Source: Planctomycetia bacterium | Lineage (GTDB): Bacteria; Planctomycetota; Planctomycetia; Pirellulales; PALSA-1355 | NCBI GenBank assembly: GCA_041497975.1 | Contig: JBGQHN010000001.1 | Location: 3,888 to 67,887 of the forward strand | Length of the DNA: 64,000 bases | Direction of reading: 5' to 3' | Shown: piece by piece, positions 1 through 64,000 of the stretch | Position numbering within the stretch: the first letter of the stretch is position 1 | Layout: every line of letters starts with the position of its first letter | The notes under the pieces: generated by a model | What the model saw: only the letters and a program-made list of their open reading frames with translations | Told to the model about the DNA's origin: nothing | Database searches by the model: none | Made by a program: the position numbers and the translations under genes

Positions 1-1
1 G

Positions 2-400
2 GACATCGAGAAAGATGCCCAGGCTGCAGATCGTTATGTCGCGGCCCGCGCCAAGCTGTATCTGGAACGACTCGCGGCCGGCGAACCAATCGCGGGAACG
101 TATCCTTACCCGATTCAAATCTGGCGGCTGGGGCCGAAGCTGACGTTCGTGGCCCTGGGGGGCGAGGTCGTCGTCGATTATGCTCTGCGAATCAAACAAG
201 AGCTGGGAGAAGATCGTACGTGGGTGGCCGGCTATAGCAACGACGTCATGGCCTACGTTCCCTCGCGCCGCGTGCTGGCCGAAGGCGGCTATGAAGGCGG
301 CGGAGCGATGGTGTACTACTCGCTGCCGTCGCCTTGGGCGCCGAGCGTTGAAGGGGCGATCATCGACGCGGTGCGCGCGACTGTGCTCAGGGCGAAATAG
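2..400 (+). CDS. Neutral/alkaline ceramidase-like hydrolase, C-terminal fragment (5' end outside window)
   Basis: Frame 2 is open from the window edge to TAG at 398-400. The translation ...YPYPIQIWRLGPKLTFVALGGEVVVDY...GYSNDVMAYVPSRRVLAEGGYEG... resembles the C-terminal part of non-lysosomal ceramidase-like proteins. Confidence 0.55.
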   Translation, partial: DIEKDAQAADRYVAARAKLYLERLAAGEPIAGTYPYPIQIWRLGPKLTFVALGGEVVVDYALRIKQELGEDRTWVAGYSNDVMAYVPSRRVLAEGGYEGGGAMVYYSLPSPWAPSVEGAIIDAVRATVLRAK

Positions 401-550
401 CATCACGCGCCGGTGCCGTTCGACTTACAAGGCGATCGGCGGTGCTTTTGGAAATCAAGGTCGCGCACGTTACAATGTGCATCGCGAGGGATCGTCGCAA
501 TCTGCTCGCGGTGCTAGTCTAGCCCAATGTGTTGAACCAAGGCACGGATC

Positions 551-1753
551 ATGCGAACGACGTGGACGTTCAGCTCGGCCGGCCAGATCATCTTTGGTCT
601 CGGTTCCACGCGCCAGTCGGGCGAGGTCGCCCGGCGGTTGGGACTGAAGCGCGTTCTGATTGTCACCGACAAGGCGCTTGTCGAAGCAGGTATTTGCGAA
701 GAAGTGCAAAGGCCGCTCGGCGGGCAAGTTACCCTAGACGTTTTCGCCGGCGGCGAGCCCGAGCCGTCGCTGCGCGCCGCCGATCGTTGTATCGAGCACG
801 CGCGCGACTTTCGGCCGGACGGGCTGATCGGCTTGGGCGGCGGCAGCAACATGGACCTGGCCAAGATGGCTGCCACGGTGCTGGCCCACGGCGGTTCGCC
901 GCGCGATTACCTGGGCGAAGACCGCATCGGCGGACCGATTTTGCCATTGGTCTGCATTCCCACGACTTCCGGCACCGGCAGCGAAGTTTCTGCATCGAGC
1001 GTCTTTACGGATCAAGACAACAACATCAAAGCCGGCGCGATGAGCAACTATCTGCGCCCGAAAGTGGCGATCGTCGATCCGCGGCTGACGCTCTCATGTC
1101 CGCGGAAGGTGACCGCCGACAGCGGCATCGACGCCATGACGCACGCCATCGAGGCATTTACGGCCGTCGACAACGCGGATTTCCCCTTGCCGCCCGGCGA
1201 AACGTCGTTGTACCAGGGTCGCCATCCGTTGGGCGATTGCCTGGCGGAAAAGGCGATCGCGATCATCGCCAAGAACCTGCCGACGGCGGTCGAAAGTCCC
1301 CACGATCTGGCGGCGCGCGAAGCCATGGCGCTGGGTGCGATGCTCGCCGGGCTGGCGTTTTCGAACGTCGGCGTTGCGCTGGTGCATGCGCTTGAATATC
1401 CGATCGGCGGCGCCACGCATTGCTCGCATGGCGCCGGCAACGGCATGCTGCTGCCCTACGTGATGCGCTACAACCTGCCGGCGCGCGAGCGAGAATTTGC
1501 CCGCGTCGCCGAGTTGCTGGGCGAAGACACCGCGGGCATGACACAATCGCAAGCCGCCGCGCAGGCCGTGACGGCGATCGAAAAACTCAATCGCCGCATC
1601 GGCATCCCCGCGCGGTTGAGCGAACTGGGGGCCCGCGCGGAGCAGATTCCCGAGTTTGCCGAAAAAGCGCTCGGCATCGTCCGGCTGATCCGCGTCAATC
1701 CGCGGGTTCCGACCGTGCCCGACATGGTGCAATTGCTTCGTGAAGCCTATTGA
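551..1753 (+). CDS. Iron-containing (group III) alcohol dehydrogenase
   Basis: 400 aa from an ATG start. Carries GLGGGSNMDLAK (NAD-binding glycine motif), DAMTHAIEAF and LVHALEYPIGGATHCSHG (metal-binding His cluster), all typical of the Fe-ADH family. Confidence 0.9.
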   Translation: MRTTWTFSSAGQIIFGLGSTRQSGEVARRLGLKRVLIVTDKALVEAGICEEVQRPLGGQVTLDVFAGGEPEPSLRAADRCIEHARDFRPDGLIGLGGGSNMDLAKMAATVLAHGGSPRDYLGEDRIGGPILPLVCIPTTSGTGSEVSASSVFTDQDNNIKAGAMSNYLRPKVAIVDPRLTLSCPRKVTADSGIDAMTHAIEAFTAVDNADFPLPPGETSLYQGRHPLGDCLAEKAIAIIAKNLPTAVESPHDLAAREAMALGAMLAGLAFSNVGVALVHALEYPIGGATHCSHGAGNGMLLPYVMRYNLPAREREFARVAELLGEDTAGMTQSQAAAQAVTAIEKLNRRIGIPARLSELGARAEQIPEFAEKALGIVRLIRVNPRVPTVPDMVQLLREAY

Positions 1754-1802
1754 ACACCGGGCCTGGGAACTTTTGAAGCTGGAAGGCGAATCGGGAATCC
1801 CC

Positions 1803-3023
1803 ATGAACCAATTCCACAACCGTCGCGAGTTTTTGGAACAACTGGGCTTGGCCTCGGCGATGTTGGCCGGATACACGGCCACGGCCCGCGGATTTGCGGC
1901 CAATGAGACCGTCCACATCGGCTGCATTGGCACGGGCGGGCGCTGCCAGGCCTTGATGCGCGCTCTCAAGGAAGTATCGGGGGTGCGAATTACGGCCGTC
2001 TGCGACGTGTGGGACGTGCACCTCGAGGCCGGCAGGAAACTGGCCGACGCGGGGGCCGCGACCACCAAGAATCACCACGAGTTGCTCGCGCGCGACGACG
2101 TCAACGCGGTCATCATTGGTACCCCCGACCACTGGCACGTGCCGATTACGATCGACGCCTGCATGGCGGGCAAGGACGTTTACGTGGAAAAACCGCTCAC
2201 GCACGATCTGTCCGAAGGTGCGGCCGTCATCCATGCACAGAATCAGTATCGGCGGATCGTGCAGGTCGGCACGCAGCAGCGCAGCATGCCGCAATTCCAG
2301 AAAGCATTCGAGATTCTGAAGTCGGGTCAGTTAGGCGATATTCACAAAGTCCATTTGACGTGGAACCGCAACACTCCGCGCTGGACGCGCGGCAATTACA
2401 ACGTCGACCCGAAGTCCGTCGATTGGAAGCGTTTTCTCGGGGCCGCGCCCGAGCAGCCCTTCGACGAATACCGGTTTCGCAATTGGCGCTGGTTTTGGAA
2501 TTTTGGCGGCGGCATTTTCACCGACCTGATGGTCCATCACGTCGATATTGCCCATTGGTTCTTGGGACTCGATCATCCCGAGGTCGCGACCTCGATCGGC
2601 GATATGTTCAAGGCCCAAGGGTTATGGGAAACGCCGGACTCCGTGCAGACCCTGCTGCGATATCCCGAGCGAGAAGCGCAGGTGTACTTCGAAGGCACTT
2701 TTGCGAACGCCCGCAATGGGGCCATGCTCGAATTCATGGGCAGCGAGGCCACGCTCTATCTCGACCGCGGGCGATACGAGATCCATCCGGAGCGCAACAA
2801 GAAGATCCAGTACAGCGAAATGGTGTTGGGCAGCGGTCCCCGCGGCGCTGACTTTTACGATCTGCCCAAGGGCGAGGTGTTGCACCTGGCCAACTGGGTC
2901 GAGTGCATCCGCAGCCGCGACAGGCCGAATTGCCCGGCCGAAGTCGGCGTGAGCGCGGCGGGGGCGGCGCACCTGGCCAACATGGCGCTGCGCAGCGGCC
3001 AGGTTGCGCGCTGGCAAGGTTGA
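1803..3023 (+). CDS. Gfo/Idh/MocA family oxidoreductase with twin-arginine signal
   Basis: ATG at 1803 gives MNQFHNRREFLEQLGLASAMLAG (TAT-like signal). This is followed by a Rossmann motif IGCIGTGGRCQ and the VYVEKPL motif of Gfo/Idh/MocA enzymes. The track ORF starting at 1740 overlaps the ADH stop and is probably too long. Confidence 0.85.
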   Translation: MNQFHNRREFLEQLGLASAMLAGYTATARGFAANETVHIGCIGTGGRCQALMRALKEVSGVRITAVCDVWDVHLEAGRKLADAGAATTKNHHELLARDDVNAVIIGTPDHWHVPITIDACMAGKDVYVEKPLTHDLSEGAAVIHAQNQYRRIVQVGTQQRSMPQFQKAFEILKSGQLGDIHKVHLTWNRNTPRWTRGNYNVDPKSVDWKRFLGAAPEQPFDEYRFRNWRWFWNFGGGIFTDLMVHHVDIAHWFLGLDHPEVATSIGDMFKAQGLWETPDSVQTLLRYPEREAQVYFEGTFANARNGAMLEFMGSEATLYLDRGRYEIHPERNKKIQYSEMVLGSGPRGADFYDLPKGEVLHLANWVECIRSRDRPNCPAEVGVSAAGAAHLANMALRSGQVARWQG

Positions 3024-3054
3024 TGCTTGAAAAGCGCCGGCCGCGACCGCCCGG

Positions 3055-3606
3055 TTAGCGCCGCACCAAGTTGTGGGTCTTGAGGATTAACACGCAGCTT
3101 GGGGCGTGCGTGATTCGGCCGTCGAGCACCATCTGCACCGCTTCGGCAAACGGCACGGCATGACGACGGATCTGTTCCGTGCCCTCCAGCTTCGCGGTTC
3201 CAAAGCTCAACTTGCGGGCCAGAAATAACCGCGTGGGCGAGACGACAACCGACGTGAAGGGATCGCACACGCCCAGGTCGATCCACTCGCCGGCCGTGAC
3301 GCCCAATTCTTCCTCGAGCTCTCGGCGAGCGGTCAGCTCGGCGTCTTCGCCCGGCTCGATCCCGCCGCTGACGACCTCGATCGTAGTCCGGCCCACGCCG
3401 TAGTGAAATTCCTCGGTGAGATACGCCGTCCCAACGTCGTCCAACGCCAGCACCGAGACCCCCGGCTTCAAATGCAGAATGCAATGAGATCCGGGCGATC
3501 CGTCGGGCCGGATCACCTCATCGCGGTGGAGCTGAATCCAGCGATCGCGATAGACTTCCTTGCGAGAAAGGATTTGCCAGGGACCATGGCGCGTGGGAAT
3601 TGTCAT
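3055..3606 (-). CDS. NUDIX hydrolase (ADP-ribose pyrophosphatase-like)
   Basis: Nudix box GGIEPGEDAELTARRELEEELG. ATG at 3606 is preferred over the upstream TTG at 3627. Confidence 0.85.
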   Translation of the reverse strand: MTIPTRHGPWQILSRKEVYRDRWIQLHRDEVIRPDGSPGSHCILHLKPGVSVLALDDVGTAYLTEEFHYGVGRTTIEVVSGGIEPGEDAELTARRELEEELGVTAGEWIDLGVCDPFTSVVVSPTRLFLARKLSFGTAKLEGTEQIRRHAVPFAEAVQMVLDGRITHAPSCVLILKTHNLVRR

Positions 3607-3747
3607 GGAACTCGATTGTGGCGGCAAAGGGAAAGGCTGCCGGCCAATCTTAATGAGAAAGCCCGGTCGTGCATACCCGCATTTGCGCGCGCCGTTGAGG
3701 CGATTGCGTCGTCGCCCCGACGCCAGCGCGAGTACTTGAATGCTGTC

Positions 3748-4302
3748 TTACTCAAATAACAACGGACCGGCGCGGCTGGGTATCGCCGACGGATAGGTCA
3801 AGTATCCCCGCGGTGAAATGCGTGCCTGGGGATTGAGCACGTGCGGTTTGCTCGTTGTCGCGTCGATGAGGTGCACGACGTCGATGCCGCGCGCTACCAG
3901 CGCGTCGGAAATCAGCCAGCGATGGCAACTCCAGGGAACCGCCTCGGCACACATGATGGCCGTCGTGCGGTCGCTAGCGCTCGCCATCAAGCGCTCGAGG
4001 GCCGCCAGAAATACCGGCGTCGACATATGGTCGGCGAACGCACGAAAACTTGCATTCTTCCAGTAAGCATTCGGCGAATTCGCCTGCGGGCGGCGGCGAC
4101 CGCCCAAGTCGGCCTCATGAATGTACGCAATGCCTGCTTCGTTCAGTGAGTCCTTCAGGAGGGCGGCGGAGAAGTGTGGGAAGCGCCGCGACGCGGGAAA
4201 TTGGCGGACATCGACCAACACCTCGACGCCAGCGGTCTTGAGCAATTCTCGAAAGTCGTTCGCGCTGCGCGTTGAATGCCCAATCGTATAGACGCTCGCC
4301 AT
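3748..4302 (-). CDS. DUF488 domain-containing protein
   Basis: From ATG 4302 the protein reads MASVYTIGHSTRSANDFRELL...VLVDVRQFPASRRFPHF...AIMCAEAVPWSCHRWLI, which is the DUF488 signature. The upstream part of the track ORF has no support. Confidence 0.8.
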   Translation of the reverse strand: MASVYTIGHSTRSANDFRELLKTAGVEVLVDVRQFPASRRFPHFSAALLKDSLNEAGIAYIHEADLGGRRRPQANSPNAYWKNASFRAFADHMSTPVFLAALERLMASASDRTTAIMCAEAVPWSCHRWLISDALVARGIDVVHLIDATTSKPHVLNPQARISPRGYLTYPSAIPSRAGPLLFE

Positions 4303-4497
4303 GTTGCTCGCCAAACGGGGGACTCGACAAACCGCAACCACTTCCATCGTAGCGCAGTTTCGCCGATGTTCAACCGAGCCCGACAACTTGCTTGTCAAAA
4401 GCTCTTGTGAGAATGAATTGCAACGCCCTGCCCTGCCGCGTATAACTGGCCGGCGTTAGACGGTTCGTCCCCACACACAGGGCTCGGGCAAGCGAAC

Positions 4498-6057
4498 GTG
4501 GATTCTCATTTGCCGATTGAGGGCGAGCCGTGGTGGTTGCGTTTGCCTTGGGACCGGCTGGGCTTGGTGCTCGGCCCGGCGGCCATGTTGGCGTGGATGG
4601 CCTGGGGCCCAAGGCACGACGTGACGCCCGAGGCTCATCGACTGGTGGGCGTGCTGCTGCTGACGATCATCTGGTGGCTGACCGAGCCGATTCCAATTCC
4701 GGCCACCGGATTGCTTGGCGTGGCCTTGTCGGTCATGGTCGGCGCCATCCCGCGCGACGTCGGCGGCAAGCCCCCCGCGGTCATTGCGCTGGAACCGTTC
4801 GGCAACCCGACGCTCTTTTTCTTGTTGGGCGGAATGTTCATCGGCCGGGCGATGAGCCGTCATGGGCTCGATCGTCGGATCGCACTGTCGATTCTGACGG
4901 CGCCCGGGGCCGCCCGCACGCCGAACACGTTGCTGGCCGCCGTCGGGCTGTCGGTGATGTTGATTTCGATGTGGATCTCGAACACGGCGGCCACGGCGAT
5001 GATCTGTCCGGTAACGCTGGGCATCATTGGCGTGCTGGCAGCGGGAATGGAAGGGGGCGAAGACGGGTTCGCCCGTTCGCCCTATGCTTCCGCGCTGTTG
5101 TTGATGACGGCGTATGCGTCGAGCGTGGGCGGAATCGCCACGCCGATTGGCACGACCACGAACGTCGTGGCGATGGGCTATTTTCGACAAACGGACTATT
5201 TTGGTCGTCCGGTGGATTTCGCACGCTGGAGCGTGGTCGGCGTGCCGATGATGCTCGCGCTTGGACTTGCGCTGTTTGCATGGCTGCGCTTTCTTGCGCC
5301 CCGGGACAAACTGGATCTTTCAGCCGTGCGCGCCCATCTTGCCCGCGAGCGCGCTAAATTGGGAAGCTGGTCGGTGGGCGAGTGGAACACGCTGGCCGTG
5401 TTTGTGGCGGTCGTGGCTCTGTGGATCGCCCCGTCGGTGCTGGTTCTGGCGGGAATGGAGGAAGAGAGTCGCTGGTTCAACGCGCATTTCCCCGAGGAGA
5501 TTGTGGCGCTCATTGCGCCGGTCTTGCTGTTTCTGCTTCCGATCGATTGGCGGCAGCGAAGATTCTCATTGGAGATCGACGACTTCGCTCGGATCGACTG
5601 GGGCACGCTCATGTTGTTCGGCTCCGGTCTGTCCCTGGGCAGCCTCATGGTTCGCACCGGCCTGGTCCGCGTACTAGGACAAAGCGCGTTCGATTGGCTG
5701 GGAACGGACGACATCTGGTTGATTACGGCCATGGCAATCGTGGGCGGTATTCTGTTGAGCGAATTCACCAGCAACGCCGCCGCGGCCACCGCGTTGATTC
5801 CGGTGGTCATGGCCATCTGCCAGGAGGCGGGCGTCGACAAGGTCCCCCCGCTGATGGGCGTGACCTTCGCCGCCAGCTTTGGCTCCGCGCTGCCGGTTTC
5901 CACCCCGCCCAACGCGATTGTCTACGGCTCCGGACTGCTGCCGGCGCGGAGGATGATGTTGGCCGGAGTAGGATTCGACGTCGCGTGCGGCGTCGTCATC
6001 TGGATCGTGCTGCGCGCGGCTTACACGCTGGGATGGACGCCGATCACGTCGCTTTAG
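4498..6057 (+). CDS. DASS/SLC13 family anion (dicarboxylate/sulfate) transporter
   Basis: 519 aa from a GTG start, polytopic. Has LTIIWWLTEPIPIPATGLLG and a second repeat half with SNAAAATALIPV / SALPVSTPPNAIVY, typical of the paired hairpins in DASS/ArsB-NhaD superfamily permeases. Confidence 0.85.
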   Translation: MDSHLPIEGEPWWLRLPWDRLGLVLGPAAMLAWMAWGPRHDVTPEAHRLVGVLLLTIIWWLTEPIPIPATGLLGVALSVMVGAIPRDVGGKPPAVIALEPFGNPTLFFLLGGMFIGRAMSRHGLDRRIALSILTAPGAARTPNTLLAAVGLSVMLISMWISNTAATAMICPVTLGIIGVLAAGMEGGEDGFARSPYASALLLMTAYASSVGGIATPIGTTTNVVAMGYFRQTDYFGRPVDFARWSVVGVPMMLALGLALFAWLRFLAPRDKLDLSAVRAHLARERAKLGSWSVGEWNTLAVFVAVVALWIAPSVLVLAGMEEESRWFNAHFPEEIVALIAPVLLFLLPIDWRQRRFSLEIDDFARIDWGTLMLFGSGLSLGSLMVRTGLVRVLGQSAFDWLGTDDIWLITAMAIVGGILLSEFTSNAAAATALIPVVMAICQEAGVDKVPPLMGVTFAASFGSALPVSTPPNAIVYGSGLLPARRMMLAGVGFDVACGVVIWIVLRAAYTLGWTPITSL

Positions 6058-6121
6058 CACACCCGTCGAGAGGAAGCGGCCCGTGCCTTGTCTGGCCGCG
6101 GTACGGCGTGGCGGCGGCTTG

Positions 6122-6385
6122 TTAGCGCTCCTTGCGCTTCAACTTGGCGTCGTTCTCTTTCATGAACGCCCGCAGCTCGCTGGCAAAGTTGAGCAAGCGG
6201 TCCCACTGCTCGACATAGAGCGTTACCGGCATGCGCTGCAATCCGTAGACGCTGATGGCGCCTTTTTCGCTTACCTTGCAATACAAGGCCCCGCGCTTCG
6301 GTTCGAGGCCGGCCAAAAGTTTCGAAGCTTCTTCGACCTTGAGCTGTCCGGCCGCGAGCTTGGCCAGGATTTCTTCTTTATCCAT
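6122..6385 (-). CDS. Small hypothetical protein with SHOCT-like N-terminal helix
   Basis: ATG 6385 is preceded by GGGAGGG 8 nt upstream. MDKEEILAKLAAGQLKVEEASKLLAGL resembles SHOCT-like (LiaX/YvlB N-terminal type) helices. The remaining ~60 aa (LYCKVSEKGAISVYGLQRMPVTLYVEQW...) matched nothing I recognise. It lies 28 nt downstream of the DAC-like gene. Confidence 0.5.
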   Translation of the reverse strand: MDKEEILAKLAAGQLKVEEASKLLAGLEPKRGALYCKVSEKGAISVYGLQRMPVTLYVEQWDRLLNFASELRAFMKENDAKLKRKER

Positions 6386-6413
6386 CGACCCACCCTCCCA
6401 TGGTTCGCTCATT

Positions 6414-7802
6414 TCAGGCCACGCGCGCGTTGACGCGCCGCAACAACGGACCTTGCTGCTGGCCGGGGACAAAACCATTAACCGGCCTGTACGCAAGCTG
6501 CACGTCAATGTTTTCCCACAAAACCAGGCTGTCGGCAATCCTCGTCATGGCCCGAATGTCGCCGTCCTGCGAGACCACGAAACCCAGAGCTCCCGGTTTG
6601 TCGTAACAGTACCGCATCATGGCCCGATGGCGCGTGCCGTATTGCGTCAATTCGGACTGCCGCAGCAACTTTGGGTCGGCGTGAGAATCGCGAGCCACGA
6701 AGATGTCGCTAAGCAGATTGTCGGTGCGCACTTCGACTCCAAATCCGTGCACCACCATGCGGCGATCCACAAGCACAAAACCGTCGACGCAAGACAGAGA
6801 GGCAATGAACCGCACCGCCCCCAGAACTTCGTTCTTGTGCTCGCGAGATTCCCAAGCCCAGGGCACGTCGCCGCGCCCGGCGTAGGGCAGCACGTCGCGG
6901 CCGTTGCTCGCCTCTCCCTCCGCACGAGTATGCGACGGATGCAACTGGCTTTCGACCATGCGGCGCAGCGCCTTGAGCAACCGATCGTAGCGAATCTTGT
7001 ACTTGACGTTCAGACCGTCGAGCGTTGTTTGCGGCGTGATCAACAATCCGCCGCCGTGCCGATAGCGTTGGATATTCATCAAGATGCGGCAGATCGCGTT
7101 TAGCCACCGCATCAAGAGCTCGGCCTCCAGATCGACCGGCGAAACTTGCTCGGGCGTTTTTGATCCCGTGTCAACCAGATAGCTCCGCAGGCAATTGGCC
7201 AACAGGTCGTGAACGGGGCCCGACCAGAGCACGTCGTGGTACTCTTCGACAAGCGTATTCTGCTCCAGGCTGCCAATGAGCAGGTCGTTTTGATATACCG
7301 AGATATTGCCTACGCCCGTGATCGTGGCTTGAAACAAACCGGGCCGCTCGGGCGTTGTGCCGGCGTCGAGCGCGATGAAATCGCTGTGGCGCGGCTCTTG
7401 GTCGACCATGCCCCAAATGAACAGCTTGTTCTTCTTGTCGCGAAACACCGCCAACGACGAGACGGCCGGATCGGCGGCCCGAGCCAGCTTGGACAGTGTG
7501 CGCACGTCGAATGGCAAGGGCCGCTCGAATGGCACGTGGCTCCAACAGTCGGCCGGGCGCTGCGCCGCGGCTTGGCCCTGGCGCTCGTCGGGATCTACAA
7601 AATTCACGGTGCAAAAGATCGGCCGTCCCTCGTCGGTCTTCAGGCTGGCGAAATACAACGTTTCGAGCAGTCGGGTGAGAACGGCTTCGGCCGGCGCGCC
7701 GCCGTGTTGGCTGCGAAGACGTGTCGCGACCAACTTCGCCAAGTGGCCCGGATATTGCGTGGTTCGATCGATCATCAGGCGGTCGCCGGCGACTGCTAGC
7801 AC
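6414..7802 (-). CDS. Hypothetical protein with C-terminal diadenylate-cyclase-like (DisA_N/DAC-like) domain
   Basis: 462 aa from GTG 7802 (alternative ATG at 7775). The C-terminal third has, in order, RHGGGLLITP, VDGFVLVDRRMVVHGFGVEV, YGTRHRAMMRYC and ALGFVVSQDGDIRAMTR. These parallel the DAC-domain blocks (GALIV, DGA..I, GTRHRAA, VVSEE.G.IS). The ~300-aa N-terminal region is unrecognised. Confidence 0.6.
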   Translation of the reverse strand: MLAVAGDRLMIDRTTQYPGHLAKLVATRLRSQHGGAPAEAVLTRLLETLYFASLKTDEGRPIFCTVNFVDPDERQGQAAAQRPADCWSHVPFERPLPFDVRTLSKLARAADPAVSSLAVFRDKKNKLFIWGMVDQEPRHSDFIALDAGTTPERPGLFQATITGVGNISVYQNDLLIGSLEQNTLVEEYHDVLWSGPVHDLLANCLRSYLVDTGSKTPEQVSPVDLEAELLMRWLNAICRILMNIQRYRHGGGLLITPQTTLDGLNVKYKIRYDRLLKALRRMVESQLHPSHTRAEGEASNGRDVLPYAGRGDVPWAWESREHKNEVLGAVRFIASLSCVDGFVLVDRRMVVHGFGVEVRTDNLLSDIFVARDSHADPKLLRQSELTQYGTRHRAMMRYCYDKPGALGFVVSQDGDIRAMTRIADSLVLWENIDVQLAYRPVNGFVPGQQQGPLLRRVNARVA

Positions 7803-8012
7803 ATGGGTGCGCGGTATGGGACGGCGGACTTATCGGAAAACAGCTCCGGCGCGTCAAGGCCGACTGGGCCCGGCCAGTTTTCTGGTTTGCCGCAAATGCC
7901 GCAATTCAAGGGTTTCAACAGGGCACGCGAGATTCGCATGCTAGTGGCCGCAGGGCCGTTCAAGTAAAATCCGCGCATGGAGTTTCTCTCCTTTAGCTCA
8001 AGGGCGAACAAC

Positions 8013-8282
8013 ATGAAAACGTTTCTGTGCATAGCGGGGGCCTGCGGCGCGGTGGCGTTATTGGGCGCAAATTTCATCACGCAGAGCGAAGCTATCGTGT
8101 CGGGGGCATTGACGGAGCTCAAGTTCGAGCCGCTGCCGGGCAAGCCTGGGCTGGTCGGGGCTCCGCCCAAGTTCAAGGCGACCAAAGAGACGATCGGCTA
8201 TCTCGACAAGCTCGTGAAAGAAGGCAAGATCATCGAAATCCAAGCCAACGGCGCGCTGAATATCATCGACGCGAAAAAGTAA
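8013..8282 (+). CDS. Small secreted hypothetical protein
   Basis: ATG 8013 gives [27 protein letters not shown] (signal peptide) and a ~60-aa mature part. No family recognised. Confidence 0.45.
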
Positions 8283-8305
8283 CCGGAAAAATTCGGCAAA
8301 GCGGC

Positions 8306-8728
8306 ATGAAATCGCGCACAGAATACTTGACCTTCAACCTGCCGGCCCGCATGGCGTTCGAGAACATCACGCCCAAGGTGCAGAAAATCGTGCGCGCCAG
8401 CGGCGTGCGCGAAGGCCTGGTCCTGGTGAACGCCATGCACATTACCGCCAGCGTGTTTATCAACGACGACGAGCCGGGGTTGCACGAAGACTACAAGAAA
8501 TGGCTCGAAGAGCTGGCGCCGTTCGACCCTTCGCCCGAGCGCTATCATCATAATCGCACAGGCGAAGACAACGCCGACGCCCACATGAAGCGCCAGATCA
8601 TGGGCCGCGAAGTTGTCGTTGCCATCACCAACGGCAACCTGGACTTCGGTCCGTGGGAGCAGATTTTCTACGGAGAATTTGACGGCCGACGGCCTAAACG
8701 AGTGCTGGTGAAAGTCATCGGAGAGTAA
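8306..8728 (+). CDS. YjbQ/UPF0047 family protein (secondary thiamine-phosphate synthase-like)
   Basis: 140 aa from ATG 8306. [26 protein letters not shown]...[40 protein letters not shown] is the YjbQ family pattern. The upstream 93 codons of the track ORF are a GC artefact. Confidence 0.9.
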
Positions 8729-8761
8729 CATCGTCCAGTCGACGAGGGACCGAAACGGACC

Positions 8762-9232
8762 ATGATTCGCAAGATTGCCGCCGGCGCGGGCATTGGCCTG
8801 GCGATTGCCGTCGCGTCGTTTGCATATCTCGCCGCCTTGAGCATCTTTTCCAAGCGGCCGTCGAACCTCGGCCTGGTGGATGGTCGATTGCGCGCCTGCC
8901 CGAACTCTCCGAATTGCGTTTGCACGCAGGCGACCGACGCAGAGCATCGCATCGAGCCGTTCAGGTTCGCCGGCAGCGCCGCTGAAGCGCTCGAGCGGCT
9001 CAAGCAAGTCATCGGCGCGCTGCCACGGACGAAGATCGTGACGACAAGCGGCGACTACGTGCACGTTGAATTCACGACGCTGGTCATGCGATTTGTCGAC
9101 GACGTGGAATTTGCCGTCGACGAGAAAACCAGGACGATCCACTTTCTCTCCGCGTCGCGCGTCGGGTACTCCGACCTGGGCGTCAATCGCCGCCGCATGG
9201 AGTCCATTCGCGCGGCATTCGAAAAAAGTTGA
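8762..9232 (+). CDS. DUF1499 domain-containing protein
   Basis: N-terminal TM helix, then CPNSPNCVCTQ and VEFTTLVMRFVDDVEFAVDE...SASRVGYSDLGVNRRRME, typical of DUF1499. Confidence 0.8.
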   Translation: MIRKIAAGAGIGLAIAVASFAYLAALSIFSKRPSNLGLVDGRLRACPNSPNCVCTQATDAEHRIEPFRFAGSAAEALERLKQVIGALPRTKIVTTSGDYVHVEFTTLVMRFVDDVEFAVDEKTRTIHFLSASRVGYSDLGVNRRRMESIRAAFEKS

Positions 9233-9346
9233 TCCTCGCGGGGCGGTCCCAGCCGGCGGCCGCGGAGCGCCCCCTGCCCTGCTCTCTTGGCTCGGTGCCT
9301 TCTCGCGCCTGAAGCGCGGGCGGCGAGTCGCCACACGCGGGTGACC

Positions 9347-10273
9347 CTACGACGTGATGCCCTTGGTCAGCGCCATGAAAGCCGTCTCCAGGTTCAACTC
9401 GTCTTCCTTGAACAGCGACAACTTGAACCCGGCCTCGACCAGCAATGTCGCCAGTTGGGTGTAATCGGCAGCCGCGGGCACCAGCGTGACGACCAGTAGA
9501 TTGCCGCGCGAAGCGACTTTCTCCACGCTCGGGTGATCTTCAAGCAGCCGGGCCGCCGCGTCACGATTTTCGACCACGCCGACGTTGAGAATCGTTTGCC
9601 GGCGGACCTGTTTCATCACTTGCTCGACGTCCGCGTTGACCAGCAACTCGCCCCGTTCGATGATGCCGATCTTGTTGCAGATGTCGGCCAGCTCGGGCAG
9701 AATGTGGCTCGAAACCATGATGGTTTTGCCCAGGTTGCGCAGCTCTTTGAGCAGGCCGCGAATTTCGATTCGGGCGCGAGGATCCAGTCCGCTGGCCGGT
9801 TCATCGAGCAAGAGCACCTGCGGATCGTGCAGCAGCACGCGGGCCAGACCCAGGCGCTGCGTCATGCCGCGCGAAAGACTTGTCACCAGGGCCTCGCGCT
9901 TGTAGCCCAGGTCCACCAGGTCGAGCACTTCGCCGCAGACCTGGCGGCGCTTGGCCCCCTTGATGCGATATGCGGCGGCGAAAAACTCGAGATACTCGAT
10001 GACTTTCATGTCGTCGTAGACGCCGAAGAAGTCGGGCATGTAGCCGATGATGCGTCGGATGTCGCGCGCTCGGGTATAGATCGAATATCCGCAGACGTAC
10101 GCCTCGCCCCAGGTGGGATTGAGCAGCGTGGCCAGGATGCGCATGGTGGTTGTTTTGCCGGCGCCGTTGGGCCCGATAAAGCCAAACACGTCCCCTTTTT
10201 TCAGGTCGAGTTCCAAGGCCTTGACGGCAAACAGTTCGCCGTACTTCATCGTCAGGTCGTGTGCTTCAATCAC
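9347..10273 (-). CDS. ABC transporter ATP-binding protein (ABC-2 type)
   Basis: Walker A GPNGAGKTTT, signature LSRGMTQRL, Walker B LLLDEPASGLD and H-loop SSHIL. It is the last gene of a co-directional operon, and no permease gene is adjacent. Confidence 0.9.
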   Translation of the reverse strand: MIEAHDLTMKYGELFAVKALELDLKKGDVFGFIGPNGAGKTTTMRILATLLNPTWGEAYVCGYSIYTRARDIRRIIGYMPDFFGVYDDMKVIEYLEFFAAAYRIKGAKRRQVCGEVLDLVDLGYKREALVTSLSRGMTQRLGLARVLLHDPQVLLLDEPASGLDPRARIEIRGLLKELRNLGKTIMVSSHILPELADICNKIGIIERGELLVNADVEQVMKQVRRQTILNVGVVENRDAAARLLEDHPSVEKVASRGNLLVVTLVPAAADYTQLATLLVEAGFKLSLFKEDELNLETAFMALTKGITS

Positions 10274-10340
10274 CGAAAAGCTCCCTTGGCGTATGCAGCT
10301 GCTCTACGGCGCCGGCGGCGCGGTCTGGAGATTTGCCATT

Positions 10341-12641
10341 TCACGGCGACGACCGATCTTGCACCCCAAACACGTAGCGCTGGAACGTCCACTGAGCGCC
10401 GGCCGCGTCCACCAGCGGCTGTGCGTCGCGCTGGAGGGTCGCCGCCTGCCCGGCGCTGCGTCCGACAAGGACCGCCCGGCCGTTTTGTACCAGCCCGCTA
10501 AGTTCTACGAAACCTTGGTACTTATGGGCCAGACCCGTGTATTTTTCACCGCCGGCCAATGAGTGCGACGTCATGATCTCGACGATCTTGGCAATATCGA
10601 ACGATGCACGATCATAAGGCAAGGCGACGTTGCGGTCTCCCTGAACCGTCACGCGGCGCAAATAAGTCTCGACGCGTTGCGGATCCAGATCGGTTTCAAT
10701 GGCGATGGTTTGGTCGGGTCTCAATTGTCGCAGCGGATAGGCCCAGCGCTCGTAGAAGAGCACGCAATCCTCGAGCGCGTGTTGCGAGCGGTTGTTGAGC
10801 GTGCCGACGAGTCGTCCCGTGTCGCTCAGTTGGGCTTCGATGGCCGGCGTGCCCGACTGCCACCATCGTCCGACAAAGGCCTTACTCGACCAGTCGGCGA
10901 TCGGCACGCGCTGCATGCGCTCGAGGTTGTGGGAAAAGTCATAGGCCTCGGTAAACATCGGCGTGCTGCTGCCGGTCGCATCCATGCCCCCAAAACCGCT
11001 TCCCGGCAATCCCAGCCACGAGAAGACCAGGCCGGCCGCCACGGGAGACTTTTCGGCCGCCACGCGAGGACCGAGCGAGAGATCGTAAAGGTCGACCTTC
11101 GGACTGAAGACGGCCGCCCAACTTGTGCCTCGCACCAGTCTTGTCTCGGCGTCGAAATCGACGAGATCAATTCGATTGACCCGCACCTCCCGGCCCTTGA
11201 GCCCATAGGTCAGCGCATACGCCCCCGCGCTGAATGCCACCACGGTGACGGCGAACGTGAGCCAGGTTAATTCCATTCGGCCGAGCACGCGCTTGATGAT
11301 GAAATAGTCGAGTGGGCCGATGCAAACGATATAGGCCACAGCCAGCAGCGCCACCAGCCAGAATGGCACAAGCTCGACGCCCGCAAACTGGTCCAATGCG
11401 CCGCGCAACTGGCCGGAGAGATCGTCGAAGCCCAACGTCGTCACTTGCCCCAGTCCCTGTGACTCATCTTGCGAAACCCGCGGAGCCGACCTGCCCAACA
11501 GCTTGTCGAAAAGCTGCGCCCGCCCGCGCCAGCCTGCCAGCGGTGGCCCTTGGAGATCGAAGGCAACGAACACTACTTCGCCAAATCCGTGCGGCGCGCG
11601 AACGATCAGCGGCAGATCGCGGGCATGGCTGCCGGCATAGGCCTCTATTTTCCCCCGCACGTTTCGCAGCTTTGGCACCTGCAAGGCGAACGCGCCGCCC
11701 TGGGTAGTAAGCGGTTCGGACGTTTCGGCGTAGGTCTCAAATGCCGTGCTTTGCCGCAGTGGCACGAGCGCCTCGAACTCTCCGGGCGCGAGCCTCGCCA
11801 GCGGAGACTCCCCGGTCAATACCTTATCCGCCTGCGGGCCGACGCTCAGAATCAACTGGCCCCCCATCGTCACCCACCGGTCCAACGCGGCGAGTTGCGC
11901 AGCGTGGGAAGCGAGTTGCGCATTGGTTTGATCGGGCACGGTCGCGAGGATAACGGTATCGACCCCCTCGTAGCCCAACCAATTGGTTGGCAACTGGCCA
12001 AGATCGTTCACGTTGGCCACTTTGGCTCCGCGCTCGTCCAGGGACGTTTCGTCCTCAGCCGATAGCGGTGAGCCGAACGCCACAATCAAAGTCCAGTCCG
12101 ATGGAAGGATACCGCCCAGTTGTGGATTGTCCACCGTGCTAAACGTACGGCTGGCCAGCAAGCGGTCTTGGCTGCGGAAACCGACGGTCAGGTCGCTATG
12201 TAGCCGCCCGACCTTGGCGTACAAAAGCACCGCCGTCTTCTCGCCCGGACGAATCGTTATGTCTTGGCCGCTTGGGTCACACACCCGGGATGGCACGGCA
12301 TCGCCGTCGAGCGCGGTCAATTCAACGGAGCCGCTGACCTCCTCGTTGCCGCCTTGAAGCGTGATTTCAAAGGGGGTCCAATAACCCACTTTGAACCGAC
12401 CCGCGAAACCCGGCCGAATTCCCGTGACCGTTGGCGATTCGGGTCGGATTGCGAGCCGGGTTGGCTCGGGGGGTGTCGGTTCGTATTCGGTGGCGAGTAG
12501 CGCCGTCGGCCAACATGGGCTCGCCCAACAAAGGGTCATGCCCAGCACCGCCGGCCACAAACGAAGTCGCGCGACCATCCCACGTCGACGACGTCTGGCT
12601 GGGGCCTGGCTGTGCAGGTCGCGTCCGACTCGGCCGGTCAT
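10341..12641 (-). CDS. Large hypothetical membrane protein (766 aa)
   Basis: ATG 12641 forms an ATGA overlap with the MazG-like stop. It has a signal/TM segment (LRLWPAVLGMTLCWASPCWPTALLA) and a large extracytoplasmic part with a Rossmann-like segment VDTVILATVP...WVTMGGQLILSVG. Two central TM helices follow (FWLVALLAVAYIVCIG, WLTFAVTVVAFSAGAYALTYGL), then a further ~300-aa domain. No family recognised. Confidence 0.7.
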   Translation of the reverse strand: MTGRVGRDLHSQAPARRRRRGMVARLRLWPAVLGMTLCWASPCWPTALLATEYEPTPPEPTRLAIRPESPTVTGIRPGFAGRFKVGYWTPFEITLQGGNEEVSGSVELTALDGDAVPSRVCDPSGQDITIRPGEKTAVLLYAKVGRLHSDLTVGFRSQDRLLASRTFSTVDNPQLGGILPSDWTLIVAFGSPLSAEDETSLDERGAKVANVNDLGQLPTNWLGYEGVDTVILATVPDQTNAQLASHAAQLAALDRWVTMGGQLILSVGPQADKVLTGESPLARLAPGEFEALVPLRQSTAFETYAETSEPLTTQGGAFALQVPKLRNVRGKIEAYAGSHARDLPLIVRAPHGFGEVVFVAFDLQGPPLAGWRGRAQLFDKLLGRSAPRVSQDESQGLGQVTTLGFDDLSGQLRGALDQFAGVELVPFWLVALLAVAYIVCIGPLDYFIIKRVLGRMELTWLTFAVTVVAFSAGAYALTYGLKGREVRVNRIDLVDFDAETRLVRGTSWAAVFSPKVDLYDLSLGPRVAAEKSPVAAGLVFSWLGLPGSGFGGMDATGSSTPMFTEAYDFSHNLERMQRVPIADWSSKAFVGRWWQSGTPAIEAQLSDTGRLVGTLNNRSQHALEDCVLFYERWAYPLRQLRPDQTIAIETDLDPQRVETYLRRVTVQGDRNVALPYDRASFDIAKIVEIMTSHSLAGGEKYTGLAHKYQGFVELSGLVQNGRAVLVGRSAGQAATLQRDAQPLVDAAGAQWTFQRYVFGVQDRSSP

Positions 12642-12991
12642 GGCTTCTCCGCGTCGGCACAAGTACAAACGAACTGGCCGCAACCGGGGCAACCCGACCC
12701 ATACTTGCGCATCACGGCGTCGCTCAGATCGACTTCGGCCACATTGGCGATCGTCGCCAGCCAGGCCAGCACATCGGCAAACTCGGCCGCGCGTTCCTGA
12801 TGCGTGCCACTGCGCAGCGCGCTGGCCAATTCGCCGATTTCTTCCATCAGCCACATGAACGTGCCGTCGATGCCCCGCGCGACGTCTTTCTCGAAATACA
12901 TATCGCGGATCAGCCGTTGAAAATCGGCCAGATTTACCGCGGGACGCGCTTGCTCGGGCGACGGCCGGGAACCTTCTGTCTGGTGATTCAC
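12638..12991 (-). CDS. MazG-like nucleotide pyrophosphohydrolase domain protein
   Basis: 117 aa from a GTG start (GTGA overlap with the upstream stop). WLMEEIGELASAL and AAEFADVLAWLATIAN are the paired acidic helices of all-alpha MazG-type NTP pyrophosphatases. The C-terminal tail GCPGCGQFVCTC is Cys-rich. Confidence 0.8.
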   Translation of the reverse strand: MNHQTEGSRPSPEQARPAVNLADFQRLIRDMYFEKDVARGIDGTFMWLMEEIGELASALRSGTHQERAAEFADVLAWLATIANVAEVDLSDAVMRKYGSGCPGCGQFVCTCADAEKP

Positions 12992-15882
12992 TCGAGTGTC
13001 TCCAAGAGTTCTTGGGCTCCCTGGTGTTTCGGATCCAGCTTGAGAAGCTCTTCGAGTACCGGCTTGGCCCGGTCCGGCCGTTTGGCCTGGATGTGCATCT
13101 TGGCGAGAGCCAGTCGCAATGCCAGGTCGTCGGGGTCGAGCTCGACGGCCGCCGCGTATTCATCGGCCGCTGCCGCGGCGTTGCCCAGCGCCGCGAGCGC
13201 CTCGGCCCGCCACTGGTGCAATTGGGGATCCATCACCTGGATGCGCAGTCCCTCCAACGACCACTGTCCCGCGGCCGCCCAATCGCCTCGGGCCACGGCA
13301 AGTTGAGCCAGTTTCTTGCGGGCCGACAGATCATCGGCATCGGCCGCCGCCAAGCGGGCCAACACGTCGGCCAGCTCGCTGTTCTGTCCGGATTTCAAAT
13401 AGACGGCGGCCAGCGATTTGAGCCACTTCACACCGTTGGGATCGCGCTTGGCGCCGAGCTGATACAATTCGGCGGCCGCCGAGTAATCTTCGGCCTTCAA
13501 CTTCAGCCCGGCCAACAGCGCGAGCAGATTCTCCTGTGGGTTTTCGCGATCCAGGGCGCCTTCCAGACGCGCCAGGGCCGCCTTGTTCTCGGCCACCAGC
13601 AAATGCAACCGAGCCCGGACGTAATTGGCCAGAGCGTTGCGTGGCTCGACCTTCATCGCCGCGTCGGCCCAGCGCCGCGCGTCGGCATAATTCTTGCGCC
13701 CCAACTGGGCTTGGGCCATGCGGGCCATCAAGTCCGCGTCCTGGGGGTTCTTGGACAATCGTTTCTGTACTTCGCTCAAAGTCATTGCCGGCGCCTGGGC
13801 CGCGGTCGGCAAGTGAGCAATGACTTTCTTGACGGACTGGCGATAACCGTCTTCGAAATCGCGCGGAGTGACGTTGAACGAACGCGCCAGGGCTTCCGGC
13901 GTGCCCAAATTGTCCGCGTACGCGGCCAGCATCTTGGCAATCGCATCGTCGCCGAACCGCTCGAGCATGTACTGGGCGTACAGTTCGGCCTGGCAGTACG
14001 CCAGGGTCCATTGGTCGCTCGATTGCGGGCGAATGAAGCCGAGATTGATCGACTCGAGGTCGAACAGCTTGTTGGCCGCGAAGTGTTCGAGAAGCACGTC
14101 GTTCCACGCCTGGGGCCGCGGGTATCCCTCGTTCAAGACGGCCACCGCTTCGGTGAACCAATGCGGTATGTTGAAATCGGTCTGCTGCAAATTGATGACG
14201 TGCACGAATTCGTGCTTGAGCACGCGCGCCCAGTTAAATCGCTGTTCGCCTTCGCTGGGCGACTGCAGCGCCACGATCTTGCCGGCACAAGCGCCGATCG
14301 GATGTATGTGTGGCAGCCCGACCATCCGCGCGCTGAACCAGCCGTGGCCGTCGGTGTTCTTGGCCTGGCTGAACACTTCGAAGAGCGATTTGTCGGGCGG
14401 CGCGTAGCCCATCTGCCGCACCAGGTGCGGATAGACCTCTTCCAGCCAATCGCCCATGTAGCGCGCCAGCAGCCGGTCTTTGGCCGGATCGAACTTGATG
14501 CGGAAGTGCTCGGTCTCCTGCGTTTCGTACGTGGCCAGCACTTCCAACACCTTGAGGGTGTTGTTCACGCGGACGTTGAAGGGATCGATCTTGAACGCCT
14601 CGTCGAGCACCGCTTTGGCCTGCTCTTCTTCGCCCAATCGCATGAGCATCATGCCCAACTGGCCGCCGGGGCCGATCAGTTGCGGCATCCGCGTCATCGC
14701 CTCGCGGTAGTAGTGTGCCGCCGCCGGCCAACGGCGCAGACGGTCGAGCGCGTCGGCGAGGGTCTCGAAAAAGACGCCCGGGTGAGGATTGCGCCCGGTA
14801 ACTTCGGCCACCAACTTGCCGAAGCGCTTGTCGTCCATCGTACGGGCAAGCCCATCGACCGCGGCATATCCGGCCGCCATTCGCCCCAAAGTCTCCTCCG
14901 AGTGCGGGTGCAATTTCAATGCTTCCGTCAAGACGCCGATGCATTGGCGCGGCTCGAAATTCGCCAGGTGAATGTCGGCTTTCAAGTGCCATGCATCGAG
15001 CAATTGCGGATTGATCTCCATTGCGCGATCGCAGGAAGCTTGGGCGGCGGCCAACTCGAACTCTTCCAGCGACAGTTGGCCCAAGGCCACGTGCACTTCG
15101 GCCGCGTTATGGTTCAGCTCGAGCGCGGCCTTCAACTCCTTGCCCGCGTCGGCCATGTTGTACTTTTCGGCAAACAGCCGTCCAGCTTCGTAGTGTGCTT
15201 GCCAACAAGTCGGATCGGTCGACACGAGATCCGGATAGAATTCGTTCACCAGAAAGCCGAACTGATCGCTCAACCGATTCCAGCGGGCGAATTGGGCCGC
15301 CCCCAAGCCCACCCAGCGCAAGTTGCGTGGATCTTTGACTCGGCCGGCATTGAACAACTTGACCAGCCGCTCGTAGCCGGCGTTGGCCTGTGCCAGGCAA
15401 CCCGCGGCGCAATCGAGTTCGGCACGCACCCACAAGGCCAGGGTCTGGTCATTGTCCAGCTTCAGCGCGGCGGCTGCTGACTCGTCGGCCGCCTCGTAGT
15501 CCCCGCGGCCCAACGCCAGGCGGGCCAACTCAGCCTGCAGCGTCGCGGCCTCTGGGTGCTTTTTGGCCGCTTCAGCAAGGGTTTGCACGGCCTGTTCGCG
15601 CTGGCCGACCGCTTCCTGGCAGGCGGCCACGCCCCTGGCCGCCTCCACTGCGTTCTGGGCCCTCAGGGCACGATACGCGTCTTGGGCTTCGGCGTACTTT
15701 CCCTCCTGCGATAGCCGGTGCGCCGCGGCCAGCGGGCCTTCAGCCGCGGGCTCGTCGGCGGCCAGACCGACACGGCAAAAGGCCAGCGCCAGCCATGCCC
15801 CTCCCCAGGCCGCGATCCGGAAGGAAGACTTCAACGGGAGGCTCACGATAGCTCCATGCAGGGTCGCAACCGACAGTCGCAT
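12988..15882 (-). CDS. Exported TPR-repeat protein with embedded HExxH (peptidase MA-like) domain
   Basis: 964 aa from an ATG start with a signal-like N-terminus. TPR-like A/L/Y-rich repeats lie on both sides of a central block RVLKHEFVHVINLQQTDFNIPHWFTEAVAV (HExxH plus a downstream Glu, gluzincin-like). Confidence 0.8.
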   Translation of the reverse strand: MRLSVATLHGAIVSLPLKSSFRIAAWGGAWLALAFCRVGLAADEPAAEGPLAAAHRLSQEGKYAEAQDAYRALRAQNAVEAARGVAACQEAVGQREQAVQTLAEAAKKHPEAATLQAELARLALGRGDYEAADESAAAALKLDNDQTLALWVRAELDCAAGCLAQANAGYERLVKLFNAGRVKDPRNLRWVGLGAAQFARWNRLSDQFGFLVNEFYPDLVSTDPTCWQAHYEAGRLFAEKYNMADAGKELKAALELNHNAAEVHVALGQLSLEEFELAAAQASCDRAMEINPQLLDAWHLKADIHLANFEPRQCIGVLTEALKLHPHSEETLGRMAAGYAAVDGLARTMDDKRFGKLVAEVTGRNPHPGVFFETLADALDRLRRWPAAAHYYREAMTRMPQLIGPGGQLGMMLMRLGEEEQAKAVLDEAFKIDPFNVRVNNTLKVLEVLATYETQETEHFRIKFDPAKDRLLARYMGDWLEEVYPHLVRQMGYAPPDKSLFEVFSQAKNTDGHGWFSARMVGLPHIHPIGACAGKIVALQSPSEGEQRFNWARVLKHEFVHVINLQQTDFNIPHWFTEAVAVLNEGYPRPQAWNDVLLEHFAANKLFDLESINLGFIRPQSSDQWTLAYCQAELYAQYMLERFGDDAIAKMLAAYADNLGTPEALARSFNVTPRDFEDGYRQSVKKVIAHLPTAAQAPAMTLSEVQKRLSKNPQDADLMARMAQAQLGRKNYADARRWADAAMKVEPRNALANYVRARLHLLVAENKAALARLEGALDRENPQENLLALLAGLKLKAEDYSAAAELYQLGAKRDPNGVKWLKSLAAVYLKSGQNSELADVLARLAAADADDLSARKKLAQLAVARGDWAAAGQWSLEGLRIQVMDPQLHQWRAEALAALGNAAAAADEYAAAVELDPDDLALRLALAKMHIQAKRPDRAKPVLEELLKLDPKHQGAQELLETLE

Positions 15883-15994
15883 CCACAGTCACCCACTAGG
15901 TTTACCGTAACGCAACCGGCGTAAGCGTACAAGCCTCAAGTTCAGCACGTTGCGTGTTGCGTTTGTGGCGCCATGCGATGCAAGCTCGTCAACC

Positions 15995-16831
15995 TCACTC
16001 CAACAGCCAATCGACGACTTGCACCAGGCCGTCTTCGTCGTGGCTGGGAGCGATCCGATCGGCGGCCAGCTTGACTTCAGGCAGCGCGTTGTCCATCGCG
16101 ATGCCCAGACCGGCCGCCGCGATCATGGGAATATCGTTGACGTCGTCGCCCGCGGCGCAGATTTCCGCAGGCTCAATGCCCCATTCCGCGGCCAGCCGGG
16201 TCACTCCCGTCCATTTGCTGACGCCAAAGGGCGCGATTTCGCAGATGTAGCCGGTATATCGTGGACTGCGAAGCACGTGCACGTATAAATGTTCCGGTAG
16301 TTTTTCCTCGAGTTGTTGCGCGAGGCGCAACATTTCATCGCGAGGGCCCATGGCGAACCCGGCAAAAATGCCCGAGGGTGGCTCGCTCATCAGCGCCGGA
16401 AAAACGCGCTCGAAGCCCGCGTTTTTTTGAAAGAATTCAATCATCTCGGGCCGACCCGTCTCGCACGTCGCACAATAGTAGTCAAACCCAAGGTCGAACG
16501 TGTCGGCATAGAGGACGGCCTCGTAGCCGGTCTTGGATACGGTTTCCAGACACGATTCGAGCGCTCCCGGGTTGAACGACGCGCGAAACAGAGTGCAATG
16601 ATCGGAAGCCCGCTTGATCAAAGCGCCACTGGCGGTCACCAGCGGCACGTTGAGCTGGAGCGGTTCGACGAGCGGCAGCACGCGGCTGTAGCGGCGCCCG
16701 GTGGCCAGCACGATTTCGATGCCGGCCCGCTTGGCGCGCAAAATGGCGTCCCGCGTCGCGTTGGTCAACTCGTTGCGGCTGTTGACCAGCGTGCCATCAA
16801 TATCGATTGCCAATAAGCGATAACGCGCCAT
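15995..16831 (-). CDS. Cof-type HAD-IIB family hydrolase
   Basis: From ATG 16831 the protein reads MARYRLLAIDIDGTLVNS (motif I), then LATGR and a C-terminal GDDVNDIPM (motif IV). The 152 upstream codons of the track ORF are unsupported. Confidence 0.85.
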   Translation of the reverse strand: MARYRLLAIDIDGTLVNSRNELTNATRDAILRAKRAGIEIVLATGRRYSRVLPLVEPLQLNVPLVTASGALIKRASDHCTLFRASFNPGALESCLETVSKTGYEAVLYADTFDLGFDYYCATCETGRPEMIEFFQKNAGFERVFPALMSEPPSGIFAGFAMGPRDEMLRLAQQLEEKLPEHLYVHVLRSPRYTGYICEIAPFGVSKWTGVTRLAAEWGIEPAEICAAGDDVNDIPMIAAAGLGIAMDNALPEVKLAADRIAPSHDEDGLVQVVDWLLE

Positions 16832-17086
16832 GGAAAAACCGTTGGTAAGCAAGCGCTCGCGGACCGGGCGCCCAGGCCCTTTGAGGGCTCGCGTTCGCCT
16901 TCCGCCGCAAGTATCGCAAAAACTTGCACCGCCGAACACCCGCCGAAGCCCTGCAGCTCGACGAGCGGCACGGCGTTTTCCGACCTCAATCGCCGCGCGA
17001 TCAAGTCGATGCTCTGTTCCCCAGTGCGGAAGGCATCTAAGATATTGAGTCTGCCAAGGAAAACGCACTTCGGGTTGCTTTCGCTC

Positions 17087-17398
17087 ATGGCTGAATGGGT
17101 AACGGTTGCAAAAGTTGGCGCCATTGGCGAGGGCAGCGGCGCGGCATTCCCCGTGGGCGACAAACTGGTAGCTGTCTTTAACCTGGGCGGCGGGGTGTAT
17201 CGAGCGATCAACGATCTCTGCCCGCACATGGGCGCGTCGTTGGCCGACGGCTATGTGGAGGACGGCGTGGTGACGTGCCCCTGGCATGCCTGGCGATTCC
17301 GCGTGTGCGACGGCACCTGGTGCGACAACCCGCGCATCAAGACCGATACGTTCGAAGTGCGCGTCGTGGGGGACGAGATCCAGGTGCTTTCGCAGTGA
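17087..17398 (+). CDS. Small Rieske [2Fe-2S] domain protein (NirD-like)
   Basis: 103 aa from ATG 17087 with the Rieske ligands CPHMGASL...CPWHAWRF. Confidence 0.85.
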   Translation: MAEWVTVAKVGAIGEGSGAAFPVGDKLVAVFNLGGGVYRAINDLCPHMGASLADGYVEDGVVTCPWHAWRFRVCDGTWCDNPRIKTDTFEVRVVGDEIQVLSQ

Positions 17399-17413
17399 CG
17401 CCGTTGACGGTGA

Positions 17414-17525
17414 AGCCCGCTGCCTGTCGAAATTGGGACAGGCACCTCGCGGATGCGTTTTTCACGCTTTTTCGGGAGATGTGGCTCGGAGCCAGTCCCC
17501 TTTTTCAACGGCCTGGTAAGTGGCT
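17414..17525. repeat. Hairpin-forming intergenic repeat, copy 1 (REP/MITE-like)
   Basis: Aligns by eye with 41593-41710. Uninterrupted shared blocks are tgggacaggcacct (14 nt), gtttttcacgctttttcgg (19), tggctcggagccagtccc (18) and tttttcaacggcc (13). The left arm gcctgtcgaaattgggacaggcacc is an imperfect inverted repeat of the right arm ggagccagtcccctttttcaacggc. The element ends at the TGA stop of the minus-strand MBL gene. Confidence 0.8.
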
Positions 17526-18208
17526 CAAAGCGTGATCGTGCCGCCGGGGGCGACCACGATCGGCTCGGCCTTGGTTTCGGCCTTGATCCTGGCGGCCCAG
17601 GCAGACGTATCCTGCGCGATTGGCGGCCAGGTGTTGTAGTGCGACGGCACGACGCGTTTGGGCTCGAGGAGTTTGACGGCCTGCACCGAGTCGTTTGGCC
17701 CCATGGTAAAACGATCGCCGATCGGCACGACGGCCAGCTCGAGTCCGACAGCGCCGATCAACTTCATGTCGTAGAACAGGCCGGTATCGCAAGCGAAATA
17801 AACGTTGCCATCGGCCAACGCGAGCAGGAACCCGCCCGGATTTCCGCCGCCGCTGCCGTCGGGCAACACCGAACTATGATGCGCGATGGTCATCTGGACG
17901 CGTCCGAACGGCAGATCGATGCCGCCGCCGATGTTCATGGGCTGCGTGTTCTTGACCCCCTGCTTGCCGAGCCACTCGCAGATCTCGTAGTTAGCGACGA
18001 CGGTCGCGCCGGTGCGGTTTGCGATCGAGGCAGCGTCGGCCACGTGATCAAAGTGGCCGTGCGAAACGAGCACGAAATCAGGCTTCACCGCGTGGGCTTT
18101 CACCGGAGCCGTGGGAGAATCGTTCAAGAAAGGATCGATGAGGATCGTTTTGTCACCGGCCTTCACCAGCCAACAGCCGTGTCCTAACCAGCGCAATGTT
18201 GTCGCCAT
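17525..18208 (-). CDS. Metal-dependent hydrolase, MBL fold (UPF0173-like)
   Basis: 227 aa. LRWLGHGCWLV...ILIDPF and the LVSHGHFDHV metal-binding motif. Confidence 0.85.
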   Translation of the reverse strand: MATTLRWLGHGCWLVKAGDKTILIDPFLNDSPTAPVKAHAVKPDFVLVSHGHFDHVADAASIANRTGATVVANYEICEWLGKQGVKNTQPMNIGGGIDLPFGRVQMTIAHHSSVLPDGSGGGNPGGFLLALADGNVYFACDTGLFYDMKLIGAVGLELAVVPIGDRFTMGPNDSVQAVKLLEPKRVVPSHYNTWPPIAQDTSAWAARIKAETKAEPIVVAPGGTITL

Positions 18209-18222
18209 AACGATGGCCCTTT

Positions 18223-19647
18223 CTACTTCCGCAGAAATGCGTTCATGTGTTTCTTGTACGCTTCGACGCCGGGCTGGCCGTAGGGATTGATGCCGATCAG
18301 GCGGCCTTCGACAACCGTGGCTAGCATCATCATCTGGAAGAACTGTCCCAACGACGCTTCGTCCAAGCGCGGCAAATGAAGATCGGCCGTGGGGCGTCGG
18401 TCTTCGGCGTATGCCTGATTCGTGCCGGCGATCGCCGCAGCCATGATGTCCGGCAACGTCTTGTCGGCCAGCGAATTGAGCTGATCCTGATCCGGGTCCG
18501 AATGCCCGACCTTCAGGGGATCGCGCCGCGCGTGGTCGACGATCAGGTTGGTGATCAGCTTATCGCGGCGCCCTTGTTGATGTTGCTGGCCGCGAGAGTG
18601 GAGATCGCGCGTGTTGACCATGGTAAGCGGCGTGGCTCCCCGCTCGTTCTTGCCCAGGCTTTCGGAAAGCAATTGATCGCACCACATACCCGTGGCTTCC
18701 AGTCCTTTTCCCCAGGTCGCCAGCACGCGGATCGTCGCGCCGCGCAACTGCTCCATCAGGTGGCACACGCCGACGTACCGCAACACGATGTTCTCACTCG
18801 GCGGAGCGGAGCGAAACTGCGCGTTCATCGCCGCGGCCCCTGCCAACAATTTGATCACATCCAGCCCCAGAATAGCCGCCGGCAGCAGTCCCACGGCTGT
18901 CAAGACCGAGAACCGTCCGCCCACCCCGTCTGGAATTGGAAAGCTTTCTGCGCAGCCCAGCGCCCGAGCCAGGTCGAACAGGCGTCCCGACCGGCCGGTG
19001 ACCGGAACGATCAGGTCGGCCAGGAGCTTCTGGTCGCCGCCCGAGGCTTTGCGAAGCATCGCGAGTAGCTGGCGAAAGGCGACCGCCGTTTCCAACGTGC
19101 CACCGCTCTTGCTAATGACCACGATGCCCCAGCGGTCCGCGAGGTCGCGCGGCGAGGCATTGCCCAGCAGGTCGAGCAGTCCTTGGGTGGCGTCGTTGTC
19201 AACGTTGTTGCCCTCGAAATAAAGGCGCGGATGTCCGCTGCGCTCGGCGCGAGTCAATTCGTTGTAATAAGGATGGCAGCAAGCCTCGAACAGCGCCCGG
19301 GCGCCCATGTACGACCCGCCAATGCCCAACAGCACCACGCGATCAACGAGGCCATCAAGCTTTCGCGTGCTGGCCAGGATGCGCGCGATCTGGCTGGTGG
19401 CGCGCGATTCTCGATACTCCGTCAGAAGCCGCTCGGGCAGCTCGACGAATCCCGCGTCGAGCGGTTCTTTCACGGGCGGAAACTTGCCGCCGCTTTGCCA
19501 CAACCGTGCGTCGGCCAGCACTTCGGCCCGGGCTTGTTCCAAGCGCGGCGATAGTCGCGCCAAGTCCTCGGGCGAAAGTCCCGTGCCTGGAACCATCGCG
19601 CCCGAGCAGTCGTAGCGCAACGGCGCAATGGAAGGGCTGCTGCTCAT
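18223..19647 (-). CDS. pgi: Glucose-6-phosphate isomerase
   Basis: 474 aa from ATG 19647. VLLGIGGSYMGARAL and VISKSGGTLETAVAF are PGI signature regions. The longer track ORF (to 19809) adds an unsupported N-terminus. Confidence 0.9.
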   Translation of the reverse strand: MSSSPSIAPLRYDCSGAMVPGTGLSPEDLARLSPRLEQARAEVLADARLWQSGGKFPPVKEPLDAGFVELPERLLTEYRESRATSQIARILASTRKLDGLVDRVVLLGIGGSYMGARALFEACCHPYYNELTRAERSGHPRLYFEGNNVDNDATQGLLDLLGNASPRDLADRWGIVVISKSGGTLETAVAFRQLLAMLRKASGGDQKLLADLIVPVTGRSGRLFDLARALGCAESFPIPDGVGGRFSVLTAVGLLPAAILGLDVIKLLAGAAAMNAQFRSAPPSENIVLRYVGVCHLMEQLRGATIRVLATWGKGLEATGMWCDQLLSESLGKNERGATPLTMVNTRDLHSRGQQHQQGRRDKLITNLIVDHARRDPLKVGHSDPDQDQLNSLADKTLPDIMAAAIAGTNQAYAEDRRPTADLHLPRLDEASLGQFFQMMMLATVVEGRLIGINPYGQPGVEAYKKHMNAFLRK

Positions 19648-19862
19648 AACAATCACCGGCGAGAGTCGTGGCCGCTGTTCGCAATCGGAGTACGAATCGT
19701 GAAGATAACCCTTGGCATAGCGCCCTGCCAAGAGGCCGGACCGTGGCGCGGCGTCGAGCCGGGAATTCGTGCCTTTACGGCTTGTGCGCCAGCCGGATTT
19801 TGATACCACTGAAGAGTGCCCGCCGCGCAGCGAGCAACATACGCCCTAGGAAATCGGCCGTC

Positions 19863-21068
19863 ATGGACATGCACGAATTGACTCGCGAGTTGCAGGTGCA
19901 CAATGATTCCAAAATCGTGCTGCTCGTCGCCGACGGCCTTGGCGGACTTCCCCTGAGGGCGGGCGGAAAAACCGAGCTCGAAACGGCCCGTACCCCGAAT
20001 TTGGACGAGCTGGCCCGCCGTGGAACCTGCGGGGGCAGCATCCCGGTCAAGCCAGGCATTACGCCCGGCAGCGGGCCCGGGCATCTGGCGCTATTTGGTT
20101 ACGACCCGCTCGTGTATCGCATCGGCCGCGGGGCGCTCGAGGCGACGGGCATCGGTTTCCACCTGGGCGATTTGGACGTCGCGGCGCGCGGAAACTTCTG
20201 CACGCTGGATGCGGCGGGCAACATCGTCGATCGGCGCGCCGGCCGCATCGGCTCCGAAGAAAGCGCTCCCTTGGCCGTTAAACTGCGCCAAGTCAAAATC
20301 CCCGGCGTGGAGGTGTTCGTCGAGCCCGTCAAGGAACATCGCTTCGTCGTCGTCTTTCGCGGTCCGAGGCTGGGAGGCGACGTGCACGACACCGATCCGC
20401 AAGCGACCGGCGTGCCACCACTTGCACCCAAGGCAATCGATCCAGAGAGTCAACGGACCGCCGAGGTAGCCGTCGAGTTTGTCGCCCAGGCCCGCAGAAT
20501 CCTGGCCGAACAAAAGCGGGCCAACGGCCTGACGTTGCGCGGTTTTTCGCGCAAGCCCCAGTTGCCGACGTACCAGGAAGTGTACGGACTGAAGGCGGCC
20601 GCGATCGCCGTATATCCGATGTACAAGGGCCTGGCCAGGCTGGTCGGAATGGACATCGTTGGCAACGCGCAAACGATCGGCGAGCAGATCGACGTGCTTA
20701 CGCAACAGTGGGGCAATTACGACTTCTTTTTCATCCACTTCAAATACACCGACAGCACCGCCGAGGATGGCAATTTCGAAGCCAAGGTCAAACGGATCGA
20801 GGAACTGGACTCCATCATTCCGCGCATCATGGCCTTGAACCCGACCGTGCTGGTCGTCACGGGCGACCACAGCACGCCCAGCTTGCTGAAGAGTCATAGC
20901 TGGCATCCCGTGCCGACACTGCTGGTTTCCCACGCGTGCCGGCCGGACGGCTCGAAGGCGTTTGGGGAACGCGAAGCGATGCACGGCGGCTTGGGCCAAT
21001 TCGAGGCCAAATATCTGATGCCGCTGGCGCTGGCCAATGCCGGGCGATTGGGTAAATACGGCGCGTAG
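19863..21068 (+). CDS. apgM: Cofactor-independent phosphoglycerate mutase, archaeal/ApgM type
   Basis: 401 aa from ATG 19863. Carries KIVLLVADGLGG, TPNLDELA and VVTGDHSTPSLLKSHSWHPVP, typical of the ApgM metalloenzyme family. Confidence 0.9.
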   Translation: MDMHELTRELQVHNDSKIVLLVADGLGGLPLRAGGKTELETARTPNLDELARRGTCGGSIPVKPGITPGSGPGHLALFGYDPLVYRIGRGALEATGIGFHLGDLDVAARGNFCTLDAAGNIVDRRAGRIGSEESAPLAVKLRQVKIPGVEVFVEPVKEHRFVVVFRGPRLGGDVHDTDPQATGVPPLAPKAIDPESQRTAEVAVEFVAQARRILAEQKRANGLTLRGFSRKPQLPTYQEVYGLKAAAIAVYPMYKGLARLVGMDIVGNAQTIGEQIDVLTQQWGNYDFFFIHFKYTDSTAEDGNFEAKVKRIEELDSIIPRIMALNPTVLVVTGDHSTPSLLKSHSWHPVPTLLVSHACRPDGSKAFGEREAMHGGLGQFEAKYLMPLALANAGRLGKYGA

Positions 21069-21097
21069 AGGTAGAGATGGTCTGGCGGCCAGAGGGC

Positions 21098-22318
21098 CTA
21101 GCGCACCAGGCGTGCGTTGAGCCAATCGGCGTGGTCGAGCTCGTCGCCCCGATCGGCGTAGTCGACCAGCAAGCTTAGGCGTTTGGCCCCCGATACGTCG
21201 ACCGAGATCGGCACGGGCGGCTGGCCGCCGCGGATAATCTCGCTCGTGGCCCGCTCTTGCCAGGCGCCGCTGCCATCGTCGATGAAGACTCGAAACTCGA
21301 CGCTGCCGCGCTGGCCGGCTTCGGCGTCGATTGCCAGATCGGCTTCGAAGCGGCGATACGACCGGTCGAGATCGTACGTGATCCGCGCCGGGCTGTGCAT
21401 TCCCAGCCCTTTGGCATACAGCCGCTCGCCGGCACGCAACTGGGAGCCGAGCACGCTGCGGTCTGCCTGAAACGGCCACGTCAGTTGCAAATACGGAACG
21501 TGGCGGTAGCTGGACGGCTTGAGATCGGAAAGATATTCGATGCGGCCGCCGAACGGTTGCAAGGCAACGATCGCATCCGTCGGCGATTTTAATTCCGCGC
21601 CCCCGACCAGCTTCAAGCGGGCGCTGTTCTTGTCGGCCAATAGTTCGATTGCCGTCAGGCGGCTGCCGTCCCGAAAGCCGGCCAAAGTTCTGGGACCGCT
21701 GGGGCGTGACTTGTAGACCAGTGTGGGATTGAAAATGATCACCGAGATCTTGTCGACCTCGACGTCGACCTTTCCGGCGTTCGTCTCCAGCGGCACGACT
21801 TTCTGCTGCCAGCCGAGGATCGTGCCGGTCAATTCGTCGCCGTTGTCCAAGAGCAGACGATCGGTTTGGCCACCGGCCGTGGCAATGCGAGTCATCCACC
21901 CATCGAGCGTGGCCCGGTCTTGGAGCGATCGCAGGACGATGCCGGCCACTAGCTCCAGCGGCAGGCTGAAGTCGCCGAACACCTGCGAACCGCCGCGCAC
22001 TTCTTCTTTCTCGATCAGCGCCGTATCGGCCACGATCCAGCCGCCGCCGGCCAGAAAAATTCGAATCCCGCTTGCCGGTTCAACCAGTGCGCCCCACATC
22101 GCCAGGTCACCTGAGGGAATCTCGCGCTCGACCCCGGATTCGGCGAAGCGTAAATTCGACTTAGCGTCGGCGGCCACGAGCGCTCCGCGAAACGGCTTTC
22201 CTTCCGCGGGGATGCCTAGCGGCGACTCGCCAAAGACAGCGGCCAGCGGCACCGTGACGGCCAGGCACAGCGATGCCACAAGCACCTTTGACGTCGGTCG
22301 CAGCAACAGTCGTGGCAT
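21098..22318 (-). CDS. Exported NPCBM/NEW2 domain-containing protein
   Basis: Signal peptide MPRLLLRPTSKVLVASLCLAVTVPLAAV. The C-terminal ~140 aa (AKGLGMHSPARITYDL...FEADLAIDAEAG.RGSVEFRVFIDDG...LSLLVDYADRGDELDHADWLNARL) matches the NPCBM carbohydrate-binding module pattern. Its ATG directly follows the upstream TGA. Confidence 0.75.
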   Translation of the reverse strand: MPRLLLRPTSKVLVASLCLAVTVPLAAVFGESPLGIPAEGKPFRGALVAADAKSNLRFAESGVEREIPSGDLAMWGALVEPASGIRIFLAGGGWIVADTALIEKEEVRGGSQVFGDFSLPLELVAGIVLRSLQDRATLDGWMTRIATAGGQTDRLLLDNGDELTGTILGWQQKVVPLETNAGKVDVEVDKISVIIFNPTLVYKSRPSGPRTLAGFRDGSRLTAIELLADKNSARLKLVGGAELKSPTDAIVALQPFGGRIEYLSDLKPSSYRHVPYLQLTWPFQADRSVLGSQLRAGERLYAKGLGMHSPARITYDLDRSYRRFEADLAIDAEAGQRGSVEFRVFIDDGSGAWQERATSEIIRGGQPPVPISVDVSGAKRLSLLVDYADRGDELDHADWLNARLVR

Positions 22319-23410
22319 TCAGCGTTGAAAGATCGGTAGGAAGTTATTGGGCATTTGAAGAACGATGCATGCCATGCTGGTTCCGTATTCCATGCAGATC
22401 GAATCATTCCACGATCCGTCCTCGGCCTGGCGGGACACCAGCGCGTCGCGGACGGCCGGATACCACCTGGTCCAATACTCGCCTCCGGCGTGCCACATGG
22501 CCTGCACGGCGTAGTAGTGGCCGTAGAAATAATGGCTCTCGCGATTGAATTCGTTGGCCTGCGGCAGAAAGCCCATCAAGTAATCGAGTCCCTTTTTGAT
22601 CTCCGGACCCTCGTAGATGCCGGCGCTATACAAGGCGACGACCCCGGCAGCGGAGCGCGGAAATGCGCTTTGCCCGCCTTGGATCATGTACATGAAGCCG
22701 CCGTCGGGATTTTGACTTTTTTTGACGTATTCAGTGCAGCGGTCGATCGTCTCGCGGGGCACGAACAGGCCGGCATTGCGCGCCGCCCGCAGGGCCATCA
22801 CCTGGCAAATCGTGACGGAAATATCAGCGTCGCGACGCACCGGCTGGTAGCGCCAGCCCCCTTCATTATTCTGCGTGTTGACGATCAGGTGCACCGCCTT
22901 GGTCAGCTTTTCGCGAATGTCGCCGCGCATGGTCATGCCGTAACATTCGGCCAAGAACAGCGTGGCGAATCCGTGGCCATACATCGGGCCGTGGCTGCTG
23001 GCGTTCGGAATGTTGATAAATCCGCTCTCTTGCGTGTTGGCCAAGATGAAGTCGATGGCCCGGTTGACGTTGCGGCCATGGGGCCCGCGGCCCGGGGTGC
23101 TGCCACCCGACATGAATGCCATTCCGGCCAGCGCGCAAATCGCGACATTGCGGCTATAACCGCCGGACCGGAAAGACCCATCTTCATCCTGTCGCGTGGC
23201 GATCAAGTTCAACCCGCGTTCGATCGCCCGCGCGGCGGGCGGTGTGATGAGCTCGGCGGCTGTTTTTTCCGGATCTTTTGGCTGCGCGAAAGCGTGTCGG
23301 CCAATACTCGCCAGCGAGAAACCACCCGCCAGGGCCTGGCCGAGGAAGCGGCGTCGGTCGGCCCTATCCGCAGGCGGCTTCAATCGGTGAGGTGTTGCAC
23401 GATGTCGCAT
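22319..23410 (-). CDS. TAT-signal prenyltransferase/squalene-oxidase-repeat (terpene cyclase fold) protein
   Basis: RRRFLGQALAGGFSLASIGRHAFA is a twin-arginine signal. Four QW-like repeats are present (RQDEDGSF, QNNEGGWRY, SQNPDGGFMY, RQAEDGSWND), characteristic of the alpha/alpha-toroid prenyltransferase/SHC repeat family. Confidence 0.75.
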   Translation of the reverse strand: MRHRATPHRLKPPADRADRRRFLGQALAGGFSLASIGRHAFAQPKDPEKTAAELITPPAARAIERGLNLIATRQDEDGSFRSGGYSRNVAICALAGMAFMSGGSTPGRGPHGRNVNRAIDFILANTQESGFINIPNASSHGPMYGHGFATLFLAECYGMTMRGDIREKLTKAVHLIVNTQNNEGGWRYQPVRRDADISVTICQVMALRAARNAGLFVPRETIDRCTEYVKKSQNPDGGFMYMIQGGQSAFPRSAAGVVALYSAGIYEGPEIKKGLDYLMGFLPQANEFNRESHYFYGHYYAVQAMWHAGGEYWTRWYPAVRDALVSRQAEDGSWNDSICMEYGTSMACIVLQMPNNFLPIFQR

Positions 23411-23426
23411 GTTGCACTCCCGCGGG

Positions 23427-24239
23427 TCATTTCCTGTTCTGTTCCTCCGCCAAGCGCTTATAGTAACGTTCGATCATCAGTTCGTATTGTGGCAAAAATC
23501 GCTCCGGCGAGTTTTGCAACATTTGTTCGCGAGCCCGCTGGGGCAGATGTCCCCAAGCGTCCTTCAATAGCCCTTTGACCAATTCCGGATCGGGCCGCGC
23601 GTCTTCGGCCTTGCCCAGACGATCCGTGCTGTCTTGGGCCGGCTTGTTCGAATCCTTGCCCGACTTGCCGGCCGACGGTTTGGATTGCTGAACCTGTTGT
23701 CGCTTGCTGGTTTGCTGTTTCTTGTTCTTTGTCGACGCGGCCTGCTGCGCGGCGCGCTGCTGCTGGGCTTGTTCGATCAACTTAGCCAGGTCTTCGACAA
23801 TTCGCTGCTGCAGGTGCTCGGCGTGCGCGCGCTGGGCGCGATCGGTAATCAAACTCTCTGCGGACCGCATCTCTTGGCTGATATACGAAAGAGGGTCCTC
23901 TTCGGGGCTTGGCATGCCGATATCTTCGCCGTCAATAACGGATTGATCGAGTGGCTGCTCGCTCGACTTGTCACCAGCGGGGCGCTTTGACCGCCGGCTG
24001 TCCTTGGCATCGCCGGCGCCCTCAAGCAGTTCGTTGTCCAGATCCTTCAGTAGCGTCTCGTCGAGCGTGGGTTCCGCGGCGCTTTTTTTTGCCGCGGGTG
24101 GGGCGTCTTGGGGTTTAGAATCCGGTTCGCCGGCGGCATCGGCTGGTGCCAGCGCCAGCGTAAACGCCAACAGCCCGGCGCACGCGACGATGAGCGGAAC
24201 AGCCGGCGACGATCGCGAAAACCAGCACGCGTTAGCCAT
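23427..24239 (-). CDS. Secreted charged hypothetical protein
   Basis: 270 aa with a signal peptide (PLIVACAGLLAFTLALAPADA), an acidic then Q/K-rich low-complexity middle, and a conserved-looking C-terminus WGHLPQRAREQMLQNSPERFLPQYELMIERYYKRLAEE. It has an 8-nt overlap with the upstream gene. Confidence 0.6.
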   Translation of the reverse strand: MANACWFSRSSPAVPLIVACAGLLAFTLALAPADAAGEPDSKPQDAPPAAKKSAAEPTLDETLLKDLDNELLEGAGDAKDSRRSKRPAGDKSSEQPLDQSVIDGEDIGMPSPEEDPLSYISQEMRSAESLITDRAQRAHAEHLQQRIVEDLAKLIEQAQQQRAAQQAASTKNKKQQTSKRQQVQQSKPSAGKSGKDSNKPAQDSTDRLGKAEDARPDPELVKGLLKDAWGHLPQRAREQMLQNSPERFLPQYELMIERYYKRLAEEQNRK

Positions 24240-27200
24240 CAGAATCCTTTTCTACCGCCGCGCGTGGTTCGCCGGGGGGCGGTGCTATGTCGCCTGGCGG
24301 ACCCTCTTGGCGCACGTCAGGAAGCTTTTCGGGATCATCCTCTGGATTGTCCGCGGGGGGCTCGGCCAATTTGAGCGTCAAGTCCGCCAGTTTGCCCTGC
24401 TCGGCGGCAATCTCAGTTAATTCTTGATCGGCCGTTGCGGCGGCGTCGTCCTTGGGCGTAGTCAGGGTTCGATACCGACCGTTGAGATCTTCTTGCAAGA
24501 TCTTGAGCAACTTCAATTGGGTTAATACGTAGTTGCCGTCGGATCGAGCACCTTTTCCGCCTGCCGATCCGCCGCCTTCCGCGCCGCCGGACTTCGCTTT
24601 GGCCTTGTCTTCGAACGCCGTCAGCAATTGGGCCAGCCGCACCCGAGCCGCCTCCTGGCTGCCCTGTGTAGCGGTGCCGGTCTCGCGGTGTGTGAGCAAT
24701 TCGGCGGCCCGCGTCATTTGCTTGGCGGCCCCGCCGAGCGCCAAGTTGATGACTTCGGTGAGCGAGAGCTTTTCAGCCAATAGGGAAGTGTCGCCCTCCA
24801 GTGATTTCTGCTGGCGAGCCAGATCGTTGACCGTGCTGAGCTGAGCCCGCGTCAGGCGGCCCGCGCTGGCGCGCAAGTTCTCGATCCGCTCGGTTTCCTG
24901 GATGAGTTTTTTCTGGCGCTCGTGCAAGCTCTTGAGCGAGTCTTCCAGACGGGCCATCTGCTCGCGGGCCAAATCTTCTTCCGCTTGACGCCGTCGCTGC
25001 GCCAGTTGCTCTTGAGCTTCCTGCAGATCTTTTTCCGCCTTTTCGGCTTGTTGTTCGGCCGCCGCCGCGTCGCCCTGTTGCCCGGCGTTGCCCGCCTGCT
25101 GCATCTTGCCTGCCGCGCCCGAAGTGCTGCGACCGGCTTGCTCCGCCTGCAAGCGTTCCAGCCGCCGGGCCAGTCGGGCCGCCTCGTCCTCGAGTTTCTT
25201 TTGTTCGCGAGCCAGACGTTCGAGCTGCTGTTTTCGCTCGGCGTCCGGCTTGTCAGCCGCGGCGCGCATTTGCTTGCGTAGACCGGCCTGGCGCTCTCGG
25301 ATGTTGGAAAGCTGTTGTTCCGATTCGCGCAGCTGCTTGACCAGTCTGGTGAGTTCCTGCTCGCGCCGATTGGACAAGATCGCCATCAGGTCTTCGAGAT
25401 CCTTGGCGATCTTTGTCTGTTGCTCGACGGCCTGGCCGAGTTGATTTCGCTCCAGCTGTTGGCTCGACTGCCGCATTTGCCCGCTGATGGCTTGTTGCTG
25501 CGACTGGTGCAGTCCGTCGGAAATCGTCGCGGCCGAAAGAGGGTCGGTTTGTTGGAGCGACTGGGTCGTTTCGGCCATCTGCTGCTGGACTTTTTCCAGC
25601 CTGCGACTCAACTCGACCTGTTGGGCCGAAAGTTTTTTCAAGTCCGCCTGCTGCTGCGAGTCAAGATCTTTCAATTCCCGTCCCAGGGTCTTTTGACCGA
25701 TTTCCTTGGTGGCGCTGGCAATCGCTTCCTGATCGCGCTGCAGGTGCGCGACATCTCGGGCAAAGCGGCGGTAGTTGTCCCACTGGCCCAGTTCACTCAA
25801 CATGTTTTCCAGCGACGAAATCACCTGGTCCTGATTCGCTCCGGCGCTGGTGAGCGATTTGTTCACCAGTGGGTCGACCTGGGTTTGCGACGGAGTCTGG
25901 CCGGCGTCTTGAGGCAATTTGGACTGGGCCGTCTTGATCAAACTCGTCAGGTCACGCTCGATGGCATTCAAGTGTTGTTGGCCGAGCCGGTCGAGCTCCT
26001 CCATGATCGCGGTCATGTGCCGTTCGATTTCGGGGCTATCGACGCGGTTGTTGCCGAGATCGGTCAGAAAATCGCCGATCTGCGCCGGAATGCCCTCGGT
26101 CCGGCTCGTTAAGGTTCGCGTCACCTGGCGTTGATTCAGCTCGGCGCTCTGCGCATGGTCGACATCTTGTTTATTCAGTCGCCCGACCTGGTCCAATTGG
26201 ATCTCTAGTGACTTCGTCTGCGCGCGTGCATCCTGTTGCAACTTCAGCACGCGCTGTAACTCACCGACGATCAATTGCTGCCGTTGAGCAAGGCGTTCTT
26301 CGAGTTCCGCCGGCGTGATGATTGAAATCTGGCGGACGGTGCTCTTGCCTAGTTGCGGCACATAGTCACTGGCGGTGGCCCAAAACGTGAGTTGTGAACC
26401 GGTCTTGAGACCCAAATCCGCGAGCGACCAGCGATGTTCCAACACTCGCGTTTCGCCCAGGTGTCCGCCGACCAGCAGCCCCGGGGAAACCTGGGGGGGC
26501 ACTTTGTCGGGTCCCTGATGAATTGGTACGGCAAAGTCCTCCACGTCCGAGCGGTCCGAGCGGCTGAAGTGCAAGCCGATTTCGCGAACGGCCAGATCGT
26601 CTTTGACCGCGATCTTAAGCGGCACTTCGCCTTGCGGAGTCACGAAGATATTGCCCGTGGGTTGCTCGACGGTAACGGTCGGCACCTGATCCACGATTGC
26701 GCGGATTTCCCAGCGATCGTCGGCGCCCCCGATCAGACCTGGGCCATCTTCGAGTGCGATCCAGTAGGCGCCGGATTTGTCGATGACAAATGGGCTCTCG
26801 GCATCGGTACCCAGCGAGAACCCGTAAGCGTCCGCCGACAATTGCAAGCTCAGCTGGGGGCCATTTTCCTGGTGGATCTTGGCGCCGCGAAGCTTTTTTG
26901 TCGAAATGCCCGATAGCTCGACGCGAGTGCCGCGCAACGCGTAGATGTTCTTTTCGCACGACTCGACGGGCAAGCCGGTATAGTCCGGCGGATGCAGCGT
27001 CAGTTGCAACGAATCGAGCTTCGGAGGCTCGACCACCTCCAAGTGAATCCACTCCATCGAAGAATCGTCGCCCCCCTCGGCCCGATACCAAAATGGCCGA
27101 GTCACGTTTTCCTTTCGGGCGACCATTGTTCCATTCAGCAAGGTCATGGACTCGGATACTTCTTCGACGCTCGACGCGCCGGCATCATAGCGATAGTGGA

Positions 27201-27882
27201 TGCGAACTTCGTCGGGCACGCGGTGTTGGGCGTCCCGAACGAGTTCGACCTCGAAGGACTGGCCGGCGGCCAATCGCGTCGGAGCTTGCCGAAAAGCCAG
27301 ACGGTAGAACTTGGGCCAGCTTTCGCCGCCCAGGGGCCGGGCAAGCCGCCCCAGTGCAATGCGGGCAGCCGACGGCGACACGGCGAGAACTCCAAGCGCG
27401 ACGGCTCCCACGACGGCCGCCACCAGCAGCGCGCGACGCGTCGGTCGGCGCTCGAAGACGCTCGAAAAGTCCAAGCCTTCAACGTCGGACGCCGTCCTGA
27501 GTACTACCGCGCGGCGCAGGACCGCTGAGCCCGCCAGGGTGTCGGTCTCCGACTGCTTGAGAAACTGAATCGTGCTGGCCAGGCGGTCTGTCAAACTGGG
27601 GAATCGCCGCTCGATGCGTTGCGCAAGCTGGAGATCGTCCAACCGGCGGGCGAAACCGACGATCCAAAATCGAACGCAGGCCCACGCAAAAACAAGAACC
27701 ACCGCCAGGCTGCACATCAGCCGGATGCCAGGGTCTTGAAAACGAATGAAATAGTCCGCCAAGCCGAGCAGCAACACGGTCAGCGTCACCAGGCTGACGG
27801 TCCAGCTCAGGGCATACAAGGCCATCAGCCGGCGAGCCTGGAAACGCACCTGGCCAATTTTCTGTTCCAGCGGATGTGCCAT
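24232..27882 (-). CDS. Membrane-anchored giant coiled-coil protein (1216 aa; DUF4175-like topology, tentative)
   Basis: N-terminal TM helices (LMALYALSWTVSLVTLTVLLLGLADYF; LMCSLAVVLVFAWACVRFWIVGF), a beta-rich middle region, then about 600 aa of Q/E/R/L/A-rich heptad-like sequence and a Pro/acidic tail. Confidence 0.75.
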   Translation of the reverse strand: MAHPLEQKIGQVRFQARRLMALYALSWTVSLVTLTVLLLGLADYFIRFQDPGIRLMCSLAVVLVFAWACVRFWIVGFARRLDDLQLAQRIERRFPSLTDRLASTIQFLKQSETDTLAGSAVLRRAVVLRTASDVEGLDFSSVFERRPTRRALLVAAVVGAVALGVLAVSPSAARIALGRLARPLGGESWPKFYRLAFRQAPTRLAAGQSFEVELVRDAQHRVPDEVRIHYRYDAGASSVEEVSESMTLLNGTMVARKENVTRPFWYRAEGGDDSSMEWIHLEVVEPPKLDSLQLTLHPPDYTGLPVESCEKNIYALRGTRVELSGISTKKLRGAKIHQENGPQLSLQLSADAYGFSLGTDAESPFVIDKSGAYWIALEDGPGLIGGADDRWEIRAIVDQVPTVTVEQPTGNIFVTPQGEVPLKIAVKDDLAVREIGLHFSRSDRSDVEDFAVPIHQGPDKVPPQVSPGLLVGGHLGETRVLEHRWSLADLGLKTGSQLTFWATASDYVPQLGKSTVRQISIITPAELEERLAQRQQLIVGELQRVLKLQQDARAQTKSLEIQLDQVGRLNKQDVDHAQSAELNQRQVTRTLTSRTEGIPAQIGDFLTDLGNNRVDSPEIERHMTAIMEELDRLGQQHLNAIERDLTSLIKTAQSKLPQDAGQTPSQTQVDPLVNKSLTSAGANQDQVISSLENMLSELGQWDNYRRFARDVAHLQRDQEAIASATKEIGQKTLGRELKDLDSQQQADLKKLSAQQVELSRRLEKVQQQMAETTQSLQQTDPLSAATISDGLHQSQQQAISGQMRQSSQQLERNQLGQAVEQQTKIAKDLEDLMAILSNRREQELTRLVKQLRESEQQLSNIRERQAGLRKQMRAAADKPDAERKQQLERLAREQKKLEDEAARLARRLERLQAEQAGRSTSGAAGKMQQAGNAGQQGDAAAAEQQAEKAEKDLQEAQEQLAQRRRQAEEDLAREQMARLEDSLKSLHERQKKLIQETERIENLRASAGRLTRAQLSTVNDLARQQKSLEGDTSLLAEKLSLTEVINLALGGAAKQMTRAAELLTHRETGTATQGSQEAARVRLAQLLTAFEDKAKAKSGGAEGGGSAGGKGARSDGNYVLTQLKLLKILQEDLNGRYRTLTTPKDDAAATADQELTEIAAEQGKLADLTLKLAEPPADNPEDDPEKLPDVRQEGPPGDIAPPPGEPRAAVEKDSDG

Positions 27883-27986
27883 GCAAATTGTCCTCTCGCG
27901 GCCGAGCGTCCTGGTGCGGCCGTCCTGGCGCCTGCGGAGATCCGCTCATCCAAAACACGCGCCTTGGGACCCGCGATTCGTCGTTA

Positions 27987-30368
27987 TTATAGCATTCCCT
28001 TGCGTTTGCGCAGAATCCATTCCGACACCACCAGCCCTAAGAATGCAGCCAGCAGCCACCAGCGGTTCCAAAGAATTTCGGGCGGAAGCGTTTCGATTGG
28101 TACCTGGTGTCCGGGCGGCAACTCGTCGAGCAGCCTTTCCACGTCCGTGATGCGATAGAAACGTCCACGCGTGTCCTCGGCCGCGCGTTTCAGTTCTCCG
28201 GAGTCCATTTCGACGCGCTCCAGCTCGCCGGGCGGTGCCAGGACAAGAAAATCGGCTGAGGGGACTTTGCCCTCCAGCGTCGGCGCCGCGACCCACGCGT
28301 GATACTTTCCGTCCATGGGATCGCTAAACGCTCCCTCAAAAATGCCACGGTTCGTGGCATTGCGCTGCAATTTGACGCGTTGATTCTTCTGTCCTTCACG
28401 CTCCAGCACGACCGTCACTCCGTCGTCTTCAGCCGGCGCTTGTCGCTCATCGACGAAGCGGGCCCGCAATCGCACTACGTCGCCGCGGCGATACTCGCGG
28501 CGATCGGCCGCCAGTTCCACCGAGTTATCCTTGCCCAGCAGTTTCGAGCGGCTGAGGTAACGGACCGCCTGGACCCAGTAGCGGGCGAAGAAGACATCGC
28601 CCACGCGATAGCGCCACATCCAGGTGTCGTCGGTGGCGTGGAACAACACCTTGCCGGCGCCGACGTACTGCATCAAGAACACCGGCAGATGCCTGCCATC
28701 GGGGGCCAGCCGGGTCGGATGTTGGGCCAGCACGCGCGCCGCCGGCTTGATCTGCGGGGCCTCGAGCAGCCAATACAAGGGATGCAGGTCCTGCCAAATG
28801 CGCATGGTTTCAGCCTGGCTGTCACCCAATTGCATTTGCGGGCTGGCCAGGCCGAGTTCGGTCGGCTGCGCGACGAAGCCTTGATCGATCACGTGGCCGG
28901 TGTTGGGCGTGGTCACCGTGTCGAGATGAATGGGAAACAACGGCTCGAGCGGCGTGTTGCGGTATGCCGTCGGCGTAAATTGCGGTCCCGAGATAAACGC
29001 GATTCCGCCCCCCTTCTTCTCGACGAAATCGTTCAAATTGCTCAGCACGCTGGCGCTAAGATAGGTTGGGTTCACGTCGCCGAAAATCACTACGTCAAAT
29101 ACGAACAATTCCTCGCGTCGCACCGGAAAGACGCGCAGCGCCGTCTGATCCAACTCCGCGTATTCCAGGTCGGCGTCCTGCAAGACGGTTTTCAACTGAA
29201 TCGTGCTGTCGCGTTCCAGCATGTTCTTGAGATAGCGAAATTCGTAGCTGGGGTAGGCCTGCACGAGCAACACCTTGATCTGCTCCTTGCGCACGCTGAC
29301 CAATCGCGATTGGCGATTGTTTTCGACCTGGGCTTCGTCCGGCAGGTGCTCGACTTCGATCAGGTATTCGAATTCCCCGACCTTGGTGGGGCGGTACGGC
29401 AAATGCAACCGCTCGGGCGTACCGTCCTCGTTGATGGCGACCTTCATCTGCGCCAGCACGGTCGGGTCGTCCTTTTCGCGCAACGTGACCTCTACCGTTT
29501 TTCCGGCCAGGCCGCGCCCGATCAGCTTGTATTCGAAATTCACGATGTCGTCGACAAAAACGACTTCATCGACCAACAGATCCGCGAGCTCGAGGTCGAG
29601 AACAGGCCTTTCGCTGCCCAGTCCGACGGTGAACAGCGGAACGCCCTTGCGCCGCGCGTAGTGAGATGCGTCGGACAGACTGATCCCATCGGTGTTGATG
29701 CCGTCGGTGAGCAGAATGACGGCTGCCGGAGGCGTACCGCGCAGGTCGCTCAGCACGTAGCGCAACCCGGTACCCAGACGGCTGCTCTCTCCGCGCGGTT
29801 GTGCCTGTTCCACCGCGTCGCGCAATTCGACGAGCGAACCCGATTGGGCCCGCGCCGCGCTGGATACAAAGTACAGCTTGAGTCGATAACGACGGGCAAT
29901 GGCGCTCAGCACGTCGGTCTTTTTATCCAGAAGCACGGACTTGGCAAGGTTCAGGCGATTCGGCAGGTCGAATCCAGCCGCCTCCATCCGGCTGGCGACG
30001 AGCGCGTTGAGTTTCTTGTCATCATACCGATCGTCGATTCCCATGCTCGCCGAATCGTCAACAACGATTGCCACGGTTGGCAAGCCGGTGCGGCGCAGGG
30101 AGACCGTGAACTCGGCGATCATGAAGACGACGATGGCCATGGCCGCCAGCCTGAACGCAACCAGCACGGCCTTGGCGACGCGTCCGGCCGCGGTGCTTTC
30201 GCGCGCATAGAAGTACACCACCCAGGCCACGATCGAAATCGCCAAGAGCAACGTCACCCAGGGAGCCCAGGCCCAAGTGTTTTCCAGGCTCCAGGTCGTG
30301 CCTTCGCCCGGACTGACGGCTTCGACGCCGAGCCATTTTTCCAACCAGTTGGGAAGGATGCCGCTCAT
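27987..30368 (-). CDS. Membrane vWA domain protein (BatB-like)
   Basis: ATG 30368 forms an ATGA overlap with the BatA stop. Two N-terminal TM helices are followed by the vWA MIDAS motif VAIVVDDSASMG. A C-terminal Rossmann-like segment DVVIFGDVNP...KKGGGIAFISG and a final TM helix complete the protein. Confidence 0.8.
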   Translation of the reverse strand: MSGILPNWLEKWLGVEAVSPGEGTTWSLENTWAWAPWVTLLLAISIVAWVVYFYARESTAAGRVAKAVLVAFRLAAMAIVVFMIAEFTVSLRRTGLPTVAIVVDDSASMGIDDRYDDKKLNALVASRMEAAGFDLPNRLNLAKSVLLDKKTDVLSAIARRYRLKLYFVSSAARAQSGSLVELRDAVEQAQPRGESSRLGTGLRYVLSDLRGTPPAAVILLTDGINTDGISLSDASHYARRKGVPLFTVGLGSERPVLDLELADLLVDEVVFVDDIVNFEYKLIGRGLAGKTVEVTLREKDDPTVLAQMKVAINEDGTPERLHLPYRPTKVGEFEYLIEVEHLPDEAQVENNRQSRLVSVRKEQIKVLLVQAYPSYEFRYLKNMLERDSTIQLKTVLQDADLEYAELDQTALRVFPVRREELFVFDVVIFGDVNPTYLSASVLSNLNDFVEKKGGGIAFISGPQFTPTAYRNTPLEPLFPIHLDTVTTPNTGHVIDQGFVAQPTELGLASPQMQLGDSQAETMRIWQDLHPLYWLLEAPQIKPAARVLAQHPTRLAPDGRHLPVFLMQYVGAGKVLFHATDDTWMWRYRVGDVFFARYWVQAVRYLSRSKLLGKDNSVELAADRREYRRGDVVRLRARFVDERQAPAEDDGVTVVLEREGQKNQRVKLQRNATNRGIFEGAFSDPMDGKYHAWVAAPTLEGKVPSADFLVLAPPGELERVEMDSGELKRAAEDTRGRFYRITDVERLLDELPPGHQVPIETLPPEILWNRWWLLAAFLGLVVSEWILRKRKGML

Positions 30369-32560
30369 CGAGTCGTATGTCCAAACCGCCACGCCAAGAA
30401 CGTTTCGGCAAACAACAAGCCCAACACGCAGTAGAGCAGGGTCTTGTGCACTCCGCTGCGATGGCTGATGTTGGGCGAATCGGCCTCATCGAGGCTGGAA
30501 CGCTTGTGCGTCGTGAATTCCTTCGGCAATTCCTCGGGAGCCAATTTCGTCAGATCGCTTTCGCTGGTGTCGATGTTGACGGCGAACGCCTCGTTGCGCG
30601 AGACGGGTGCGCCCAAGTCAACGCGATACACTCCGCTCTCGTGCGTGTCGGCAAACGACCAGCGGCTCGACTGGCGGTCCATCGCCATCCGAACATCCTC
30701 GTGCGACCCATTTGGACTGGTCACGCTCACCGTGGCGCGCGTCGCCAAGGCTTCCAGGGAATCGCCCAGCACCTGGCCGACTTCCACGTTGTGTTCGGTC
30801 ATCTGTCCGCGAACGGCCAATGCCAGGATCTCCTGTACGATGGGCACAAAGCTAGGCCAGGCCGGCAGCGTGGTCCACGGCTCAGCCCCCGCGCCCGTCG
30901 ATGACAGCGATCCTTCCGTGGCGATCAAAATCGAGCGCCCTCGGTGAATCGTTTCTTCCACGATCGCCGCATCGCCGCCGTCGAATGCCAGCGCTATGCG
31001 CGCCGTCGGCTCCGGCGCCAGGCGGTAGTATTTGTAAACGGGCGTTGTCAACAAACCAGCTTGCTCGCGCCCCTGAAAAGCGGCCACCAGCGGGTGGCGA
31101 TAGTCGAGCGGGTCGAATCGATACTGATACTGGGGCTCGGCGATCAACTCCTTCAGCCGCGCGGGCAGCACCCGAACTCCTTGCTCGCCGGCCAGTTCAC
31201 GGTTGTAGCGATCGGGCAGCACCTGGTCGCCCAGAAAGAACACCAACCCGACGCCGTGCTTCAAAGCATTCTCCAGCACGCGGGCCTCGTTGGACGTGAA
31301 CTGCGCCACGTTGCATAAGAAGATGCAGTCATATCGCGACAAGTCCCGCTCCAGAAGCGCGCTTTCGGGTATGACCTCGGGTTGCACCGCGCCCGGCGCG
31401 TTCGCGTTTCCCGCATCGGGATTCAGCGCCAATGCCAGGTAATCGGTGGCGCCTGTCATGTGCTGCGTGGCGGGCTTTCCGTTGACACATAAGACGCGCA
31501 GTTGCTCCTTTACGGGCACCGAGAGCCAACGGTGATTGTCGATATCCAGCAGATCGGTGCCGAGCCGGACTTCGACGACGTGATCGCCCGGCGTGTCGAA
31601 GCGGTGCGAGAACGATACCCGGGCTTGTTCGCCGGCGGCCACGTCGACGTAAGCTTCCTTGATCCGTTTGTCATCGACGTGCAATTCGAGTGGGTGATGA
31701 TTGCGAGGCTGCGTGCCGAAGTTGCGGACCTGCGCCGAAACGGTGACCTCGCGGGTCGTCGTGGCGAACGGCTCATCGGCCGCGACGTTCGTGACGGCCA
31801 GGTTTTCGGCTCCGGCCTGTCCCAGGTCGACCACGACCAGCGTGGCCTGTTGGGCAAGTCGCTCCAGGCGCTGACGATATTCAGCCGCTTCCGCGTCCTT
31901 CAGTTCGGGCACCCAGGTGTTGCGACCCAAATCGGTGAGAAAGTACACTTCCTTGCGCATTTCGCCCGCATCTTCGGCCGATTGCAAGATTCGTTCGACA
32001 CGCACCAACGTGGCCGGCAGATCGGCTCCCGCGTGCGGCAGTTTCAAGTTCTCGATTTCTTCCAGAAAATCACGGGGTTCGGCAGCCGGAGAACCGACGA
32101 TCGTACTGGGCGGCGAAGCCATCAAAACGAGCGTGAAGGCGTCGCCCTGTGCGCTCTCGTCGACAATTTGGGCAGCCAGTTGCTTGGCCCGCTCGAAGCG
32201 ACTCTTGTCGGTCGGTTTATAGCCCATGGAGTATGAGCCGTCGATGACCAGCACTTTCAACGTCCGTTGGCCGGGTACGAAGCCCAGCCCCGCCTGCTCC
32301 AAGAACGGTTGTGCCACGGCGAACACGACCAGCGCGATGATCAGAGTTCGCACCAACAGCAGCAGCCATTGTTCGAGCCACATCCGGCGCGAATTCTTGC
32401 GCATCGCGGCCAGCAGATATTCGATCGCGGCCCAAGAGACTTCTCGGTAGCGTCGCTTGTTCCACAAGTGAATCAAGATTGGCGCGGCGGCGGCCGCCAG
32501 CCACCCGAGCATCAGGAGGTTGCCGAAGCCAAAGGCCAAAAGCGGTGGCAAGCTGCCCAT
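30365..32560 (-). CDS. BatA (aerotolerance regulator N-terminal) domain / vWA protein
   Basis: The N-terminus LLAFGFGNLLMLGWLAAAAAPILIHLWNKRRYREVSWAAIEYLL is the BatA_N pattern. MIDAS motif VLVIDGSYSMG. Later segment YDCIFLCNVAQF...HGVGLVFFLGD, and a C-terminal TM helix. Confidence 0.85.
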   Translation of the reverse strand: MGSLPPLLAFGFGNLLMLGWLAAAAAPILIHLWNKRRYREVSWAAIEYLLAAMRKNSRRMWLEQWLLLLVRTLIIALVVFAVAQPFLEQAGLGFVPGQRTLKVLVIDGSYSMGYKPTDKSRFERAKQLAAQIVDESAQGDAFTLVLMASPPSTIVGSPAAEPRDFLEEIENLKLPHAGADLPATLVRVERILQSAEDAGEMRKEVYFLTDLGRNTWVPELKDAEAAEYRQRLERLAQQATLVVVDLGQAGAENLAVTNVAADEPFATTTREVTVSAQVRNFGTQPRNHHPLELHVDDKRIKEAYVDVAAGEQARVSFSHRFDTPGDHVVEVRLGTDLLDIDNHRWLSVPVKEQLRVLCVNGKPATQHMTGATDYLALALNPDAGNANAPGAVQPEVIPESALLERDLSRYDCIFLCNVAQFTSNEARVLENALKHGVGLVFFLGDQVLPDRYNRELAGEQGVRVLPARLKELIAEPQYQYRFDPLDYRHPLVAAFQGREQAGLLTTPVYKYYRLAPEPTARIALAFDGGDAAIVEETIHRGRSILIATEGSLSSTGAGAEPWTTLPAWPSFVPIVQEILALAVRGQMTEHNVEVGQVLGDSLEALATRATVSVTSPNGSHEDVRMAMDRQSSRWSFADTHESGVYRVDLGAPVSRNEAFAVNIDTSESDLTKLAPEELPKEFTTHKRSSLDEADSPNISHRSGVHKTLLYCVLGLLFAETFLAWRFGHTTR

Positions 32561-32567
32561 AAAGCGA

Positions 32568-33470
32568 TTAATTTAAGCGGTTCATTCTGGAAGCGAGATA
32601 GCTCGACAGCGCGATTTCCAGCGACTGATCGGTTCGCAACAGTACGTAATCGATGCGTTGCCCGCGGCAGCCCTTGCGGACCGCTTGCAAAAACTTTCCG
32701 AACTCTTCCAGATAGGCCCGGCGCAGCGCGCGCGGGTCGGTCAACACGTCGGGCAGCTCCTCCATGCCGCGAAACAACGTCGTCTGGCGGAACGGAAACT
32801 CGAGCTCGGCGGGGTCGAGCACGTGAAACACCACCACCTCGTGGCGCCGGTGTCGAAAATGCTTCAGCCCGGCCATCATCGACGGGACGTTGTCGAACAA
32901 GTCGCTCAAGATCAGCACCAGCCCGCGCCGTTTTAGCCGCTCGGCCAAATCGTGAAAAATTGGCCCGGTCTGCGTTTTGCGCTGCGGTTCAGAATTCTCC
33001 ATTACGTACAATAGCTGCTTGAGATGCGAGGGGTTGCTGCTCGCGCGAATCAGCGCTCGAATCTCGTTGTCGAACGTGACCAGTCCCACGCTGTCCTGCT
33101 GCTGCAAAATCAGATACGACAGCGACGCCGCCACGCACTGGGCGTATTCCAGCTTGGACAGCGGAGCGTCGGCGCTCTTGTAGCGCATGCTTTCGCTGGT
33201 GTCGACGAGCATGTAGCTGACCAGATTGGTCTCTTCCTCATATTGCTTGAGGTAGAATTTGTCGGTTTTGCCGAACACTTTCCAGTCGACGTAGCGCAGG
33301 TCGTCGCCCTGCGAGTATTCGCGATGTTCGGCAAACTCGATCGAAAAGCCGTGATAAGGACTGCGATGCACGCCCGACACGTAGCCCTCCACGATCGACC
33401 GGGCCCGTAGCTCCAGTCCTTGGAGCTTAGCCAATGTCCGCGGATCTAAAAATTTGAGGTTGTTTTCCAC
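32568..33470 (-). CDS. DUF58 domain-containing protein
   Basis: [17 protein letters not shown]..., [40 protein letters not shown] and a degenerate vWA-like C-terminus. This is the canonical MoxR partner. Confidence 0.85.
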
Positions 33471-34479
33471 TGGACGCGGCCTCGTCGTCGATGGGGATGG
33501 TTTCGATCAGTCGTTGGATGATGTCATCGGGCTTGACTCCCTCAGCCTCGGCGTTGAAGTTGGTCATGATTCGATGTCGCAGCACGGGGAAGGCCACGGC
33601 GCGAATATCGTCGCTGTTGACGTAATAGCGTCCATGCAGCACTGCCCGGGCCTTGGCGCCCAGCACCAGGAACTGGCTGGCCCGCGGGCCGGCTCCCCAG
33701 CTCACGTAGTCTTGAATGAAGTCGGGCACGTGCCCCTTCTCGCGCCGCGTCAGGCGCGTGAATTGCAGCGCATAGCGGGCGATGTGATCGGCTACCGGCA
33801 CTTTGCGCACGATCTGTCCCAGGGCCACGATTTGTTCGGCATTGAGCGTGGGCGTAATCTCGAACTGTTTGTCGGTCGTTGTCTGCCGGACGATTTGGAA
33901 TTCCTCCTCCTCGTCGGGATAGTCGACAAAGATATTGAACATGAAGCGATCCAGCTGCGCTTCGGGCAGTGGATAAGTCCCTTCCTGTTCGATGGGGTTT
34001 TGGGTGGCCAGCACGAAGAACGGCTGCTCCAACAGATGCCGCTTGCCGCCCACGGTGATCTGATGTTCCTGCATCGCTTCCAATAGGGCCGCTTGCGTCT
34101 TGGGGGGAGTGCGGTTGATTTCGTCGGCCAGGATGACGTTGGCGAAGATCGGGCCCTCGAGAAACCTGAACTCGCGCGTGCCCGTCAACTTGTCTTCCTG
34201 AATCACTTCCGTGCCCGTGATGTCAGCCGGCATCAGATCGGGCGTGAATTGAATGCGGCTGAACTTCAGCGAAAGCGAATCGGCCAACGTGCGAATCATC
34301 AACGTCTTGGCCAGGCCGGGTACCCCGACGAGCAAGCAGTGCCCCCGCGCAAATAGCGAAATCAGCAGTTCCTCGATCACGTGCTGCTGGCCGACAATTA
34401 CTTTGCCAAGTTCCGCGGTAATGCGCTGAAAGGCCTCGTTCAACTGGTGCACCTGTTGGATGTCGTCGTCTGGAAGCAT
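33427..34479 (-). CDS. MoxR family AAA+ ATPase
   Basis: Walker A GVPGLAKT, Walker [10 protein letters not shown], and [22 protein letters not shown] (the MoxR signature region). Confidence 0.95.
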
Positions 34480-34576
34480 GAGTGGGTCCGATTGCTAGGG
34501 AATCAGTGACATATCGAACGAAGTGCCTTGGCGGTCTTGCCAGGTGTCAACGGACGCCAAAAAAAGTGCCAGGGCT

Positions 34577-37036
34577 TCAAGGTTCCTTGATTGTGCTCGT
34601 GCGGGGAGTCGGCCCCGAGGTCGAGCGTTGGTCGAGGGCGACCGCAGCACCTGCCGCCTTCGGCCGCTGGCCCTGCTGACGAAAGCCGAACAACTTGTCG
34701 GCCGTGGCAATCAACAACAAGTCGCCGGACGCCACAAGGTTGCCGCCGCCGGCGCCGCGCTGGGTGAGTGCGATCGGGTCGCGCATCTTCGCCGCAGGTG
34801 CAGCAGCATCCTGATCGAGAATATAGAGCTCGCTGGCGGTGGGCCAAATGACTTGATCGCCCATCAAGATCCCGCGACCGTGGCCCAAGGGGCTCGTATC
34901 GGGCCAGCGCTTGACGATCTTGCCGCGGCGGGCGTCGATCCACCACAACGCATCGCCGCTGGCTATGAGCGTGTCGTGTCCGACTCCGAGCAGGTGAACG
35001 GCGTCTTCCGGCAAATGACTCTCCCATAGCATTTCGCCGCTGCCGGCGTCGAGCGCAAAGATCGATTCGCAATCGGACGGCGCGACAAATAGCGTTCCGC
35101 GATGATATACGCACGGATTCAGATCGCGATAAAAGTGGGCCGTGCGCTTGTCCTGGCCGTCGGGTCCGGCTTTTTTCGCGCGCCGATAGAGCGTGGCCCA
35201 TTGCAGACGTCCGTCGCGCGCCGATATCGCCGCCACGGCGCCCAGGTTGGTGTTGTAGTACAACGTTCCCTGCTCCAGAGTGAGCAGGTTGTGCGTGATT
35301 TCCTCGGACTGGCCTCCGCTGGGCGTTTCGGCGGCGCAAACCATGGTCCGCCATCGCAGCCGCTTTGTTTGGGCGTCGAAACAGGCCACGTGGGCCTGGG
35401 GCCTGACGTCGCTCTTTCTCATGGCCACGTACAAGTCCGATCCGTCCACGATCGGCGAGCCTTCGAAGGCCCACTTTTCATCGTCGGATTTTTCCAGCGA
35501 CATTTTCCAGACCAGCCGGCCTTGTGCCGAGAGATCGAGACACACCAAATATCCGTTCATGCGGACGTCCAGCGATTCGAGCGGCCGGCTCGTGACCTGC
35601 GATCCCATGCGGGCATACAGCTTGTTGTCGTGCACGGTCATGGTGAAGCGCGGCACGCCCAGGCGGCCGCTCGTGCGGCCGGCCAACGCGGCGTTGTCAT
35701 CGGAAAAAATCTCGCCCGGCGGCCTTTTCGGATCGTCGCGCGGCCAGGCCGGCGCGCCGGTTTTCGAGTTGAAGGCGAAGATTCTGCCTTGATCGCAAAC
35801 AAGCACCAGGTCGCCGACGATCAAGGGGTGATAACTCAACAGGTGCTGGGCATCCTCGCCAATGCGGCGCAAACTGTACGCGCGCGAGTTCGATACGTCG
35901 GCCGACAGCGGTTCGCCCAAGTTGATGGGATCCCAGGCTTGAACGCCGAGATCGAGATTGCGCGGAGAGATCTTGTTGCGGCCAAGATCTCCGGCAAAGG
36001 TGGGCCAATCTTCGGTCGGCTTTACGTCGGGCCAATTTTCGGCCGCCGTAATGAGCGCCTTAAGCGCGTCGGCGTATTTTACGTCGCGTCCGGCCAATCG
36101 TCCTTCGGCGCCAGGATGAAGCTCCGCAAACGCCCCTAGTTCTTCACGAGCCCGTTGGAGCGAGCCCTCCATGATCGAAACCAAGATCAAGCGCGCCCGA
36201 ACGTCGGCCGAACGCAAAGTTTTGCCCGGATATGCCAGCCGGGTCAGCGGCAAACGCTGGTTTTTCCAGAACCGGACCAATGTGGCGGAGATTTCATCGG
36301 GCAGAATTTCGTCGCCGCGAAGCTGATAGAACTGCCCGGAGGCGGTTGAGTCCATGGCGTACCACTTATCCAAGAGCGCCGCCTCGCCAGCCGGCAGGTT
36401 GGCCTGCTGTCGGACGGCCTCAAAACGGGCGGCTGCAATACGCGCTGGAGGGACCTCGATCAGCCGCTCCCAATAGCGCCGTGCCGCCCCGTAATTGCTC
36501 CGTTCCAATTCGATTTCGCCCAATGCCCACAGGGCATCGTCGCCCCACGAGCTGCAAAACAGCTTTTCGACGACGTCGGCCAGCCGCGCGGTATTGCGCC
36601 GGCCCAGCCCCTCCTGGTACCATTGTTCGGCCAAGGGGTCGACGCGTTGGCGATAGAGGGCCAGCGCCTCGGCAGGCAGCGAAGCAAGCTGCACGTGACA
36701 GTAATCCGCCAAATTGACGTACCGCGCTGGCACAAGGGGTATCATCCTTGCGCCATGGTTTTCCATGATTTGGCGGAGCGTTTCGACGGCCTCATCCCAT
36801 TGCCCGTCGGTCACGTAGGCTCGGACTCGTTCCAGGTGAGCCCGCACGGCGCTGTCCGCCTGATCGAGATTTACCGATCCCGATAGCTCGATCGGTCCCG
36901 GAGAGAATTGAGCCCAAGCGCGCGACGCGGTCCCAGCGCCTAACATGCCTGCCACCGCTAACCATGCGGCCGCTTGAACTCGGCAGTATCGGCATGAGCG
37001 CCGCTTTGCCAAAACGTGCGGCTGCCGGCGAGGCAT
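34577..37036 (-). CDS. Exported TPR + PQQ-like beta-propeller repeat protein
   Basis: ATG 37036 gives a signal-like N-terminus (AAAWLAVAGMLGAGTASRAWA). A helical TPR-like N-terminal half is followed by repeated beta-propeller blades (e.g. LYVAMRKSD...VACFDAQTKRLRWRT; IFALDAGSGEMLWES). The TTG at 37087 is an alternative start. Confidence 0.75.
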   Translation of the reverse strand: MPRRQPHVLAKRRSCRYCRVQAAAWLAVAGMLGAGTASRAWAQFSPGPIELSGSVNLDQADSAVRAHLERVRAYVTDGQWDEAVETLRQIMENHGARMIPLVPARYVNLADYCHVQLASLPAEALALYRQRVDPLAEQWYQEGLGRRNTARLADVVEKLFCSSWGDDALWALGEIELERSNYGAARRYWERLIEVPPARIAAARFEAVRQQANLPAGEAALLDKWYAMDSTASGQFYQLRGDEILPDEISATLVRFWKNQRLPLTRLAYPGKTLRSADVRARLILVSIMEGSLQRAREELGAFAELHPGAEGRLAGRDVKYADALKALITAAENWPDVKPTEDWPTFAGDLGRNKISPRNLDLGVQAWDPINLGEPLSADVSNSRAYSLRRIGEDAQHLLSYHPLIVGDLVLVCDQGRIFAFNSKTGAPAWPRDDPKRPPGEIFSDDNAALAGRTSGRLGVPRFTMTVHDNKLYARMGSQVTSRPLESLDVRMNGYLVCLDLSAQGRLVWKMSLEKSDDEKWAFEGSPIVDGSDLYVAMRKSDVRPQAHVACFDAQTKRLRWRTMVCAAETPSGGQSEEITHNLLTLEQGTLYYNTNLGAVAAISARDGRLQWATLYRRAKKAGPDGQDKRTAHFYRDLNPCVYHRGTLFVAPSDCESIFALDAGSGEMLWESHLPEDAVHLLGVGHDTLIASGDALWWIDARRGKIVKRWPDTSPLGHGRGILMGDQVIWPTASELYILDQDAAAPAAKMRDPIALTQRGAGGGNLVASGDLLLIATADKLFGFRQQGQRPKAAGAAVALDQRSTSGPTPRTSTIKEP

Positions 37037-37372
37037 AACTGGCTCCAAAGCTCGCTCCCCAAGCACGAGGCGTGCGGGAGGAGACAATCGTTAACGCCCG
37101 AACCGGACGCTATTTAGGCGTCCGGGCAATTATAGAAGGCGGGCAGATTGCCGGAAAGAACGAAAACCGGCCGCCAGCACCCCGCGGGCATCAACTATTG
37201 AGTCCGTGGTTGATCATTGGCCGAGGGGCGACCAACGGAAGCCCTGAAAAACGTGGGATTACGGCTCGAATTGCCAAGCGATTTCTCTCTGTGAATTAAT
37301 AACTGCCAGAAGCGGCCCAAAACGCAGCCACACGGTCGGGAAAACTTTCTTGTCGCTCGCGTCGATTCTAAT

Positions 37373-37540
37373 CTATCGGGCGTAACCTTCCACGATCCGG
37401 CCAATGACGAAACCGCACACAGCGCTGACCAGCATGGTGAGCATTTGGCCCAGGCTGATGGCGTCGGATAACTGCAAAACGATGGACAACGGCGGCAACG
37501 TCAATCCGATCACTTGAAGACCGCGACCAATGCTGCGCAT
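37373..37540 (-). CDS. Small two-TM hypothetical membrane protein (55 aa)
   Basis: ATG 37540. MRSIGRGLQVIGLTLPPLSIVLQL...MLTMLVSAVCGFVIGRIV forms two hydrophobic helices. There is no other support. Confidence 0.35.
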   Translation of the reverse strand: MRSIGRGLQVIGLTLPPLSIVLQLSDAISLGQMLTMLVSAVCGFVIGRIVEGYAR

Positions 37541-37632
37541 TGCGAAACCGAATCTTGCACGTTTCCAGTTTTGGAGCGCCAACCTATCATAGTGGCTGCC
37601 GCGCGTCGCGACCAGTTCGAGGCGTGCTAAAC

Positions 37633-38121
37633 ATGAACCGCGCATTGAGGCACCACGTGAAATCCGCGCCGCGAGCGTCGTATTGGACCGTCGTCGCGCG
37701 GGCGTGGCGGCTACGCTGTCCGCGCTGCGGGCAAGGACGGCTTTTCCGAAACCTGATTTCGATGAACTCCCACTGTGGCAGTTGCGGTTTGCGCTACGAG
37801 CGAGAGCCAGGGTACTTTTTGGGGTCGATTTATATTAATTACGGCCTCACGGCGCTGTTGGTTACCGCGCTGTACTTCGCGCTATTCTTCAGCGGCGCCC
37901 TCTCGCCCCAGGCCGCGCTGTGGATCGTGACCGCTTTCGCGTTCGTGTTTCCGATCTGGTTTTTTCGCTACGCGCGCAGCCTGTGGCTCGGCTTCGATCA
38001 TTATTGGGATCCCACGGCGGACGACGCGACCGAGGACGAACAAGGGACGCGCGCGGACGAATCGAACCAAGGCGCACAGGGGGCACGGCGCAATTCGCGC
38101 CGCGCGGATGCAGAATTCTAG
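37633..38121 (+). CDS. DUF983 domain-containing membrane protein
   Basis: ATG 37633. Zinc-ribbon-like CPRCGQGRLF...CGSCGLRYEREPGYFLGSIYINYGL followed by two TM helices, the DUF983 pattern. Confidence 0.75.
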   Translation: MNRALRHHVKSAPRASYWTVVARAWRLRCPRCGQGRLFRNLISMNSHCGSCGLRYEREPGYFLGSIYINYGLTALLVTALYFALFFSGALSPQAALWIVTAFAFVFPIWFFRYARSLWLGFDHYWDPTADDATEDEQGTRADESNQGAQGARRNSRRADAEF

Positions 38122-38414
38122 GATTGCTCGGGGCGCGAATCGTGGCCCACTGTCTTATTCGATTCGGCAATTCGCCGCTGCTCACGCTTTACTGCGCGGT
38201 ACATCAATCCGGCGAACGTGCCCACGATGGCGAAGGGCATCGACATCATGAATAAAATGCTGTAGTAGATGCCGCGCGCCAGATCGCCCTGCGAACCGTC
38301 GGAGGCCAATGCCGCCTGGCAACTCGGGCACGCCGAGGCAATCGAAGCACTGCAGACCGCGATCAGGCAGACCGTCAAACCAAGAGACCGAGATAGCATC
38401 ATTCTGGCGTTCAT
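38118..38414 (-). CDS. Small exported CxxC membrane protein
   Basis: ATG 38414. Signal peptide ending ...SIASACPSCQAAL (CxxC directly after the predicted cleavage region), then one TM helix (IYYSILFMMSMPFAIVGTFAGLMY). It lies 13 nt downstream of the DUF420 gene. Confidence 0.5.
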   Translation of the reverse strand: MNARMMLSRSLGLTVCLIAVCSASIASACPSCQAALASDGSQGDLARGIYYSILFMMSMPFAIVGTFAGLMYRAVKREQRRIAESNKTVGHDSRPEQS

Positions 38415-38427
38415 ACTGCTTCCTTTA

Positions 38428-38922
38428 TCAGGCGTCTCGACGGACCGAAGCCGCGGCATTTTCTCGGACGCCTTCGATTATAGACTTCCCCGCCGGGGCT
38501 GGGTAGACGTGATAGAGCATCGCGTAAATGACGACTCCGGTGATGGATACATAAAGCCAAATCGGAAAAGTCCAACGCGCAAACTGGCGATGTCTTGCGC
38601 GGCGGTCCCGCAGGCCCAAATAGATCGTAATCGAAGCCAAAACGGGCACGGTAGCCGCCAAGGTGACGTGGCTGATAAGTATGGTGTAGTACACCGGCCG
38701 CACGGACGGAGGGCCCTCAAACTTCACGCTCAGCTTGTGGTAGTGATAGATCAAATAGCACGTCAAGAAGGCGATGGAAACCGCGAATGCCAAGAGCATC
38801 GTGATTTTGTGGGCGCGCTCGCGGCCGGCCTTGATAAATGCCCAGCCCGTCACGAGCAACACCGCCGCCACCGCGTTGAGCGTGGCGTTGACGGTCGGCA
38901 ACTGATCGAGGCTGATATCCAA
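38428..38922 (-). CDS. DUF420 (CtaM-like) membrane protein
   Basis: LPTVNATLNAVAAVLLVTGWAFIKAGRERAHKITMLLAF...H..FARWTFPIWLYVSITGVVIY is the DUF420 pattern. The apparent start is TTG. Confidence 0.8.
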   Translation of the reverse strand: MDISLDQLPTVNATLNAVAAVLLVTGWAFIKAGRERAHKITMLLAFAVSIAFLTCYLIYHYHKLSVKFEGPPSVRPVYYTILISHVTLAATVPVLASITIYLGLRDRRARHRQFARWTFPIWLYVSITGVVIYAMLYHVYPAPAGKSIIEGVRENAAASVRRDA

Positions 38923-38990
38923 GCCAGTGTTCTCCCCGCATGGCCCTGCCCGCCGCCACGGGCGCGTGCCTCAATGCCATCGAACGCGGA

Positions 38991-39665
38991 TCAGCGTGCC
39001 CCGGCGGTCTCGGCCGCTTGCGCGATCGGTTTATCTTCGTCTCCGCCCTCGGCTTCAACAACCTGCAATAGCTTTTTGAGCATCTCCACCTGATCGGGCT
39101 CCGTCAGCCGAAACCGGCCGCGAACCTGTCCCTTGCGATCCACCACGCACGCCCGGTCCGTATGCGCGCCCTTTTCCACCGAAATCTGGAAAAAATCCTG
39201 GCCGACGCGCTCAATCAGCCCCATGTCGCCGGTCAAGAAGGTCCACCGCGCCGGATCGGCATGGAAATGCTGCGCATATTTCGTTAACGCCTCGGGCGTG
39301 TCGTTTTCCGGATCGCAGGTGATACTGACATAGCGCACGTTGCTTTGTGGGTTGGTCTGTTGAATCGCGGCCAGGGCTTGATTCAACCGCCAACATACGG
39401 CCGGGCAGTTGGTGAAAAAGAAACTCGCCACCCACACCTTTCCCCGCAGGCTATTGGAGTCAAACGGCCGACCGGATTGATCCGTGAGCGTAAATTCGCT
39501 CAGCGGTGGCCGCTTTGACATCGGCTGCCGTGCCATAAGATCCGGCGAGGCGGGCCCGACGATGGCCTCATTCGTGGACTGGATGTGGCGCGCGGCGACA
39601 TACGAAGCGTAAATCGCGACCAGGCAACTGGCCAAAATGAGCCAGAATTTCACGGAACCTGTCAT
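38991..39665 (-). CDS. SCO family copper chaperone / thiol-disulfide protein
   Basis: 224 aa from ATG 39665 (ATGA overlap with the permease stop). N-terminal TM anchor, FFFTNCPAVC (CxxxC) and a thioredoxin-fold remainder with conserved His (AQHFHADP). Confidence 0.9.
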   Translation of the reverse strand: MTGSVKFWLILASCLVAIYASYVAARHIQSTNEAIVGPASPDLMARQPMSKRPPLSEFTLTDQSGRPFDSNSLRGKVWVASFFFTNCPAVCWRLNQALAAIQQTNPQSNVRYVSITCDPENDTPEALTKYAQHFHADPARWTFLTGDMGLIERVGQDFFQISVEKGAHTDRACVVDRKGQVRGRFRLTEPDQVEMLKKLLQVVEAEGGDEDKPIAQAAETAGAR

Positions 39666-40540
39666 GGCATATCTCCCGTGGTCCGCTGTCCCGCAATCTT
39701 GCAGGCCAGGGCAAACATCGCTACGGCAAAAAAAACAGTAACGATCCAACACGTGGACAATTGCGGCGTATCGAGCGGCAGCGGGGCATCGGCCACGTTC
39801 CAATACATTAGCCGCCGCAAGCCCGCGACGCCGTACGTCAGCGGGTTGAGGTGCATGGCAAGCGTGAGACACCACGGGATCCAGCTCATGCCGGCCTCGG
39901 TGGGCGGCGGCGGAAAGAACGCGCCGCTCAGCAGCCACATCGGCATCAAAAACACGCTCATGATCGCGTGAAAGCCCTGTGTCGAGTCCATCCGCCAGGC
40001 AATCACCAATCCCAGCGAAGTCAGCGCCAGCGAAACAAGCGTCAGTAGCAGTACGATCGCGATCAGCATGAGCGCCGAGAAGTGGAGTCCCAGGGTCAGG
40101 CCCAGCGCCAAGAACACAAGCCCCTCGACCATCGCAATGAGGGAGCCACCGAGCACCTTTCCCAATACCATCGACCAGCGTGGAATCGGCGCCACGAGCA
40201 CCGATTGCAAAAACCCTTCGCGGCGATCTTCGATCACCGAGATCGTGGCAAAAATGGCCGTGAACAGCAAAATCAAGACCAGCGCGCCCGGGAAAAAGTA
40301 CTCCCGGTACGAGAGCCGCGCCGCATCCTCGCCGGCCAGGCGAAACGTTGGTCCCAGCCCCGCGCCAAACAACAGCCAAAAGATGACTGGCTGTCCGATG
40401 GCTCCGAACACGCGATTTGGCTGCCGCACGAAGCGCACCCATTCCCGCTGGCAAAGCGTGGCCGCGGCCAGCCAGGGCCGGCTGGCCGACTGAAGCGGCG
40501 CCGCGATGGCCCCAGACGTGGGAGCGATCAGTTGTGCCAT
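39662..40540 (-). CDS. ABC-2 type transporter permease
   Basis: 292 aa from ATG 40540, 2 nt after the ATPase stop. CQREWVRFVRQPNRVFGAIGQPVIFWLLFG followed by six hydrophobic helices, ABC-2/NosY-like. Confidence 0.8.
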   Translation of the reverse strand: MAQLIAPTSGAIAAPLQSASRPWLAAATLCQREWVRFVRQPNRVFGAIGQPVIFWLLFGAGLGPTFRLAGEDAARLSYREYFFPGALVLILLFTAIFATISVIEDRREGFLQSVLVAPIPRWSMVLGKVLGGSLIAMVEGLVFLALGLTLGLHFSALMLIAIVLLLTLVSLALTSLGLVIAWRMDSTQGFHAIMSVFLMPMWLLSGAFFPPPPTEAGMSWIPWCLTLAMHLNPLTYGVAGLRRLMYWNVADAPLPLDTPQLSTCWIVTVFFAVAMFALACKIAGQRTTGDMP

Positions 40541-40542
40541 GG

Positions 40543-41511
40543 TTACCTCGCCAGCGCCGGCGCAGTCCCATCGCTTGGCGCCTGCCAAAACCGATGACCC
40601 GTGCGAGCGATGAACACGTCCTCGAGCGTCGGCTTGCCCAGCGTGACCGATTCGATCTGGCCGGGAAAAGCCTCCACGAGTCGCGCGATCCACTGGTGAC
40701 CGTTCGCCTCTTCCAGCCGCACGAAACCGTCGAGGACCTGTGGTTCGCGGCCGAATTGGACGCCGATGGCGGAAGCGAGCCGGCTCGGGTCGGACGTTTG
40801 AATCGTGATCGAGTCGCCGCCAACCGTGGCCCGCAAGGCGTCTGGCGTGTCGAGCGCCACCAGCCGCCCTTCGTGCAAGATCGCGATGCGATCAGCCTTG
40901 TCGGCCTCCTCGAGCAAGTGCGTCGTAAGCACGACGGTCACGCCCTGGTCGTCGCGGAGCGTGCGGAAATAATTCCATAAGTCGCTACGGGCAGCGGGAT
41001 CAAGACCCGTGCTCGGTTCGTCCAGCAGCAGCAAATCGGGATAATGGATCATTCCCTTGGCCAGTTCAACGCGGCGCCGCAAACCGCCCGAAAGGGACTC
41101 GACCCGGTCCCGCGCGCGATCGGACAAGCCGAGGCGGTCGAGCATCGCGGCCGCTCGCTGGCGCAATTGTGAGCCGGACAAACCATAAAGGTGGCCCTGG
41201 TGACGAAGATTTTCCGCCACGGTCAGTTTTTTGTCCAAGCTCGGCGACTGAAATACCACGCCGATTGCCGACCGGACCTGCGCGCTCTGGCGGCGTAGAT
41301 CAAACGACAGGACCTCGGCCTCTCCCTGCTGGAGCGGAATAAGCGTCGACAGCAGGCGAAACAACGTCGTCTTGCCGCCGCCATTGGGCCCGAGAAAAAC
41401 GAAGATTTCCCCCCGCGCCACGCTGACGCTCAAGTCGTCAAGCGCCTTGCGCCGTCCGTAATGATGGACCAGGTGCGAAACCCGGATCGCGGGCGAGTGG
41501 TTCATGATCAT
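40543..41511 (-). CDS. ABC transporter ATP-binding protein
   Basis: Walker A GPNGGGKTT, signature LSGGLRRRVELA, Walker B LLLLDEPSTGLD. Confidence 0.9.
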   Translation of the reverse strand: MIMNHSPAIRVSHLVHHYGRRKALDDLSVSVARGEIFVFLGPNGGGKTTLFRLLSTLIPLQQGEAEVLSFDLRRQSAQVRSAIGVVFQSPSLDKKLTVAENLRHQGHLYGLSGSQLRQRAAAMLDRLGLSDRARDRVESLSGGLRRRVELAKGMIHYPDLLLLDEPSTGLDPAARSDLWNYFRTLRDDQGVTVVLTTHLLEEADKADRIAILHEGRLVALDTPDALRATVGGDSITIQTSDPSRLASAIGVQFGREPQVLDGFVRLEEANGHQWIARLVEAFPGQIESVTLGKPTLEDVFIARTGHRFWQAPSDGTAPALAR

Positions 41512-41592
41512 TCGTGGAAAGTCGTCGATCGACAGCGCTCGCGCTTTCGGCGACGACCAGACCCCCGGCCGGCCGAGCCAAACGAACCGTCG

Positions 41593-41710
41593 AGCCGCCT
41601 AATGCCTGTTGAAGAACTGGGACAGGCACCTGGCGGACATGGTTTTTCACGCTTTTTCGGACGATCTGGCTCGGAGCCAGTCCCAGTTTTTCAACGGCCG
41701 CCTAATGGCT
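41593..41710. repeat. Hairpin-forming intergenic repeat, copy 2 (REP/MITE-like)
   Basis: Homologous to 17414-17525. The arms gcctgttgaagaactgggacaggcacc (41604-41630) and ggagccagtcccagtttttcaacggc (41673-41698) are imperfect inverted repeats. An 11-nt direct repeat gccgcctaatg lies at 41594-41604 and 41697-41707. The right end overlaps the last codons and TAG stop of the subunit IV-like gene. Confidence 0.8.
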
Positions 41711-42157
41711 TTCGCCGCTGGATGGACTTTCCTTAGCCCTACCGTGAGGCGAATCGCCGTGGCGTACGGTCGCCTTGTGCGGGGCGCGGGGCGCGGCCAT
41801 GTAAAGTTCACGTTCTTCAGACAGCCAGTGGCCACGCAGGCCGATGTCGGGCACAAGCGCTAAGATCAAAAAGATCGACATAAAGGCGGCCGGAACCGTC
41901 AGCACATACTTCCAGCTCGCTTCATATTTTACGTGCATAAAGAACAAGATGACCAGCATTGCCTTGGTGCATGATACGGCCATCATGAACGCCCAGCCGA
42001 TTTTGGGCTGCTCATGGAAGGGCCAATAGTCCGAGTACGTGAAGAACGAGGCCGTCGTCAAAAGGCACAGCGCTATAAAAACGTAGATGTACTGCGCGAT
42101 GCCGTCGTGACTCCCCTCAGAGTGCTCGGCCGCGTGTGCGTGGGCATGTTCCGACAT
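41702..42157 (-). CDS. Cytochrome c oxidase subunit IV-like small membrane protein
   Basis: 151 aa from ATG 42157. The His-rich N-terminus is followed by YIYVFIALCLLTTASF..., AFMMAVSCTKAMLVILFFMHVKYE and a third helix, the pattern of prokaryotic caa3/aa3 subunit IV. A ~45-aa C-terminal tail follows. Confidence 0.75.
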   Translation of the reverse strand: MSEHAHAHAAEHSEGSHDGIAQYIYVFIALCLLTTASFFTYSDYWPFHEQPKIGWAFMMAVSCTKAMLVILFFMHVKYEASWKYVLTVPAAFMSIFLILALVPDIGLRGHWLSEERELYMAAPRAPHKATVRHGDSPHGRAKESPSSGESH

Positions 42158-42204
42158 CAAAGTTACTCCGCGCGTGTCGCCAGCGAATGCGTCACCAAAT
42201 AATC

Positions 42205-43212
42205 TTAGAACAAATACAATAGCGGGAACAGGAAGATCCACACCAGATCGACGAAGTGCCAGTACAAACCGATGTTCTCCACGATTCCCGCCCGCATGAC
42301 GCCCAGGGTCATGGGAACCATGATCGCAAACACGATCAGGCCGATAAGCACGTGCAGCGCGTGAAACCCGGTCAAGAGAAAATAAGTGCTGGCCCACATA
42401 TTGCCGCCGGGGATCACAATCGGCAACTTGAGCCACTCGTGAACGTCGTTCAGTCCTTCCTCGTGACCGTGCCCGGTGGGAAGCGGCATGATGCGATCGG
42501 CCAGTTCCTGTAAAGCCACGTGTCGGACGGTATTGTCGGAGTTGGTGGCGGCCGTCTTTTCCTGCTCGAGTTCAAAGTCCGTCAACTCTTTGACGACGGC
42601 TAATCGTTCGCGCACGTCGATGATCGCCGAGTCGGCGTCGACCGCCTCGGGCGACAGCTTGGCGTTGAGCGCGTCCTCCTCGGCCTTCAGCTTCGATTCC
42701 AGATCGTTCAAGCGAAGTCGCACGGCCGCGGCATAGTTCAGATCGGGCTTTTCATACACCCGGCTGTGCGGTTTCCAGGGATAAATGCCGTGTGAAAACT
42801 TGGCATTGTATTCATACAGCTTCACGCCGAGAAATACGCTGCCCAATGCGAACGTCAGGAGCAGCCAACCCTTGGCCGGGCCCGCCCTATTTGCCCGCGC
42901 GGCCTCCAATCCCAACACGATGGTGACGCTGGAGCAGATCAGCACGAACGTGTTGAAAGCCCCGATCGGTTCGCTCAAGTGGACCTCGCGCGGCAAGGGC
43001 CAGGTCGGGGCCCCGAAGCGGAGCACGATGTACGTGCCGATCAGCCCGGCGAAGAACATGATCTCGGTCGACAGGAACAGCCAAACGATCAACTTGCCGT
43101 TTGGGATCGGCAGCCCCGGGTGATACTCGAGGCCCACATGCGACCCCCCATGGTCATCGTGCGCATGGTCGTCCGCCGAGTGCGAAGCGGCGTGTGTGAG
43201 TGCTTGGGCCAT
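42205..43212 (-). CDS. ctaE: Cytochrome c oxidase subunit III (with long soluble insertion)
   Basis: [32 protein letters not shown] and [20 protein letters not shown] are subunit III motifs. A ~120-aa charged helical insert lies between the third and fourth helices. Confidence 0.85.
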
Positions 43213-43260
43213 ATTCGCGCTATAAGCCTTTCGTTGACACGGAAAAAACGTCTCGTTTCG

Positions 43261-44163
43261 TCACGCCAGCGGTCCCAAGACCAGCAATCCCATCATGGCA
43301 GGCAAATAGACTAGCGACGCCAACAGCAAGCGCCTGGCGGACTTGTCGCTTAGTTCGAAGAAAAACCAAATCGCGCACGCCAATTGGGCCGCACCCAAGA
43401 CGAGCGCCCACGCGAAATAAATCTCGCCGGCCGGCTGCAACAGGCAGGGAACCAGGCTGACAGGAATTAATACCAGTGACGACACGATGGCCTGGGCGCC
43501 CGCGCGAACCCCGCTGGGATCCACCGTGCTGAGCATTTGCAAACCCGCGCCGGCATACTGCCGGCGATAGATCCAGGCGATGGCCATGAAATGCGGGAAC
43601 TGCCAAAGAAACACGATCAAGAACAGCGACCAGGCCCGCAAATCAAACGGCGCTCCGGTGGCCGCCCAACCCATCAGCACGGGCAATGCGCCCGCCACGG
43701 CGCCGACGGCCGTGTTGAGCGGCGTGCGCGTTTTGAGCGGCGTATAGATCCACACGTAGAGCGTCCACGTAAGCAGGCCCAGCGCGGCGGTCTTGACCCC
43801 CACGGTCAGCGCCAGATAGGCCAGTCCGGCCAGGATCGACAGCGTGCTGAAGCAAACGACCTGACAGCCGGTCAAGCGTCCCGCGGGCAACGGCCGGTCG
43901 GCCGTGCGCGGCATTTGGGCGTCGGTGGCGCGTTCCAACCATTGATTGAGCGCGCTGGCGCTGGCCGCGACCATGGCGGTGCCGACGAGCGCATGGATCA
44001 GCACCCAACCGGCCGGCGGACCCCAGTTAGCCACAAACGCCGCCACCGCGACGGTAACCAGCACCATCGCCGAGATTTTCGGCTTCGTGAGCTCGCAATA
44101 ATCGGTAACTCGCACCGTCCACGCCGCGCGTTGATCTTCGATCGACAACGAAGTCATGCTCAT
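43261..44163 (-). CDS. ctaB: Protohaem IX farnesyltransferase (haem O synthase)
   Basis: UbiA-family motif ALNQWLERATDAQMPRTADRPLPAG, with nine hydrophobic helices. ATG 44163 forms an ATGA overlap with the ctaA stop. Confidence 0.9.
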   Translation of the reverse strand: MSMTSLSIEDQRAAWTVRVTDYCELTKPKISAMVLVTVAVAAFVANWGPPAGWVLIHALVGTAMVAASASALNQWLERATDAQMPRTADRPLPAGRLTGCQVVCFSTLSILAGLAYLALTVGVKTAALGLLTWTLYVWIYTPLKTRTPLNTAVGAVAGALPVLMGWAATGAPFDLRAWSLFLIVFLWQFPHFMAIAWIYRRQYAGAGLQMLSTVDPSGVRAGAQAIVSSLVLIPVSLVPCLLQPAGEIYFAWALVLGAAQLACAIWFFFELSDKSARRLLLASLVYLPAMMGLLVLGPLA

Positions 44164-45173
44164 CGGACGCTCCCCATGAGCCACGGCGTCTGGCCGGCAC
44201 GCAGTGCAGGCCGCCAGGCCAGTCGCACCGACCTCAACGCCAACAGTAAACTCGTCGCGAGAATCAGCGAGCCGATCGCCACGTGGGCCGTTGCAAACAG
44301 CGCCTGGGTAGCGCTATCGGCGCCGACAACGTGGCCCGCCGCGAAATTGAAGTCTGACATCCAAGCAGGCCAACCATATTTCGTGACCCAGGTCGCCGCG
44401 CCGAGACCGACTTGTGTCACGATCAAGCCTGCCAGGGCCAGCGCGGGCCGCCACAGTGACCGCTCAGCGCGCTGCGTGCGATAAACCTGCGCGGCCAACG
44501 CGATGGCATGCACGACCAGCGCGGCGGCGATCGCCAAATGGAAAAAAAGCGCGGTGCGGAAGTCAGACGCCCGGGCCCCGGCCGGCAGATGTCGCAACTG
44601 CGACCCCACGACAAGTTGGCCAAAGGCCAGCAAGGTTGTCAACGCAGCGAGTCGTTCGATGGACGCCAGTCCGGCCAAGGTCTGCGCGGCGGCCGATTGC
44701 CAGCGGCGGGAAGTAATCGCGGCCAACGCTACGGTGAAGGCAAAGAAAGCCGGAGCAACGCATCCGTGGATTTGCGCCAACTTCACTTCGTCCTCGATGA
44801 CGCGCATACCTCCCAGGGCGCCTTGAAGGATCACGGCTGCCAATGCGACCAGCGCCAGTCGGCGAACCAGCGGCCGGCTGCGCCACGTCGAGACGCAAAG
44901 AGCGATCGTTGTCATGCCCACGAGCGTGCCGAACAGCCGATGGCCATGCTCGATGAACAATTTCCAGGGACCGAAGATCCACGTTTGCCAGGGGTAGAGA
45001 AACAGGTTGTAGCCATACGTGTTCGGCCAATCCGGCACCGCCATACCAGCTCCGTAGGTGGTGACGAGCCCGCCGATCCAAATCATCGGGAACGTGGCGC
45101 AGACCAGCGCCACCGCCCAGCGATGTGGCCATGCACTCTCAAATTCAGGACTCGGTCGGTTCACGTTCGTCAA
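44160..45173 (-). CDS. ctaA: COX15/CtaA family haem A synthase
   Basis: PMIWIGGLVTTYGAGMAVPDWPNTYGYNLFLYP and conserved His-containing helices (IEHGHRLFG; QIHGCVAP; FFHLAIA). The start is uncertain: TTG 45173 or GTG 45164 are the first in-frame starts that do not overlap ctaD. The track ORF start at 45416 would overlap ctaD by more than 200 nt. Confidence 0.75.
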   Translation of the reverse strand: MTNVNRPSPEFESAWPHRWAVALVCATFPMIWIGGLVTTYGAGMAVPDWPNTYGYNLFLYPWQTWIFGPWKLFIEHGHRLFGTLVGMTTIALCVSTWRSRPLVRRLALVALAAVILQGALGGMRVIEDEVKLAQIHGCVAPAFFAFTVALAAITSRRWQSAAAQTLAGLASIERLAALTTLLAFGQLVVGSQLRHLPAGARASDFRTALFFHLAIAAALVVHAIALAAQVYRTQRAERSLWRPALALAGLIVTQVGLGAATWVTKYGWPAWMSDFNFAAGHVVGADSATQALFATAHVAIGSLILATSLLLALRSVRLAWRPALRAGQTPWLMGSVR

Positions 45174-45201
45174 TGCTCGCGCTGGTTCGTTGATCTGAAG
45201 C

Positions 45202-46998
45202 TTAGTGTGCCGGCGGTTGCTGTGGCGGGTTCTGCTGTTCGTCGGGGGGCGGTTGGGTTTGCGGATAGAAATCGGTATCGACTTCCGGCGAAGCATATTC
45301 ATAGGGGCCGCGGTAGACCACGGGTTGAAAGTCGAAATTGCCGTGGCCCGGTGGGCTGGGAGCCTGCCATTCGAGTCCGTTGGAGTGCCAGGGATTGCGG
45401 TCGGCACGCGGACCAAGAAACAAACTCAAAATGAAGTTAAGGGCGAAAATGATCTGCACGGCGACCATGCCGATAGCGCACCAGGTCATGAAGATATTGA
45501 GCGACTGCAGATGGTGGAATGTTTGGTAGTGATACGGATCGGCCAGGCGTCTTGGGAACCCGACCACGCCCAGGATGTGCATCGTGAAAAATGTGCCGTT
45601 CAAAAACAGGAACGTGAAGAAGAAATGCACCTTGCCCCACTTCTCGTTCATCATGCGACCGAACATCTTGGGATACCAAAAGTAGATCGCGCCAAAGACG
45701 CCCATCGCCGTCCCGGCAAACAGGACGTAATGAAAATGGGCCACGATAAAGTAGGTGTCGTGAATAAAGATATCGACCGGCGTGGCTGCCATGAAAATGC
45801 CCGACAACCCGCCAATGATGAACATCGACACAAACGACAGCGCGAATAACATAGCCGTGGTGAAGCGAATGTTGCCGCCCCATACGGTCCCCAGCCAGTT
45901 GAACGTCTTAATGGCGCTGGGCAACGCGATCATCATGGTCGAGACCATGAAGGTCATGCCCAAGGCCGGGTTCATGCCGGAGACGAACATGTGGTGGCCC
46001 CACACGATGAACCCTAGTCCGGCGATGCCGGCGATCGAGTAGATCATCGGCTTGTAGCCGAACAGCGGTTTTCGGGCAAAGCAGGCGATGATGTCGGAGA
46101 CCATGCCCATCGCCGGCAAAATCATGATGTAAACCGCCGGATGCGAGTAGAACCAAAACAGGTGTTGCCACAGTAACGGTTGGCCGCCGCCCGAGGCCAT
46201 CGCCGCATTGTTGGCGGTCCACCCGTCTGGAATAAAAAATCCGGTGCCCAACAGGCGGTCCATCAATTGCATGAATCCCGCGGCCGTCAACACCGGCAGC
46301 GCGAAGGCCTGCAGAATGGCGGTGATGAACATGGCCCAGATCGTCATGGGGAGCCGGAACATCGTCATTCCCGGAGCCCGCATCTGGATGATGGTGGTCA
46401 GATAATTGACCGAACCCATCATCGACGAGACGCCCACGAACGTCAGGCCGATCAGCCACAACGTCTGGCCGTTGAGATCCGTCAGCGCCAGAGGCGGATA
46501 GGAAGTCCAACCGGCCTTGGCAGCACCGCCCGAAACGAAGAAACTGGAGCCCATGGCGATGAACGCTGGCCACATGAACCAGTAACTCAGCATGTTCAAC
46601 GTGGGAAAGGCCATGTCTTCGGCGCCGATCATCAGCGGGATCAAAAAGTTGCCGAAAGCGCCGGCCAGGATGGGGATGATCACGAAAAAAATCATCACGG
46701 TGGCATGCATCGTAAACAGCACGGTGTAGAACTCGGGCGAGATTTGTCCGCCTTCGCCCGAGAACAGCATCTTGCCGATGACCGGCATTTCAGCCCAGGG
46801 CCAGGCCACTTGCCAGCGGATGCCCAGGGCCAAAAGCCCGCCCACCAAAAACCACAACAGCGTGGAGAAAAGGAACTGGATGCCGATGACCTTGTGATCT
46901 CTGGAGAACACATAGGTGGTCAAAAACCTGCCGGCATGCGCGTGGCTTGCGGCGCCGGCGACGTCGTGTGCGTGGGAACCGACCGTGGTCGTGCTCAT
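45202..46998 (-). CDS. ctaD: Cytochrome c oxidase subunit I (haem-copper oxidase, A-type)
   Basis: 598 aa. Carries LFWFYSHPAVYIMILP, WGHHMFVSG and HFHYVL haem/CuB ligand regions. ATGA overlap with the subunit II stop. Confidence 0.97.
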   Translation of the reverse strand: MSTTTVGSHAHDVAGAASHAHAGRFLTTYVFSRDHKVIGIQFLFSTLLWFLVGGLLALGIRWQVAWPWAEMPVIGKMLFSGEGGQISPEFYTVLFTMHATVMIFFVIIPILAGAFGNFLIPLMIGAEDMAFPTLNMLSYWFMWPAFIAMGSSFFVSGGAAKAGWTSYPPLALTDLNGQTLWLIGLTFVGVSSMMGSVNYLTTIIQMRAPGMTMFRLPMTIWAMFITAILQAFALPVLTAAGFMQLMDRLLGTGFFIPDGWTANNAAMASGGGQPLLWQHLFWFYSHPAVYIMILPAMGMVSDIIACFARKPLFGYKPMIYSIAGIAGLGFIVWGHHMFVSGMNPALGMTFMVSTMMIALPSAIKTFNWLGTVWGGNIRFTTAMLFALSFVSMFIIGGLSGIFMAATPVDIFIHDTYFIVAHFHYVLFAGTAMGVFGAIYFWYPKMFGRMMNEKWGKVHFFFTFLFLNGTFFTMHILGVVGFPRRLADPYHYQTFHHLQSLNIFMTWCAIGMVAVQIIFALNFILSLFLGPRADRNPWHSNGLEWQAPSPPGHGNFDFQPVVYRGPYEYASPEVDTDFYPQTQPPPDEQQNPPQQPPAH

Positions 46999-47819
46999 TC
47001 AGTATCCCCTTGTTCCACGGGCTGAGAGTCTTCCGTGGCAGTTTGCTCGAGATATTTTTGTTCCAGCCACTTGTTGAAGTCCTCCCGCGACTCGACCGTC
47101 AAGCGGCCTTTCATTTTGTAGTGGCCCCAGCCGCACAGTTCCGCGCAGACCAGGTCGTACACACCGGTGTCGGTCGCCCTGAACCAAACCGGTATCTTCA
47201 TGCCCGGCACGGCGTCCTGCTTGACGCGCATGTTGGGCAAAAAGAAGCTGTGCAAGACGTCGGCGCTCTTCAAGTCGATCAAGATCTCTTCATTCACCGG
47301 CAAGTGCAGATCGTTGACCACGAAGATGTCGTCGCTGTCTCCCAGCTTGCCTTGGGCCTTCAGGCCCGGATAGCGCAAACGCCATTCGAACTGCCGGGCG
47401 GTTACTTCGAGCGTCGGCGGCATGTCGTCGGCCGTTCCGAAGATGCCGTCGGGACCCGCTGCCGGATTGCGGATCTTCGAATCGGCCCAGGCGTTCATCT
47501 GATAAATGGCAATGAACAACAGCACGGCCGAGGGGATGATCGTCCACACGATTTCCAGGCTGTGGCTACCGTGCGTGAACTTTGCCGGCTTGACCTGGCC
47601 CTTGCCGTCGTAGCGCCACAGAAACCAGAACAATACCATTTCGGTAACGACGAATACGGCGCCGGTCAGCCACAAGATGAAATAAAACAGGTGATCGATC
47701 GTGTGACCGTGCTGCGAGATATCCGTTGGCAGCCAGTGCTTGTACCACGGCGCAACGACAAACGAGGCCACGCCCAGGACGGGTACCAGCAAAAACACCA
47801 CGCTCCAAAACTTCCCCAC
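46995..47819 (-). CDS. ctaC: Cytochrome c oxidase subunit II
   Basis: Two N-terminal TM helices and the CuA motif HSFFLP...CAELCGWGHYKM. GTG start. Confidence 0.92.
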   Translation of the reverse strand: MGKFWSVVFLLVPVLGVASFVVAPWYKHWLPTDISQHGHTIDHLFYFILWLTGAVFVVTEMVLFWFLWRYDGKGQVKPAKFTHGSHSLEIVWTIIPSAVLLFIAIYQMNAWADSKIRNPAAGPDGIFGTADDMPPTLEVTARQFEWRLRYPGLKAQGKLGDSDDIFVVNDLHLPVNEEILIDLKSADVLHSFFLPNMRVKQDAVPGMKIPVWFRATDTGVYDLVCAELCGWGHYKMKGRLTVESREDFNKWLEQKYLEQTATEDSQPVEQGDTE

Positions 47820-47955
47820 GGCTATTCTCCCGGCTCCCGCAATTTTTCCCGGCGGCGCTGTTGGGTCTTCATGGATGATTTCCGACGGTCGGCAACGCGC
47901 CGGTCAACCGTCGCGCTGAACCGACGAAACGAACTCGCTTCGCAGTAGCCTGTGT

Positions 47956-49209
47956 CTAAAAATTCTTGGCCTGGCTGACTCGCAACTGCTCCTGGCGCCG
48001 CGGCTCGCTGATCGGCTCGTACGGCAGTGACAGGACGTAATCCACCAGGTTCCAAATCTCTTCGTTTTTCAGCGTGCCTTGGGCACCCGGGGTGGCCGGG
48101 CCAACGCCGGGCATCGGCACGCCATTGATTCCCGCGTACATGCGACGATAGATGTCCAAAGGCCGGCGACCGCCGCGATAGATGCCTTGCCGCAAATTGC
48201 GCGGAATGGCGTTGCGCGGAGGCAGCGCGTCGGTCTGCAAGACCGAATGGGCGAAAGCGATTTGAGCTTCCGCCTGACTTCGATCGGCGCTCGACATCTC
48301 GCTGTTCTCGTTGATCGACTTTTGCTGGTCTTCGAGCCGCTTCGCCATCTCGACCAACGGCTTTGTCCAGTCGTCATAATCGTTCGTCTGGCCGTCACCC
48401 AGCGCGCTGGGTCCGTGGCATTTCACGCAATTGGCCGCCGTGCCGTAGAATAATTCGCGCCCCTTGGCGACCGACGCGGCCACGTCGGCGATCGATCGCT
48501 TTTCGGGTTGCACGATTTTTTCGGAGGCCGTGCGCCAATTCTCGGCAATCGGCTTGACGATTTCGTCGACCAGCACGGCCCGCGTGGTTTCAAGTCGTTC
48601 GCCTTCGCCCAAGGCCGTCAGCGCGTTGATCAGATCGATTTCCGTCTGGCCTCGCATGCTGAGATACTTCACGTACTCGACAAGCGCGTTGATTTGAGCG
48701 TCGGGCAACAGATCGAATGAGGGCATCGCGGTGCCGGGAACGCCGTGCCTGACCACCATCTCCAGGTCGTACTCGGTCGGCTTGGCGGCGCGTTCGGTCG
48801 ACTTGAACTTGAACTTGCCCTGCCGGTAATCGCGCGGATAGGGATTGAGCACCATCGCCGTCGGACCCTGACCGTCGCCGGTCGTGCCGTGACAATGGCC
48901 GCAATGGCGGCGGTAGAGCCCGGTCTCACGGCCGAACTGATCGCTGCGCACCGGGCCGGCCGCGACTTGCAGTTTCTTCAAGTCCAAGCTGGTGTCGCTC
49001 AGCACGAAGGGCTCGTCGGGCGTGCCGTACAAGGCCTCGAGAACGTTGGCCAGCTCTTGCCGCTGGTCGGGCGGAATCTGCGCGTCGGCAATCGCCACCA
49101 TGTTGAGATGGAATTGCGGCGAGTCGCTCTTGGAGCAGCCCGTGGCCAGTAGGGCCAACAGCGCAAGGCCGGGAAAAAACCGCGAATGGCCCAACAGAGT
49201 CTTTTTCAT
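47956..49209 (-). CDS. Dihaem c-type cytochrome lipoprotein
   Basis: ATG 49209 gives MKKTLLGHSRFFPGLALLALLATGCS (lipobox). Two CxxCH motifs are present (CGHCH, CVKCH). Confidence 0.8.
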   Translation of the reverse strand: MKKTLLGHSRFFPGLALLALLATGCSKSDSPQFHLNMVAIADAQIPPDQRQELANVLEALYGTPDEPFVLSDTSLDLKKLQVAAGPVRSDQFGRETGLYRRHCGHCHGTTGDGQGPTAMVLNPYPRDYRQGKFKFKSTERAAKPTEYDLEMVVRHGVPGTAMPSFDLLPDAQINALVEYVKYLSMRGQTEIDLINALTALGEGERLETTRAVLVDEIVKPIAENWRTASEKIVQPEKRSIADVAASVAKGRELFYGTAANCVKCHGPSALGDGQTNDYDDWTKPLVEMAKRLEDQQKSINENSEMSSADRSQAEAQIAFAHSVLQTDALPPRNAIPRNLRQGIYRGGRRPLDIYRRMYAGINGVPMPGVGPATPGAQGTLKNEEIWNLVDYVLSLPYEPISEPRRQEQLRVSQAKNF

Positions 49210-49327
49210 GAGTAACACTCGGCGTTCGAGCCGACGGCAAATGACACGTTTCGAAACTACGGTGATTGATCGAGCTTCCGAGCCCGCGGCTCGCTGCGGC
49301 CGGCTCGCCCACTGCGCGTCTGCAGGT

Positions 49328-50242
49328 CTATCTGAGCGCTCCAGCTGGCACTTCCAAAGCCAGGTCCATCGTTTGGTCGGGCTCAAGCTTTACTTTGAAA
49401 CGTCCCTTTGGGGACCATTTGAGTTCCTTTTTCGGTAGAACAACGGCGCCGTTGGGGCCGGCCCCGCGCTCGTGCCAGACTTGGATTTCGACCTCCTCGC
49501 CGGCCGGCAGATTAGCGAGCTCGAACGAACCATCGGCTTTCGTCACCGCAAAGTACTTGTCCTTCCGCGGCAGCAAGTAGGCCTTCATCCACGGATGAAT
49601 ACTGCACGAAACCGGCGCCGGCAGGGCTTCTTCCTTGGTGGGGATGTACAGCAGCGATTGACCGACGGGCAAGTTCTGGTTGAAGGCGGCGCCCTTGGCC
49701 GGATCGATTTTCGTGTTGTGGCCGACCGGGTCGCTGTTCTTCACGTTGACCCCACGATTGACCTGGCAGGCCGCGACGTGCGTCAGGAACATGCAGCCTT
49801 TTTGATCGAAGTCGAGCGGTTCCACCTTGCTATCCTTGTCGAGCGGCTGCGCCGATTCATGCACGCGCTTGACGCGCGGCGCGTAGACGACAATGTTGGA
49901 AATGCCTCCGTCGGAGCCGATCACCAGCGAGTTGTCGACGATCCCCTGCCCTTTCCCGCAGACCTCGGTGTCTTTGTCCACATTCAGCTTGCCAGGCGTG
50001 GGCGGCGTGCCGACGAATTTGAACGTGCCGCGCAGCGTGCCCCAGCCCGTACCGGTGGCTGCGACGTCGGCGCTCGTTTCACTACTCGCCTCCGCGCCGC
50101 TGGCCTTGAGCTTTTCCCGAATGTCGAGCGCCACTTGCTTGTCCGCGCGCGGTCCGGCCGTGGCCGGCCGGCCACAACCCGCCAGCGCTACTGCGGCGAC
50201 GGGGCCGACAATTGCCAAAAAAACCACAAACTTCGTGTGCAT
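49328..50242 (-). CDS. Cupredoxin-like (type-1 copper) lipoprotein with C-terminal carboxypeptidase-regulatory-like beta domain
   Basis: ATG 50242 gives a lipobox (VAAVALAGCG). Putative T1Cu ligands are SDPVGHNTKI (His) and CSIHPWM (Cys-x2-His-x2-Met, as in amicyanin). This is followed by ADGSFELANLPAGEEVEIQVWHE. It is a paralogue of 50283-51050. Confidence 0.7.
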   Translation of the reverse strand: MHTKFVVFLAIVGPVAAVALAGCGRPATAGPRADKQVALDIREKLKASGAEASSETSADVAATGTGWGTLRGTFKFVGTPPTPGKLNVDKDTEVCGKGQGIVDNSLVIGSDGGISNIVVYAPRVKRVHESAQPLDKDSKVEPLDFDQKGCMFLTHVAACQVNRGVNVKNSDPVGHNTKIDPAKGAAFNQNLPVGQSLLYIPTKEEALPAPVSCSIHPWMKAYLLPRKDKYFAVTKADGSFELANLPAGEEVEIQVWHERGAGPNGAVVLPKKELKWSPKGRFKVKLEPDQTMDLALEVPAGALR

Positions 50243-50282
50243 ACGTTGTATTCCTTCGGCCGACCCGTCAGGCGTCAAACGG

Positions 50283-51050
50283 CTACTTGAAAATCGAGCC
50301 GCTGACCTTGATGTCGCCAAGGTTGTTTTCCCCAGGTTTGATTTTGTACTTGAAATTGCCCTTGGAGTCGGACGTGCCGCCCTTGAAGCCGGCGTTTCTC
50401 AAGTAGCCTGCTTTTTCGTGCCACAGTCCGAATTCGAGTTCTTTACCAGCCGGCAAATCCTTGATGGTGAAGGTACCGGTCTTGTCCGAGACGGCAGCGT
50501 AAGGATCGGTGCGAACGATCAACCACGCGCCCATCCAGGTGTGGATATTGCAGCCCACCTTGACCGGCCGGACTTCCGGCTTGGCGAATTTATGTTTGAG
50601 CGGATCGGCCCCGGCCGCCAGGATCGGATTGATTCCATCGTTGCTGATCGAAGCGATGTTGGTGTTGTGGCCCGTGGGGTCTGAGTTCTTCAACAACAGG
50701 GTTTGCGACGTGCGCACGACGAGTACATGCGGCTCGAAGTGGCAATTCTTGTTGTCCAGTTCCACGTTGTCCTTGGCGCTCGATTCATACGCGGGATTGA
50801 CCGGCACGTTCTTGGATTTGAGTATGATGACCGCATTGGCCAGCCCGCCTTTGGCATCGACCAACAGGTCTTCATCCGTAAGCTTGACCTTGCACATTGG
50901 ATCCTTCGAGGTATCGATCGGCGCGGGCGTTGGCGCCTTGCCGTCGTAGACGAACCGGCCAGTCAGGGTGCCCCAATCGGCGGCCAGGGCGCCAGTGGCC
51001 AGCAACACCGTCAGGGCGAACGACGCGCCCGCTATCATAGATTTGCACAT
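50283..51050 (-). CDS. Cupredoxin-like (type-1 copper) exported protein with C-terminal carboxypeptidase-regulatory-like beta domain
   Basis: Signal peptide. FEPHVLVVRTSQTLLLKNSDPTGHNTNI (a cupredoxin strand with the HN ligand) and CNIHTWM (C-x2-H-x2-M), then KTGTFTIKDLPAGKELEFGLWHE. Confidence 0.7.
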   Translation of the reverse strand: MCKSMIAGASFALTVLLATGALAADWGTLTGRFVYDGKAPTPAPIDTSKDPMCKVKLTDEDLLVDAKGGLANAVIILKSKNVPVNPAYESSAKDNVELDNKNCHFEPHVLVVRTSQTLLLKNSDPTGHNTNIASISNDGINPILAAGADPLKHKFAKPEVRPVKVGCNIHTWMGAWLIVRTDPYAAVSDKTGTFTIKDLPAGKELEFGLWHEKAGYLRNAGFKGGTSDSKGNFKYKIKPGENNLGDIKVSGSIFK

Positions 51051-51051
51051 A

Positions 51052-51282
51052 TTATTTTTGGTCTCCTTGCTCGGCCGAAGGCGTTCCGCCGCCGGAGGTC
51101 GAGTCGGTAGAAGCGGCCGCGGGGTCCTTGGGGCCGGATTCGGTGCCTAAATCCACGGTGGGAGCAGTGGCGTTTTGTGAGGCTCCTGAGGGAGGCGGCG
51201 CGGGCTTGCCGCAGCCGGCCGTCGGTAGCACGGCCGCCAACAGCAACAAGGCATTATAAAACGCGCGTCGTGCATTGACCAT
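51052..51282 (-). CDS. Small lipoprotein, low-complexity (76 aa)
   Basis: ATG 51282 is preceded by GGAGAGG. Lipobox LLAAVLPTAGCG followed by a Pro/Ser/Gly-rich tail. It is tightly packed between the octahaem stop and the cupredoxin start. Confidence 0.45.
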   Translation of the reverse strand: MVNARRAFYNALLLLAAVLPTAGCGKPAPPPSGASQNATAPTVDLGTESGPKDPAAASTDSTSGGGTPSAEQGDQK

Positions 51283-51297
51283 CGTTGACCTCTCCGA

Positions 51298-54200
51298 TTA
51301 CTGGGCCGCGTCTTGGCGCTGCGCGCCGGCAGACGCATTTTCAGCCGCCTCAGGTACTTTGATCAGTGGCGTGATCGACGTCTTACTTTCCATGAACCGA
51401 TCGTAGTTTAACATCAGGTCGACCAGCGCATTGAGCTGGTCGTCGCTGCTGCCCTTGAAAAGCGACTGGCTGATCGGCTTGTCGGGCGGCACGTTGGCTT
51501 GCATCCTCGTGTACGGCAAAAGCCGCTTGGGGTTGGCCATCCACGGCAGCAGGAACTCGGGCCGCAGGCGATTGTAGACCTGGTCCAAGCGCGGCGCATT
51601 GTTCCGCTCGCTGCCTTTGGGAGTGTAGTCGCCGACCAGGTGGCACTTGATGCATTCCGTTTGGGTGACAATCTTCAGCGCGTCGCCCAAGCGGTCGGGA
51701 TGGCTCGCGTCTTGTGCCGCCAGATACGATTCTCGCGTCCGTGAATCGAAGTTGTAGGGATAGTCTGCGCGGTCCACCGCGGCGAAGTAGTTGGCCAATT
51801 TGCTGGCCTCATCCGACGACATGTTGAATTTCGGCATGCGCAATACCGCCGCCGGGCGAATCATGTGCGGGTCCAGCAAGAAATCGTGCAGCCAGTTGCT
51901 TTGAACCTTGCGCCCCTCGCCCGCCAGCGGCGGCGGCAACCAGCCCCAGGCTTCGTCCGGGTTCTGGTTCGGGTTGATTTTCAATTCCTCGGCCACGACG
52001 ACCGGGTGCGCCAGTCGGGCCAGAAGGCCGCCCAGCGGCGGATAGCGCTTCGCGATGCTCGACTCGGGAATCAGAATCTTCTGCAAACCGGCTTGCCAGG
52101 CTTCGCCGTTGAGGAGCACGTTTTCCCAGGGCATGAAAAAGTAATAGGCCTTGGTCCGCGGATCGTCCGGCCCCAGCGGAGTGCCCTCTTCGTCGTGGGG
52201 TATCGGATTGCCTTCGGCGTCGGCGACCGGCATGCCGATCAGCGTCGCGTGCCGCAGCCCGCGCGTGTCGGTCTCCAGCGAGGCTTTTACCTGCTGCGGA
52301 CTGAATTGCGGCTCCAGGAATTCGTAATCTTTCACGATCTCGGGCTTTTCGAAATCGGCCGCCTGATAAGCCAATTCCCAGCGATCGAGCTCGAGCGTGT
52401 GACAGCCTGTGCAATTGAACTTCTCGATGACTTGCATCCCGTCGACGATTGCCGCGCGGCGCGGATCGGCGTGATACACGTATTGCAGCGCCGGCGGCTC
52501 GGCGACCAGGCCCAACACAAACGTGATAATCGCTTCGCGCTGGGCATCGTCCAGGGCCGTGAACTGCGGCATGCGCAGTCGTTCGTTGTATCCCTTGTTT
52601 TGAGTCTTCTTATAGTCGTAGCTGCGCGGCTCGCGAAGCTTTTGCCAGATGAAACCCTCGCGCTGGTGACCGAAAAGCTTCTCCATGAAGTAGCCCACGT
52701 CGGACGGCAGGTTGAGGAAGTCCACGTGGGTATGCCCATAGGCCCCTTCGTCAGCTTCTTCGATCCTCTGGTCGGTGACGTCTTTCGCTGGTGGGCCATC
52801 ACTGTGCACCAACGGCCCGGGAGCGCCGTGCGCATGCTTGATGTACTCGACGATTTGCTCGAAGGCCAGCTTGTCGGGAGTCTTGCGGGCCCAATCGGCC
52901 AGCCCCGTGCCGATCGGTTTGACGTCCTCGAATCCCGGAATGTCATGACAGCCCGAGCAACCGTACTTGTTAATCGTGCGGCGGCCGACGTAGCTCAGCT
53001 TCTTTTCGGTCGACATTGCGCCGACGAGCTCGACTTCGTCTCCCTTCAGCTCGCTGCGACGGCTCTCGGGAATGCCGTTTTTGAGATAGATTTCGGCTTG
53101 CCGGGTCGAGTTCAAGGCCATCTTGAGATGATCCAGGGCCAAGGCCTGCAGGGCTTGTTCTTGATCGTCGCTCAGTTGGCGCGACGGCACGTCCGTGGGC
53201 TTCCAATCCTGCCGCGAATCCAGCAAGAACGCCGTGATGTCAGCCGCAGGGTCCGACCGTTTGCCGTCGCTGTCCGTGACCGGATCGAGCAGCATGTTTG
53301 GCATCAGCGTCCGCGCGTGGTACTGGCTCGGATTGCGCAGCCACGTGTAGAGCCATTTCTTCCCTTCGGCTTTCAGCGACAGCTTTGCGCCGATGCGGGA
53401 CAGGTTGGGGCCTTGCGTCATATTGCCGGCGGGGAAATCGCTGTGCTGATGACAAGCCAGGCAGCGCACCTCAAACGCCTTCTTGCCTCGCTCGGCCGAG
53501 GCCTCGACGGTTACGGATTGTGGCGGGGTGGCGTATTTGAACGGCTGGCTCTTGGCCAGCAGATACTCGACGATGCCGCGGATTTCGATCGGTTCGAAAC
53601 GCAGAGACGCTTTCAAGCCCTGGCCGTCCAGATGACCCGTCTGCCCGAAGGATTGCGGCATCTTCGTGCTGGGACGAAAATCACTCGGCTTGCGGACCCA
53701 GGAGTACAGAAACTCGAAACCGACCTTGCTGGCGACGTGGCGCAGGCTGGGTCCCACTTTGCGCAACTGGCCCGGCGTTTCAACGTCGTCCAAGAGCGCG
53801 ACAAGCTTCTTGGTTACATTGGCGTCTTCTCCGGGCAACTTATCGCCATTTTTTAGCGATTCGGCCAGCGAATGGCGCGCCGAGCTGTTGGAAGGTTCGC
53901 GCGCCAAGTCGCTCGCCCAAGTCTGTTGTCGTTCGTTCAGGCCGCTCCCGGCCAAGAGAGCCTGGGCCGCGGCCGAGTAATTCGGCTCGGTGCGCAGATC
54001 GGGTCCAATGCGTCGATTCGGGCCGTCATAGCCATTGATTTCATGGCAACCAAAGCAGCCGAATTGCTGAATCAAGCGGAAGCCTTCGATCAGCTTGGGT
54101 GCCGGCGGATCGGGAAATCGCGGGCTGGGCTCCAGCTCCGTCACGTCGTGATGGCACTTCAAGCACAAGCTTTCGGCGAAGCGCTTGGGATACATCGGGA

Positions 54201-55713
54201 AGATCCAATGATGGTTGTCAAACCAACCATGCTCGTGCTTCCACTTGTCGGCCTGGAACGGATCGTTTGGCGCGTGCGACGCCCACTTGAACGCGGTGGC
54301 GCTGCCCTGCCCGTCGTGGCAAATCGTGCACCCGATGTCGAGCAGCTTGTGAGGGCTCAACGATCCGACGAACAGGTCGAGCCGCGGATGACTGGCATAG
54401 GGATTGGGCAGACCACGGCGAACGGTGATCTCGAGCGGTTGACCCCATTCGACGCTTTCGAGCAGATAATTGTAGACGGCGCGCTTATCCAGGACCTTGG
54501 CATCGTTAACGCTCTCGATAACGTCGCCGACTTCGAGCCGCGCCTTGGCCGCCGGCGCCTGGGGACGCACGACGCTCACGACCGCGTCGGCCGGATCGAG
54601 AAGTCCCTCGTTGGCCAATTGCAACCCGTAGGTTTCCTTGAGCAGCCGAACGTACAGTCGTTCCGTCGAGTCATCGTCGGAACTTCTCTCCGCCAGGTCC
54701 GGCGGAGCCGTGGCCGGCGTGTCCATGGTCAACACCAGGCTGTGCTGCCGCTCGTAGCCGGGCGCCGTGGCCGAACCGGGCGCCGTTTTGTCAATCGCCA
54801 GATGGCAATTCGTGCAGCGGTCGAAGCGGGCCACGTCACGGAAGTTGTAGTTGATCGTCAGCTTGGGCAGCCAGATCTGATCGATCTTCTTGGGCGAGAA
54901 GGCGTCGATGATCGGCAGCGCGATGATCTCCTTCATCGCGTGATCTTGCCGCTCGTAGAGTTGCTTCTCGAGCTGGCCCACCGTGCCGGTCAATTCATCG
55001 AGTTGTTTCTTTTTTTCGTCCTCATCGGCCGTGATCCGCGCTACGATCGATTCCAACCGCTTGCGATGCTCCGTGGCGTCTTGCAGTTTGAGCGTCGCCT
55101 GCTGGACTTCTTTGATGATGTCGGTGACGCGCTCTTGCATGGCGTCCAGGGTGGACTTGGGCAACTCCCTGCCGACTCCCAATTCGTATTCACTGCGAGC
55201 GACGTCCAAATCGGCGTTGCGAAACTTTTTCGTAGATGCCAGCCCGTCCTCGCGAAATCTGGCTTGCCGGGAGAACGACAACAGGTTCCGGAGAAACTCG
55301 TCGCGCAAGGCCGGCAAGGCCGGTCTGTCGGCTTCATCGGGGTCTTTTAGTTTCTTGTACGTCGCGTCGATGGTCTCGAAGTTGGCGGTTTTTTTGTTCT
55401 TTTCGGCGTCTTGCGCGACGGTGTCGACAAACTGATCGACCAGCGCGCCGTCGGGAACTTCGCTCCGCGCGGCTTGCCAGGCCCTGGTCGCCTCGTCCAG
55501 TTGCTGGCGATACTGGTCGCTCTCTTCCTGGCTGATGCGGGCCTGAGTCGTCCAGGCTTCAATCTTCTGAAACTTGCGCTGATAGTCCTTCCACTCTCGG
55601 CGGTGGTCGGCGGCGAGCATCCAGATCGTGGTAATCAGCATCGCCAACCCACTGATCCCGAAGATCACGTGCATCAGCCTTGAATCGCGCCAGGTTTGCT
55701 CTGTGGCAGGCAT
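51298..55713 (-). CDS. Giant membrane-anchored octahaem c-type cytochrome (1471 aa) with coiled-coil and PDZ-like segments
   Basis: Eight CxxCH motifs (CTNCH, CTICH, CLKCH, CFGCH, CLACH, CSGCH, CTGCH, CIKCH). N-terminal TM helix (VIFGISGLAMLITTIWML), ~250 aa of coiled-coil-like sequence, and a PDZ-like block AAKARLEVGDVIESVNDAKVLDKRAVYNYLLESVEWGQPLEITVRRG. It lies directly downstream of the Rieske/cytochrome b genes. Confidence 0.85.
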   Translation of the reverse strand: MPATEQTWRDSRLMHVIFGISGLAMLITTIWMLAADHRREWKDYQRKFQKIEAWTTQARISQEESDQYRQQLDEATRAWQAARSEVPDGALVDQFVDTVAQDAEKNKKTANFETIDATYKKLKDPDEADRPALPALRDEFLRNLLSFSRQARFREDGLASTKKFRNADLDVARSEYELGVGRELPKSTLDAMQERVTDIIKEVQQATLKLQDATEHRKRLESIVARITADEDEKKKQLDELTGTVGQLEKQLYERQDHAMKEIIALPIIDAFSPKKIDQIWLPKLTINYNFRDVARFDRCTNCHLAIDKTAPGSATAPGYERQHSLVLTMDTPATAPPDLAERSSDDDSTERLYVRLLKETYGLQLANEGLLDPADAVVSVVRPQAPAAKARLEVGDVIESVNDAKVLDKRAVYNYLLESVEWGQPLEITVRRGLPNPYASHPRLDLFVGSLSPHKLLDIGCTICHDGQGSATAFKWASHAPNDPFQADKWKHEHGWFDNHHWIFPMYPKRFAESLCLKCHHDVTELEPSPRFPDPPAPKLIEGFRLIQQFGCFGCHEINGYDGPNRRIGPDLRTEPNYSAAAQALLAGSGLNERQQTWASDLAREPSNSSARHSLAESLKNGDKLPGEDANVTKKLVALLDDVETPGQLRKVGPSLRHVASKVGFEFLYSWVRKPSDFRPSTKMPQSFGQTGHLDGQGLKASLRFEPIEIRGIVEYLLAKSQPFKYATPPQSVTVEASAERGKKAFEVRCLACHQHSDFPAGNMTQGPNLSRIGAKLSLKAEGKKWLYTWLRNPSQYHARTLMPNMLLDPVTDSDGKRSDPAADITAFLLDSRQDWKPTDVPSRQLSDDQEQALQALALDHLKMALNSTRQAEIYLKNGIPESRRSELKGDEVELVGAMSTEKKLSYVGRRTINKYGCSGCHDIPGFEDVKPIGTGLADWARKTPDKLAFEQIVEYIKHAHGAPGPLVHSDGPPAKDVTDQRIEEADEGAYGHTHVDFLNLPSDVGYFMEKLFGHQREGFIWQKLREPRSYDYKKTQNKGYNERLRMPQFTALDDAQREAIITFVLGLVAEPPALQYVYHADPRRAAIVDGMQVIEKFNCTGCHTLELDRWELAYQAADFEKPEIVKDYEFLEPQFSPQQVKASLETDTRGLRHATLIGMPVADAEGNPIPHDEEGTPLGPDDPRTKAYYFFMPWENVLLNGEAWQAGLQKILIPESSIAKRYPPLGGLLARLAHPVVVAEELKINPNQNPDEAWGWLPPPLAGEGRKVQSNWLHDFLLDPHMIRPAAVLRMPKFNMSSDEASKLANYFAAVDRADYPYNFDSRTRESYLAAQDASHPDRLGDALKIVTQTECIKCHLVGDYTPKGSERNNAPRLDQVYNRLRPEFLLPWMANPKRLLPYTRMQANVPPDKPISQSLFKGSSDDQLNALVDLMLNYDRFMESKTSITPLIKVPEAAENASAGAQRQDAAQ

Positions 55714-55755
55714 AGTTCTCGCTCGCGCGCATCAGGAAGCGCGGAGTAGTGTGGC

Positions 55756-57057
55756 TCAAAAATTCAAAAAATACTCGGGGATGCTCACGATATATTTCAT
55801 GTTCAGCGTCCAACGCAGCACCATCTTCAGCGGCAGCGCCGCCATGAACAACAACAGGTTGGACATCAGCATGAACCGCAAAAATCCCATCTTGACGAAA
55901 TAGCTCCTGAAAATCGTGGTCGCCATCAAGGGCGGCAACAGCGCGAAATACGCGAACAACAGCGCGATGCCAAACCACTCGCGATACAAGATCATGCCGA
56001 TCTCGACGTACCACGGGCTGCCTGAGGCGGCTTTGGGCAGGGCCTGGCCCATCCACGCGATCCAGAAGTATTGCGACAGGTCGACGTTGTTGAGCGCCAG
56101 CACCTTGTGCGGATCCCAATACTCGAACGGCCCGAAGATATTCCAGTTCGGTCCGCGGAAAAACGTGCCCAGGATGATCAGCGTGATCCACATTTCCAGG
56201 AATCCGAACTGGAAAATCAAGTAGCTGAACTTCCGCTCTTCGATCGTGAAATAGCCGTTGCCCCTCTTGTTGAAATCCAAGAACGGAATGGCCATCAATC
56301 CGAAGATGATCAAGCTGGGCAGCAGCACGCCGGCCATCCAGGGATCGTAATAGACGAGCATTTCCTGCAGGCCCAGGAAGTACCAGGGGGCCTTCGAGGG
56401 ATTGGGCGTTTTCACGCTGCTGGCCGGTTCCTCCAAGGGGGCCTGCAGGCCGATTCCCCACACCAGTAGAAACGCGGTCAGGGCGATCATGCAAATCAGT
56501 TCCGTGTAGACCAGGTCCGGCCACACCAGAACTTTTTCGTTGTCCAGCTTTTCGGTGGGTGGCAAACCCTGCTTGGCCCGATTGTCGTTTTCCACGGCCT
56601 TGGCCGTGGCCAACCAGGTAAAGAATCCCAACAGGAACACCAGGCCGACGATGGGGACGTTGTCGGGCTTGGTGACGATCGCGGCAAAGTTTGGGTCAAC
56701 GATCGACATTCCCATGACGACCAGCGCCAGATTCAGCCCCACCCAGGCGACCATTGGCTGCACGAAGAAACGGCGCCCCAGGAAAAACACGGCCAACAGC
56801 GTGGTGGTGCCCACGCTGTAAACCACGGGGCCGGTGGCGCTGTTGACGGCTTCGCGCCACGATTGGGGCAATCCTGGCGGGCTGCCGCCAAACGCCGCCG
56901 ACGCGACCGCCACGAGAATGAACGAGACCGCAACCCACACAATCGCTTGAGCGACGTTGTGCTTCTTGTGCCAGAAGTAAAAGGCCAGCACGGCGTTCAT
57001 CGCCGCCAGGCACAAGTAATATCCGCCCAAAAATCCGGAAACGTCGGAACCGTGCAT
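55756..57057 (-). CDS. Cytochrome b C-terminal domain / subunit IV-like protein (enlarged, 433 aa)
   Basis: Core VWPDLVYTE...PNPSKAPWYFLGLQEMLVYY corresponds to the PEWY region of cytochrome b C-terminal/PetD. Extra hydrophobic helices are present both N- and C-terminal to this core. Confidence 0.85.
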   Translation of the reverse strand: MHGSDVSGFLGGYYLCLAAMNAVLAFYFWHKKHNVAQAIVWVAVSFILVAVASAAFGGSPPGLPQSWREAVNSATGPVVYSVGTTTLLAVFFLGRRFFVQPMVAWVGLNLALVVMGMSIVDPNFAAIVTKPDNVPIVGLVFLLGFFTWLATAKAVENDNRAKQGLPPTEKLDNEKVLVWPDLVYTELICMIALTAFLLVWGIGLQAPLEEPASSVKTPNPSKAPWYFLGLQEMLVYYDPWMAGVLLPSLIIFGLMAIPFLDFNKRGNGYFTIEERKFSYLIFQFGFLEMWITLIILGTFFRGPNWNIFGPFEYWDPHKVLALNNVDLSQYFWIAWMGQALPKAASGSPWYVEIGMILYREWFGIALLFAYFALLPPLMATTIFRSYFVKMGFLRFMLMSNLLLFMAALPLKMVLRWTLNMKYIVSIPEYFLNF

Positions 57058-57168
57058 ATTTTGTTCGCTTGTTGAGTCACGCGGACGTCAATGGCCGCCA
57101 CTCGTCACTTGTTTCCAACCATCAACTCATGCGCCTGCTCGAATCCGCGGTCGGGTAGGAACTGGTCT

Positions 57169-57942
57169 CTACAGGGGACCACTGATGCCGCCGTCCTTGC
57201 GGACGCGCCAAAAATGGATGGCCAGCAGCAACGACACGGCCAACGGAATCGCGATGCAATGCAGAATATAGAATCGATTGAGCGTTTCTTCGCCCACGAA
57301 GCGCGCGCCAAGCAGCGCAAAGCGCGCATCCGAGGCGTTGGTGATCATGTCAATTCCCTGGATATTGAGCAACTGTTGCCCGGGACCTTCGTGGCCCAAA
57401 ATCGGCGTGGCCCGCGCCATGTTCGAACCGACCGTGATGGCCCAGATCGCCAACTGGTCCCAAGGCAGCAGGTAGCCGGTGAACGACAACATCAGCGTCA
57501 TCAGCAGCAAAATCACGCCGATGACCCAATTGAATTCACGCGGCGGCTTGTAGCTGCCGGTCAAAAACACGCGGTACATATGCAACCACACCGTGATCAC
57601 CATCGCGTGCGCGCCCCAGCGATGCAATTCGCGCAAGATGCCCAGCGAAGTGACGTCTCGCAAGCTCAATATGTCGTTGTAGGCCCATTCGAGCGTGGGG
57701 CGGTAATAGAACATCAACAGCACGCCGGTCACCGTCTCGACCAGAAACAGAAAGAACGTGACGCCGCCCATGCACCACGTGTAGCTCAGCGCAATGCCCT
57801 GCTTCTTGATCGATACCGGGTGCAGATGCAAAAAGAAGTTGGTCAGCATCACCACAATGCGGTTGCGGCGATCCTGGGGCATGGGGTGCCGGAAGATGCT
57901 CTTCCACACCTGCGACTCGCGAATCATTTCGCCAATGGACAT
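57169..57942 (-). CDS. Cytochrome b6-like (cytochrome b N-terminal domain)
   Basis: [44 protein letters not shown]...WLHMYRVF and [14 protein letters not shown] are the four-helix haem b domain motifs. Confidence 0.9.
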
Positions 57943-58130
57943 CGTTTGCTACCGCGCTTTCGAAAAAAGAAAGAAGTCCAACTATCGAGGCGCACTCGCG
58001 CGCAGGTCCGAGCGACAAGGTGAAGACGGTTCGTGCTTACGAAGGCCGCCGGGCGCCCGGCGGCCGCAGGCGGACGCGTCCTGCGAAACGGCGCAGCATC
58101 TCACGCGACTAGGGCGGCACTCCCCCAGGC

Positions 58131-59204
58131 TCAGACCGCGACGTACGAAGCAGGGTCGCTCCACTGGCCGATTTCTTCCTGAAAAAGCTTGCTCTTGTCG
58201 ACTTCCAACTGGCCGTCGTCGGCGATGCGAATGGCATAACGCTCGAGCGGCCGCGGCGCAGGCCCCTCGAAATTGATGCCATCCTTGTAAAAACCGCTGC
58301 CGTGGCAGGGACATTTGAACTTCTGTTCGCCCTCCAGCCAATTGGGCGTGCAGCCCAAATGCGTGCAGACCGACCGCAACGCGTAAATCTCGGGCTTTCC
58401 GTTGTACTCGTAGTTGACCACCCATACGCCGTACTGCGGGATGAACTTGGTTTCCACTTGCCCAGGAGAAAAGTTGCTCGGGAACCCGACCTTGAACTTG
58501 CTCGGGGGTTCCGTCAGTACGTTGGGATACATGAAGCGGGCTGTCCCCAACGTCCACAGTCCCAGCGTCGTGGCCAACGACGTGAAGCCAATCCCCAAGA
58601 AGGAACCCAACATCATGTCGCCGATAAAACTGCGGCGGGTTTGTTCGACGACGGGCGCGGGCTTTGGCATGGCGTAGTCGGGCTTGACCGGCATTGGCGG
58701 AACGACAGCTTTCGCCTTCTCCGGCTTGGGCGCCGGTTTCACGTCGGGCGCCTTGAGTGCTGCTTCAGCCTTCGACATGGGACCCGGCTTGACCGCGCTG
58801 CGAGCTTCAGCCAGGATGCTGCCCGTATCTTTCGGAGCGGCGGGGGGCGCTTCTGCCGGCGCGGCTTCGGCGATTGCCGGTTTGGGTGATTCTTTTTTCA
58901 CCGGCGCGGCTGCTGCAGGCTTCGCGGCCGCTGGTTTGGATGGGACCGAGGCGCCTTCCTTTTTTTCAGCGCGAGCGGCTGCCAACATTTCAGCAACGCT
59001 CGGTCGCGCGCCACCCGAGAGCTTTGGCGCGGCGGGTTTCGCCACGGCGGCTGGCGCCTCGGCGGGCGAAAGCGCCGATGCACCATCGATGGCCGGTGTT
59101 TCGGCTGGTGGTGCCGCCGCGCCTGCCTCCGGGGACTTACTCGCGTCGGCCTTGCGTGCCGCGGCCAAGATCTCGGCCACGGACATCTTCTTCTTGTCCG
59201 CCAT
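58131..59204 (-). CDS. Rieske iron-sulfur subunit of a cytochrome bc-type complex, with long N-terminal extension
   Basis: CTHLGCTPNW...CPCHGSGF Rieske boxes. TAT-like TRRSFIGDMMLGSFLGIGF lies ~190 aa from ATG 59204 and is preceded by an Ala/Pro/Lys-rich region. TTG 59225 is an alternative start. Confidence 0.9.
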   Translation of the reverse strand: MADKKKMSVAEILAAARKADASKSPEAGAAAPPAETPAIDGASALSPAEAPAAVAKPAAPKLSGGARPSVAEMLAAARAEKKEGASVPSKPAAAKPAAAAPVKKESPKPAIAEAAPAEAPPAAPKDTGSILAEARSAVKPGPMSKAEAALKAPDVKPAPKPEKAKAVVPPMPVKPDYAMPKPAPVVEQTRRSFIGDMMLGSFLGIGFTSLATTLGLWTLGTARFMYPNVLTEPPSKFKVGFPSNFSPGQVETKFIPQYGVWVVNYEYNGKPEIYALRSVCTHLGCTPNWLEGEQKFKCPCHGSGFYKDGINFEGPAPRPLERYAIRIADDGQLEVDKSKLFQEEIGQWSDPASYVAV

Positions 59205-59366
59205 GCCCAGTACCCTCAGGCCCAAGCGATCATTTGCATCGCCACCAACCGCAAAGTGGACGCAAACGATCCAGCCAGCCTTAAATCCAAGCTACAGACA
59301 ACCCCCGAACCGCCTTCCAGCACTGTCCGCGGCAGGGATTGTGACATTTTTAACGATCTATTTCAA

Positions 59367-59396
59367 GTTGTAACGCACATTCCCTACGGTTGTCAA
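59367..59396 (-). promoter_or_regulatory. Candidate sigma70-type promoter for the respiratory gene run
   Basis: The minus strand reads TTGACA (59396-59391), an 18-nt spacer, then TACAAC (59372-59367). This is ~160 nt upstream of the Rieske ATG, in the most AT-rich spacer of the window. It is a pattern match only. Confidence 0.2.
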
Positions 59397-59703
59397 CCCA
59401 CCCTTTTTCGCCCAAACCTGGGCAAGCTAAAGCATCCGACGCGCAAACGCGACGCGACAAAAGGGAAGGCAAGAATCTGAGCTCGGCCGGCAGCACTAGC
59501 CAACCAGACTTCGTCAATGCATCTTGCAAGAGAACAAGCCTCCCTGCCTGACGACTGCATCACCGCCGAGCCATGCAATCACCTGCTAATATCATAGCAA
59601 GACTACCTCACTAATCCGCAAGCCCTCCTTGGCCTCGGCCGTGACTTTTTCTGCGAAACGCCAGCCTCCGTTAGACCCGCGGCAAATTGCCCGCGAAGGG
59701 CAG

Positions 59704-60780
59704 ATGGTCGATTGGCCGGCGCTGGAAGGTCTCGTGCACCGCGATCCGGGCGGCCGAGGGCTGGCGAGTTTTCGGGCCGCGGGGTCATCGCTCGACGTGG
59801 GACAATTGCGCGCGGCCGCGGACCACTTGGCGCTGCATGCCACGAGTGTCGGCATTGTCACCGGTTTTTGCGCGGTTGCCGGCAATCACGTGGCCGCCGA
59901 AACCGATGGCCCGCCGGGCGCCCTGTTCTTGGCGCGAGCACTGACAGCACTGGGGATTGACGTTTCATTGATCACCGACAGTTACGCATTGCCGCTGTTG
60001 AAGGTCGGTTGCGAACTGTGGAACTTGAGTCCGACGATCCTGGTCGAGTTTCCGTCCGAGGAGGGGTCGCCGAACTCGACGGTCCGCGCGCGCAATGACC
60101 GGCTGGCGGACGTACGAACTGAGTCCTGGGTCGACGAGTTCCTGGCCACCGGTCGGGGACAACACTTGAGCCATTTGATTGCCATCGAACGAGCCGGCCC
60201 CAGCCACACGCTTGAGTCGATCGCCGCACAGCCGCGCAGCGGGCCGGCCCCCAGCGAACGATTCGCGACCGAAGTCCCCGCGGCCCACCGCGACGTCTGC
60301 CACAGCATGCGCGGCGACTCGATCAACGGCTACACGGCCAAGACGCATCGACTGTTTGAATGTGTTGGCGAGCGGAAAATGCCAATCACCACGATTGGTA
60401 TCGGCGATGGCGGCAACGAAATCGGCATGGGTGTTTTTGCTTGGGAGCTGATCGTCGAGGCGATCGGCCGCGGTCCTGCTAGTCGCATCGCCTGCCGCAT
60501 CGCGACCGATTTCACGTTGCTTGCGGGAGTCAGCAATTGGGCAGCCTATGCCTTGGCTTTGGCCACTGTGCGGTTGCGCGAGGCCAATAATCTCGGTCGC
60601 GGCTGGGATGCGCGCCAGGAGCGCGCGTTGATCGAGGCGATCGTGCGGCAAACCGAGGCTGTCGACGGCGTTACCCTGCGGCACGAGCCAACCGTCGACG
60701 GGCTCGAACTGGACGTCTGCCTCGCGCCATTGGTCGAAATGCGGAAGCTATTGCGCTACGGTGAACAGCCGGAACATTGA
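59704..60780 (+). CDS. DUF4392 (D-glutamate cyclase-like) domain protein
   Basis: ATG 59704. Carries VGIVTGFCAV...ETDGPPGALFLARAL, HLIAIERAGPSH, GIGDGGNEIGMG and LLAGVSNWAAYAL, which match the DUF4392 pattern. Confidence 0.8.
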   Translation: MVDWPALEGLVHRDPGGRGLASFRAAGSSLDVGQLRAAADHLALHATSVGIVTGFCAVAGNHVAAETDGPPGALFLARALTALGIDVSLITDSYALPLLKVGCELWNLSPTILVEFPSEEGSPNSTVRARNDRLADVRTESWVDEFLATGRGQHLSHLIAIERAGPSHTLESIAAQPRSGPAPSERFATEVPAAHRDVCHSMRGDSINGYTAKTHRLFECVGERKMPITTIGIGDGGNEIGMGVFAWELIVEAIGRGPASRIACRIATDFTLLAGVSNWAAYALALATVRLREANNLGRGWDARQERALIEAIVRQTEAVDGVTLRHEPTVDGLELDVCLAPLVEMRKLLRYGEQPEH

Positions 60781-60899
60781 GCCCGGCGGATCTTGTGGGC
60801 GGCCATTTGAGATATGATGGCTGGTGGAGAGCGCGAGTTCGATGGACGAGAACCGGCGCTGGGGCCGGCGATGCACGACACGCCGTTGGTGTTGGAGTC

Positions 60900-62522
60900 A
60901 TGTATCTTTTCGAAAACCCGGTGTTGCAACGCGAGCTGCTGGTTAACCTGCGGATGACGCGGGCATTTGTCTTGCTGCTGTTGTACCTGGGCCTATTGGC
61001 AATTGTCGTGTTTCTGGCCTGGCCGCAAGAGCGGCACCTTGATCTGACCACCAACCCGGAAGCCGCGCGGCGTCTGGTGAACTTGGTGTTTTTGGGGCAG
61101 TACTTATTGGCGTCGATGATGGCCCCCAGTTTCGCGGCCGGCACGATCACGGGTGAAAAAGAGCGCAAGAGCTACGAAATGTTGTTGGCCAGTCCGTTGC
61201 GGCCTGGCGCGATCGTGCTGGGCAAGCTGCTGGCTTCGCTGTGCCATTTGCTGCTGTTGGTGTTTGCTTCGCTGCCGATCGTGATGTTGTGCCTTCCGTT
61301 GGGCGGCGTATCGATTTACGAGGCCTTGGCCGCGTACTTGGGGCTGATCCTGTCGGTCATCACGTTCGGAATGATCAGCCTGGCAACCAGCAGCTACTTC
61401 CGCCGCACGTCGGCCTCGCTGGTCGTGGCATACCTGGTGATTCTCCCTTTGGCGCTCGTGGCCGTCGCCTGCTGGATCGGCCTCGAGAATCAAGGTCGAC
61501 TCCGCCTGGCCCTGACGCTTTCGGTGTTTCCGGCCATTTGCGGATTGATTTGTATTACGCTGTTCCGCGATACGACCGCACGGCTGTTGCATCCGCCCGA
61601 CGTGGGCAGCGAGGGCAAGGAGGTCGTCGACTTGGACGTCGAAGCCAGCGAGGCGATGGGCCTGGTGATCCAAAGCGATCAGTTTCCCGACAGGCTGTTC
61701 GCCCCCAGCAAACGCAACGATCTACTGGCCGACGGGGCCAATCCGGTGTTCGACAAGGAAATGCGCAGCGAAATCTTCAGCCAGGGCACGTTGATGCTGC
61801 GGGTCGTGATCCAGGTCAGTATGTTGCTGGCCATTCCCCTGATGGCGTTTTTGCTGTACGCGTTTCCCGACTTGTCGCCCTGGTACATTTCGTACGTGAT
61901 TTTGTTCAATATGCTCGTTGGCCCGGTATTTTCCGCCGGCAGCGTAACGAGCGAACGCGAGCGCGAGACGTTGGATTTGCTGCTCACCACCACGCTCTCG
62001 CCCGGCCAGATCCTGTGGCCCAAGCTGCTTTCCGGACTGCGGGTTTCCAGCGTGCTCACGATGTTCTTGTTGTGGCCGCTGCTCTTGGCCGTGGTGATGG
62101 TCAATACGTACTGGAGCAATCTCTTGAGCGTCTTGGGCTTTTTGGCAGTCGTGCTCACCGTCTGCGTCACGACAGCCACGATTGCTCTGTTTTGTTCCGT
62201 GATGTTTCGCAAGACTTCGATCAGTTTGATGACGACGTATTTGCTGATCGTGGTCTTGTTCACGTTTCCATTGGCGGTCACCTTTTTTTCGGGCACGTTT
62301 TTTGCCGATTCGCCCGTGACCTCATTGATCCGGCAGGCCAGCTTCACCAGCCCGTTTGCGACCGTGTTCAACCTGCCCATCGATATGATGATGTCTCGCT
62401 CGACGAGCGTGGGGCCCGACTGGTGGTTTTTTGCGTCATTCATCACGTTCTATGCTGGCTTCGACGGCGCGCTGATGGCCACCATGGCATGGCTGTTCAA
62501 TGTCCGCTGGCGCATGGAATGA
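60900..62522 (+). CDS. ABC-2 family transporter permease (duplicated, ~12 TM), no adjacent ATPase
   Basis: ATG 60900. MYLFENPVLQRELLVNLRM..., then GTITGEKERKSYEMLLASPL and a second copy GSVTSERERETLDLLLTTTL, i.e. two ABC-2 permease halves fused. Confidence 0.75.
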   Translation: MYLFENPVLQRELLVNLRMTRAFVLLLLYLGLLAIVVFLAWPQERHLDLTTNPEAARRLVNLVFLGQYLLASMMAPSFAAGTITGEKERKSYEMLLASPLRPGAIVLGKLLASLCHLLLLVFASLPIVMLCLPLGGVSIYEALAAYLGLILSVITFGMISLATSSYFRRTSASLVVAYLVILPLALVAVACWIGLENQGRLRLALTLSVFPAICGLICITLFRDTTARLLHPPDVGSEGKEVVDLDVEASEAMGLVIQSDQFPDRLFAPSKRNDLLADGANPVFDKEMRSEIFSQGTLMLRVVIQVSMLLAIPLMAFLLYAFPDLSPWYISYVILFNMLVGPVFSAGSVTSERERETLDLLLTTTLSPGQILWPKLLSGLRVSSVLTMFLLWPLLLAVVMVNTYWSNLLSVLGFLAVVLTVCVTTATIALFCSVMFRKTSISLMTTYLLIVVLFTFPLAVTFFSGTFFADSPVTSLIRQASFTSPFATVFNLPIDMMMSRSTSVGPDWWFFASFITFYAGFDGALMATMAWLFNVRWRME

Positions 62523-62562
62523 GGACGGCCCTTGGGCCGCCCCGTGCGTCGCAGCCCGCGAC

Positions 62563-63453
62563 TTACCCCCGCTCGTTGTCGTCCCGGCAGATGCGATTGC
62601 CTCCGCCGCGCTTCGCCTCGCGCAGGGCTCGTTCCGCGCCGGCAAACATATCCGCCGCCAGCTTATAAGCCCGGCCGGCCGCGAATCCGATGCTGGCGGT
62701 CAACGGAACTGTCCCGGCGAGGATTCGCTGGGCGGCGACCGCCTCGCGCAGCCGGTCCAAAACGCCGCGAACATGTGCTTCTCCGATGTCCTCCAGCAGG
62801 ACTCCAAATTCGTCGCCGCCGAGACGAGCAATCAGATCCTCGCGCCTCAGTTGCTCCGCCAGCGCCCGCGCAGAGCTTTGCAGCACCTGGTCGCCGGTCG
62901 CATAATCGGCCCGATCGTTGACTTGTTTGAAATGATCCAGGTCGACGATGGCCAGCCACAGTGGCTGCCGCGTCGCGCGTGCCAAGGCAAATCTGCTGGA
63001 CAATTGTCGGTCCCAAGCTCGGCGGTTGGCCAAACCGGTCAACGGATCGGTCTCGGCCAAGAGTATGATCTGCTGCTGCCTTACCGCGATCTCGTCGTGG
63101 CCGATCGAAAGCCGCACGATTTGGCCGACGAGCCCGCACGTCAGACACAATTCACGGCTGGTCCAGTCCGGTCCCAGGGTCACGTCGGCCCAAGCCGCGG
63201 CTCCCATGCCCACCACGGCCGGTCTCGCGCCGGAGTTCGAAGCTTGTCGATCGCCGATGTGCAGCCCGCTCGCGCGCGCCGCTTCGTCGGTGGGAAGGTC
63301 GGTTAACAGGACTTCGATATGTGCGTCGTTGGGTACCGCGGCGGCTGATTGCCACACAGTCGCGCCGCTTGCCTGTAGTATTTCGGCCCAGCGTCCGGCA
63401 GCCTGAGCGTCCTGCGCCAAAATGAGAACTTTGGGCGGCTGAGAGGGGAGCAT
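62563..63453 (-). CDS. GGDEF diguanylate cyclase with receiver-like N-terminal domain
   Basis: DPLTGLANRRAW, DLDHFKQVND and RLGGDEFGVLL (intact GGDEF). The N-terminal ~120 aa (KVLILAQDAQ...IEVLLTDLP) is REC-like but lacks the usual DD pair. Confidence 0.85.
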   Translation of the reverse strand: MLPSQPPKVLILAQDAQAAGRWAEILQASGATVWQSAAAVPNDAHIEVLLTDLPTDEAARASGLHIGDRQASNSGARPAVVGMGAAAWADVTLGPDWTSRELCLTCGLVGQIVRLSIGHDEIAVRQQQIILLAETDPLTGLANRRAWDRQLSSRFALARATRQPLWLAIVDLDHFKQVNDRADYATGDQVLQSSARALAEQLRREDLIARLGGDEFGVLLEDIGEAHVRGVLDRLREAVAAQRILAGTVPLTASIGFAAGRAYKLAADMFAGAERALREAKRGGGNRICRDDNERG

Positions 63454-63530
63454 CGCTCGATTATATCAGGCAACGGAAAGATTCGTCGTCGTCGTGAACG
63501 CCGAAAAACCGCGAACAACGCTCAATTGCT

Positions 63531-63559
63531 TTGCAGGCGCGCGCGCGGCGCGTTAGAAT
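63531..63559 (+). promoter_or_regulatory. Candidate sigma70-type promoter upstream of pyrB
   Basis: TTGCAG (63531-63536), a 17-nt GC-rich spacer, then TAGAAT (63554-63559). This is ~125 nt upstream of the pyrB ATG. It is a pattern match only. Confidence 0.25.
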
Positions 63560-63685
63560 CTGAAGCGAGCGCAGTGGGCGATGATTTCAGGTGCAACTTT
63601 GAAGATGGCCGCGGGGTGCGAATAGGACCGCTGCCTGGCTTGGAAGCTAGTGCTGCGCGCAGTTTGGCACGAGGAAGGTTCGACT

Positions 63686-64000
63686 ATGAGTACCGATGTG
63701 ATGGATATCGGCGCGGTGCCGGCGGCATGGACCCGGCGTCATCTGTTGGATGTCGAAAGCCTCACGGCCGAAGAGATCAACGCTATTTTGGACAGCGCCG
63801 TGACATTCAAGGAAGCCACGGCCAACTGCGCGCAAAAAATTCCAATTCTCGCGGGGCGCACGTGCGCCAATTTGTTCTTTGAGCCGTCCACCCGCACGCG
63901 AACCAGTTTTTCGCTGGCGGGCCGGAGGTTGGGAGCCGACACGATTGATTTTTCATCGTCGGGCAGCAGCTTGTCGAAGGGCGAAACGTTCATCGATACG
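63686..64000 (+). CDS. pyrB: Aspartate carbamoyltransferase catalytic subunit, 5' fragment (continues beyond window)
   Basis: My own translation from ATG 63686 is [36 protein letters not shown]...[26 protein letters not shown]. It contains the carbamoyl-phosphate-binding STRTR motif and is open to the window end. It is not in the ORF track because no stop is present. Confidence 0.9.

What the first reader, a model, noticed from the sequence alone, without database searches (positions are those of the whole stretch)
6122..7802. Orphan divergent diadenylate-cyclase-like (DAC) domain protein with an unrecognised ~300-aa N-terminal region, followed by a SHOCT-like small protein
Seen: the C-terminal third of the 462-aa protein contains, in the canonical order, HGGGLLI, DGFVLVD....VHGFGVEV, GTRHRAMM and FVVSQDGDIRAM. 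These mirror the conserved blocks of DisA_N/CdaA cyclase domains (GALIV, DGA, GTRHRAA, VVSEE.G.IS). The DGA motif is DGF here.

The N-terminal two thirds match nothing I recognise and have no TM helix, so the protein is unlike CdaA. I see no HhH domain, so it is also unlike DisA. An 88-aa gene with its own GGGAGGG ribosome-binding site lies 28 nt downstream. It starts with a SHOCT-like helix.

Inference: this could be a new architectural class of c-di-AMP (or related nucleotide) synthase with a novel sensor domain. Alternatively it could be a catalytically dead DAC-fold binding protein, with the small protein as its partner.
Basis: partly seen in the sequence, partly recalled or inferred. Interest (0 to 1): 0.55.

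Follow-up and report, generated by a model that had tools for sequence, protein, structure and literature searches.

The report
Divergent DACNV-type diadenylate cyclase homologue
This Pirellulales (Planctomycetota) gene belongs to a large protein family that is already catalogued but has never been tested, joining an uncharacterised 'DACNV' module to a very divergent c-di-AMP-synthase-like domain; the small gene after it is not a dedicated partner.

Summary
ORF 6414-7802(-) carries the quoted motifs, and an 87-aa gene with a GGGAGGG ribosome-binding site starts 28 nt downstream.

The C-terminal half is a genuine but very divergent DAC domain:
- Pfam DAC scores only 15.5 bits (cut-off 27).
- The 16 best Foldseek PDB hits to an AlphaFold model are all CdaA, CdaM, DacM or DisA.
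- hhalign against PDB DAC sequences gives E 1.3e-5.
- D-G, G-T-R-H-R and S-x-D are kept in 47-54 of 54 relatives, down to 28% identity.

The N-terminal region is not unknown. It matches Pfam PF21751, 'Probable sensor domain DACNV' (70 bits), and NCBI already names relatives accordingly. The family has about 2,800 representatives at 50% identity. I found no experimental work on it. A confident model of the N-terminal fold matches nothing in PDB or BFVD.

The small SHOCT-like gene follows only 11 of 47 homologous loci, all in the closest clade. Its roughly 80%-identical relatives sit in unrelated contexts, so it is not a partner.

The neighbours are housekeeping genes, with no sign of defence or mobile elements.

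Best reading: a cytoplasmic one-component sensor-cyclase that makes c-di-AMP or a related dinucleotide. It is a new member of a known, untested kind, of modest interest.

The parts
6414..7775 (-). CDS of the DACNV-DAC-like protein (453 aa from the ATG at 7775). The mechanical ORF extends to a GTG at 7802, giving 462 aa.
   Evidence: The N-termini of homologues align from MIDRTTQYP. Full-length collinear homologues: 440 clusters and 2,845 50%-identity representatives.
7161..7775 (-). N-terminal module, residues 1-205. It consists of two helices, a mixed beta-sheet, and a long exit helix at 186-202. Invariant residues are E49 and D125; near-invariant are S44, K96, G122, Q126, G146 and G156.
   Evidence: AlphaFold model of residues 1-205 has pLDDT 89.6 and pTM 0.83. 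It has no significant PDB match (best E 0.46) and no BFVD match (best E 0.15). hhalign against DAC gives probability 0.2%. Conservation.
7404..7697 (-). Stretch matched by Pfam PF21751 (DACNV), residues 27-124. This is only about half of the structural N-terminal module.
   Evidence: E 1.8e-19, 70 bits, cut-off 27.
6501..7148 (-). Divergent DAC (DisA_N-like) domain, residues ~210-425.
   Evidence: The Foldseek top 16 PDB hits are all diadenylate cyclases: prob 0.60-1.00 (1.00 for the isolated-domain chains), TM(target) 0.45-0.62 for those, E 1e-3 to 3e-2, and the next hit at E 1.9. hhalign against 5 PDB DAC sequences gives prob 80%, E 1.3e-5. Pfam DAC is sub-threshold here (15.5 bits) and in 29 of 54 relatives.
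7047..7058 (-). H240-G241-G242-G243, read as the equivalent of the canonical 'GALI' strand motif.
   Evidence: Conserved in 51, 54 and 54 of 54 sequences, with A/G at position 243. hhalign did not align this block, so the equivalence is inferred from motif order and from the fold match.
6816..6983 (-). Family-specific helical and disordered insertion (residues ~265-320) between the HGG and DG motifs.
   Evidence: HGG-to-DG spacing is 76-97 residues in all 54 members, against about 40 in DisA and CdaA. Model residues 282-303 have low confidence.
6777..6785 (-). D331-G332-F333, the equivalent of the DGA motif.
   Evidence: hhalign pairs VDG with MDGA of DisA. D is present in 53 of 54 and G in 54 of 54. 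The third position is L34, A8, V7, F4.
6624..6638 (-). G380-T381-R382-H383-R384, identical to the canonical GTRHR (RHR) motif.
   Evidence: Searches align it to GTRHR of CdaA and DisA. Conservation out of 54: G 54, T 47, R 54, H 52, R 47.
6561..6572 (-). S402-Q403-D404-G405, the equivalent of CdaA 'SEETG' and DisA 'SRRR'. D404 would take the place of the CdaA metal-binding Glu; that role is from my memory of the CdaA literature.
   Evidence: Alignments. Conservation out of 54: S 54, D 53, G 52, R408 49.
6393..6399 (-). GGGAGGG Shine-Dalgarno-like site, 7 nt before the small gene's ATG.
6122..6385 (-). 87-aa basic protein (pI 9.3) with a SHOCT-like N-terminal helix pair. It is probably co-transcribed here but is not a family-wide partner.
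   Evidence: SHOCT-like, sub-threshold; 11 of 47 loci; dispersed family; clean presence/absence polymorphism.

Best explanation
The gene encodes a soluble, stand-alone signalling enzyme of the catalogued but uncharacterised DACNV family. An N-terminal module of ~205 residues is joined by long helices to a highly divergent diadenylate-cyclase (DAC) domain. This module is the Pfam 'probable sensor domain DACNV', and its fold has no solved counterpart.

Inferred mechanism: two DAC domains meet face to face, as in DisA and CdaA, and condense two NTPs into a cyclic dinucleotide. The substrate is most likely ATP, giving 3'3'-c-di-AMP. The reaction would use the conserved D331-G332, T381-R382-H383-R384 and S402/D404 residues. 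The DACNV module, with invariant E49 and D125, would bind a small ligand or partner and set whether productive DAC-DAC contacts form.

Shown here: family membership, the DAC fold, motif conservation, and the absence of a conserved partner or defence context.

Inferred: catalytic activity, the product, and the sensor role.

The downstream 87-aa SHOCT-like gene is a lineage-specific passenger, not part of the mechanism.
For: - DACNV Pfam match of 70 bits against a cut-off of 27, present in 54 of 54 diverse relatives.
- The AlphaFold C-terminal half has pLDDT 80-90, and the Foldseek top 16 PDB hits are exclusively CdaM, DacM, CdaA or DisA.
- hhalign of the C-terminal half against PDB DAC sequences gives prob 80%, E 1.3e-5. 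The N-terminal module as a negative control gives prob 0.2%.
- Recurrent sub-threshold Pfam DAC hits occur in 29 of 54 members. The best is 24.9 bits in a Hymenobacter homologue.
- D331, G332, G380, R382, H383, S402 and D404 are kept in 52-54 of 54 sequences, down to 28% identity. This argues for a working nucleotide site.
- The two modules always occur together at full length (~430-460 aa) in the top 150 of 2,845 representatives.
- No operon partner is conserved across 47 loci. Neighbours are housekeeping genes: a DASS transporter, DUF488, NUDIX, UPF0047, an ABC ATPase.
- There are no PADLOC, PHROGs or phage hits.
- GC content matches the surroundings.
Against: - The Pfam DAC score is below the gathering cut-off, and HMMER against PDB is not significant (E 1.2-1.8).
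- The Ala of DGA is replaced by L, F or V in most members.
- A ~50-residue insertion splits the domain.
- No biochemical data exist for any member. The term DACNV occurs in none of the ~8 million papers searched.
- The 'sensor' role is only a database label.
- I could not check whether the genome also has a canonical DAC. Planctomycetes are reported to carry DacZ/CdaZ-like DACs (PMC6741144), which would leave this protein's role open.
Confidence: 0.6

Rival explanations
1. The DAC-like domain is catalytically inactive and serves as a nucleotide-binding (receptor or scaffold) domain. This would resemble the DACNH domain of CdaG proteins, which is described as DAC-related but lacking catalytic residues.
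For: The domain is extremely divergent (Pfam 15.5 bits). DGA reads DG[L/F/V] in most members. A large insertion is present. A precedent for degenerate DAC-like domains is described in 10.64898/2026.08.10.743972.
Against: Unlike DACNH as described, this family keeps D-G, G-T-R-H-R and S-x-D almost invariantly over 54 sequences at 28-88% identity. That includes both acidic residues expected to bind metal.
Confidence: 0.15
2. It is the signal-generating enzyme of an anti-phage system, analogous to DS-2C/CdaG in CBASS variants or to PanS in PanDA/Panoptoo.
For: DAC domains were recently shown to act in defence (10.64898/2026.08.10.743927 and ...743972). Some relatives are on Hymenobacter plasmids, one of them next to a patatin gene. 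One relative is fused or adjacent to a P4-type primase. One locus is followed by a ParA-like gene (L044).
Against: In the window and in 16 syntenic loci the neighbours are housekeeping genes. There is no PADLOC hit for either protein. No effector gene is conserved across 47 loci. The Hymenobacter patatin is a Patatin+Omp85 outer-membrane type, not CapV-like. Orthologues are 73-88% identical across many MAGs, and GC content equals the background. This is unlike the low-GC, patchy defence DACs described.
Confidence: 0.07
3. The DACNV-DAC protein and the SHOCT-like 87-aa protein form a dedicated two-component module.
For: The gap is 28 nt with a strong RBS and no terminator-like site between the genes. 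The pair recurs in 11 close relatives.
Against: The small gene is absent from 8 of 19 close-clade loci and from all 28 more distant loci. Loci lacking it show a clean deletion/insertion boundary. The small protein family (2,167 clusters at ~80% identity) also lies after a RecQ-like helicase, a GYF_2 protein, or an aldehyde dehydrogenase in other genomes.
Confidence: 0.05

Closest known systems
Pfam PF21751 'Probable sensor domain DACNV' proteins (NCBI product name 'putative sensor domain DACNV-containing protein')
   Same: This protein is a member. The match is 70 bits against a cut-off of 27. It aligns full length with ~2,800 representatives and shares all of the invariant residues.
   Different: Nothing distinguishes it from the family. 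It differs only in the lineage-specific small gene downstream. The Pfam model covers only residues 27-124 of a ~205-residue structural module.
CdaA / DisA / CdaM (canonical diadenylate cyclases, Pfam PF02457; PDB 6hvl, 3c1y, 8ofj)
   Same: It has the same fold, an identical GTRHR motif, and the D-G of DGA and the S-x-acid strand in the same order.
   Different: Sequence similarity is below Pfam and HMMER significance. There is a ~50-residue insertion between the first strand motif and DG. The Ala of DGA is usually Leu. It lacks the three TM helices of CdaA and the helical spine and HhH of DisA.
CdaG / DS-2C (DACNG + DACNH + DAC; CBASS-associated, shown to make c-di-AMP in 10.64898/2026.08.10.743927)
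   Same: It is a soluble DAC with an uncharacterised N-terminal 'DACN*' module labelled a probable sensor. The naming scheme is the same.
   Different: There is no DACNG or DACNH match. The protein is shorter, ~450 against ~550-575 aa. It has no CBASS or defence neighbourhood.
PanS minimal DAC of PanDA/Panoptoo
   Same: It is a divergent DAC domain outside the classical CdaA/DisA classes. PanS shows that DAC domains can make products other than c-di-AMP, namely cUA.
   Different: PanS is ~150 aa with no appended domain and is paired with a 2TM-beta effector. Here there is a large N-terminal module and no effector.
DacZ/CdaZ (PK_C-like N-terminal domain + DAC), reported in Planctomycetales (PMC6741144)
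   Same: It is a soluble two-module DAC found in the same phylum.
   Different: The N-terminal fold here matches no PDB structure, including pyruvate-kinase C-terminal domains. The DAC domain is far more divergent.
SHOCT / SHOCT-like_DUF2089-C (PF22746), for the 87-aa protein
   Same: The N-terminal helix pair (residues 3-31) gives recurrent weak matches.
   Different: All scores are below the cut-off (13-22 bits against 27). The conserved C-terminal ~55 residues match nothing.

Membership tests
DACNV-containing proteins (Pfam PF21751) | Match to PF21751 at or above the gathering score | tested here: met
   70.1 bits against 27, E 1.8e-19.
DACNV-containing proteins (Pfam PF21751) | Collinear full-length similarity to other members, with the DACNV module followed by the DAC-like module | tested here: met
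   Nearly all of the top 150 representatives align over profile positions ~5-435 of 460; the remainder are short or partial sequences. All 54 of 54 carry DACNV and 29 of 54 give weak DAC hits.
Diadenylate cyclase domain (DAC/DisA_N, PF02457) | Pfam PF02457 match at or above the gathering score | tested here: not met
   15.5 bits against 27, E 0.013, covering only residues 373-409. The best relative scores 24.9 bits.
Diadenylate cyclase domain (DAC/DisA_N, PF02457) | DAC fold | tested here: met
   The Foldseek top 16 PDB hits are all DACs, TM(target) 0.45-0.62 against isolated DAC-domain chains, then a gap to E 1.9. hhalign gives prob 80%, E 1.3e-5.
Diadenylate cyclase domain (DAC/DisA_N, PF02457) | DGA motif | tested here: inconclusive
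   D331 (53 of 54) and G332 (54 of 54) are kept. The Ala is F here, and L34, A8, V7, F4 across the family.
Diadenylate cyclase domain (DAC/DisA_N, PF02457) | RHR motif (GTRHR) | tested here: met
   G380-T-R-H-R384 is identical to CdaA and DisA. R382 is kept in 54 of 54, H383 in 52 and R384 in 47.
Diadenylate cyclase domain (DAC/DisA_N, PF02457) | Synthesis of c-di-AMP from ATP | not testable with these tools
   This needs an enzyme assay. No published assay of any DACNV protein was found.
CdaA class | Three N-terminal transmembrane helices before the DAC domain | tested here: not met
   No TM segment. The maximum hydropathy of 1.79 lies in the buried DAC core, and the model is globular.
DisA class | C-terminal helical linker plus HhH DNA-binding domain | tested here: not met
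   The DAC-like domain is C-terminal, only ~28 residues follow it, and there is no HhH Pfam hit.
CdaG / DS-2C | DACNG and DACNH domains; CBASS-type neighbourhood | tested here: not met
   Pfam lists only DACNV, DAC (weak) and YjbF (weak) at E<=10. There is no PADLOC hit. Neighbours are housekeeping genes.
PanDA / Panoptoo (PanS + PanE) | Minimal ~150-aa DAC next to a 2TM-beta effector | tested here: not met
   The protein is 453 aa with a large N-terminal module. The adjacent genes are an 87-aa soluble protein and a DASS transporter.
SHOCT-like domain (PF22746), small protein | Pfam match at or above the gathering score | tested here: not met
   20.3 bits against 27. Nine of 10 relatives give 13-22 bits over residues 3-31. 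This is a resemblance, not demonstrated membership.
Conserved two-gene module (DAC-like + small protein) | Co-occurrence of the two genes across the family | tested here: not met
   11 of 47 loci, all in the closest clade (69-84% identity). The small family is dispersed elsewhere.

The most novel reading that the evidence does not exclude
The DACNV family could be a second, housekeeping cyclic-dinucleotide pathway, abundant in Planctomycetota and also present in Acidobacteriota, Actinomycetota and Bacteroidota. Its remodelled DAC site (DG-Leu/Phe plus a 50-residue insertion) could make a signal other than 3'3'-c-di-AMP, for example a mixed or non-canonical dinucleotide. Its N-terminal module would be a structurally new ligand-binding domain, or even a catalytic one given the invariant Glu/Asp pair.
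Probability: 0.2. Interest if true: 0.7.

Novelty: new member of a known kind. Interest (0 to 1): 0.3.

Why it matters
c-di-AMP biology rests on a handful of DAC classes: CdaA, DisA, CdaS, CdaM and CdaZ. In August 2026 two preprints showed that divergent DAC domains also work in phage defence and can make cUA.

The DACNV family is large, with about 2,800 representatives at 50% identity, and it is well conserved. No paper in the searched library mentions it.

Showing its product and the signal read by a fold with no structural relative would add a new input-output pair to bacterial second-messenger signalling. It would also give Planctomycetes, where such signalling is almost unexplored, a testable entry point.

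For this window alone the result is a tidy annotation rather than a discovery.

Tried and rejected
- Direct sequence searches of PDB with the protein and with 14- and 54-sequence profiles gave only non-significant DAC hits, E 1.2-1.8. Fold and profile-profile evidence was needed instead.
- NCBIfam, PADLOC, PHROGs and the phage collection gave nothing.
- Rfam found nothing in the window, so there is no c-di-AMP riboswitch nearby.
- I asked whether the N-terminal module is a degenerate DAC duplicate, as reported for DACNH. This is rejected: hhalign prob 0.2% against DAC and against the C-terminal half, and no DAC among the Foldseek hits.
- I considered a patatin effector partnership in Hymenobacter monticola. 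This is rejected as CBASS-like, because the neighbour is a Patatin+Omp85 protein.
- I looked for any conserved neighbour by all-against-all BLAST of flanking ORFs in 47 loci. Only near-clade synteny turned up.
- Fusions in longer relatives (TPR, P4 primase region, unannotated extensions) gave no functional clue.
- The promoter/terminator scan was uninformative.
- The two papers most likely to define DACNV could not be read, so the origin of the name and any family letter are unverified. These are Galperin 2023, J Bacteriol 205:e00023-23, and Burroughs & Aravind 2020, J Bacteriol 202:e00365-20.
- I could not test whether the same genome has a canonical DAC.
Full report
**1. Observation**

HGGGLLI, VDGFVLVD...VHGFGVEV, GTRHRAMM and FVVSQDGDIRAM appear in that order in the C-terminal part. 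Homologues start at MIDRTTQYP, so the real start is most likely the ATG at 7775, giving 453 aa. I number residues from there.

The stop is at 6416-6414. A GGGAGGG lies at 6399-6393, and the ATG of the small gene is at 6385, a 28-nt gap as reported. The small protein is 87 aa, not 88, and the NCBI record makes the same gene call.

There is no TM helix. The only hydrophobic peak is a buried segment of the DAC core. Pfam finds no HhH domain.

**2. What the large protein is**

Pfam places residues 27-124 in PF21751, 'Probable sensor domain DACNV', at 70 bits against a cut-off of 27. So the N-terminal region is not unrecognised.

The family is already in the databases. The protein search returned 440 clusters, nearly all about 455 aa, nearly all carrying PF21751. 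They come from Pirellulales/Planctomycetota MAGs, and several are named by NCBI 'putative sensor domain DACNV-containing protein'.

An exhaustive profile search found 2,845 representatives at 50% identity with E<=1e-3, and 536 with E<=1e-30. Nearly all of the best 150 align over almost the whole profile; a few are short or partial sequences. The two halves therefore always travel together.

Beyond Planctomycetota, loci came from an Acidobacteriota MAG, a Thermoleophilia MAG and a 'delta proteobacterium' MAG. Two more came from Hymenobacter plasmids.

**3. Is the C-terminal half a DAC domain?**

Sequence alone does not show it:
- Pfam DAC scores 15.5 bits (cut-off 27) over residues 373-409.
- HMMER profiles against PDB give E 1.2-1.8, although the hits are diadenylate cyclases.

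Three independent lines do show it.

First, an AlphaFold2 model built without templates has pLDDT 80-90 across residues ~185-425. Its 16 best Foldseek matches in PDB are all diadenylate cyclases (CdaM 8ofj, DacM 7dg0, CdaA 8c4j/6hvl, DisA 3c1y/9y9y). Probability is 0.60-1.00, and 1.00 for the isolated DAC-domain chains. TM-score on the target is 0.45-0.62 for those chains, and lower for full-length DisA chains. The next hit is at E 1.9.

Second, I ran hhalign with the family's C-terminal alignment against five DAC sequences taken from PDB search output. It gives probability 80% and E 1.3e-5, while the N-terminal half as a control gives probability 0.2%.

Third, 29 of 54 diverse members give weak Pfam DAC hits. 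A Hymenobacter monticola homologue reaches 24.9 bits.

**4. The motifs**

The hhalign alignment pairs three blocks:
- V-D331-G332-F with M-D-G-A of DisA.
- G380-T-R-H-R384 with G-T-R-H-R.
- V-S402-Q-D404-G with V-S-R-R-R of DisA, which corresponds to V-S-E-E-T-G of CdaA.

Conservation across 54 members, down to 28% identity, is as follows:

| Position | Kept in (of 54) |
|---|---|
| D331 | 53 |
| G332 | 54 |
| G380 | 54 |
| T381 | 47 |
| R382 | 54 |
| H383 | 52 |
| R384 | 47 |
| S402 | 54 |
| D404 | 53 |
| G405 | 52 |
| H240 | 51 |
| G241, G242 | 54 each |

Two features are family-specific. The Ala of DGA is Leu, Val or Phe in most members (Ala in 8 of 54). The HGG-to-DG spacing is 76-97 residues against about 40 in DisA and CdaA, which amounts to a conserved ~50-residue helical and disordered insertion.

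From my knowledge of the CdaA and DisA literature, the Asp of DGA and the Glu of SEE bind the metal, and T-R-H-R binds the phosphates. I did not verify this here. Keeping their equivalents nearly invariant argues for a working nucleotide site rather than a dead one.

**5. The N-terminal module**

A model of residues 1-205 built with the 54-sequence alignment is confident: pLDDT 89.6, pTM 0.83. It shows two helices, a mixed sheet and a long exit helix. It has no significant match in PDB (best E 0.46, probability 0.11) or in BFVD (best E 0.15), and it is not DAC-like.

E49 and D125 are invariant. S44, K96, G122, Q126, G146 and G156 are nearly so. The Pfam model covers only about half of this module. 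'Sensor' is a database label, and nothing here tests it.

**6. The small gene**

Its N-terminus gives sub-threshold SHOCT-like matches (20.3 bits against 27), as do 9 of 10 relatives.

It is not a conserved partner. A tblastn hit lies just downstream of the DAC-like gene in only 11 of 47 homologous loci, all within the closest clade (69-84% identity). It is missing from 8 other close loci and from all 28 distant ones. In loci without it, the convergent transporter gene follows almost directly, which makes this a clean presence/absence polymorphism.

The small protein family is itself huge: 2,167 clusters at about 80% identity. It occurs after a RecQ-like helicase, after a GYF_2 protein next to PTS_EIIA, and between an aldehyde dehydrogenase and AhpC in other Pirellulales contigs.

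**7. Context**

The neighbours in the window are a convergent DASS/CitMHS transporter, DUF488, NUDIX, oxidoreductases, UPF0047, DUF1499 and an ABC ATPase.

An all-against-all comparison of flanking ORFs in 47 loci shows synteny only among close relatives and no neighbour conserved across the family. Contexts of distant members vary.

Neither protein hits PADLOC or PHROGs. There is no phage homologue, no Rfam element in the window, and GC content equals the background. A second DAC motif is absent from the 64 kb.

This is the pattern of a stand-alone housekeeping signalling gene, not of a defence island. The few mobile-looking contexts concern distant relatives:
- A P4-primase fusion or adjacency, P0103.
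- A ParA-like neighbour in L044.
- Hymenobacter plasmids. The patatin neighbour there is a Patatin+Omp85 protein, not a CBASS effector.

**8. Literature**

'DACNV' occurs in no paper of the library.

[quoted passage not shown] They show that divergent DAC domains make c-di-AMP or cUA in phage defence.

They cite Galperin 2023, which sorts DACs into 22 families. That paper and Burroughs & Aravind 2020 are not held. I therefore cannot say which family letter, if any, covers DACNV proteins.

Planctomycetales are reported to have DacZ/CdaZ-like DACs (PMC6741144). This protein need not be the organism's only cyclase, and I could not test that.

**9. Verdict**

The protein is a bona fide member of the catalogued, experimentally untouched DACNV family.

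The most likely mechanism is a one-component sensor-cyclase that makes c-di-AMP or a related dinucleotide (confidence about 0.6). The rivals are:
- A non-catalytic nucleotide-binding protein: 0.15.
- A defence cyclase: 0.07.
- A dedicated pair with the SHOCT-like protein: 0.05.

Novelty: a new member of a known kind. Interest is modest (0.3). The family as a whole is a reasonable target because its product, its signal and the fold of its N-terminal module are all unknown.

Noticed in passing
window 6122-6385 (-); loci L052-L061: The 87-aa SHOCT-like protein belongs to a very large Pirellulales family (2,167 clusters at 90% identity, members ~80% identical to each other). The family sits in quite different gene neighbourhoods in different genomes. 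At this locus the gene is a clean presence/absence polymorphism between two convergent genes. Its function is unknown, and the conserved C-terminal ~55 residues match no family.
   Followed up: partly
window 4498-6057 (+): A DASS/CitMHS (Na_sulph_symp) transporter lies convergent to the DAC-like gene here and in 16 near-clade loci. A CitMHS transporter is also convergent to a 38%-identical homologue (P0150). This is a weak hint of a link between the cyclase and an anion transporter.
   Followed up: partly
window 24001-26000, inside ORF 24232-27882 (-): AT skew is strongly negative (-0.315) over 2 kb within a 1,216-aa ORF. AT skew is positive (+0.10 to +0.18) across 38-48 kb. Such compositional asymmetry is unusual for coding sequence.
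   Followed up: no
window 10341-13163 (-): A 940-aa ORF with no Pfam match lies downstream of, and overlaps the end of, a 964-aa TPR + Peptidase_MA_2 protein (12988-15882) and is followed by an ABC ATPase gene.
   Followed up: no
P0103 (770 aa, Planctomycetota MAG): A D5_N/DUF5906 P4-type primase fragment is joined in one predicted protein to a full DACNV-DAC-like protein. This is either a gene-call fusion or a copy sitting inside a mobile element.
   Followed up: partly
L062 (Hymenobacter monticola plasmid NZ_CP094535.1, 7986-9194) and L063 (H. volaticus plasmid NZ_CP095065.1, 7908-9150): Cultured Hymenobacter strains carry plasmid-borne homologues. The H. monticola copy (402 aa) has the best Pfam DAC score seen (24.9 bits) and follows a Patatin+Omp85 gene by 69 nt. 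The H. volaticus copy is split into two ORFs and is probably a pseudogene.
   Followed up: partly
window 7977-8282 (+): A small ORF (89 aa from MKTFL) with a signal-peptide-like N-terminus and no Pfam match is transcribed divergently from the DAC-like gene. The NCBI record also calls it.
   Followed up: no

Follow-up and report, generated by a model that had tools for sequence, protein, structure and literature searches.

What does a MazG-like enzyme do between the genes of envelope proteins, and which membrane protein does an ABC ATPase serve when no permease lies beside it? Both questions arise from four linked minus-strand genes of the window, which is the whole stretch of DNA analysed (64,000 nucleotides). 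The genes and their overlapping junctions are as follows.

12988-15882, minus strand: exported TPR protein of 964 aa with a central gluzincin domain (open reading frame and Pfam)
12988-12991, minus strand: GTGA stop/start overlap of the TPR-protease gene and the MazG-like gene (read directly)
12638-12991, minus strand: MazG-like protein of 117 aa (open reading frame and PF03819)
12638-12641, minus strand: ATGA stop/start overlap of the MazG-like gene and P766, coupling their translation (read directly)
10341-12641, minus strand: P766, an envelope protein of 766 aa (open reading frame; no family match)
9347-10273, minus strand: ATPase1, an ABC ATPase of 308 aa (open reading frame and PF00005)

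The start of P766 is the ATG at 12641, within a longer mechanical open reading frame. The gap between P766 and ATPase1 is 67 nt, and GGGAG lies 7 nt ahead of the GTG start of the ATPase. No ABC permease adjoins the four-gene unit, and the neighbours of the ATPase are plus-strand DUF1499 and YjbQ-like genes. The initial annotation described the same four linked genes, two 4-nt overlaps, 67-nt gap and lack of an adjacent permease, and the open reading frames and sequence bear all of these out.

Gene order was compared in 80 related Pirellulales loci, with denominators that vary by the gene pair counted. A MazG-like gene is present upstream of P766 in 73/74 loci, and the ATPase lies at most 2 kb downstream of P766 in 63/65, mostly at gaps of -4 to about 120 nt. 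The TPR/gluzincin gene is found upstream of MazG in 39/63 loci (about 60%). Its junction with MazG is variable, from about -58 to +139 nt, with one group at -4. Two loci (L047 and L071) have P766 without a neighbouring ATPase, and in L079 a cyclophilin replaces MazG. No gene downstream of the ATPase is common to more than 9/55 loci. The MazG-P766-ATPase arrangement is not chance, because this order is kept across the 80 related loci, though P766 identity falls to 35%. The embedding of MazG by overlapping codons, earlier singled out as unusual, is likewise conserved and no accident, as 63/78 related loci have the same 4-nt overlap with P766. The mixed set of four genes proposed from the window is thus a real and tightly conserved unit. 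Judged by gene order, it is widespread and uncharacterised in planctomycetes, with the TPR gene as an optional upstream member.

P766 has no sequence match in Pfam, NCBIfam or the PDB, and none was found to GldG (PF09822), NosD or FtsX. In a profile search 10,700 clusters reach E<=1e-3, of which 2,540 also reach E<=1e-30, and P766 is classed as an envelope protein from an unannotated superfamily. Hydropathy and an AlphaFold model (pLDDT 83.6, pTM 0.83) agree with the signal/TM segment, two central TM helices and two large domains first described: the N-terminal (signal) segment is hydrophobic, the central helices form a hairpin, and both large domains lie outside the membrane. Its parts are the following.

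11547-12446, minus strand: residues 66-365, an Ig-like beta-sandwich and a non-catalytic class-I glutamine-amidotransferase-like (DUF4350-like) alpha/beta domain (domain model)
11196-11426, minus strand: residues 406-482, comprising the juxtamembrane helix DLSGQLRGALDQF, TM2, the cytoplasmic tip GPLDYFIIKRVLGRMELTW (442-460) and TM3
10344-11195, minus strand: residues 483-766, a second periplasmic region of beta-sandwiches and a small alpha/beta domain (AlphaFold)

The domain model of residues 66-365 (pLDDT 92.9) has its best PDB fold match in 3SOZ (STM1381), with a target-normalised TM-score of 0.54. The next-ranked matches are to non-catalytic domains of glycosidases (GH164 and related enzymes). 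Weak matches to DUF4350 (PF14258) recur in 19/36 members of the P766 family, with a best E of 1e-4. P766 itself is below the DUF4350 Pfam cut-off (14 vs 30.4 bits), and the DUF4350-like domain is only one among at least four domains of the protein. Residues 483-766 have no Pfam match. The juxtamembrane helix, hairpin and cytoplasmic tip constitute the most conserved part of P766. Column conservation is 0.67-0.79 in the region of residues 406-482, compared with 0.51-0.59 across the remaining mature protein; the tip was scored as residues 443-460 (window 11262-11315). AlphaFold helices span residues 408-416, 427-453 and 456-482, and in the predicted topology only about 17 residues face the cytoplasm.

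ATPase1 contains ABC_tran (PF00005), and among NCBIfam models it matches GldA and DrrA best, in each case under the cut-off. The score is 225.6 bits against GldA (TIGR03522; cut-off 402.6) and 107 bits against FtsE (cut-off 265). The protein retains intact catalytic motifs and has Asp in place of the Gln of the Q-loop (GYMPD). By these matches ATPase1 is assigned to the ABC-2/DrrA/GldA type.

A sister module consists of P968 and ATPase2. By hhalign, P968 is a homolog of P766 (probability 97%, E 1e-10) over 529 columns, which cover the amidotransferase-like domain and also the juxtamembrane helix and hairpin. The last two are invariant within P968, as is the cytoplasmic tip. The tip motif P-x-[DN]-[YW]...G-R-x-E-x-[TA]-W is common to both families, and this cytoplasm-facing end of the hairpin ranks with the best-conserved parts of each. 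A 308-aa ATPase2 follows P968 in 6/6 loci. ATPase1 and ATPase2 are both exactly 308 aa, align without gaps and carry the unusual GYMPD Q-loop; they are 46-51% identical, whereas ATPase2 is 31-34% identical to another ABC ATPase of the window. One genome, GCA_040219575.1, contains both modules (L066 and L087), and shared locus-tag prefixes are also seen. The two modules were not observed to be linked.

The module core, as established from comparison of the two families, is a large predicted periplasmic protein on an invariant TM helical hairpin together with a dedicated 308-aa ABC-2-type ATPase. P766 and ATPase1 are almost certainly functional partners, because two paralogous modules both retain the order of hairpin protein and then 308-aa ATPase (63/65 loci for P766 and 6/6 for P968). 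The earlier proposal of P766 as the membrane partner of the ATPase therefore stands as to the partnership, though P766 may act together with a permease. A candidate for such a permease is encoded elsewhere in the window.

60900-62522, plus strand: fused double ABC-2 permease of 540 aa with no adjacent ATPase (2 x PF12679, GldF/NosY type)

In all 80 loci, the 10 kb on either side of P766 are free of homologs of this fused permease. The description "ABC ATPase without a permease" thus holds locally, but may not hold for the whole system, as the sister has one. In L084, P968 and ATPase2 are followed after a 13-nt gap by a fused permease, which is an ortholog of the window permease at 69% identity. 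The GldF/NosY-type permease is assigned to at least the sister system because it follows the P968-ATPase2 pair so closely there. In L088 it lies 2.8 kb from that pair, and it is an orphan in L081, L082, L083, L085 and L086. The window permease is a candidate third component of the P766 module, its linkage being proven to the sister module only.

A dimer of P766 hairpins might instead be the sole membrane partner of ATPase1, with the tip as coupling helix and no permease, forming a minimal two-TM mechanotransducing ABC system. The absence of a permease within 10 kb in 80 loci and of any conserved gene downstream of the ATPase is consistent with this arrangement, and the adjacency of hairpin protein and ATPase is far above the permease link (1-2 of 6). 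The tip motif occurs in both families and MazG in one only, which points to the ATPase as the partner of the tip, and the GYMPD Q-loop of both ATPase clades agrees with this. However, the known partners of ABC-2/DrrA/GldA-type ATPases are six-TM ABC-2 permeases, and such a permease directly follows the sister module in L084. The 17-residue tip is also a small docking surface, and we know of no described ABC system with a two-TM partner. A permease-free system is on balance unlikely.

The sampled fused permeases form one graded group (62-82% identity) and are conserved as much as the ATPases, while the same genomes hold two ATPase clades and two hairpin-protein families. From this, together with the equal length and gapless alignment of the ATPases, a shared complex can be imagined, in which the non-identical halves of the permease would each bind one paralog of an ATPase1:ATPase2 heterodimer, and P766 and P968 would be half-specific periplasmic accessories. 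The single group is drawn from one permease per genome, so a second paralog could exist. In both ATPases the catalytic motifs are fully canonical and no site is degenerate, and the modules were not seen to be linked. The shared complex is purely inferential and quite improbable.

The MazG-like protein matches PF03819 at 33.5 bits (Pfam cut-off 22), and its best PDB sequence match is 1VMG (E 4e-19). It is assigned to the MazG-type all-alpha NTP pyrophosphohydrolases. The residues E50 E51 xx E54 ... E70 xx D73 are invariant in 76 sequences, as are the four Cys of a C-terminal CPGCG..C.C..KP tail, which is probably a Zn knuckle. The enzyme is probably active, because all residues of the catalytic motif are kept. 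Small single-domain MazG proteins (1VMG from Sulfolobus, MazZ 7ODY, DCTPP1/RS21-C6) belong to the same Pfam family and share the EExxE...ExxD metal-binding motif. In contrast, 1VMG lacks the Cys tail, its alignment stopping at KY, and the window gene differs from those of the small proteins in that its stop codon overlaps the start of a membrane-protein gene. The MazG gene is absent from the sister module and specific to the P766 family. The TPR protein contains Pfam TPR families and Peptidase_MA_2 (PF13485; 39.5 bits, cut-off 32.4), HEFVH with a downstream E, and an N-terminal hydrophobic segment at residues 23-41.

The roles of these two proteins in the module are inferred from gene order. 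They may be merely co-transcribed with a cooperating P766 and ATPase, MazG as a house-cleaning NTP pyrophosphohydrolase and the TPR protein as an unrelated periplasmic protease. The absence of the protease from about 40% of loci, the lack of MazG in the sister module and its replacement in L079 suit this explanation, as do the fully canonical MazG motif and the free-standing nature of 1VMG, the closest solved relative. Against it, MazG precedes P766 in nearly every locus over order-level divergence, usually with the 4-nt overlap, and gene order around the loci is otherwise poorly kept. MazG is also 65-87% identical across loci, far above P766, with an invariant tail foreign to 1VMG. Mere co-transcription is considered improbable. 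In a functional unit, the MazG-like enzyme would be a lineage-specific cytoplasmic add-on produced in fixed coupling with P766. It would work on the cytoplasmic side, either as a subunit of the P766 module or as its local nucleotide-hydrolysing regulator, and would serve that module only. The exported TPR/gluzincin protein would be the best candidate periplasmic partner.

The linkage of P766, ATPase and MazG suggests an ATP-driven envelope machine, not an ordinary transporter. Our preferred reading, held tentatively at a little under an even chance, is that the region is one of two paralogous ABC-driven envelope modules in Pirellulales, an ABC-2 machine of several components similar to GldAFG or NosDFY. 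When the ATPase dimer binds and hydrolyses ATP, the effect would pass through the inner membrane and reach the P766 domains in the periplasm, with the conserved hairpin and cytoplasmic tip as the proposed coupling element. The separately encoded fused permease most likely shares this route, and the resulting architecture would resemble GldA-GldF-GldG or NosF-NosY-NosD. Instead of importing a solute, the machine would perform mechanical work on a substrate or partner in the envelope. P766 would be its periplasmic component, anchored by the hairpin, and the TPR-protease a partner in the periplasm at many of the loci. The GldG-like fold element of P766, the GldA-like ATPase and the GldF/NosY-like permease speak for the envelope machine. 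Against it are a permease that is never beside P766 in the 80 loci, is linked directly to ATPase2 only and may serve the sister module alone, the small cytoplasmic exposure and un-GldG-like central hairpin of P766, and the loci in which the ATPase (L047, L071) or MazG (L079) is missing.

Among known systems, MlaFEDB and LptB2FGC have TM-anchored periplasmic accessories (MlaD, LptC) that dock onto the permease, and in Mla the small cytoplasmic MlaB binds the ATPase. P766 resembles such accessories, and MlaB is a precedent for a small cytoplasmic subunit like MazG. The window module has no MCE, STAS or LptC homology, its accessory comprises a hairpin and two domains, and its small protein is a MazG-fold enzyme.

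Type VII mechanotransducing systems include FtsEX-EnvC, MacB and LolCDE. In FtsEX, cytoplasmic ATP hydrolysis activates a periplasmic hydrolase via a large periplasmic domain. The logic proposed for the window module is similar, with ATP hydrolysis driving a large periplasmic domain and a periplasmic metalloprotease co-encoded. P766 differs in having no FtsX domain (no PF02687 match) and two TM helices instead of four, and the ATPase is of ABC-2/DrrA type, not FtsE/MacB type.

NosD-NosF-NosY, cited in PMC8457098, is an ABC complex for N2O reductase maturation. The sister module of L084 has the same order of periplasmic protein, ATPase and permease; its ATPase is of ABC-2 type and its permease of PF12679 type. 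Expenditure of ATP on a periplasmic partner instead of solute import is proposed for the window module as well. In contrast, P766 lacks the NosD beta-helix domain (no Pfam match) and has its own TM hairpin, the module has no nos or copper context, and the window permease is fused and unlinked.

GldA-GldF-GldG is the gliding-associated ABC system of Bacteroidota. The window differs from it in the sub-cut-off GldA score of its ATPase, the missing PF09822 match of P766, and a central TM hairpin between two periplasmic domains where GldG has terminal TM anchors. It also has a fused double-domain permease encoded elsewhere, and a MazG enzyme and TPR-protease attached to the module. The likeness comprises an ATPase that scores best against GldA among NCBIfam models, a candidate permease of GldF/NosY type, and a large membrane-anchored periplasmic auxiliary protein. 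The non-catalytic class-I amidotransferase-like domain of that protein is of the same fold class as the GldG/IFT52 auxiliary domain.

Four minus-strand genes lie in the window between 9347 and 15882. Their ORFs are found at the positions assigned by the initial annotation, which had described an operon of an exported TPR/HExxH protein, a MazG-like protein, a 766-aa membrane protein, and an ABC ATPase that lacks a permease.

Genes of the operon, in the order of transcription (window coordinates)
12988-15882, minus strand: exported TPR/gluzincin protein, 964 aa; ORF with TPR repeats around Peptidase_MA_2
12638-12991, minus strand: MazG-like protein, 117 aa; ORF with a MazG domain
10341-12641, minus strand: P766, the 766-aa envelope protein; ORF with an ATG start at 12641
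9347-10273, minus strand: ABC ATPase (ATPase1), 308 aa; ORF with a GTG start

The GTGA overlap at 12988-12991 and the ATGA overlap at 12638-12641 are both readable in the sequence, and the 67-nt gap before the ATPase gene is present, with GGGAG preceding the GTG start. No permease adjoins ATPase1, since the neighbouring genes (DUF1499 and YjbQ-like) are on the opposite strand. A promoter and terminator consensus scan of window positions 8900-16300 gave nothing exceeding shuffled expectation. A Cof-type HAD phosphatase (Hydrolase_3) is encoded at 15995-16870 on the same strand, 112 nt upstream of the TPR gene; 27 related loci have a homolog ahead of the cassette, and it may be a loosely linked extra neighbour. 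The 462-aa conserved hypothetical protein encoded at 6414-7802 (minus strand) has a close homolog in the related locus L001 (16245-17777), where it lies downstream of the ATPase by a few kb, and local synteny therefore reaches past the operon in near relatives.

Elsewhere in the window, a canonical ABC-2 ATPase and permease pair (39662-41511, minus strand) adjoins a thioredoxin-like ORF, SCO1/SenC-type by appearance, and is also next to a gene cluster for cytochrome c oxidase and heme A/O synthase at about 41.7-47 kb. This pair is possibly a transporter for copper or for oxidase maturation. At 24001-26000, within a 1216-aa ORF (24232-27882, minus strand), the AT skew is strongly negative (-0.315); sustained skew is also seen at 38-48 kb, where it is positive, and at 48-55 kb, where it is negative.

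The homologs of P766 come from Pirellulales-type planctomycetes, and the four proteins were located across 80 fetched genomic loci. L061 is the only locus not assigned to a planctomycete: its label reads 'uncultured Granulosicoccus sp.', a gammaproteobacterium, and its contig is probably mis-binned. Conservation of the gene order in relatives, on which the initial annotation had made its reading depend, is borne out. In 63 of the 65 loci with enough sequence, the ATPase follows P766 within 2 kb; the two exceptions (L047 and L071) have no ATPase behind P766, and in L049 an NDH-2 gene (L049:12007-13461) is inserted between the two. The MazG-like gene is directly upstream of P766 in 73/74 loci; in the remaining locus, L079, a cyclophilin gene (L079:9389-9922) sits there instead. 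The TPR-protease is found upstream in 39/63 loci. In 63 of 78 loci there is a 4-nt overlap between the stop of MazG and an in-frame start of P766, and the spacer from P766 to the ATPase mostly ranges from -4 to about 120 nt. Compared with the proteins of the window, identity is 35-64% for P766, 65-87% for MazG, and 65-94% for the ATPase. Downstream of the ATPase, no gene is common to more than 9 of 55 loci. The four-gene finding is real, conserved, and uncharacterised, and no description of the arrangement was found in the literature.

The MazG-like protein matches PF03819 with 33.5 bits, above the cut-off of 22. Its nearest solved relative is 1VMG, a single-domain uncharacterised MazG (E 4e-19). 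The metal-binding motif E-E-x2-E ... E-x2-D (E50, E51, E54, E70, D73) is invariant in 76 orthologs, and so is the C-terminal CPGCG..C.C..KP tail, which lies past the point where the 1VMG alignment stops. Its motifs predict a competent NTP pyrophosphohydrolase to which a four-Cys knuckle has been added, and the Cys tail would bind Zn and have a docking role. MazG is specific to the P766 module and translationally coupled to P766. It may be a stoichiometric cytoplasmic component or a local regulator of the module. That it is instead a co-transcribed house-cleaning enzyme is improbable. Literature searches on MazG and ABC in Planctomycetes, and on 1VMG/SSO3215, found nothing relevant; the obligatory coupling of MazG and P766 is apparently unreported and may hint at nucleotide-level regulation of the ABC machine. 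Fusions of MazG to P766 were considered among unusually long family members (P0314, P0257, P0373, P0336, P0285, and P0316) and rejected, as their N-terminal extensions are low-complexity and not MazG; these extensions are probably mis-called starts.

P766 matches no Pfam or NCBIfam model, and a profile search of the PDB sequences also gave nothing. Its AlphaFold model, obtained with a 25-sequence alignment, is confident, with a pLDDT of 83.6 and a pTM of 0.83.

Regions of P766 (residues from the AlphaFold model)
N-terminus: basic and hydrophobic segment, signal-peptide-like, poorly conserved
71-168: beta-sandwich
177-360: alpha/beta domain with a beta-sheet extension
408-416: juxtamembrane helix
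427-453 and 456-482: tight helical hairpin with its turn at G454-R455
487-640: further beta-sandwiches
645-760: small alpha/beta domain

By hydropathy, strong hydrophobicity is confined to the hairpin. If the N-terminus acts as an export signal, the two large domains would lie in the periplasm, and the hairpin tip GPLDYFIIKRVLGRMELTW alone would be cytoplasmic. Conservation is highest in the juxtamembrane helix, hairpin, and tip, where it is 0.67-0.79 per column compared to 0.51-0.59 in the remaining mature protein.

A fold search of the PDB with the full-length model returned only generic beta-sandwiches (GH2 mannosidases, factor XIII, COPI mu-homology) at uninformative TM-scores of 0.1-0.2. 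Modelled separately, residues 66-400 reach a pLDDT of 92.9, and their best fold match is the amidotransferase-like STM1381 (3SOZ; target-normalised TM-score 0.54), followed by non-catalytic domains of several glycosidases. Weak matches to DUF4350 (PF14258) occur in 19 of 36 P766 family members (best E 1e-4), and one member has a weak match to Glyco_hydro_42M; on the window P766 itself, DUF4350 scores 14 bits, below the cut-off of 30.4. Because of these fold and profile matches, the N-terminal alpha/beta domain is assigned, as a model-based prediction, to the non-catalytic class-I glutamine-amidotransferase-like domains. The auxiliary domain of GldG/IFT52 is presumably of the same fold class. 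At E<=1, PF09822 (GldG/ABC_transp_aux) matched neither P766 nor its domains nor any of the 36 family members, and no GldG or IFT52 structure is among the best 50 fold matches listed. Among 1.84 billion cluster representatives, a search with the family profile matched 10,700 clusters at E<=1e-3, of which 2,540 reach E<=1e-30. P766 thus represents a large family without annotation, and this count probably includes paralogs of the P968 type, the sister family of hairpin proteins.

ATPase1 matches PF00005 (E 9.5e-25) and has intact catalytic motifs: Walker A GPNGAGKTT, signature LSRGMTQRL, Walker B LLLDEPASGLD with the catalytic Glu, and H-loop SSHIL. The Q-loop Gln is replaced by Asp (GYMPD, residues about 76-82) in 55/55 ATPase1 orthologs and in all four sequences checked of ATPase2, the paralogous 308-aa ATPase behind P968; the other ABC ATPase of the window keeps the usual Gln. 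The best NCBIfam models are GldA and DrrA, each scoring under its equivalog or subfamily cut-off, with 225.6 bits for GldA (TIGR03522) against an equivalog cut-off of 402.6. The adjacent permease of the ABC-2 (DrrA/GldA/NosF-like) subfamily is missing beside ATPase1 in the window. No upstream or downstream permease is conserved in the 80 loci. A second ATPase and permeases adjoin the cassette in L017; they are unrelated neighbours.

The TPR protein matches Peptidase_MA_2 (PF13485) with 39.5 bits compared to a cut-off of 32.4, and its translation contains HEFVH followed by E 15 residues past the second His. By profile and motif, it belongs to the Peptidase_MA_2 gluzincins.

A fused double ABC-2 permease of 540 aa, with two PF12679 domains (GldF/NosY type), is encoded at 60900-62522 (plus strand) of the window without an adjoining ATPase. 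It is 67-86% identical across the order and is likewise an orphan in five related genomes (L081, L082, L083, L085, and L086). In several genomes (L082, L085, L088) it lies behind argininosuccinate synthase. In L084, the permease ortholog (69% identity) starts 13 nt past a 308-aa ABC ATPase, which is itself behind a 968-aa protein without a Pfam domain; this sister module is at L084:2048-7638. This ATPase is 49% identical to the window ATPase with zero gaps, and the 968-aa protein has in common with P766 the amidotransferase-like domain, the juxtamembrane helix, and the hairpin. Profile-profile comparison relates the P968 and P766 families with 97% probability (E 1e-10, 529 columns), and the hairpin tip is invariant in P968 as well. 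ATPase2 is behind P968 in 6/6 loci examined (L084, L087-L091), and the permease is near the pair in two of these, adjacent in L084 and 2.8 kb off in L088. ATPase2 proteins are 81-90% identical to each other, 46-51% to ATPase1, and 31-34% to another ABC ATPase of the window. Members of the P968 family are 820-970 aa long, have no Pfam domain, and carry an N-terminal LPGC lipobox-like motif, with EF-hand matches in some. In L089, L090, and L091, the gene right behind ATPase2 encodes a 262-aa Metallophos_2 phosphoesterase, and TadE and VWA genes come next; a small phosphoesterase beside the sister module echoes MazG beside the P766 module.

The simplest reading is that each hairpin protein and its own ATPase form one machine, and this is probable, because the order is kept in two independent paralogous pairs and a membrane hairpin with its tip is common to both families. 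Known ATPases of the subfamily of ATPase1 work with six-TM ABC-2 permeases. For this reason, and since L084 has the permease in line with the sister module, a tripartite architecture analogous to GldAFG/NosDFY is favoured, in which the fused permease would be the third part. No homolog of this permease occurs within 10 kb of P766 in the 80 loci. The P766-type and P968 proteins could instead be the TM partners of dedicated ABC ATPases themselves, with no permease, and this is rather unlikely. The invariant hairpin tip would then take the place of the coupling helix and pass ATP-driven motion to the two periplasmic domains, and the P766 module would have an NTP pyrophosphohydrolase as a subunit and the TPR-metalloprotease as its target. 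The permease may also serve only ATPase2, as it is never found beside the P766 module. One genome (GCA_040219575.1; L066 and L087) carries both modules, locus-tag prefixes are also common to both families, and the permeases sampled fall into one graded group (62-82% identity). A single super-complex, with two ATPase paralogs, one on each half of the permease, is very unlikely.

The output of the module would most likely be mechanical work in the periplasm, and the candidate partner that suggests itself, by analogy with FtsEX-EnvC, is the co-encoded exported TPR-gluzincin. In Planctomycetes the envelope and the mode of division are unusual, many canonical envelope machines are absent, and large parts of the conserved gene content are without annotation. 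P766 and P968 make up a very large unannotated superfamily of thousands of clusters; in the cases examined its members are linked to an ABC ATPase of their own, with two paralogous copies in each genome, and they are a candidate ATP-driven envelope machine in this order. If the unlinked permease is the partner, a GldAFG/NosDFY-type system can be scattered in the genome, and two 'orphan' ABC genes are explained together. Direct coupling of the hairpin protein to the ATPase would extend known ABC architectures, and with a two-TM hairpin system the mechanotransducing ABC systems would gain a new architectural class.

PADLOC gave no specific match for the four proteins and only generic ATPase matches, and an anti-phage defence system is therefore rejected. 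The module is rated as belonging among the multi-component ABC-2 envelope systems, with a substantial chance that it is a new ABC architecture. ATPase1 is below the equivalog cut-off of GldA, and by the tests run the module belongs to none of GldA, GldG, NosD, and FtsX/MacB. In contrast to GldG, P766 has no PF09822 match; its ATPase is adjacent, whereas a GldF-type permease is adjacent only in the sister module of L084. P766 has two central TM helices and lacks PF02687; the FtsX domain of type VII ABC systems (FtsX/MacB/LolCE) has four TM helices, the first two of which (TM1 and TM2) flank a periplasmic domain. NosDFY includes NosD, a beta-helix periplasmic protein, whereas P766 has no Pfam match and is modelled as beta-sandwich and alpha/beta domains.

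Follow-up and report, generated by a model that had tools for sequence, protein, structure and literature searches.

A precedent for the locus analyzed here is the set of MxaR/S/A/C/K/L proteins, all of which are required for the incorporation of Ca2+ into periplasmic methanol dehydrogenase (PMC12276312). These proteins include homologs of the MoxR, DUF58 and two VWA proteins encoded at our locus, and the authors of that study propose a MoxR/VWA complex made up of MoxR, DUF58 and two VWA members (PMC12276312). Thus, the statement in our first-pass annotation that no substrate or mechanism is known for MoxR-DUF58-vWA modules is out of date. To our knowledge, no Bat-type system has a described mode by which its cytoplasmic ATPase acts on periplasmic domains. 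In Borrelia, the BatA-like protein BB0173 has a periplasmic VWA domain (PMC5700661), and Leptospira biflexa with all bat genes deleted shows no phenotype (PMC3557215).

Here, we analyzed a window of 64,000 nucleotides of planctomycete DNA and give an even chance to the reading that positions 21098-37087 hold one functionally linked nine-gene block, kept across Planctomycetota. The block would be a lineage-specific elaboration of the widespread MoxR(AAA_3)-DUF58-BatA/VWA-VWA-DUF4175 inner-membrane system, forming a trans-membrane machine that works on co-encoded periplasmic partners. We found no paper describing this extended nine-gene form in the literature searched.

Layout of the block and its membrane-associated core

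All nine genes lie on the minus strand. The eight open reading frames between 21098 and 34479 listed in the first-pass annotation are present with the domains and motifs claimed for them (ORF check, Pfam, motif checks), and an independent gene caller run on identical contigs of the same organism gave the same products of 300, 731, 793, 1216, 270, 363 and 406 aa. These eight genes are not the whole block, since the propeller gene placed outside it (34577-37087) belongs inside as its first gene. It encodes a secreted 836-aa TPR and PQQ-like (BamB-type) β-propeller protein with a signal-peptide-like N-terminus (PQQ_2 E = 1e-20 and weak TPR matches in Pfam) that scores far under the NCBIfam cut-offs for BamB and PQQ dehydrogenases. 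A divergent DUF983 gene, next upstream of the propeller gene, and a convergent apgM gene, beyond the NPCBM gene, bound the block. Just upstream of the block, the window also holds a cytochrome c oxidase/SCO1 cluster. From first gene to last, the junctions are 97 nt (propeller/MoxR), a 44-nt overlap (MoxR/DUF58), 7 nt (DUF58/BatA), an ATGA overlap (BatA/VWA2), 104 nt (VWA2/coiled coil), an 8-nt overlap (coiled coil/270-aa), 16 nt (270-aa/barrel) and 0 nt (barrel/NPCBM), the NPCBM ATG directly following the barrel stop. The two gaps of about 100 nt could hold internal promoters. TM segments or signal peptides occur on all non-ATPase products, save that no TM segment was found in the DUF58 protein.

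The MoxR gene (33427-34479) encodes a cytoplasmic AAA+ ATPase of the AAA_3 type (AAA_3 E = 1e-64 and AAA_lid_2 E = 5.5e-19 in Pfam), with ortholog identities of mostly 70-88%. Its Walker A motif, GVPGLAKT, is a MoxR-type variant kept in 36/38 orthologs, and the hhhDE of its Walker B motif, ILADEINR, is kept in 37/38. The 300-aa DUF58 protein (32568-33470), a cytoplasmic VWA-like adaptor of the MxaS type (DUF58 E = 9e-43 and VWA_2 E = 6e-8 in Pfam), carries a third MIDAS-like motif, DTSES, whose DxSxS pattern is kept in 38 of 39 orthologs. The other two MIDAS motifs are likewise intact. One, DGSYS (43/45 orthologs), belongs to the 731-aa BatA-type membrane protein (30365-32560), in which an N-terminal TM hairpin (TIGR02226, E = 3e-19 in NCBIfam; BatA_N, E = 7e-16 in Pfam) is followed by VWA (VWA_2), CARDB, a GATase1-like region and a C-terminal TM segment. 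On the strength of the positive-inside rule and its Borrelia homolog BB0173 (PMC5700661), most of this protein is expected to face the periplasm. The other, DDSAS (about 50/51 orthologs), belongs to the second membrane VWA protein, VWA2 (793 aa; 27987-30368), which consists of a TM hairpin, VWA (E = 5e-8 in Pfam), a GATase1-like region, an Ig domain weakly matching MG2 and a C-terminal TM segment. VWA2 shows weak paralogy to the BatA-type protein in the middle region, and its Phycisphaeraceae ortholog weakly matches the GATase1-like Glyco_hydro_42M domain.

Downstream lies the gene for a 1216-aa protein (24232-27882) with three predicted TM segments and a conserved cytoplasmic loop (about 78-149) containing invariant residues. 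A β-rich domain predicted to be periplasmic (about 190-560) precedes a helical stretch of about 600 residues that is rich in heptads, with residues 526-1085 raised in a crude heptad score, and the C-terminal tail is acidic. No relative of this protein was found in the PDB. Its own match to DUF4175 (E = 8e-6) reaches 24.6 bits against a cut-off of 27.3, and 18 of 21 homologs match DUF4175, at best with E = 6.5e-12. Judging by these matches, we take this giant coiled coil for a divergent DUF4175 protein, one that the known MoxR-DUF58-BatA-DUF4175 operon type normally includes, and not for an addition to it. The additions are its 270-aa partner, the single (α/α)6 barrel and the β-barrel-repeat plus CBM51 protein. 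The partner (23427-24239) is secreted, with a signal peptide, acidic and Q-rich, and has no match in Pfam or NCBIfam. Its first-pass description as a secreted charged protein missed a conserved C-terminal module of 80 residues, WGxLPxRxRExML...FLPxYExxIExYYxRLA. A search with this module gave 1859 representative clusters at 50% identity, almost all of them proteins of 230-300 aa with the module at the C-end. Five cases (L039, L063, L064, L107 and P0338) combine the coiled-coil and 270-aa proteins in one fused polypeptide.

Conservation of gene order

Gene order was compared in 79 loci from Pirellulales species genomes and in a second, motif-based sample of 80 metagenome loci that is independent of the genome set. 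Among the genome loci, the coiled-coil gene is followed by the 270-aa, barrel and NPCBM genes in 43/48 and preceded by the MoxR, DUF58, BatA and VWA2 genes in 37/43, and the propeller gene lies upstream of MoxR in 36 of the 42 with room. The metagenome sample retains the order even where the coiled-coil protein has only 20-28% identity. Where these loci have room, the neighbors of the barrel gene include the NPCBM-like gene (35/40), the 270-aa gene (34/42), the coiled-coil gene (12/13), VWA2 (6/7) and BatA (2/2). One metagenome locus (L136), with a coiled-coil protein 28% identical, has all nine genes, the propeller gene among them, and three others that carry the order (L090, L107 and L147) were traced to Phycisphaeraceae, Phycisphaerae and Gemmataceae MAG proteins. 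We also checked for synteny limited to MoxR-DUF58-BatA with freely varying downstream genes and did not find it across the Pirellulales, Gemmataceae and Phycisphaerae loci. Since the downstream genes stay linked to the VWA and MoxR genes, the data support, as far as gene linkage and predicted location go, the proposal of one conserved multi-protein envelope system rather than a minimal Bat operon.

The first-pass annotation went further and described the coiled coil, barrel and NPCBM proteins as hard-wired to the MoxR/vWA core. They are linked to it, but the coiled coil is a standard component and the block is modular, not indivisible, because the barrel-NPCBM pair occurs without other block genes in 7 metagenome loci of differing context (beside transposases, ProRS or a GFO/IDH oxidoreductase) and 6 genome loci have the coiled-coil gene by itself. 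In addition, MoxR and DUF58 are absent within 10 kb in L048, L068 and L078, and L084 has a defence island between VWA2 and the coiled-coil gene. The solitary pair and coiled-coil genes, the L084 island and the two gaps of about 100 nt fit a reading in which independent units stay side by side mainly through ancestry: a MoxR-DUF58-BatA-VWA core, a DUF4175/270-aa stalk, and a glycan-active pair of barrel and CBM51 proteins that shares the transcript and is self-sufficient on polysaccharide. The likeness of the barrel to the sugar-acting (α/α)6 enzymes AprG, MmpH and GH105 and the lectin nature of CBM51 also favor it, and inherited collinearity may be part of the synteny within one order. We nevertheless consider this reading unlikely. 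Beyond Pirellulales, loci traced to Gemmataceae and Phycisphaerae keep the order despite the divergence of the coiled-coil protein. The order also reaches deeper than the synteny of the flanks, with apgM detected in only 24 genome loci. All junctions between the coiled-coil and NPCBM genes are tight, and broken blocks (L078, L084) usually leave the barrel and NPCBM genes beside the coiled-coil and 270-aa genes.

The barrel protein and its CBM51 neighbor

The barrel gene (22319-23410) is the best conserved of the accessory genes (55-89% identity) and encodes a periplasmic single-domain (α/α)6 barrel protein of the prenyltransferase/terpene-cyclase superfamily, 363 aa in length, with a nearly invariant HGPMYGHGFA motif and C-terminal LPIFQR. 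The first-pass annotation called it a TAT-signal prenyltransferase-fold protein. Its twin-arginine motif, RRRFL, and its fold matches bear this out for the present lineage, RRxFL being conserved among Pirellulales orthologs, but not every member of the family has a Tat signal. The 406-aa product of the adjoining gene (21098-22318) is a secreted protein with four repeats and a C-terminal CBM51/NPCBM lectin domain (NPCBM E = 7e-38 in Pfam). Its AF2 model (pLDDT 91) shows the repeats, at 34-76, 85-128, 153-195 and 210-256, as small five-stranded β-barrels, SH3-like by topology, and Foldseek aligns the protein with the CBM51 structure 2vmg (TMt 0.85, rmsd 2.2 Å).

The barrel scores above the curated Pfam cut-offs for both SQHop_cyclase_C (35.5 bits) and Prenyltrans (35.8 bits), with E about 1e-8. 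Its AF2 model has a pLDDT of 75, and single-domain SHC-like proteins, MstE and drimenyl diphosphate synthase head its fold matches in the PDB. Together with its enzyme-like conservation and the fact that enzyme maturation is common for MoxR systems (PMC12276312), these matches raise the prospect of a true periplasmic isoprenoid enzyme, a class II terpene cyclase or prenyltransferase acting on a polyprenyl or hopanoid-type envelope lipid, with MoxR and the VWA proteins as its maturation factors. We regard this as improbable. The protein has one domain, against the two-domain architecture of cyclases, and neither DxDD nor DxDTT can be placed in it; the sole D-x-D run, DADIS (194-198), falls within a segment whose aligned position in the solved drimenyl diphosphate synthase is C-terminal to that enzyme's catalytic Asp. 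The fold scores are modest (TM about 0.58, E about 1e-5) and are equaled by the sugar-acting enzymes that Foldseek also returned (AprG transaldolase, MmpH hydrolase and GH105), and the invariable neighbor of the barrel is a lectin, not a lipid-handling protein.

Proposed function of the block

The BatA_N domain and the MoxR-DUF58-VWA-VWA order recall the BatI operon of Bacteroides fragilis, and the nearby oxidase/SCO1 cluster and the oxygen response of the Borrelia homologs (PMC5700661) would also suit a system for aerotolerance or oxidative-stress resistance. This seems to us very doubtful, as Pfam and NCBIfam gave no redox domain in any of the nine proteins, BatD (PF13584) is absent, no BatE-kind SH3 Pfam domain was found, a divergently transcribed gene separates the oxidase cluster from the block, and oxidative-stress tolerance was unchanged in Leptospira with all bat genes deleted (PMC3557215). 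A MoxR-vWA-β-propeller 'ternary' conflict or defence system with an NPCBM sensor is scarcely credible: the MoxR protein matches the bpMoxR model (E = 2.9e-12), a β-propeller gene adjoins it and NPCBM domains serve as sensors in some such systems (PMC8195603; PMC7159879), but AAA_3 outscores bpMoxR (216.8 vs 46.6 bits), there is no PADLOC system match and no effector, VMAP, iSTAND or FtsH component, the accessory proteins are all exported (NPCBM with a signal peptide, whereas conflict-system NPCBM domains are intracellular), and the genes are highly conserved and fixed in order across the sampled planctomycete lineages, not patchy or variable.

Taken as a whole, the earlier interpretation is partly supported, and we return to the reading of one linked block. 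A further precedent for it may be the RL3499-RL3502 operon. According to the title of Vanderlinde et al. 2011 (cited in PMC5700661), mutation of that operon causes envelope and morphology defects. By analogy with the action of MxaRSACKL on methanol dehydrogenase, we infer that the machine acts on its periplasmic partners. A cytoplasmic MoxR hexamer and the DUF58 adaptor would contact conserved cytoplasmic loops of BatA, VWA2 and the DUF4175-like protein, which in turn would present MIDAS-VWA, Ig-like and GATase1-like domains and the ~600-residue helical stalk to the periplasm. The stalk would pair with the secreted 270-aa protein, and the assembled machine would position or act upon the barrel, its β-barrel-repeat/CBM51 partner, which may bind an envelope glycan, and possibly the TPR/propeller protein. 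Driven by ATP hydrolysis, the machine would load this periplasmic complex (with a divalent metal, for instance), assemble it or remodel it, and the physiological output would most likely be the maintenance of the cell envelope or cell wall.

Extent and conservation of the gene block

All eight minus-strand ORFs that the first-pass annotation had read as an extended Bat-like envelope cluster (21098-34479) are present, and the same products were obtained by an independent gene caller from identical contigs of the same organism (uncultured planctomycete MAG GCA_041478475.1). Related proteins carry Pirellulales names. While the eight genes stand, the end point assigned to the run does not, as a gene for a TPR/PQQ-like propeller protein (34577-37087, minus strand) lies 97 nt upstream of the MoxR gene on the same strand and extends it. 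Since the upstream flanking gene, encoding a DUF983 protein, is divergent, and apgM, which follows the gene for the NPCBM protein, is convergent, the same-strand run comprises nine genes (21098-37087). A promoter and terminator scan of 20.5-38.5 kb returned sites no more numerous than in shuffled sequence and is uninformative on transcript structure.

The divergent DUF983 gene (37540-38121) lies between the block and a minus-strand cytochrome c oxidase cluster just upstream (38991-50320; SCO1/SenC at 38991-40823 and COX1 at 45202-46998), and is syntenic in 14 related loci. Two other observations concern minus-strand ORFs elsewhere in the window. A 1471-aa ORF (51298-55713) encodes an unusual multi-domain cytochrome with PDZ, cytochrome c and FixO-like domains, and a 940-aa ORF with no Pfam match (10341-13163) overlaps the end of the gene for a 964-aa TPR and Peptidase_MA_2 protein (12988-15882).

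We assessed gene linkage in a genome sample of one genome per species, in which a search anchored on the alignment of the coiled-coil protein yielded 79 loci. All of these bear the names Pirellulales, Thermoguttaceae, Pirellulaceae or similar, and the lowest coiled-coil identity among them is 36%. Among loci with enough sequence, the genes for the 270-aa, barrel and NPCBM proteins lie downstream of the coiled-coil gene in 43 of 48, and those for MoxR, DUF58, BatA and the second VWA protein (VWA2) lie upstream in 37 of 43. These counts bear out the co-occurrence of the coiled-coil, barrel and NPCBM genes with MoxR/DUF58/BatA, for which the first-pass annotation had proposed a gene-neighbourhood check. 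The propeller gene is found upstream in 36 of the 42 loci with enough sequence, and the convergent apgM gene was detected in 24 genome loci.

Because a coiled-coil-anchored search retains only the closest relatives, a second, unranked sample was drawn by scanning metagenomes for DNA encoding the nearly invariant barrel motif HGPMYGHGFA, which gave 80 loci with barrel identities of 43-86%. These loci were scored with profile HMMs made from the genome orthologs, since tblastn alone undercounted divergent NPCBM-like and coiled-coil orthologs. Among metagenome loci with room for the gene in question, we observed the 270-aa gene (34/42), the coiled-coil gene (12/13), VWA2 (6/7) and BatA (2/2) on the same strand as the barrel gene, and an NPCBM-like gene downstream of it on that strand (35/40); the NPCBM-like HMM matches are partly weak (20-50 bits), and their ORF size, position and LLxNGDxxxG motif fit. 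One locus, L136, contains all nine genes with a coiled-coil identity of only 28%. Exact-sequence look-ups tied three divergent loci to named MAG proteins, of Phycisphaeraceae (L090), Phycisphaerae (L107) and Gemmataceae (L147), the taxonomy being that of MAG protein names in 90% identity clusters. Thus, the gene order is present in two classes of the phylum. Pfam identifies BatA_N and VWA domains in L090, together with weak matches to DUF4175 and NPCBM, and an NPCBM domain in L147.

Contiguity of the block is usual, not invariable. In the Pirellulaceae MAG locus L084, a defence island separates VWA2 from the coiled-coil gene; it lies immediately upstream of the latter (139-9852) and encodes a DUF1156 DNA methylase, an SNF2/PLD helicase, GmrSD and a HEPN protein. 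In L078 the coiled-coil, 270-aa and barrel genes occur without the rest of the block, and in two other loci (L048 and L068) no MoxR or DUF58 gene lies within 10 kb. The coiled-coil gene stands alone in six Pirellulales genome loci, and the barrel-NPCBM pair stands alone in seven metagenome loci with unrelated contexts. In one locus with a lone DUF4175-like gene (L033:1310-13552), that gene follows genes for two very large CarboxypepD_reg-repeat proteins and a zinc-ribbon protein. These exceptions, along with gene fusions between the coiled-coil and 270-aa proteins, indicate that the block consists of sub-modules: propeller-MoxR-DUF58-BatA-VWA2, coiled coil-270-aa and barrel-NPCBM. We consider it rather unlikely that these are independent modules held together by ancestry.

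Components of the block

Pfam agrees with every domain assignment of the first-pass annotation, and the Walker A, Walker B and both MIDAS motifs that it listed are present; a third MIDAS-like motif, DTSES, is found in DUF58. The MoxR protein matches AAA_3 with 216.8 bits (cut-off 27, E = 1e-64), compared with 46.6 bits for the bpMoxR model, and AAA_lid_2 with 68.1 bits (cut-off 22.7). Its Walker A motif, GVPGLAKT, is a GxxGxAKT variant kept in 36 of 38 orthologs, and its Walker B motif, ILADEINR (hhhhDE), is kept in 37 of 38. The DUF58 gene overlaps the end of the MoxR gene, and its product scores 146.4 bits against the DUF58 model (cut-off 23.4, E = 9e-43) and keeps its DxSxS in 38 of 39 orthologs. 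Across the cluster, few orthologs have lost a catalytic or MIDAS motif.

The 731-aa BatA protein combines BatA_N (PF07584), VWA_2 and CARDB domains by Pfam, and its N-terminus scores 58.9 bits for BatA_N (cut-off 25.9) and 69 bits for TIGR02226 (cut-off 23.05). The 793-aa VWA2 protein has a VWA domain by Pfam and a transmembrane (TM) hairpin that is similar to that of BatA but has no BatA_N match. The two share a plan of N-terminal TM hairpin, VWA domain, Ig-like domain, a region that resembles the class I glutamine-amidotransferase-like (GATase1-like) fold, and C-terminal TM segment. By the positive-inside rule, large parts of both proteins are predicted to face the periplasm, an orientation that has been shown experimentally for the Borrelia homolog BB0173 (PMC5700661). 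Sequence searches of the PDB with BatA, VWA2 and the coiled-coil profile returned no relatives, and the membrane components are without a solved relative.

The third membrane component is the 1216-aa coiled-coil protein (24232-27882), which profile matches place as a divergent protein in or near DUF4175. It scores 24.6 bits against DUF4175 (PF13779; cut-off 27.3, E = 8e-6), covering only profile positions 189-328. A DUF4175 match with E up to 1e-3 is found in 18 of 21 homologs, the best at 6.5e-12, and the Phycisphaeraceae ortholog matches the same profile region with E = 0.004. Three TM segments are followed by a β-rich domain, a stretch of approximately 600 residues in which heptad periodicity is raised, and an acidic tail, which reproduces the DUF4175-type layout of N-terminal TM segments and a long, low-complexity C-terminal region predicted to be extracytoplasmic. 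The amino acids D, E, K, R, Q, L and A account for 67% of residues 560-1150, and a conserved, arginine-rich loop of 70 residues between TM2 and TM3 is predicted to be cytoplasmic. The Q/E/K/A-rich helical half of this stalk gene coincides with an AT skew of -0.315 (plus strand) at 24001-26000, which appears to be a coding-composition effect and not a replication signal.

The adjacent 270-aa protein (23427-24239) begins with a signal peptide, is acidic and Q-rich in its middle part and ends in a conserved 80-residue C-terminal module. This module occurs in 1859 clusters at 50% identity, nearly all of them 230-300 aa long and likewise ending in it. The coiled-coil and 270-aa proteins form one ORF in four loci (L039, L063, L064 and L107, the last with 1428 codons) and in the 1452-aa protein P0338. 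We tried the 270-aa protein as a detached C-terminus of DUF4175, but found no Pfam match even at E up to 10; its link to DUF4175 therefore rests on gene fusions and adjacency only.

The 363-aa protein (22319-23410) matches the Pfam families SQHop_cyclase_C (35.5 bits, cut-off 26.1) and Prenyltrans (35.8 bits, cut-off 26.5). An AF2 model (pLDDT 75) gives a single (α/α)6 barrel, and we regard this predicted fold as certain. Among solved structures, Foldseek places the model nearest to single-domain SHC-like proteins, AprG (a sugar-acting transaldolase), MstE (a cyclase), MmpH (a hydrolase) and GH105 (prob 1.00, TM ~0.58). Given its Pfam families the barrel could be a true isoprenoid enzyme, a reading that we find very improbable, as the catalytic motif cannot be placed in it. 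The only DxDD/DxDTT-like run is DADIS (194-198), and its assignment as the cyclase DxDD motif is unsupported by alignment to solved cyclases: in a sequence alignment, residues 160-240 align to 423-498 of drimenyl diphosphate synthase, C-terminal to the catalytic D303. Squalene-hopene and oxidosqualene cyclases have two domains and ~620-730 aa, whereas this protein has one barrel, and it scores below the NCBIfam cyclase cut-offs (34.9 against 322.7 bits for TIGR01787; 23.2 against 431.1 for TIGR01507). Pfam also finds no prenyltransferase α-subunit gene in the block. Two other assignments were rejected, one to the complement C3 thioester domain (TED), since C3 appears only far down the Foldseek list and no CxEQ thioester motif was seen by eye in the translation, and one to LanC-like proteins, since no LanC structure is among the Foldseek matches.

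The TAT signal attributed to the barrel protein is present here as an RRRFL twin-arginine motif, conserved in Pirellulales-type orthologs, but does not extend to the whole family. Sec-like signals replace it in the Phycisphaerae-type barrels of three loci (L090, L107 and L166), indicating that Tat export is not essential to the barrel family. The C-terminal LPIFQR is kept in 46 of 51 orthologs. Identity among orthologs is 55-89% for the barrel, comparable to that of the ATPase (mostly 70-88%), and is lowest for the 270-aa protein (27-63%). The 406-aa protein encoded next to the barrel protein (21098-22318) matches NPCBM with 130.2 bits (cut-off 23.9, E = 7e-38). Its AF2 model (pLDDT 91) consists of four small five-stranded β-barrel repeats, whose SH3-like character is an impression from model topology only, followed by a CBM51 domain that superposes on 2vmg (Foldseek TMt 0.85, rmsd 2.2 Å). 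Just downstream of one stand-alone barrel-NPCBM pair lies a gene for a 561-aa protein with a weak SQHop_cyclase_C match (L096:4634-6319), which may point to paralogous barrel proteins in some lineages.

Comparison with known MoxR/VWA systems

The Mxa proteins are the only Bat-like MoxR/VWA set that we found with a demonstrated biochemical outcome: MxaR (MoxR), MxaS (DUF58), MxaC and MxaL (VWA), MxaA and MxaK are all needed for Ca2+ insertion into periplasmic methanol dehydrogenase (PMC12276312). The likeness lies in a MoxR, a DUF58-type VWA protein (MxaS) and two more VWA proteins (MxaC and MxaL), with a periplasmic β-propeller protein co-encoded; the Mxa client, methanol dehydrogenase, is a periplasmic PQQ protein. 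The combination of MoxR, DUF58 and two membrane VWA proteins in one cluster is found here as well. However, the propeller here is BamB/PQQ_2-like with TPR repeats and is no MxaF dehydrogenase, scoring 21 bits against the NCBIfam PQQ_enz_alc_DH model (cut-off 480), so that there is no MxaF/XoxF-type client. Genes for MxaJ, MxaI and cytochrome cL are likewise absent, the VWA proteins, with 731 and 793 aa, far exceed their Mxa counterparts in size and carry Ig-like and GATase1-like regions, and the DUF4175-like stalk with its 270-aa partner, the (α/α)6 barrel and the CBM51 protein come in addition.

The RL3499-RL3502 operon of Rhizobium leguminosarum reportedly encodes MoxR, DUF58, a BatA_N membrane protein and DUF4175, and on that composition would share with this cluster the core order of MoxR, DUF58, TIGR02226/BatA_N membrane protein and long, low-complexity DUF4175 or DUF4175-like protein. 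To judge from the title of Vanderlinde et al. (2011), as cited in PMC5700661, its mutation leads to envelope and morphology defects. In contrast to that operon, the block here has two VWA-bearing membrane proteins, a divergent DUF4175 protein whose C-terminal partner is a separate gene, and three or four additional conserved periplasmic proteins (propeller, barrel, CBM51 protein). The MoxR/VWA core is of a known kind, and a DUF4175 stalk is likewise part of this known extended type. Because DUF4175 belongs to that type, the giant coiled coil is not a new part of the extension beyond the minimal Bat operon that the first-pass annotation had proposed; the 270-aa, barrel and NPCBM additions stand. 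What seems new is that the 270-aa partner, the (α/α)6 barrel, the protein of four repeats and CBM51 and the TPR/propeller protein are joined to it in a conserved manner; the literature searched on the core families of the cluster yielded no description of the extended cluster in planctomycetes.

BatI of Bacteroides and the spirochete bat loci resemble the block in having MoxR, DUF58, BatA_N, two membrane VWA proteins with periplasmic MIDAS and TPR-containing partners, and an envelope role is suspected for them (PMC3557215, PMC5700661). Here, however, TPR repeats occur in the propeller protein only, and SH3-like repeats only in a predicted model, joined to CBM51. None of the nine proteins gave a Pfam match to BatD (PF13584) or SH3, including five that were searched up to E = 10, and BatI in turn has no counterpart of the stalk, of its 270-aa partner or of the barrel. 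An aerotolerance role for the cluster is weakly supported, as a redox domain is absent and a Leptospira bat deletion had no phenotype (PMC3557215).

A chaperone/co-chaperone couple combined with conserved components also characterizes the MoxR-vWA ternary conflict systems (PMC7159879) and the MoxR-vWA-YebA transglutaminase-like system (PMC3495828), both of which occur in planctomycetes. Neither the hypervariable effectors nor the cytoplasmic-loop peptidase of those systems is found in this cluster, and the authors derive the conflict-system pair from CoxD-CoxE-type systems (PMC7159879), whereas MoxR here is of the AAA_3 type. That the cluster is a conflict system is unlikely, as PADLOC was essentially negative (a single marginal match, to DolB, E = 3e-4), Pfam found no effector domains in the cluster, every accessory protein is predicted to be exported and the genes are highly conserved.

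Proposed function and significance

As predicted, the ATPase and its adaptor are cytoplasmic, three proteins sit in the inner membrane and combine conserved cytoplasmic loops with large exported parts, and four soluble proteins are exported. Given the precedents of Mxa and RL3499-RL3502, we favour the reading by analogy that the cluster would be an ATP-driven machine for loading, assembly or remodelling. The MoxR/DUF58 couple would work through the membrane proteins on periplasmic partners, with the stalk/270-aa and barrel/CBM51 pairs as candidate clients or partners and an envelope glycan as the final target. MIDAS ligands could plausibly be provided by the acidic stalk tail and by the acidic stretch of the 270-aa protein. 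The most novel form of this proposal, which we regard as decidedly unlikely, is a Planctomycetota-specific trans-envelope machine in which a MoxR/DUF58 motor acts through BatA/VWA membrane proteins and a periplasm-spanning DUF4175/270-aa stalk to load, position or switch a dedicated pair of cell-wall-acting enzymes, the barrel and the SH3-like/CBM51 lectin.

Operons of the Bat type, with MoxR, DUF58 and VWA genes, are widespread and occur in Bacteroidota, spirochetes, alphaproteobacteria and methylotrophs, but apart from methanol dehydrogenase maturation they are not known to have a client. The planctomycete core, joined in conserved order to an exported stalk, barrel, lectin and propeller, offers concrete candidate clients or partners. 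As the planctomycete envelope is atypical and poorly understood, this conserved cluster of nine envelope genes, so far unstudied, is reasonably chosen for genetic work. Even if our reading is wrong, annotation is gained: the 'hypothetical' 1216-aa protein can be assigned to DUF4175 or its vicinity, and a family is defined for its 270-aa partner. If the trans-envelope machine is real, a client and an output would for the first time be defined for a Bat-type system, and the machine may be among the components from which the unusual envelope of planctomycetes is built.
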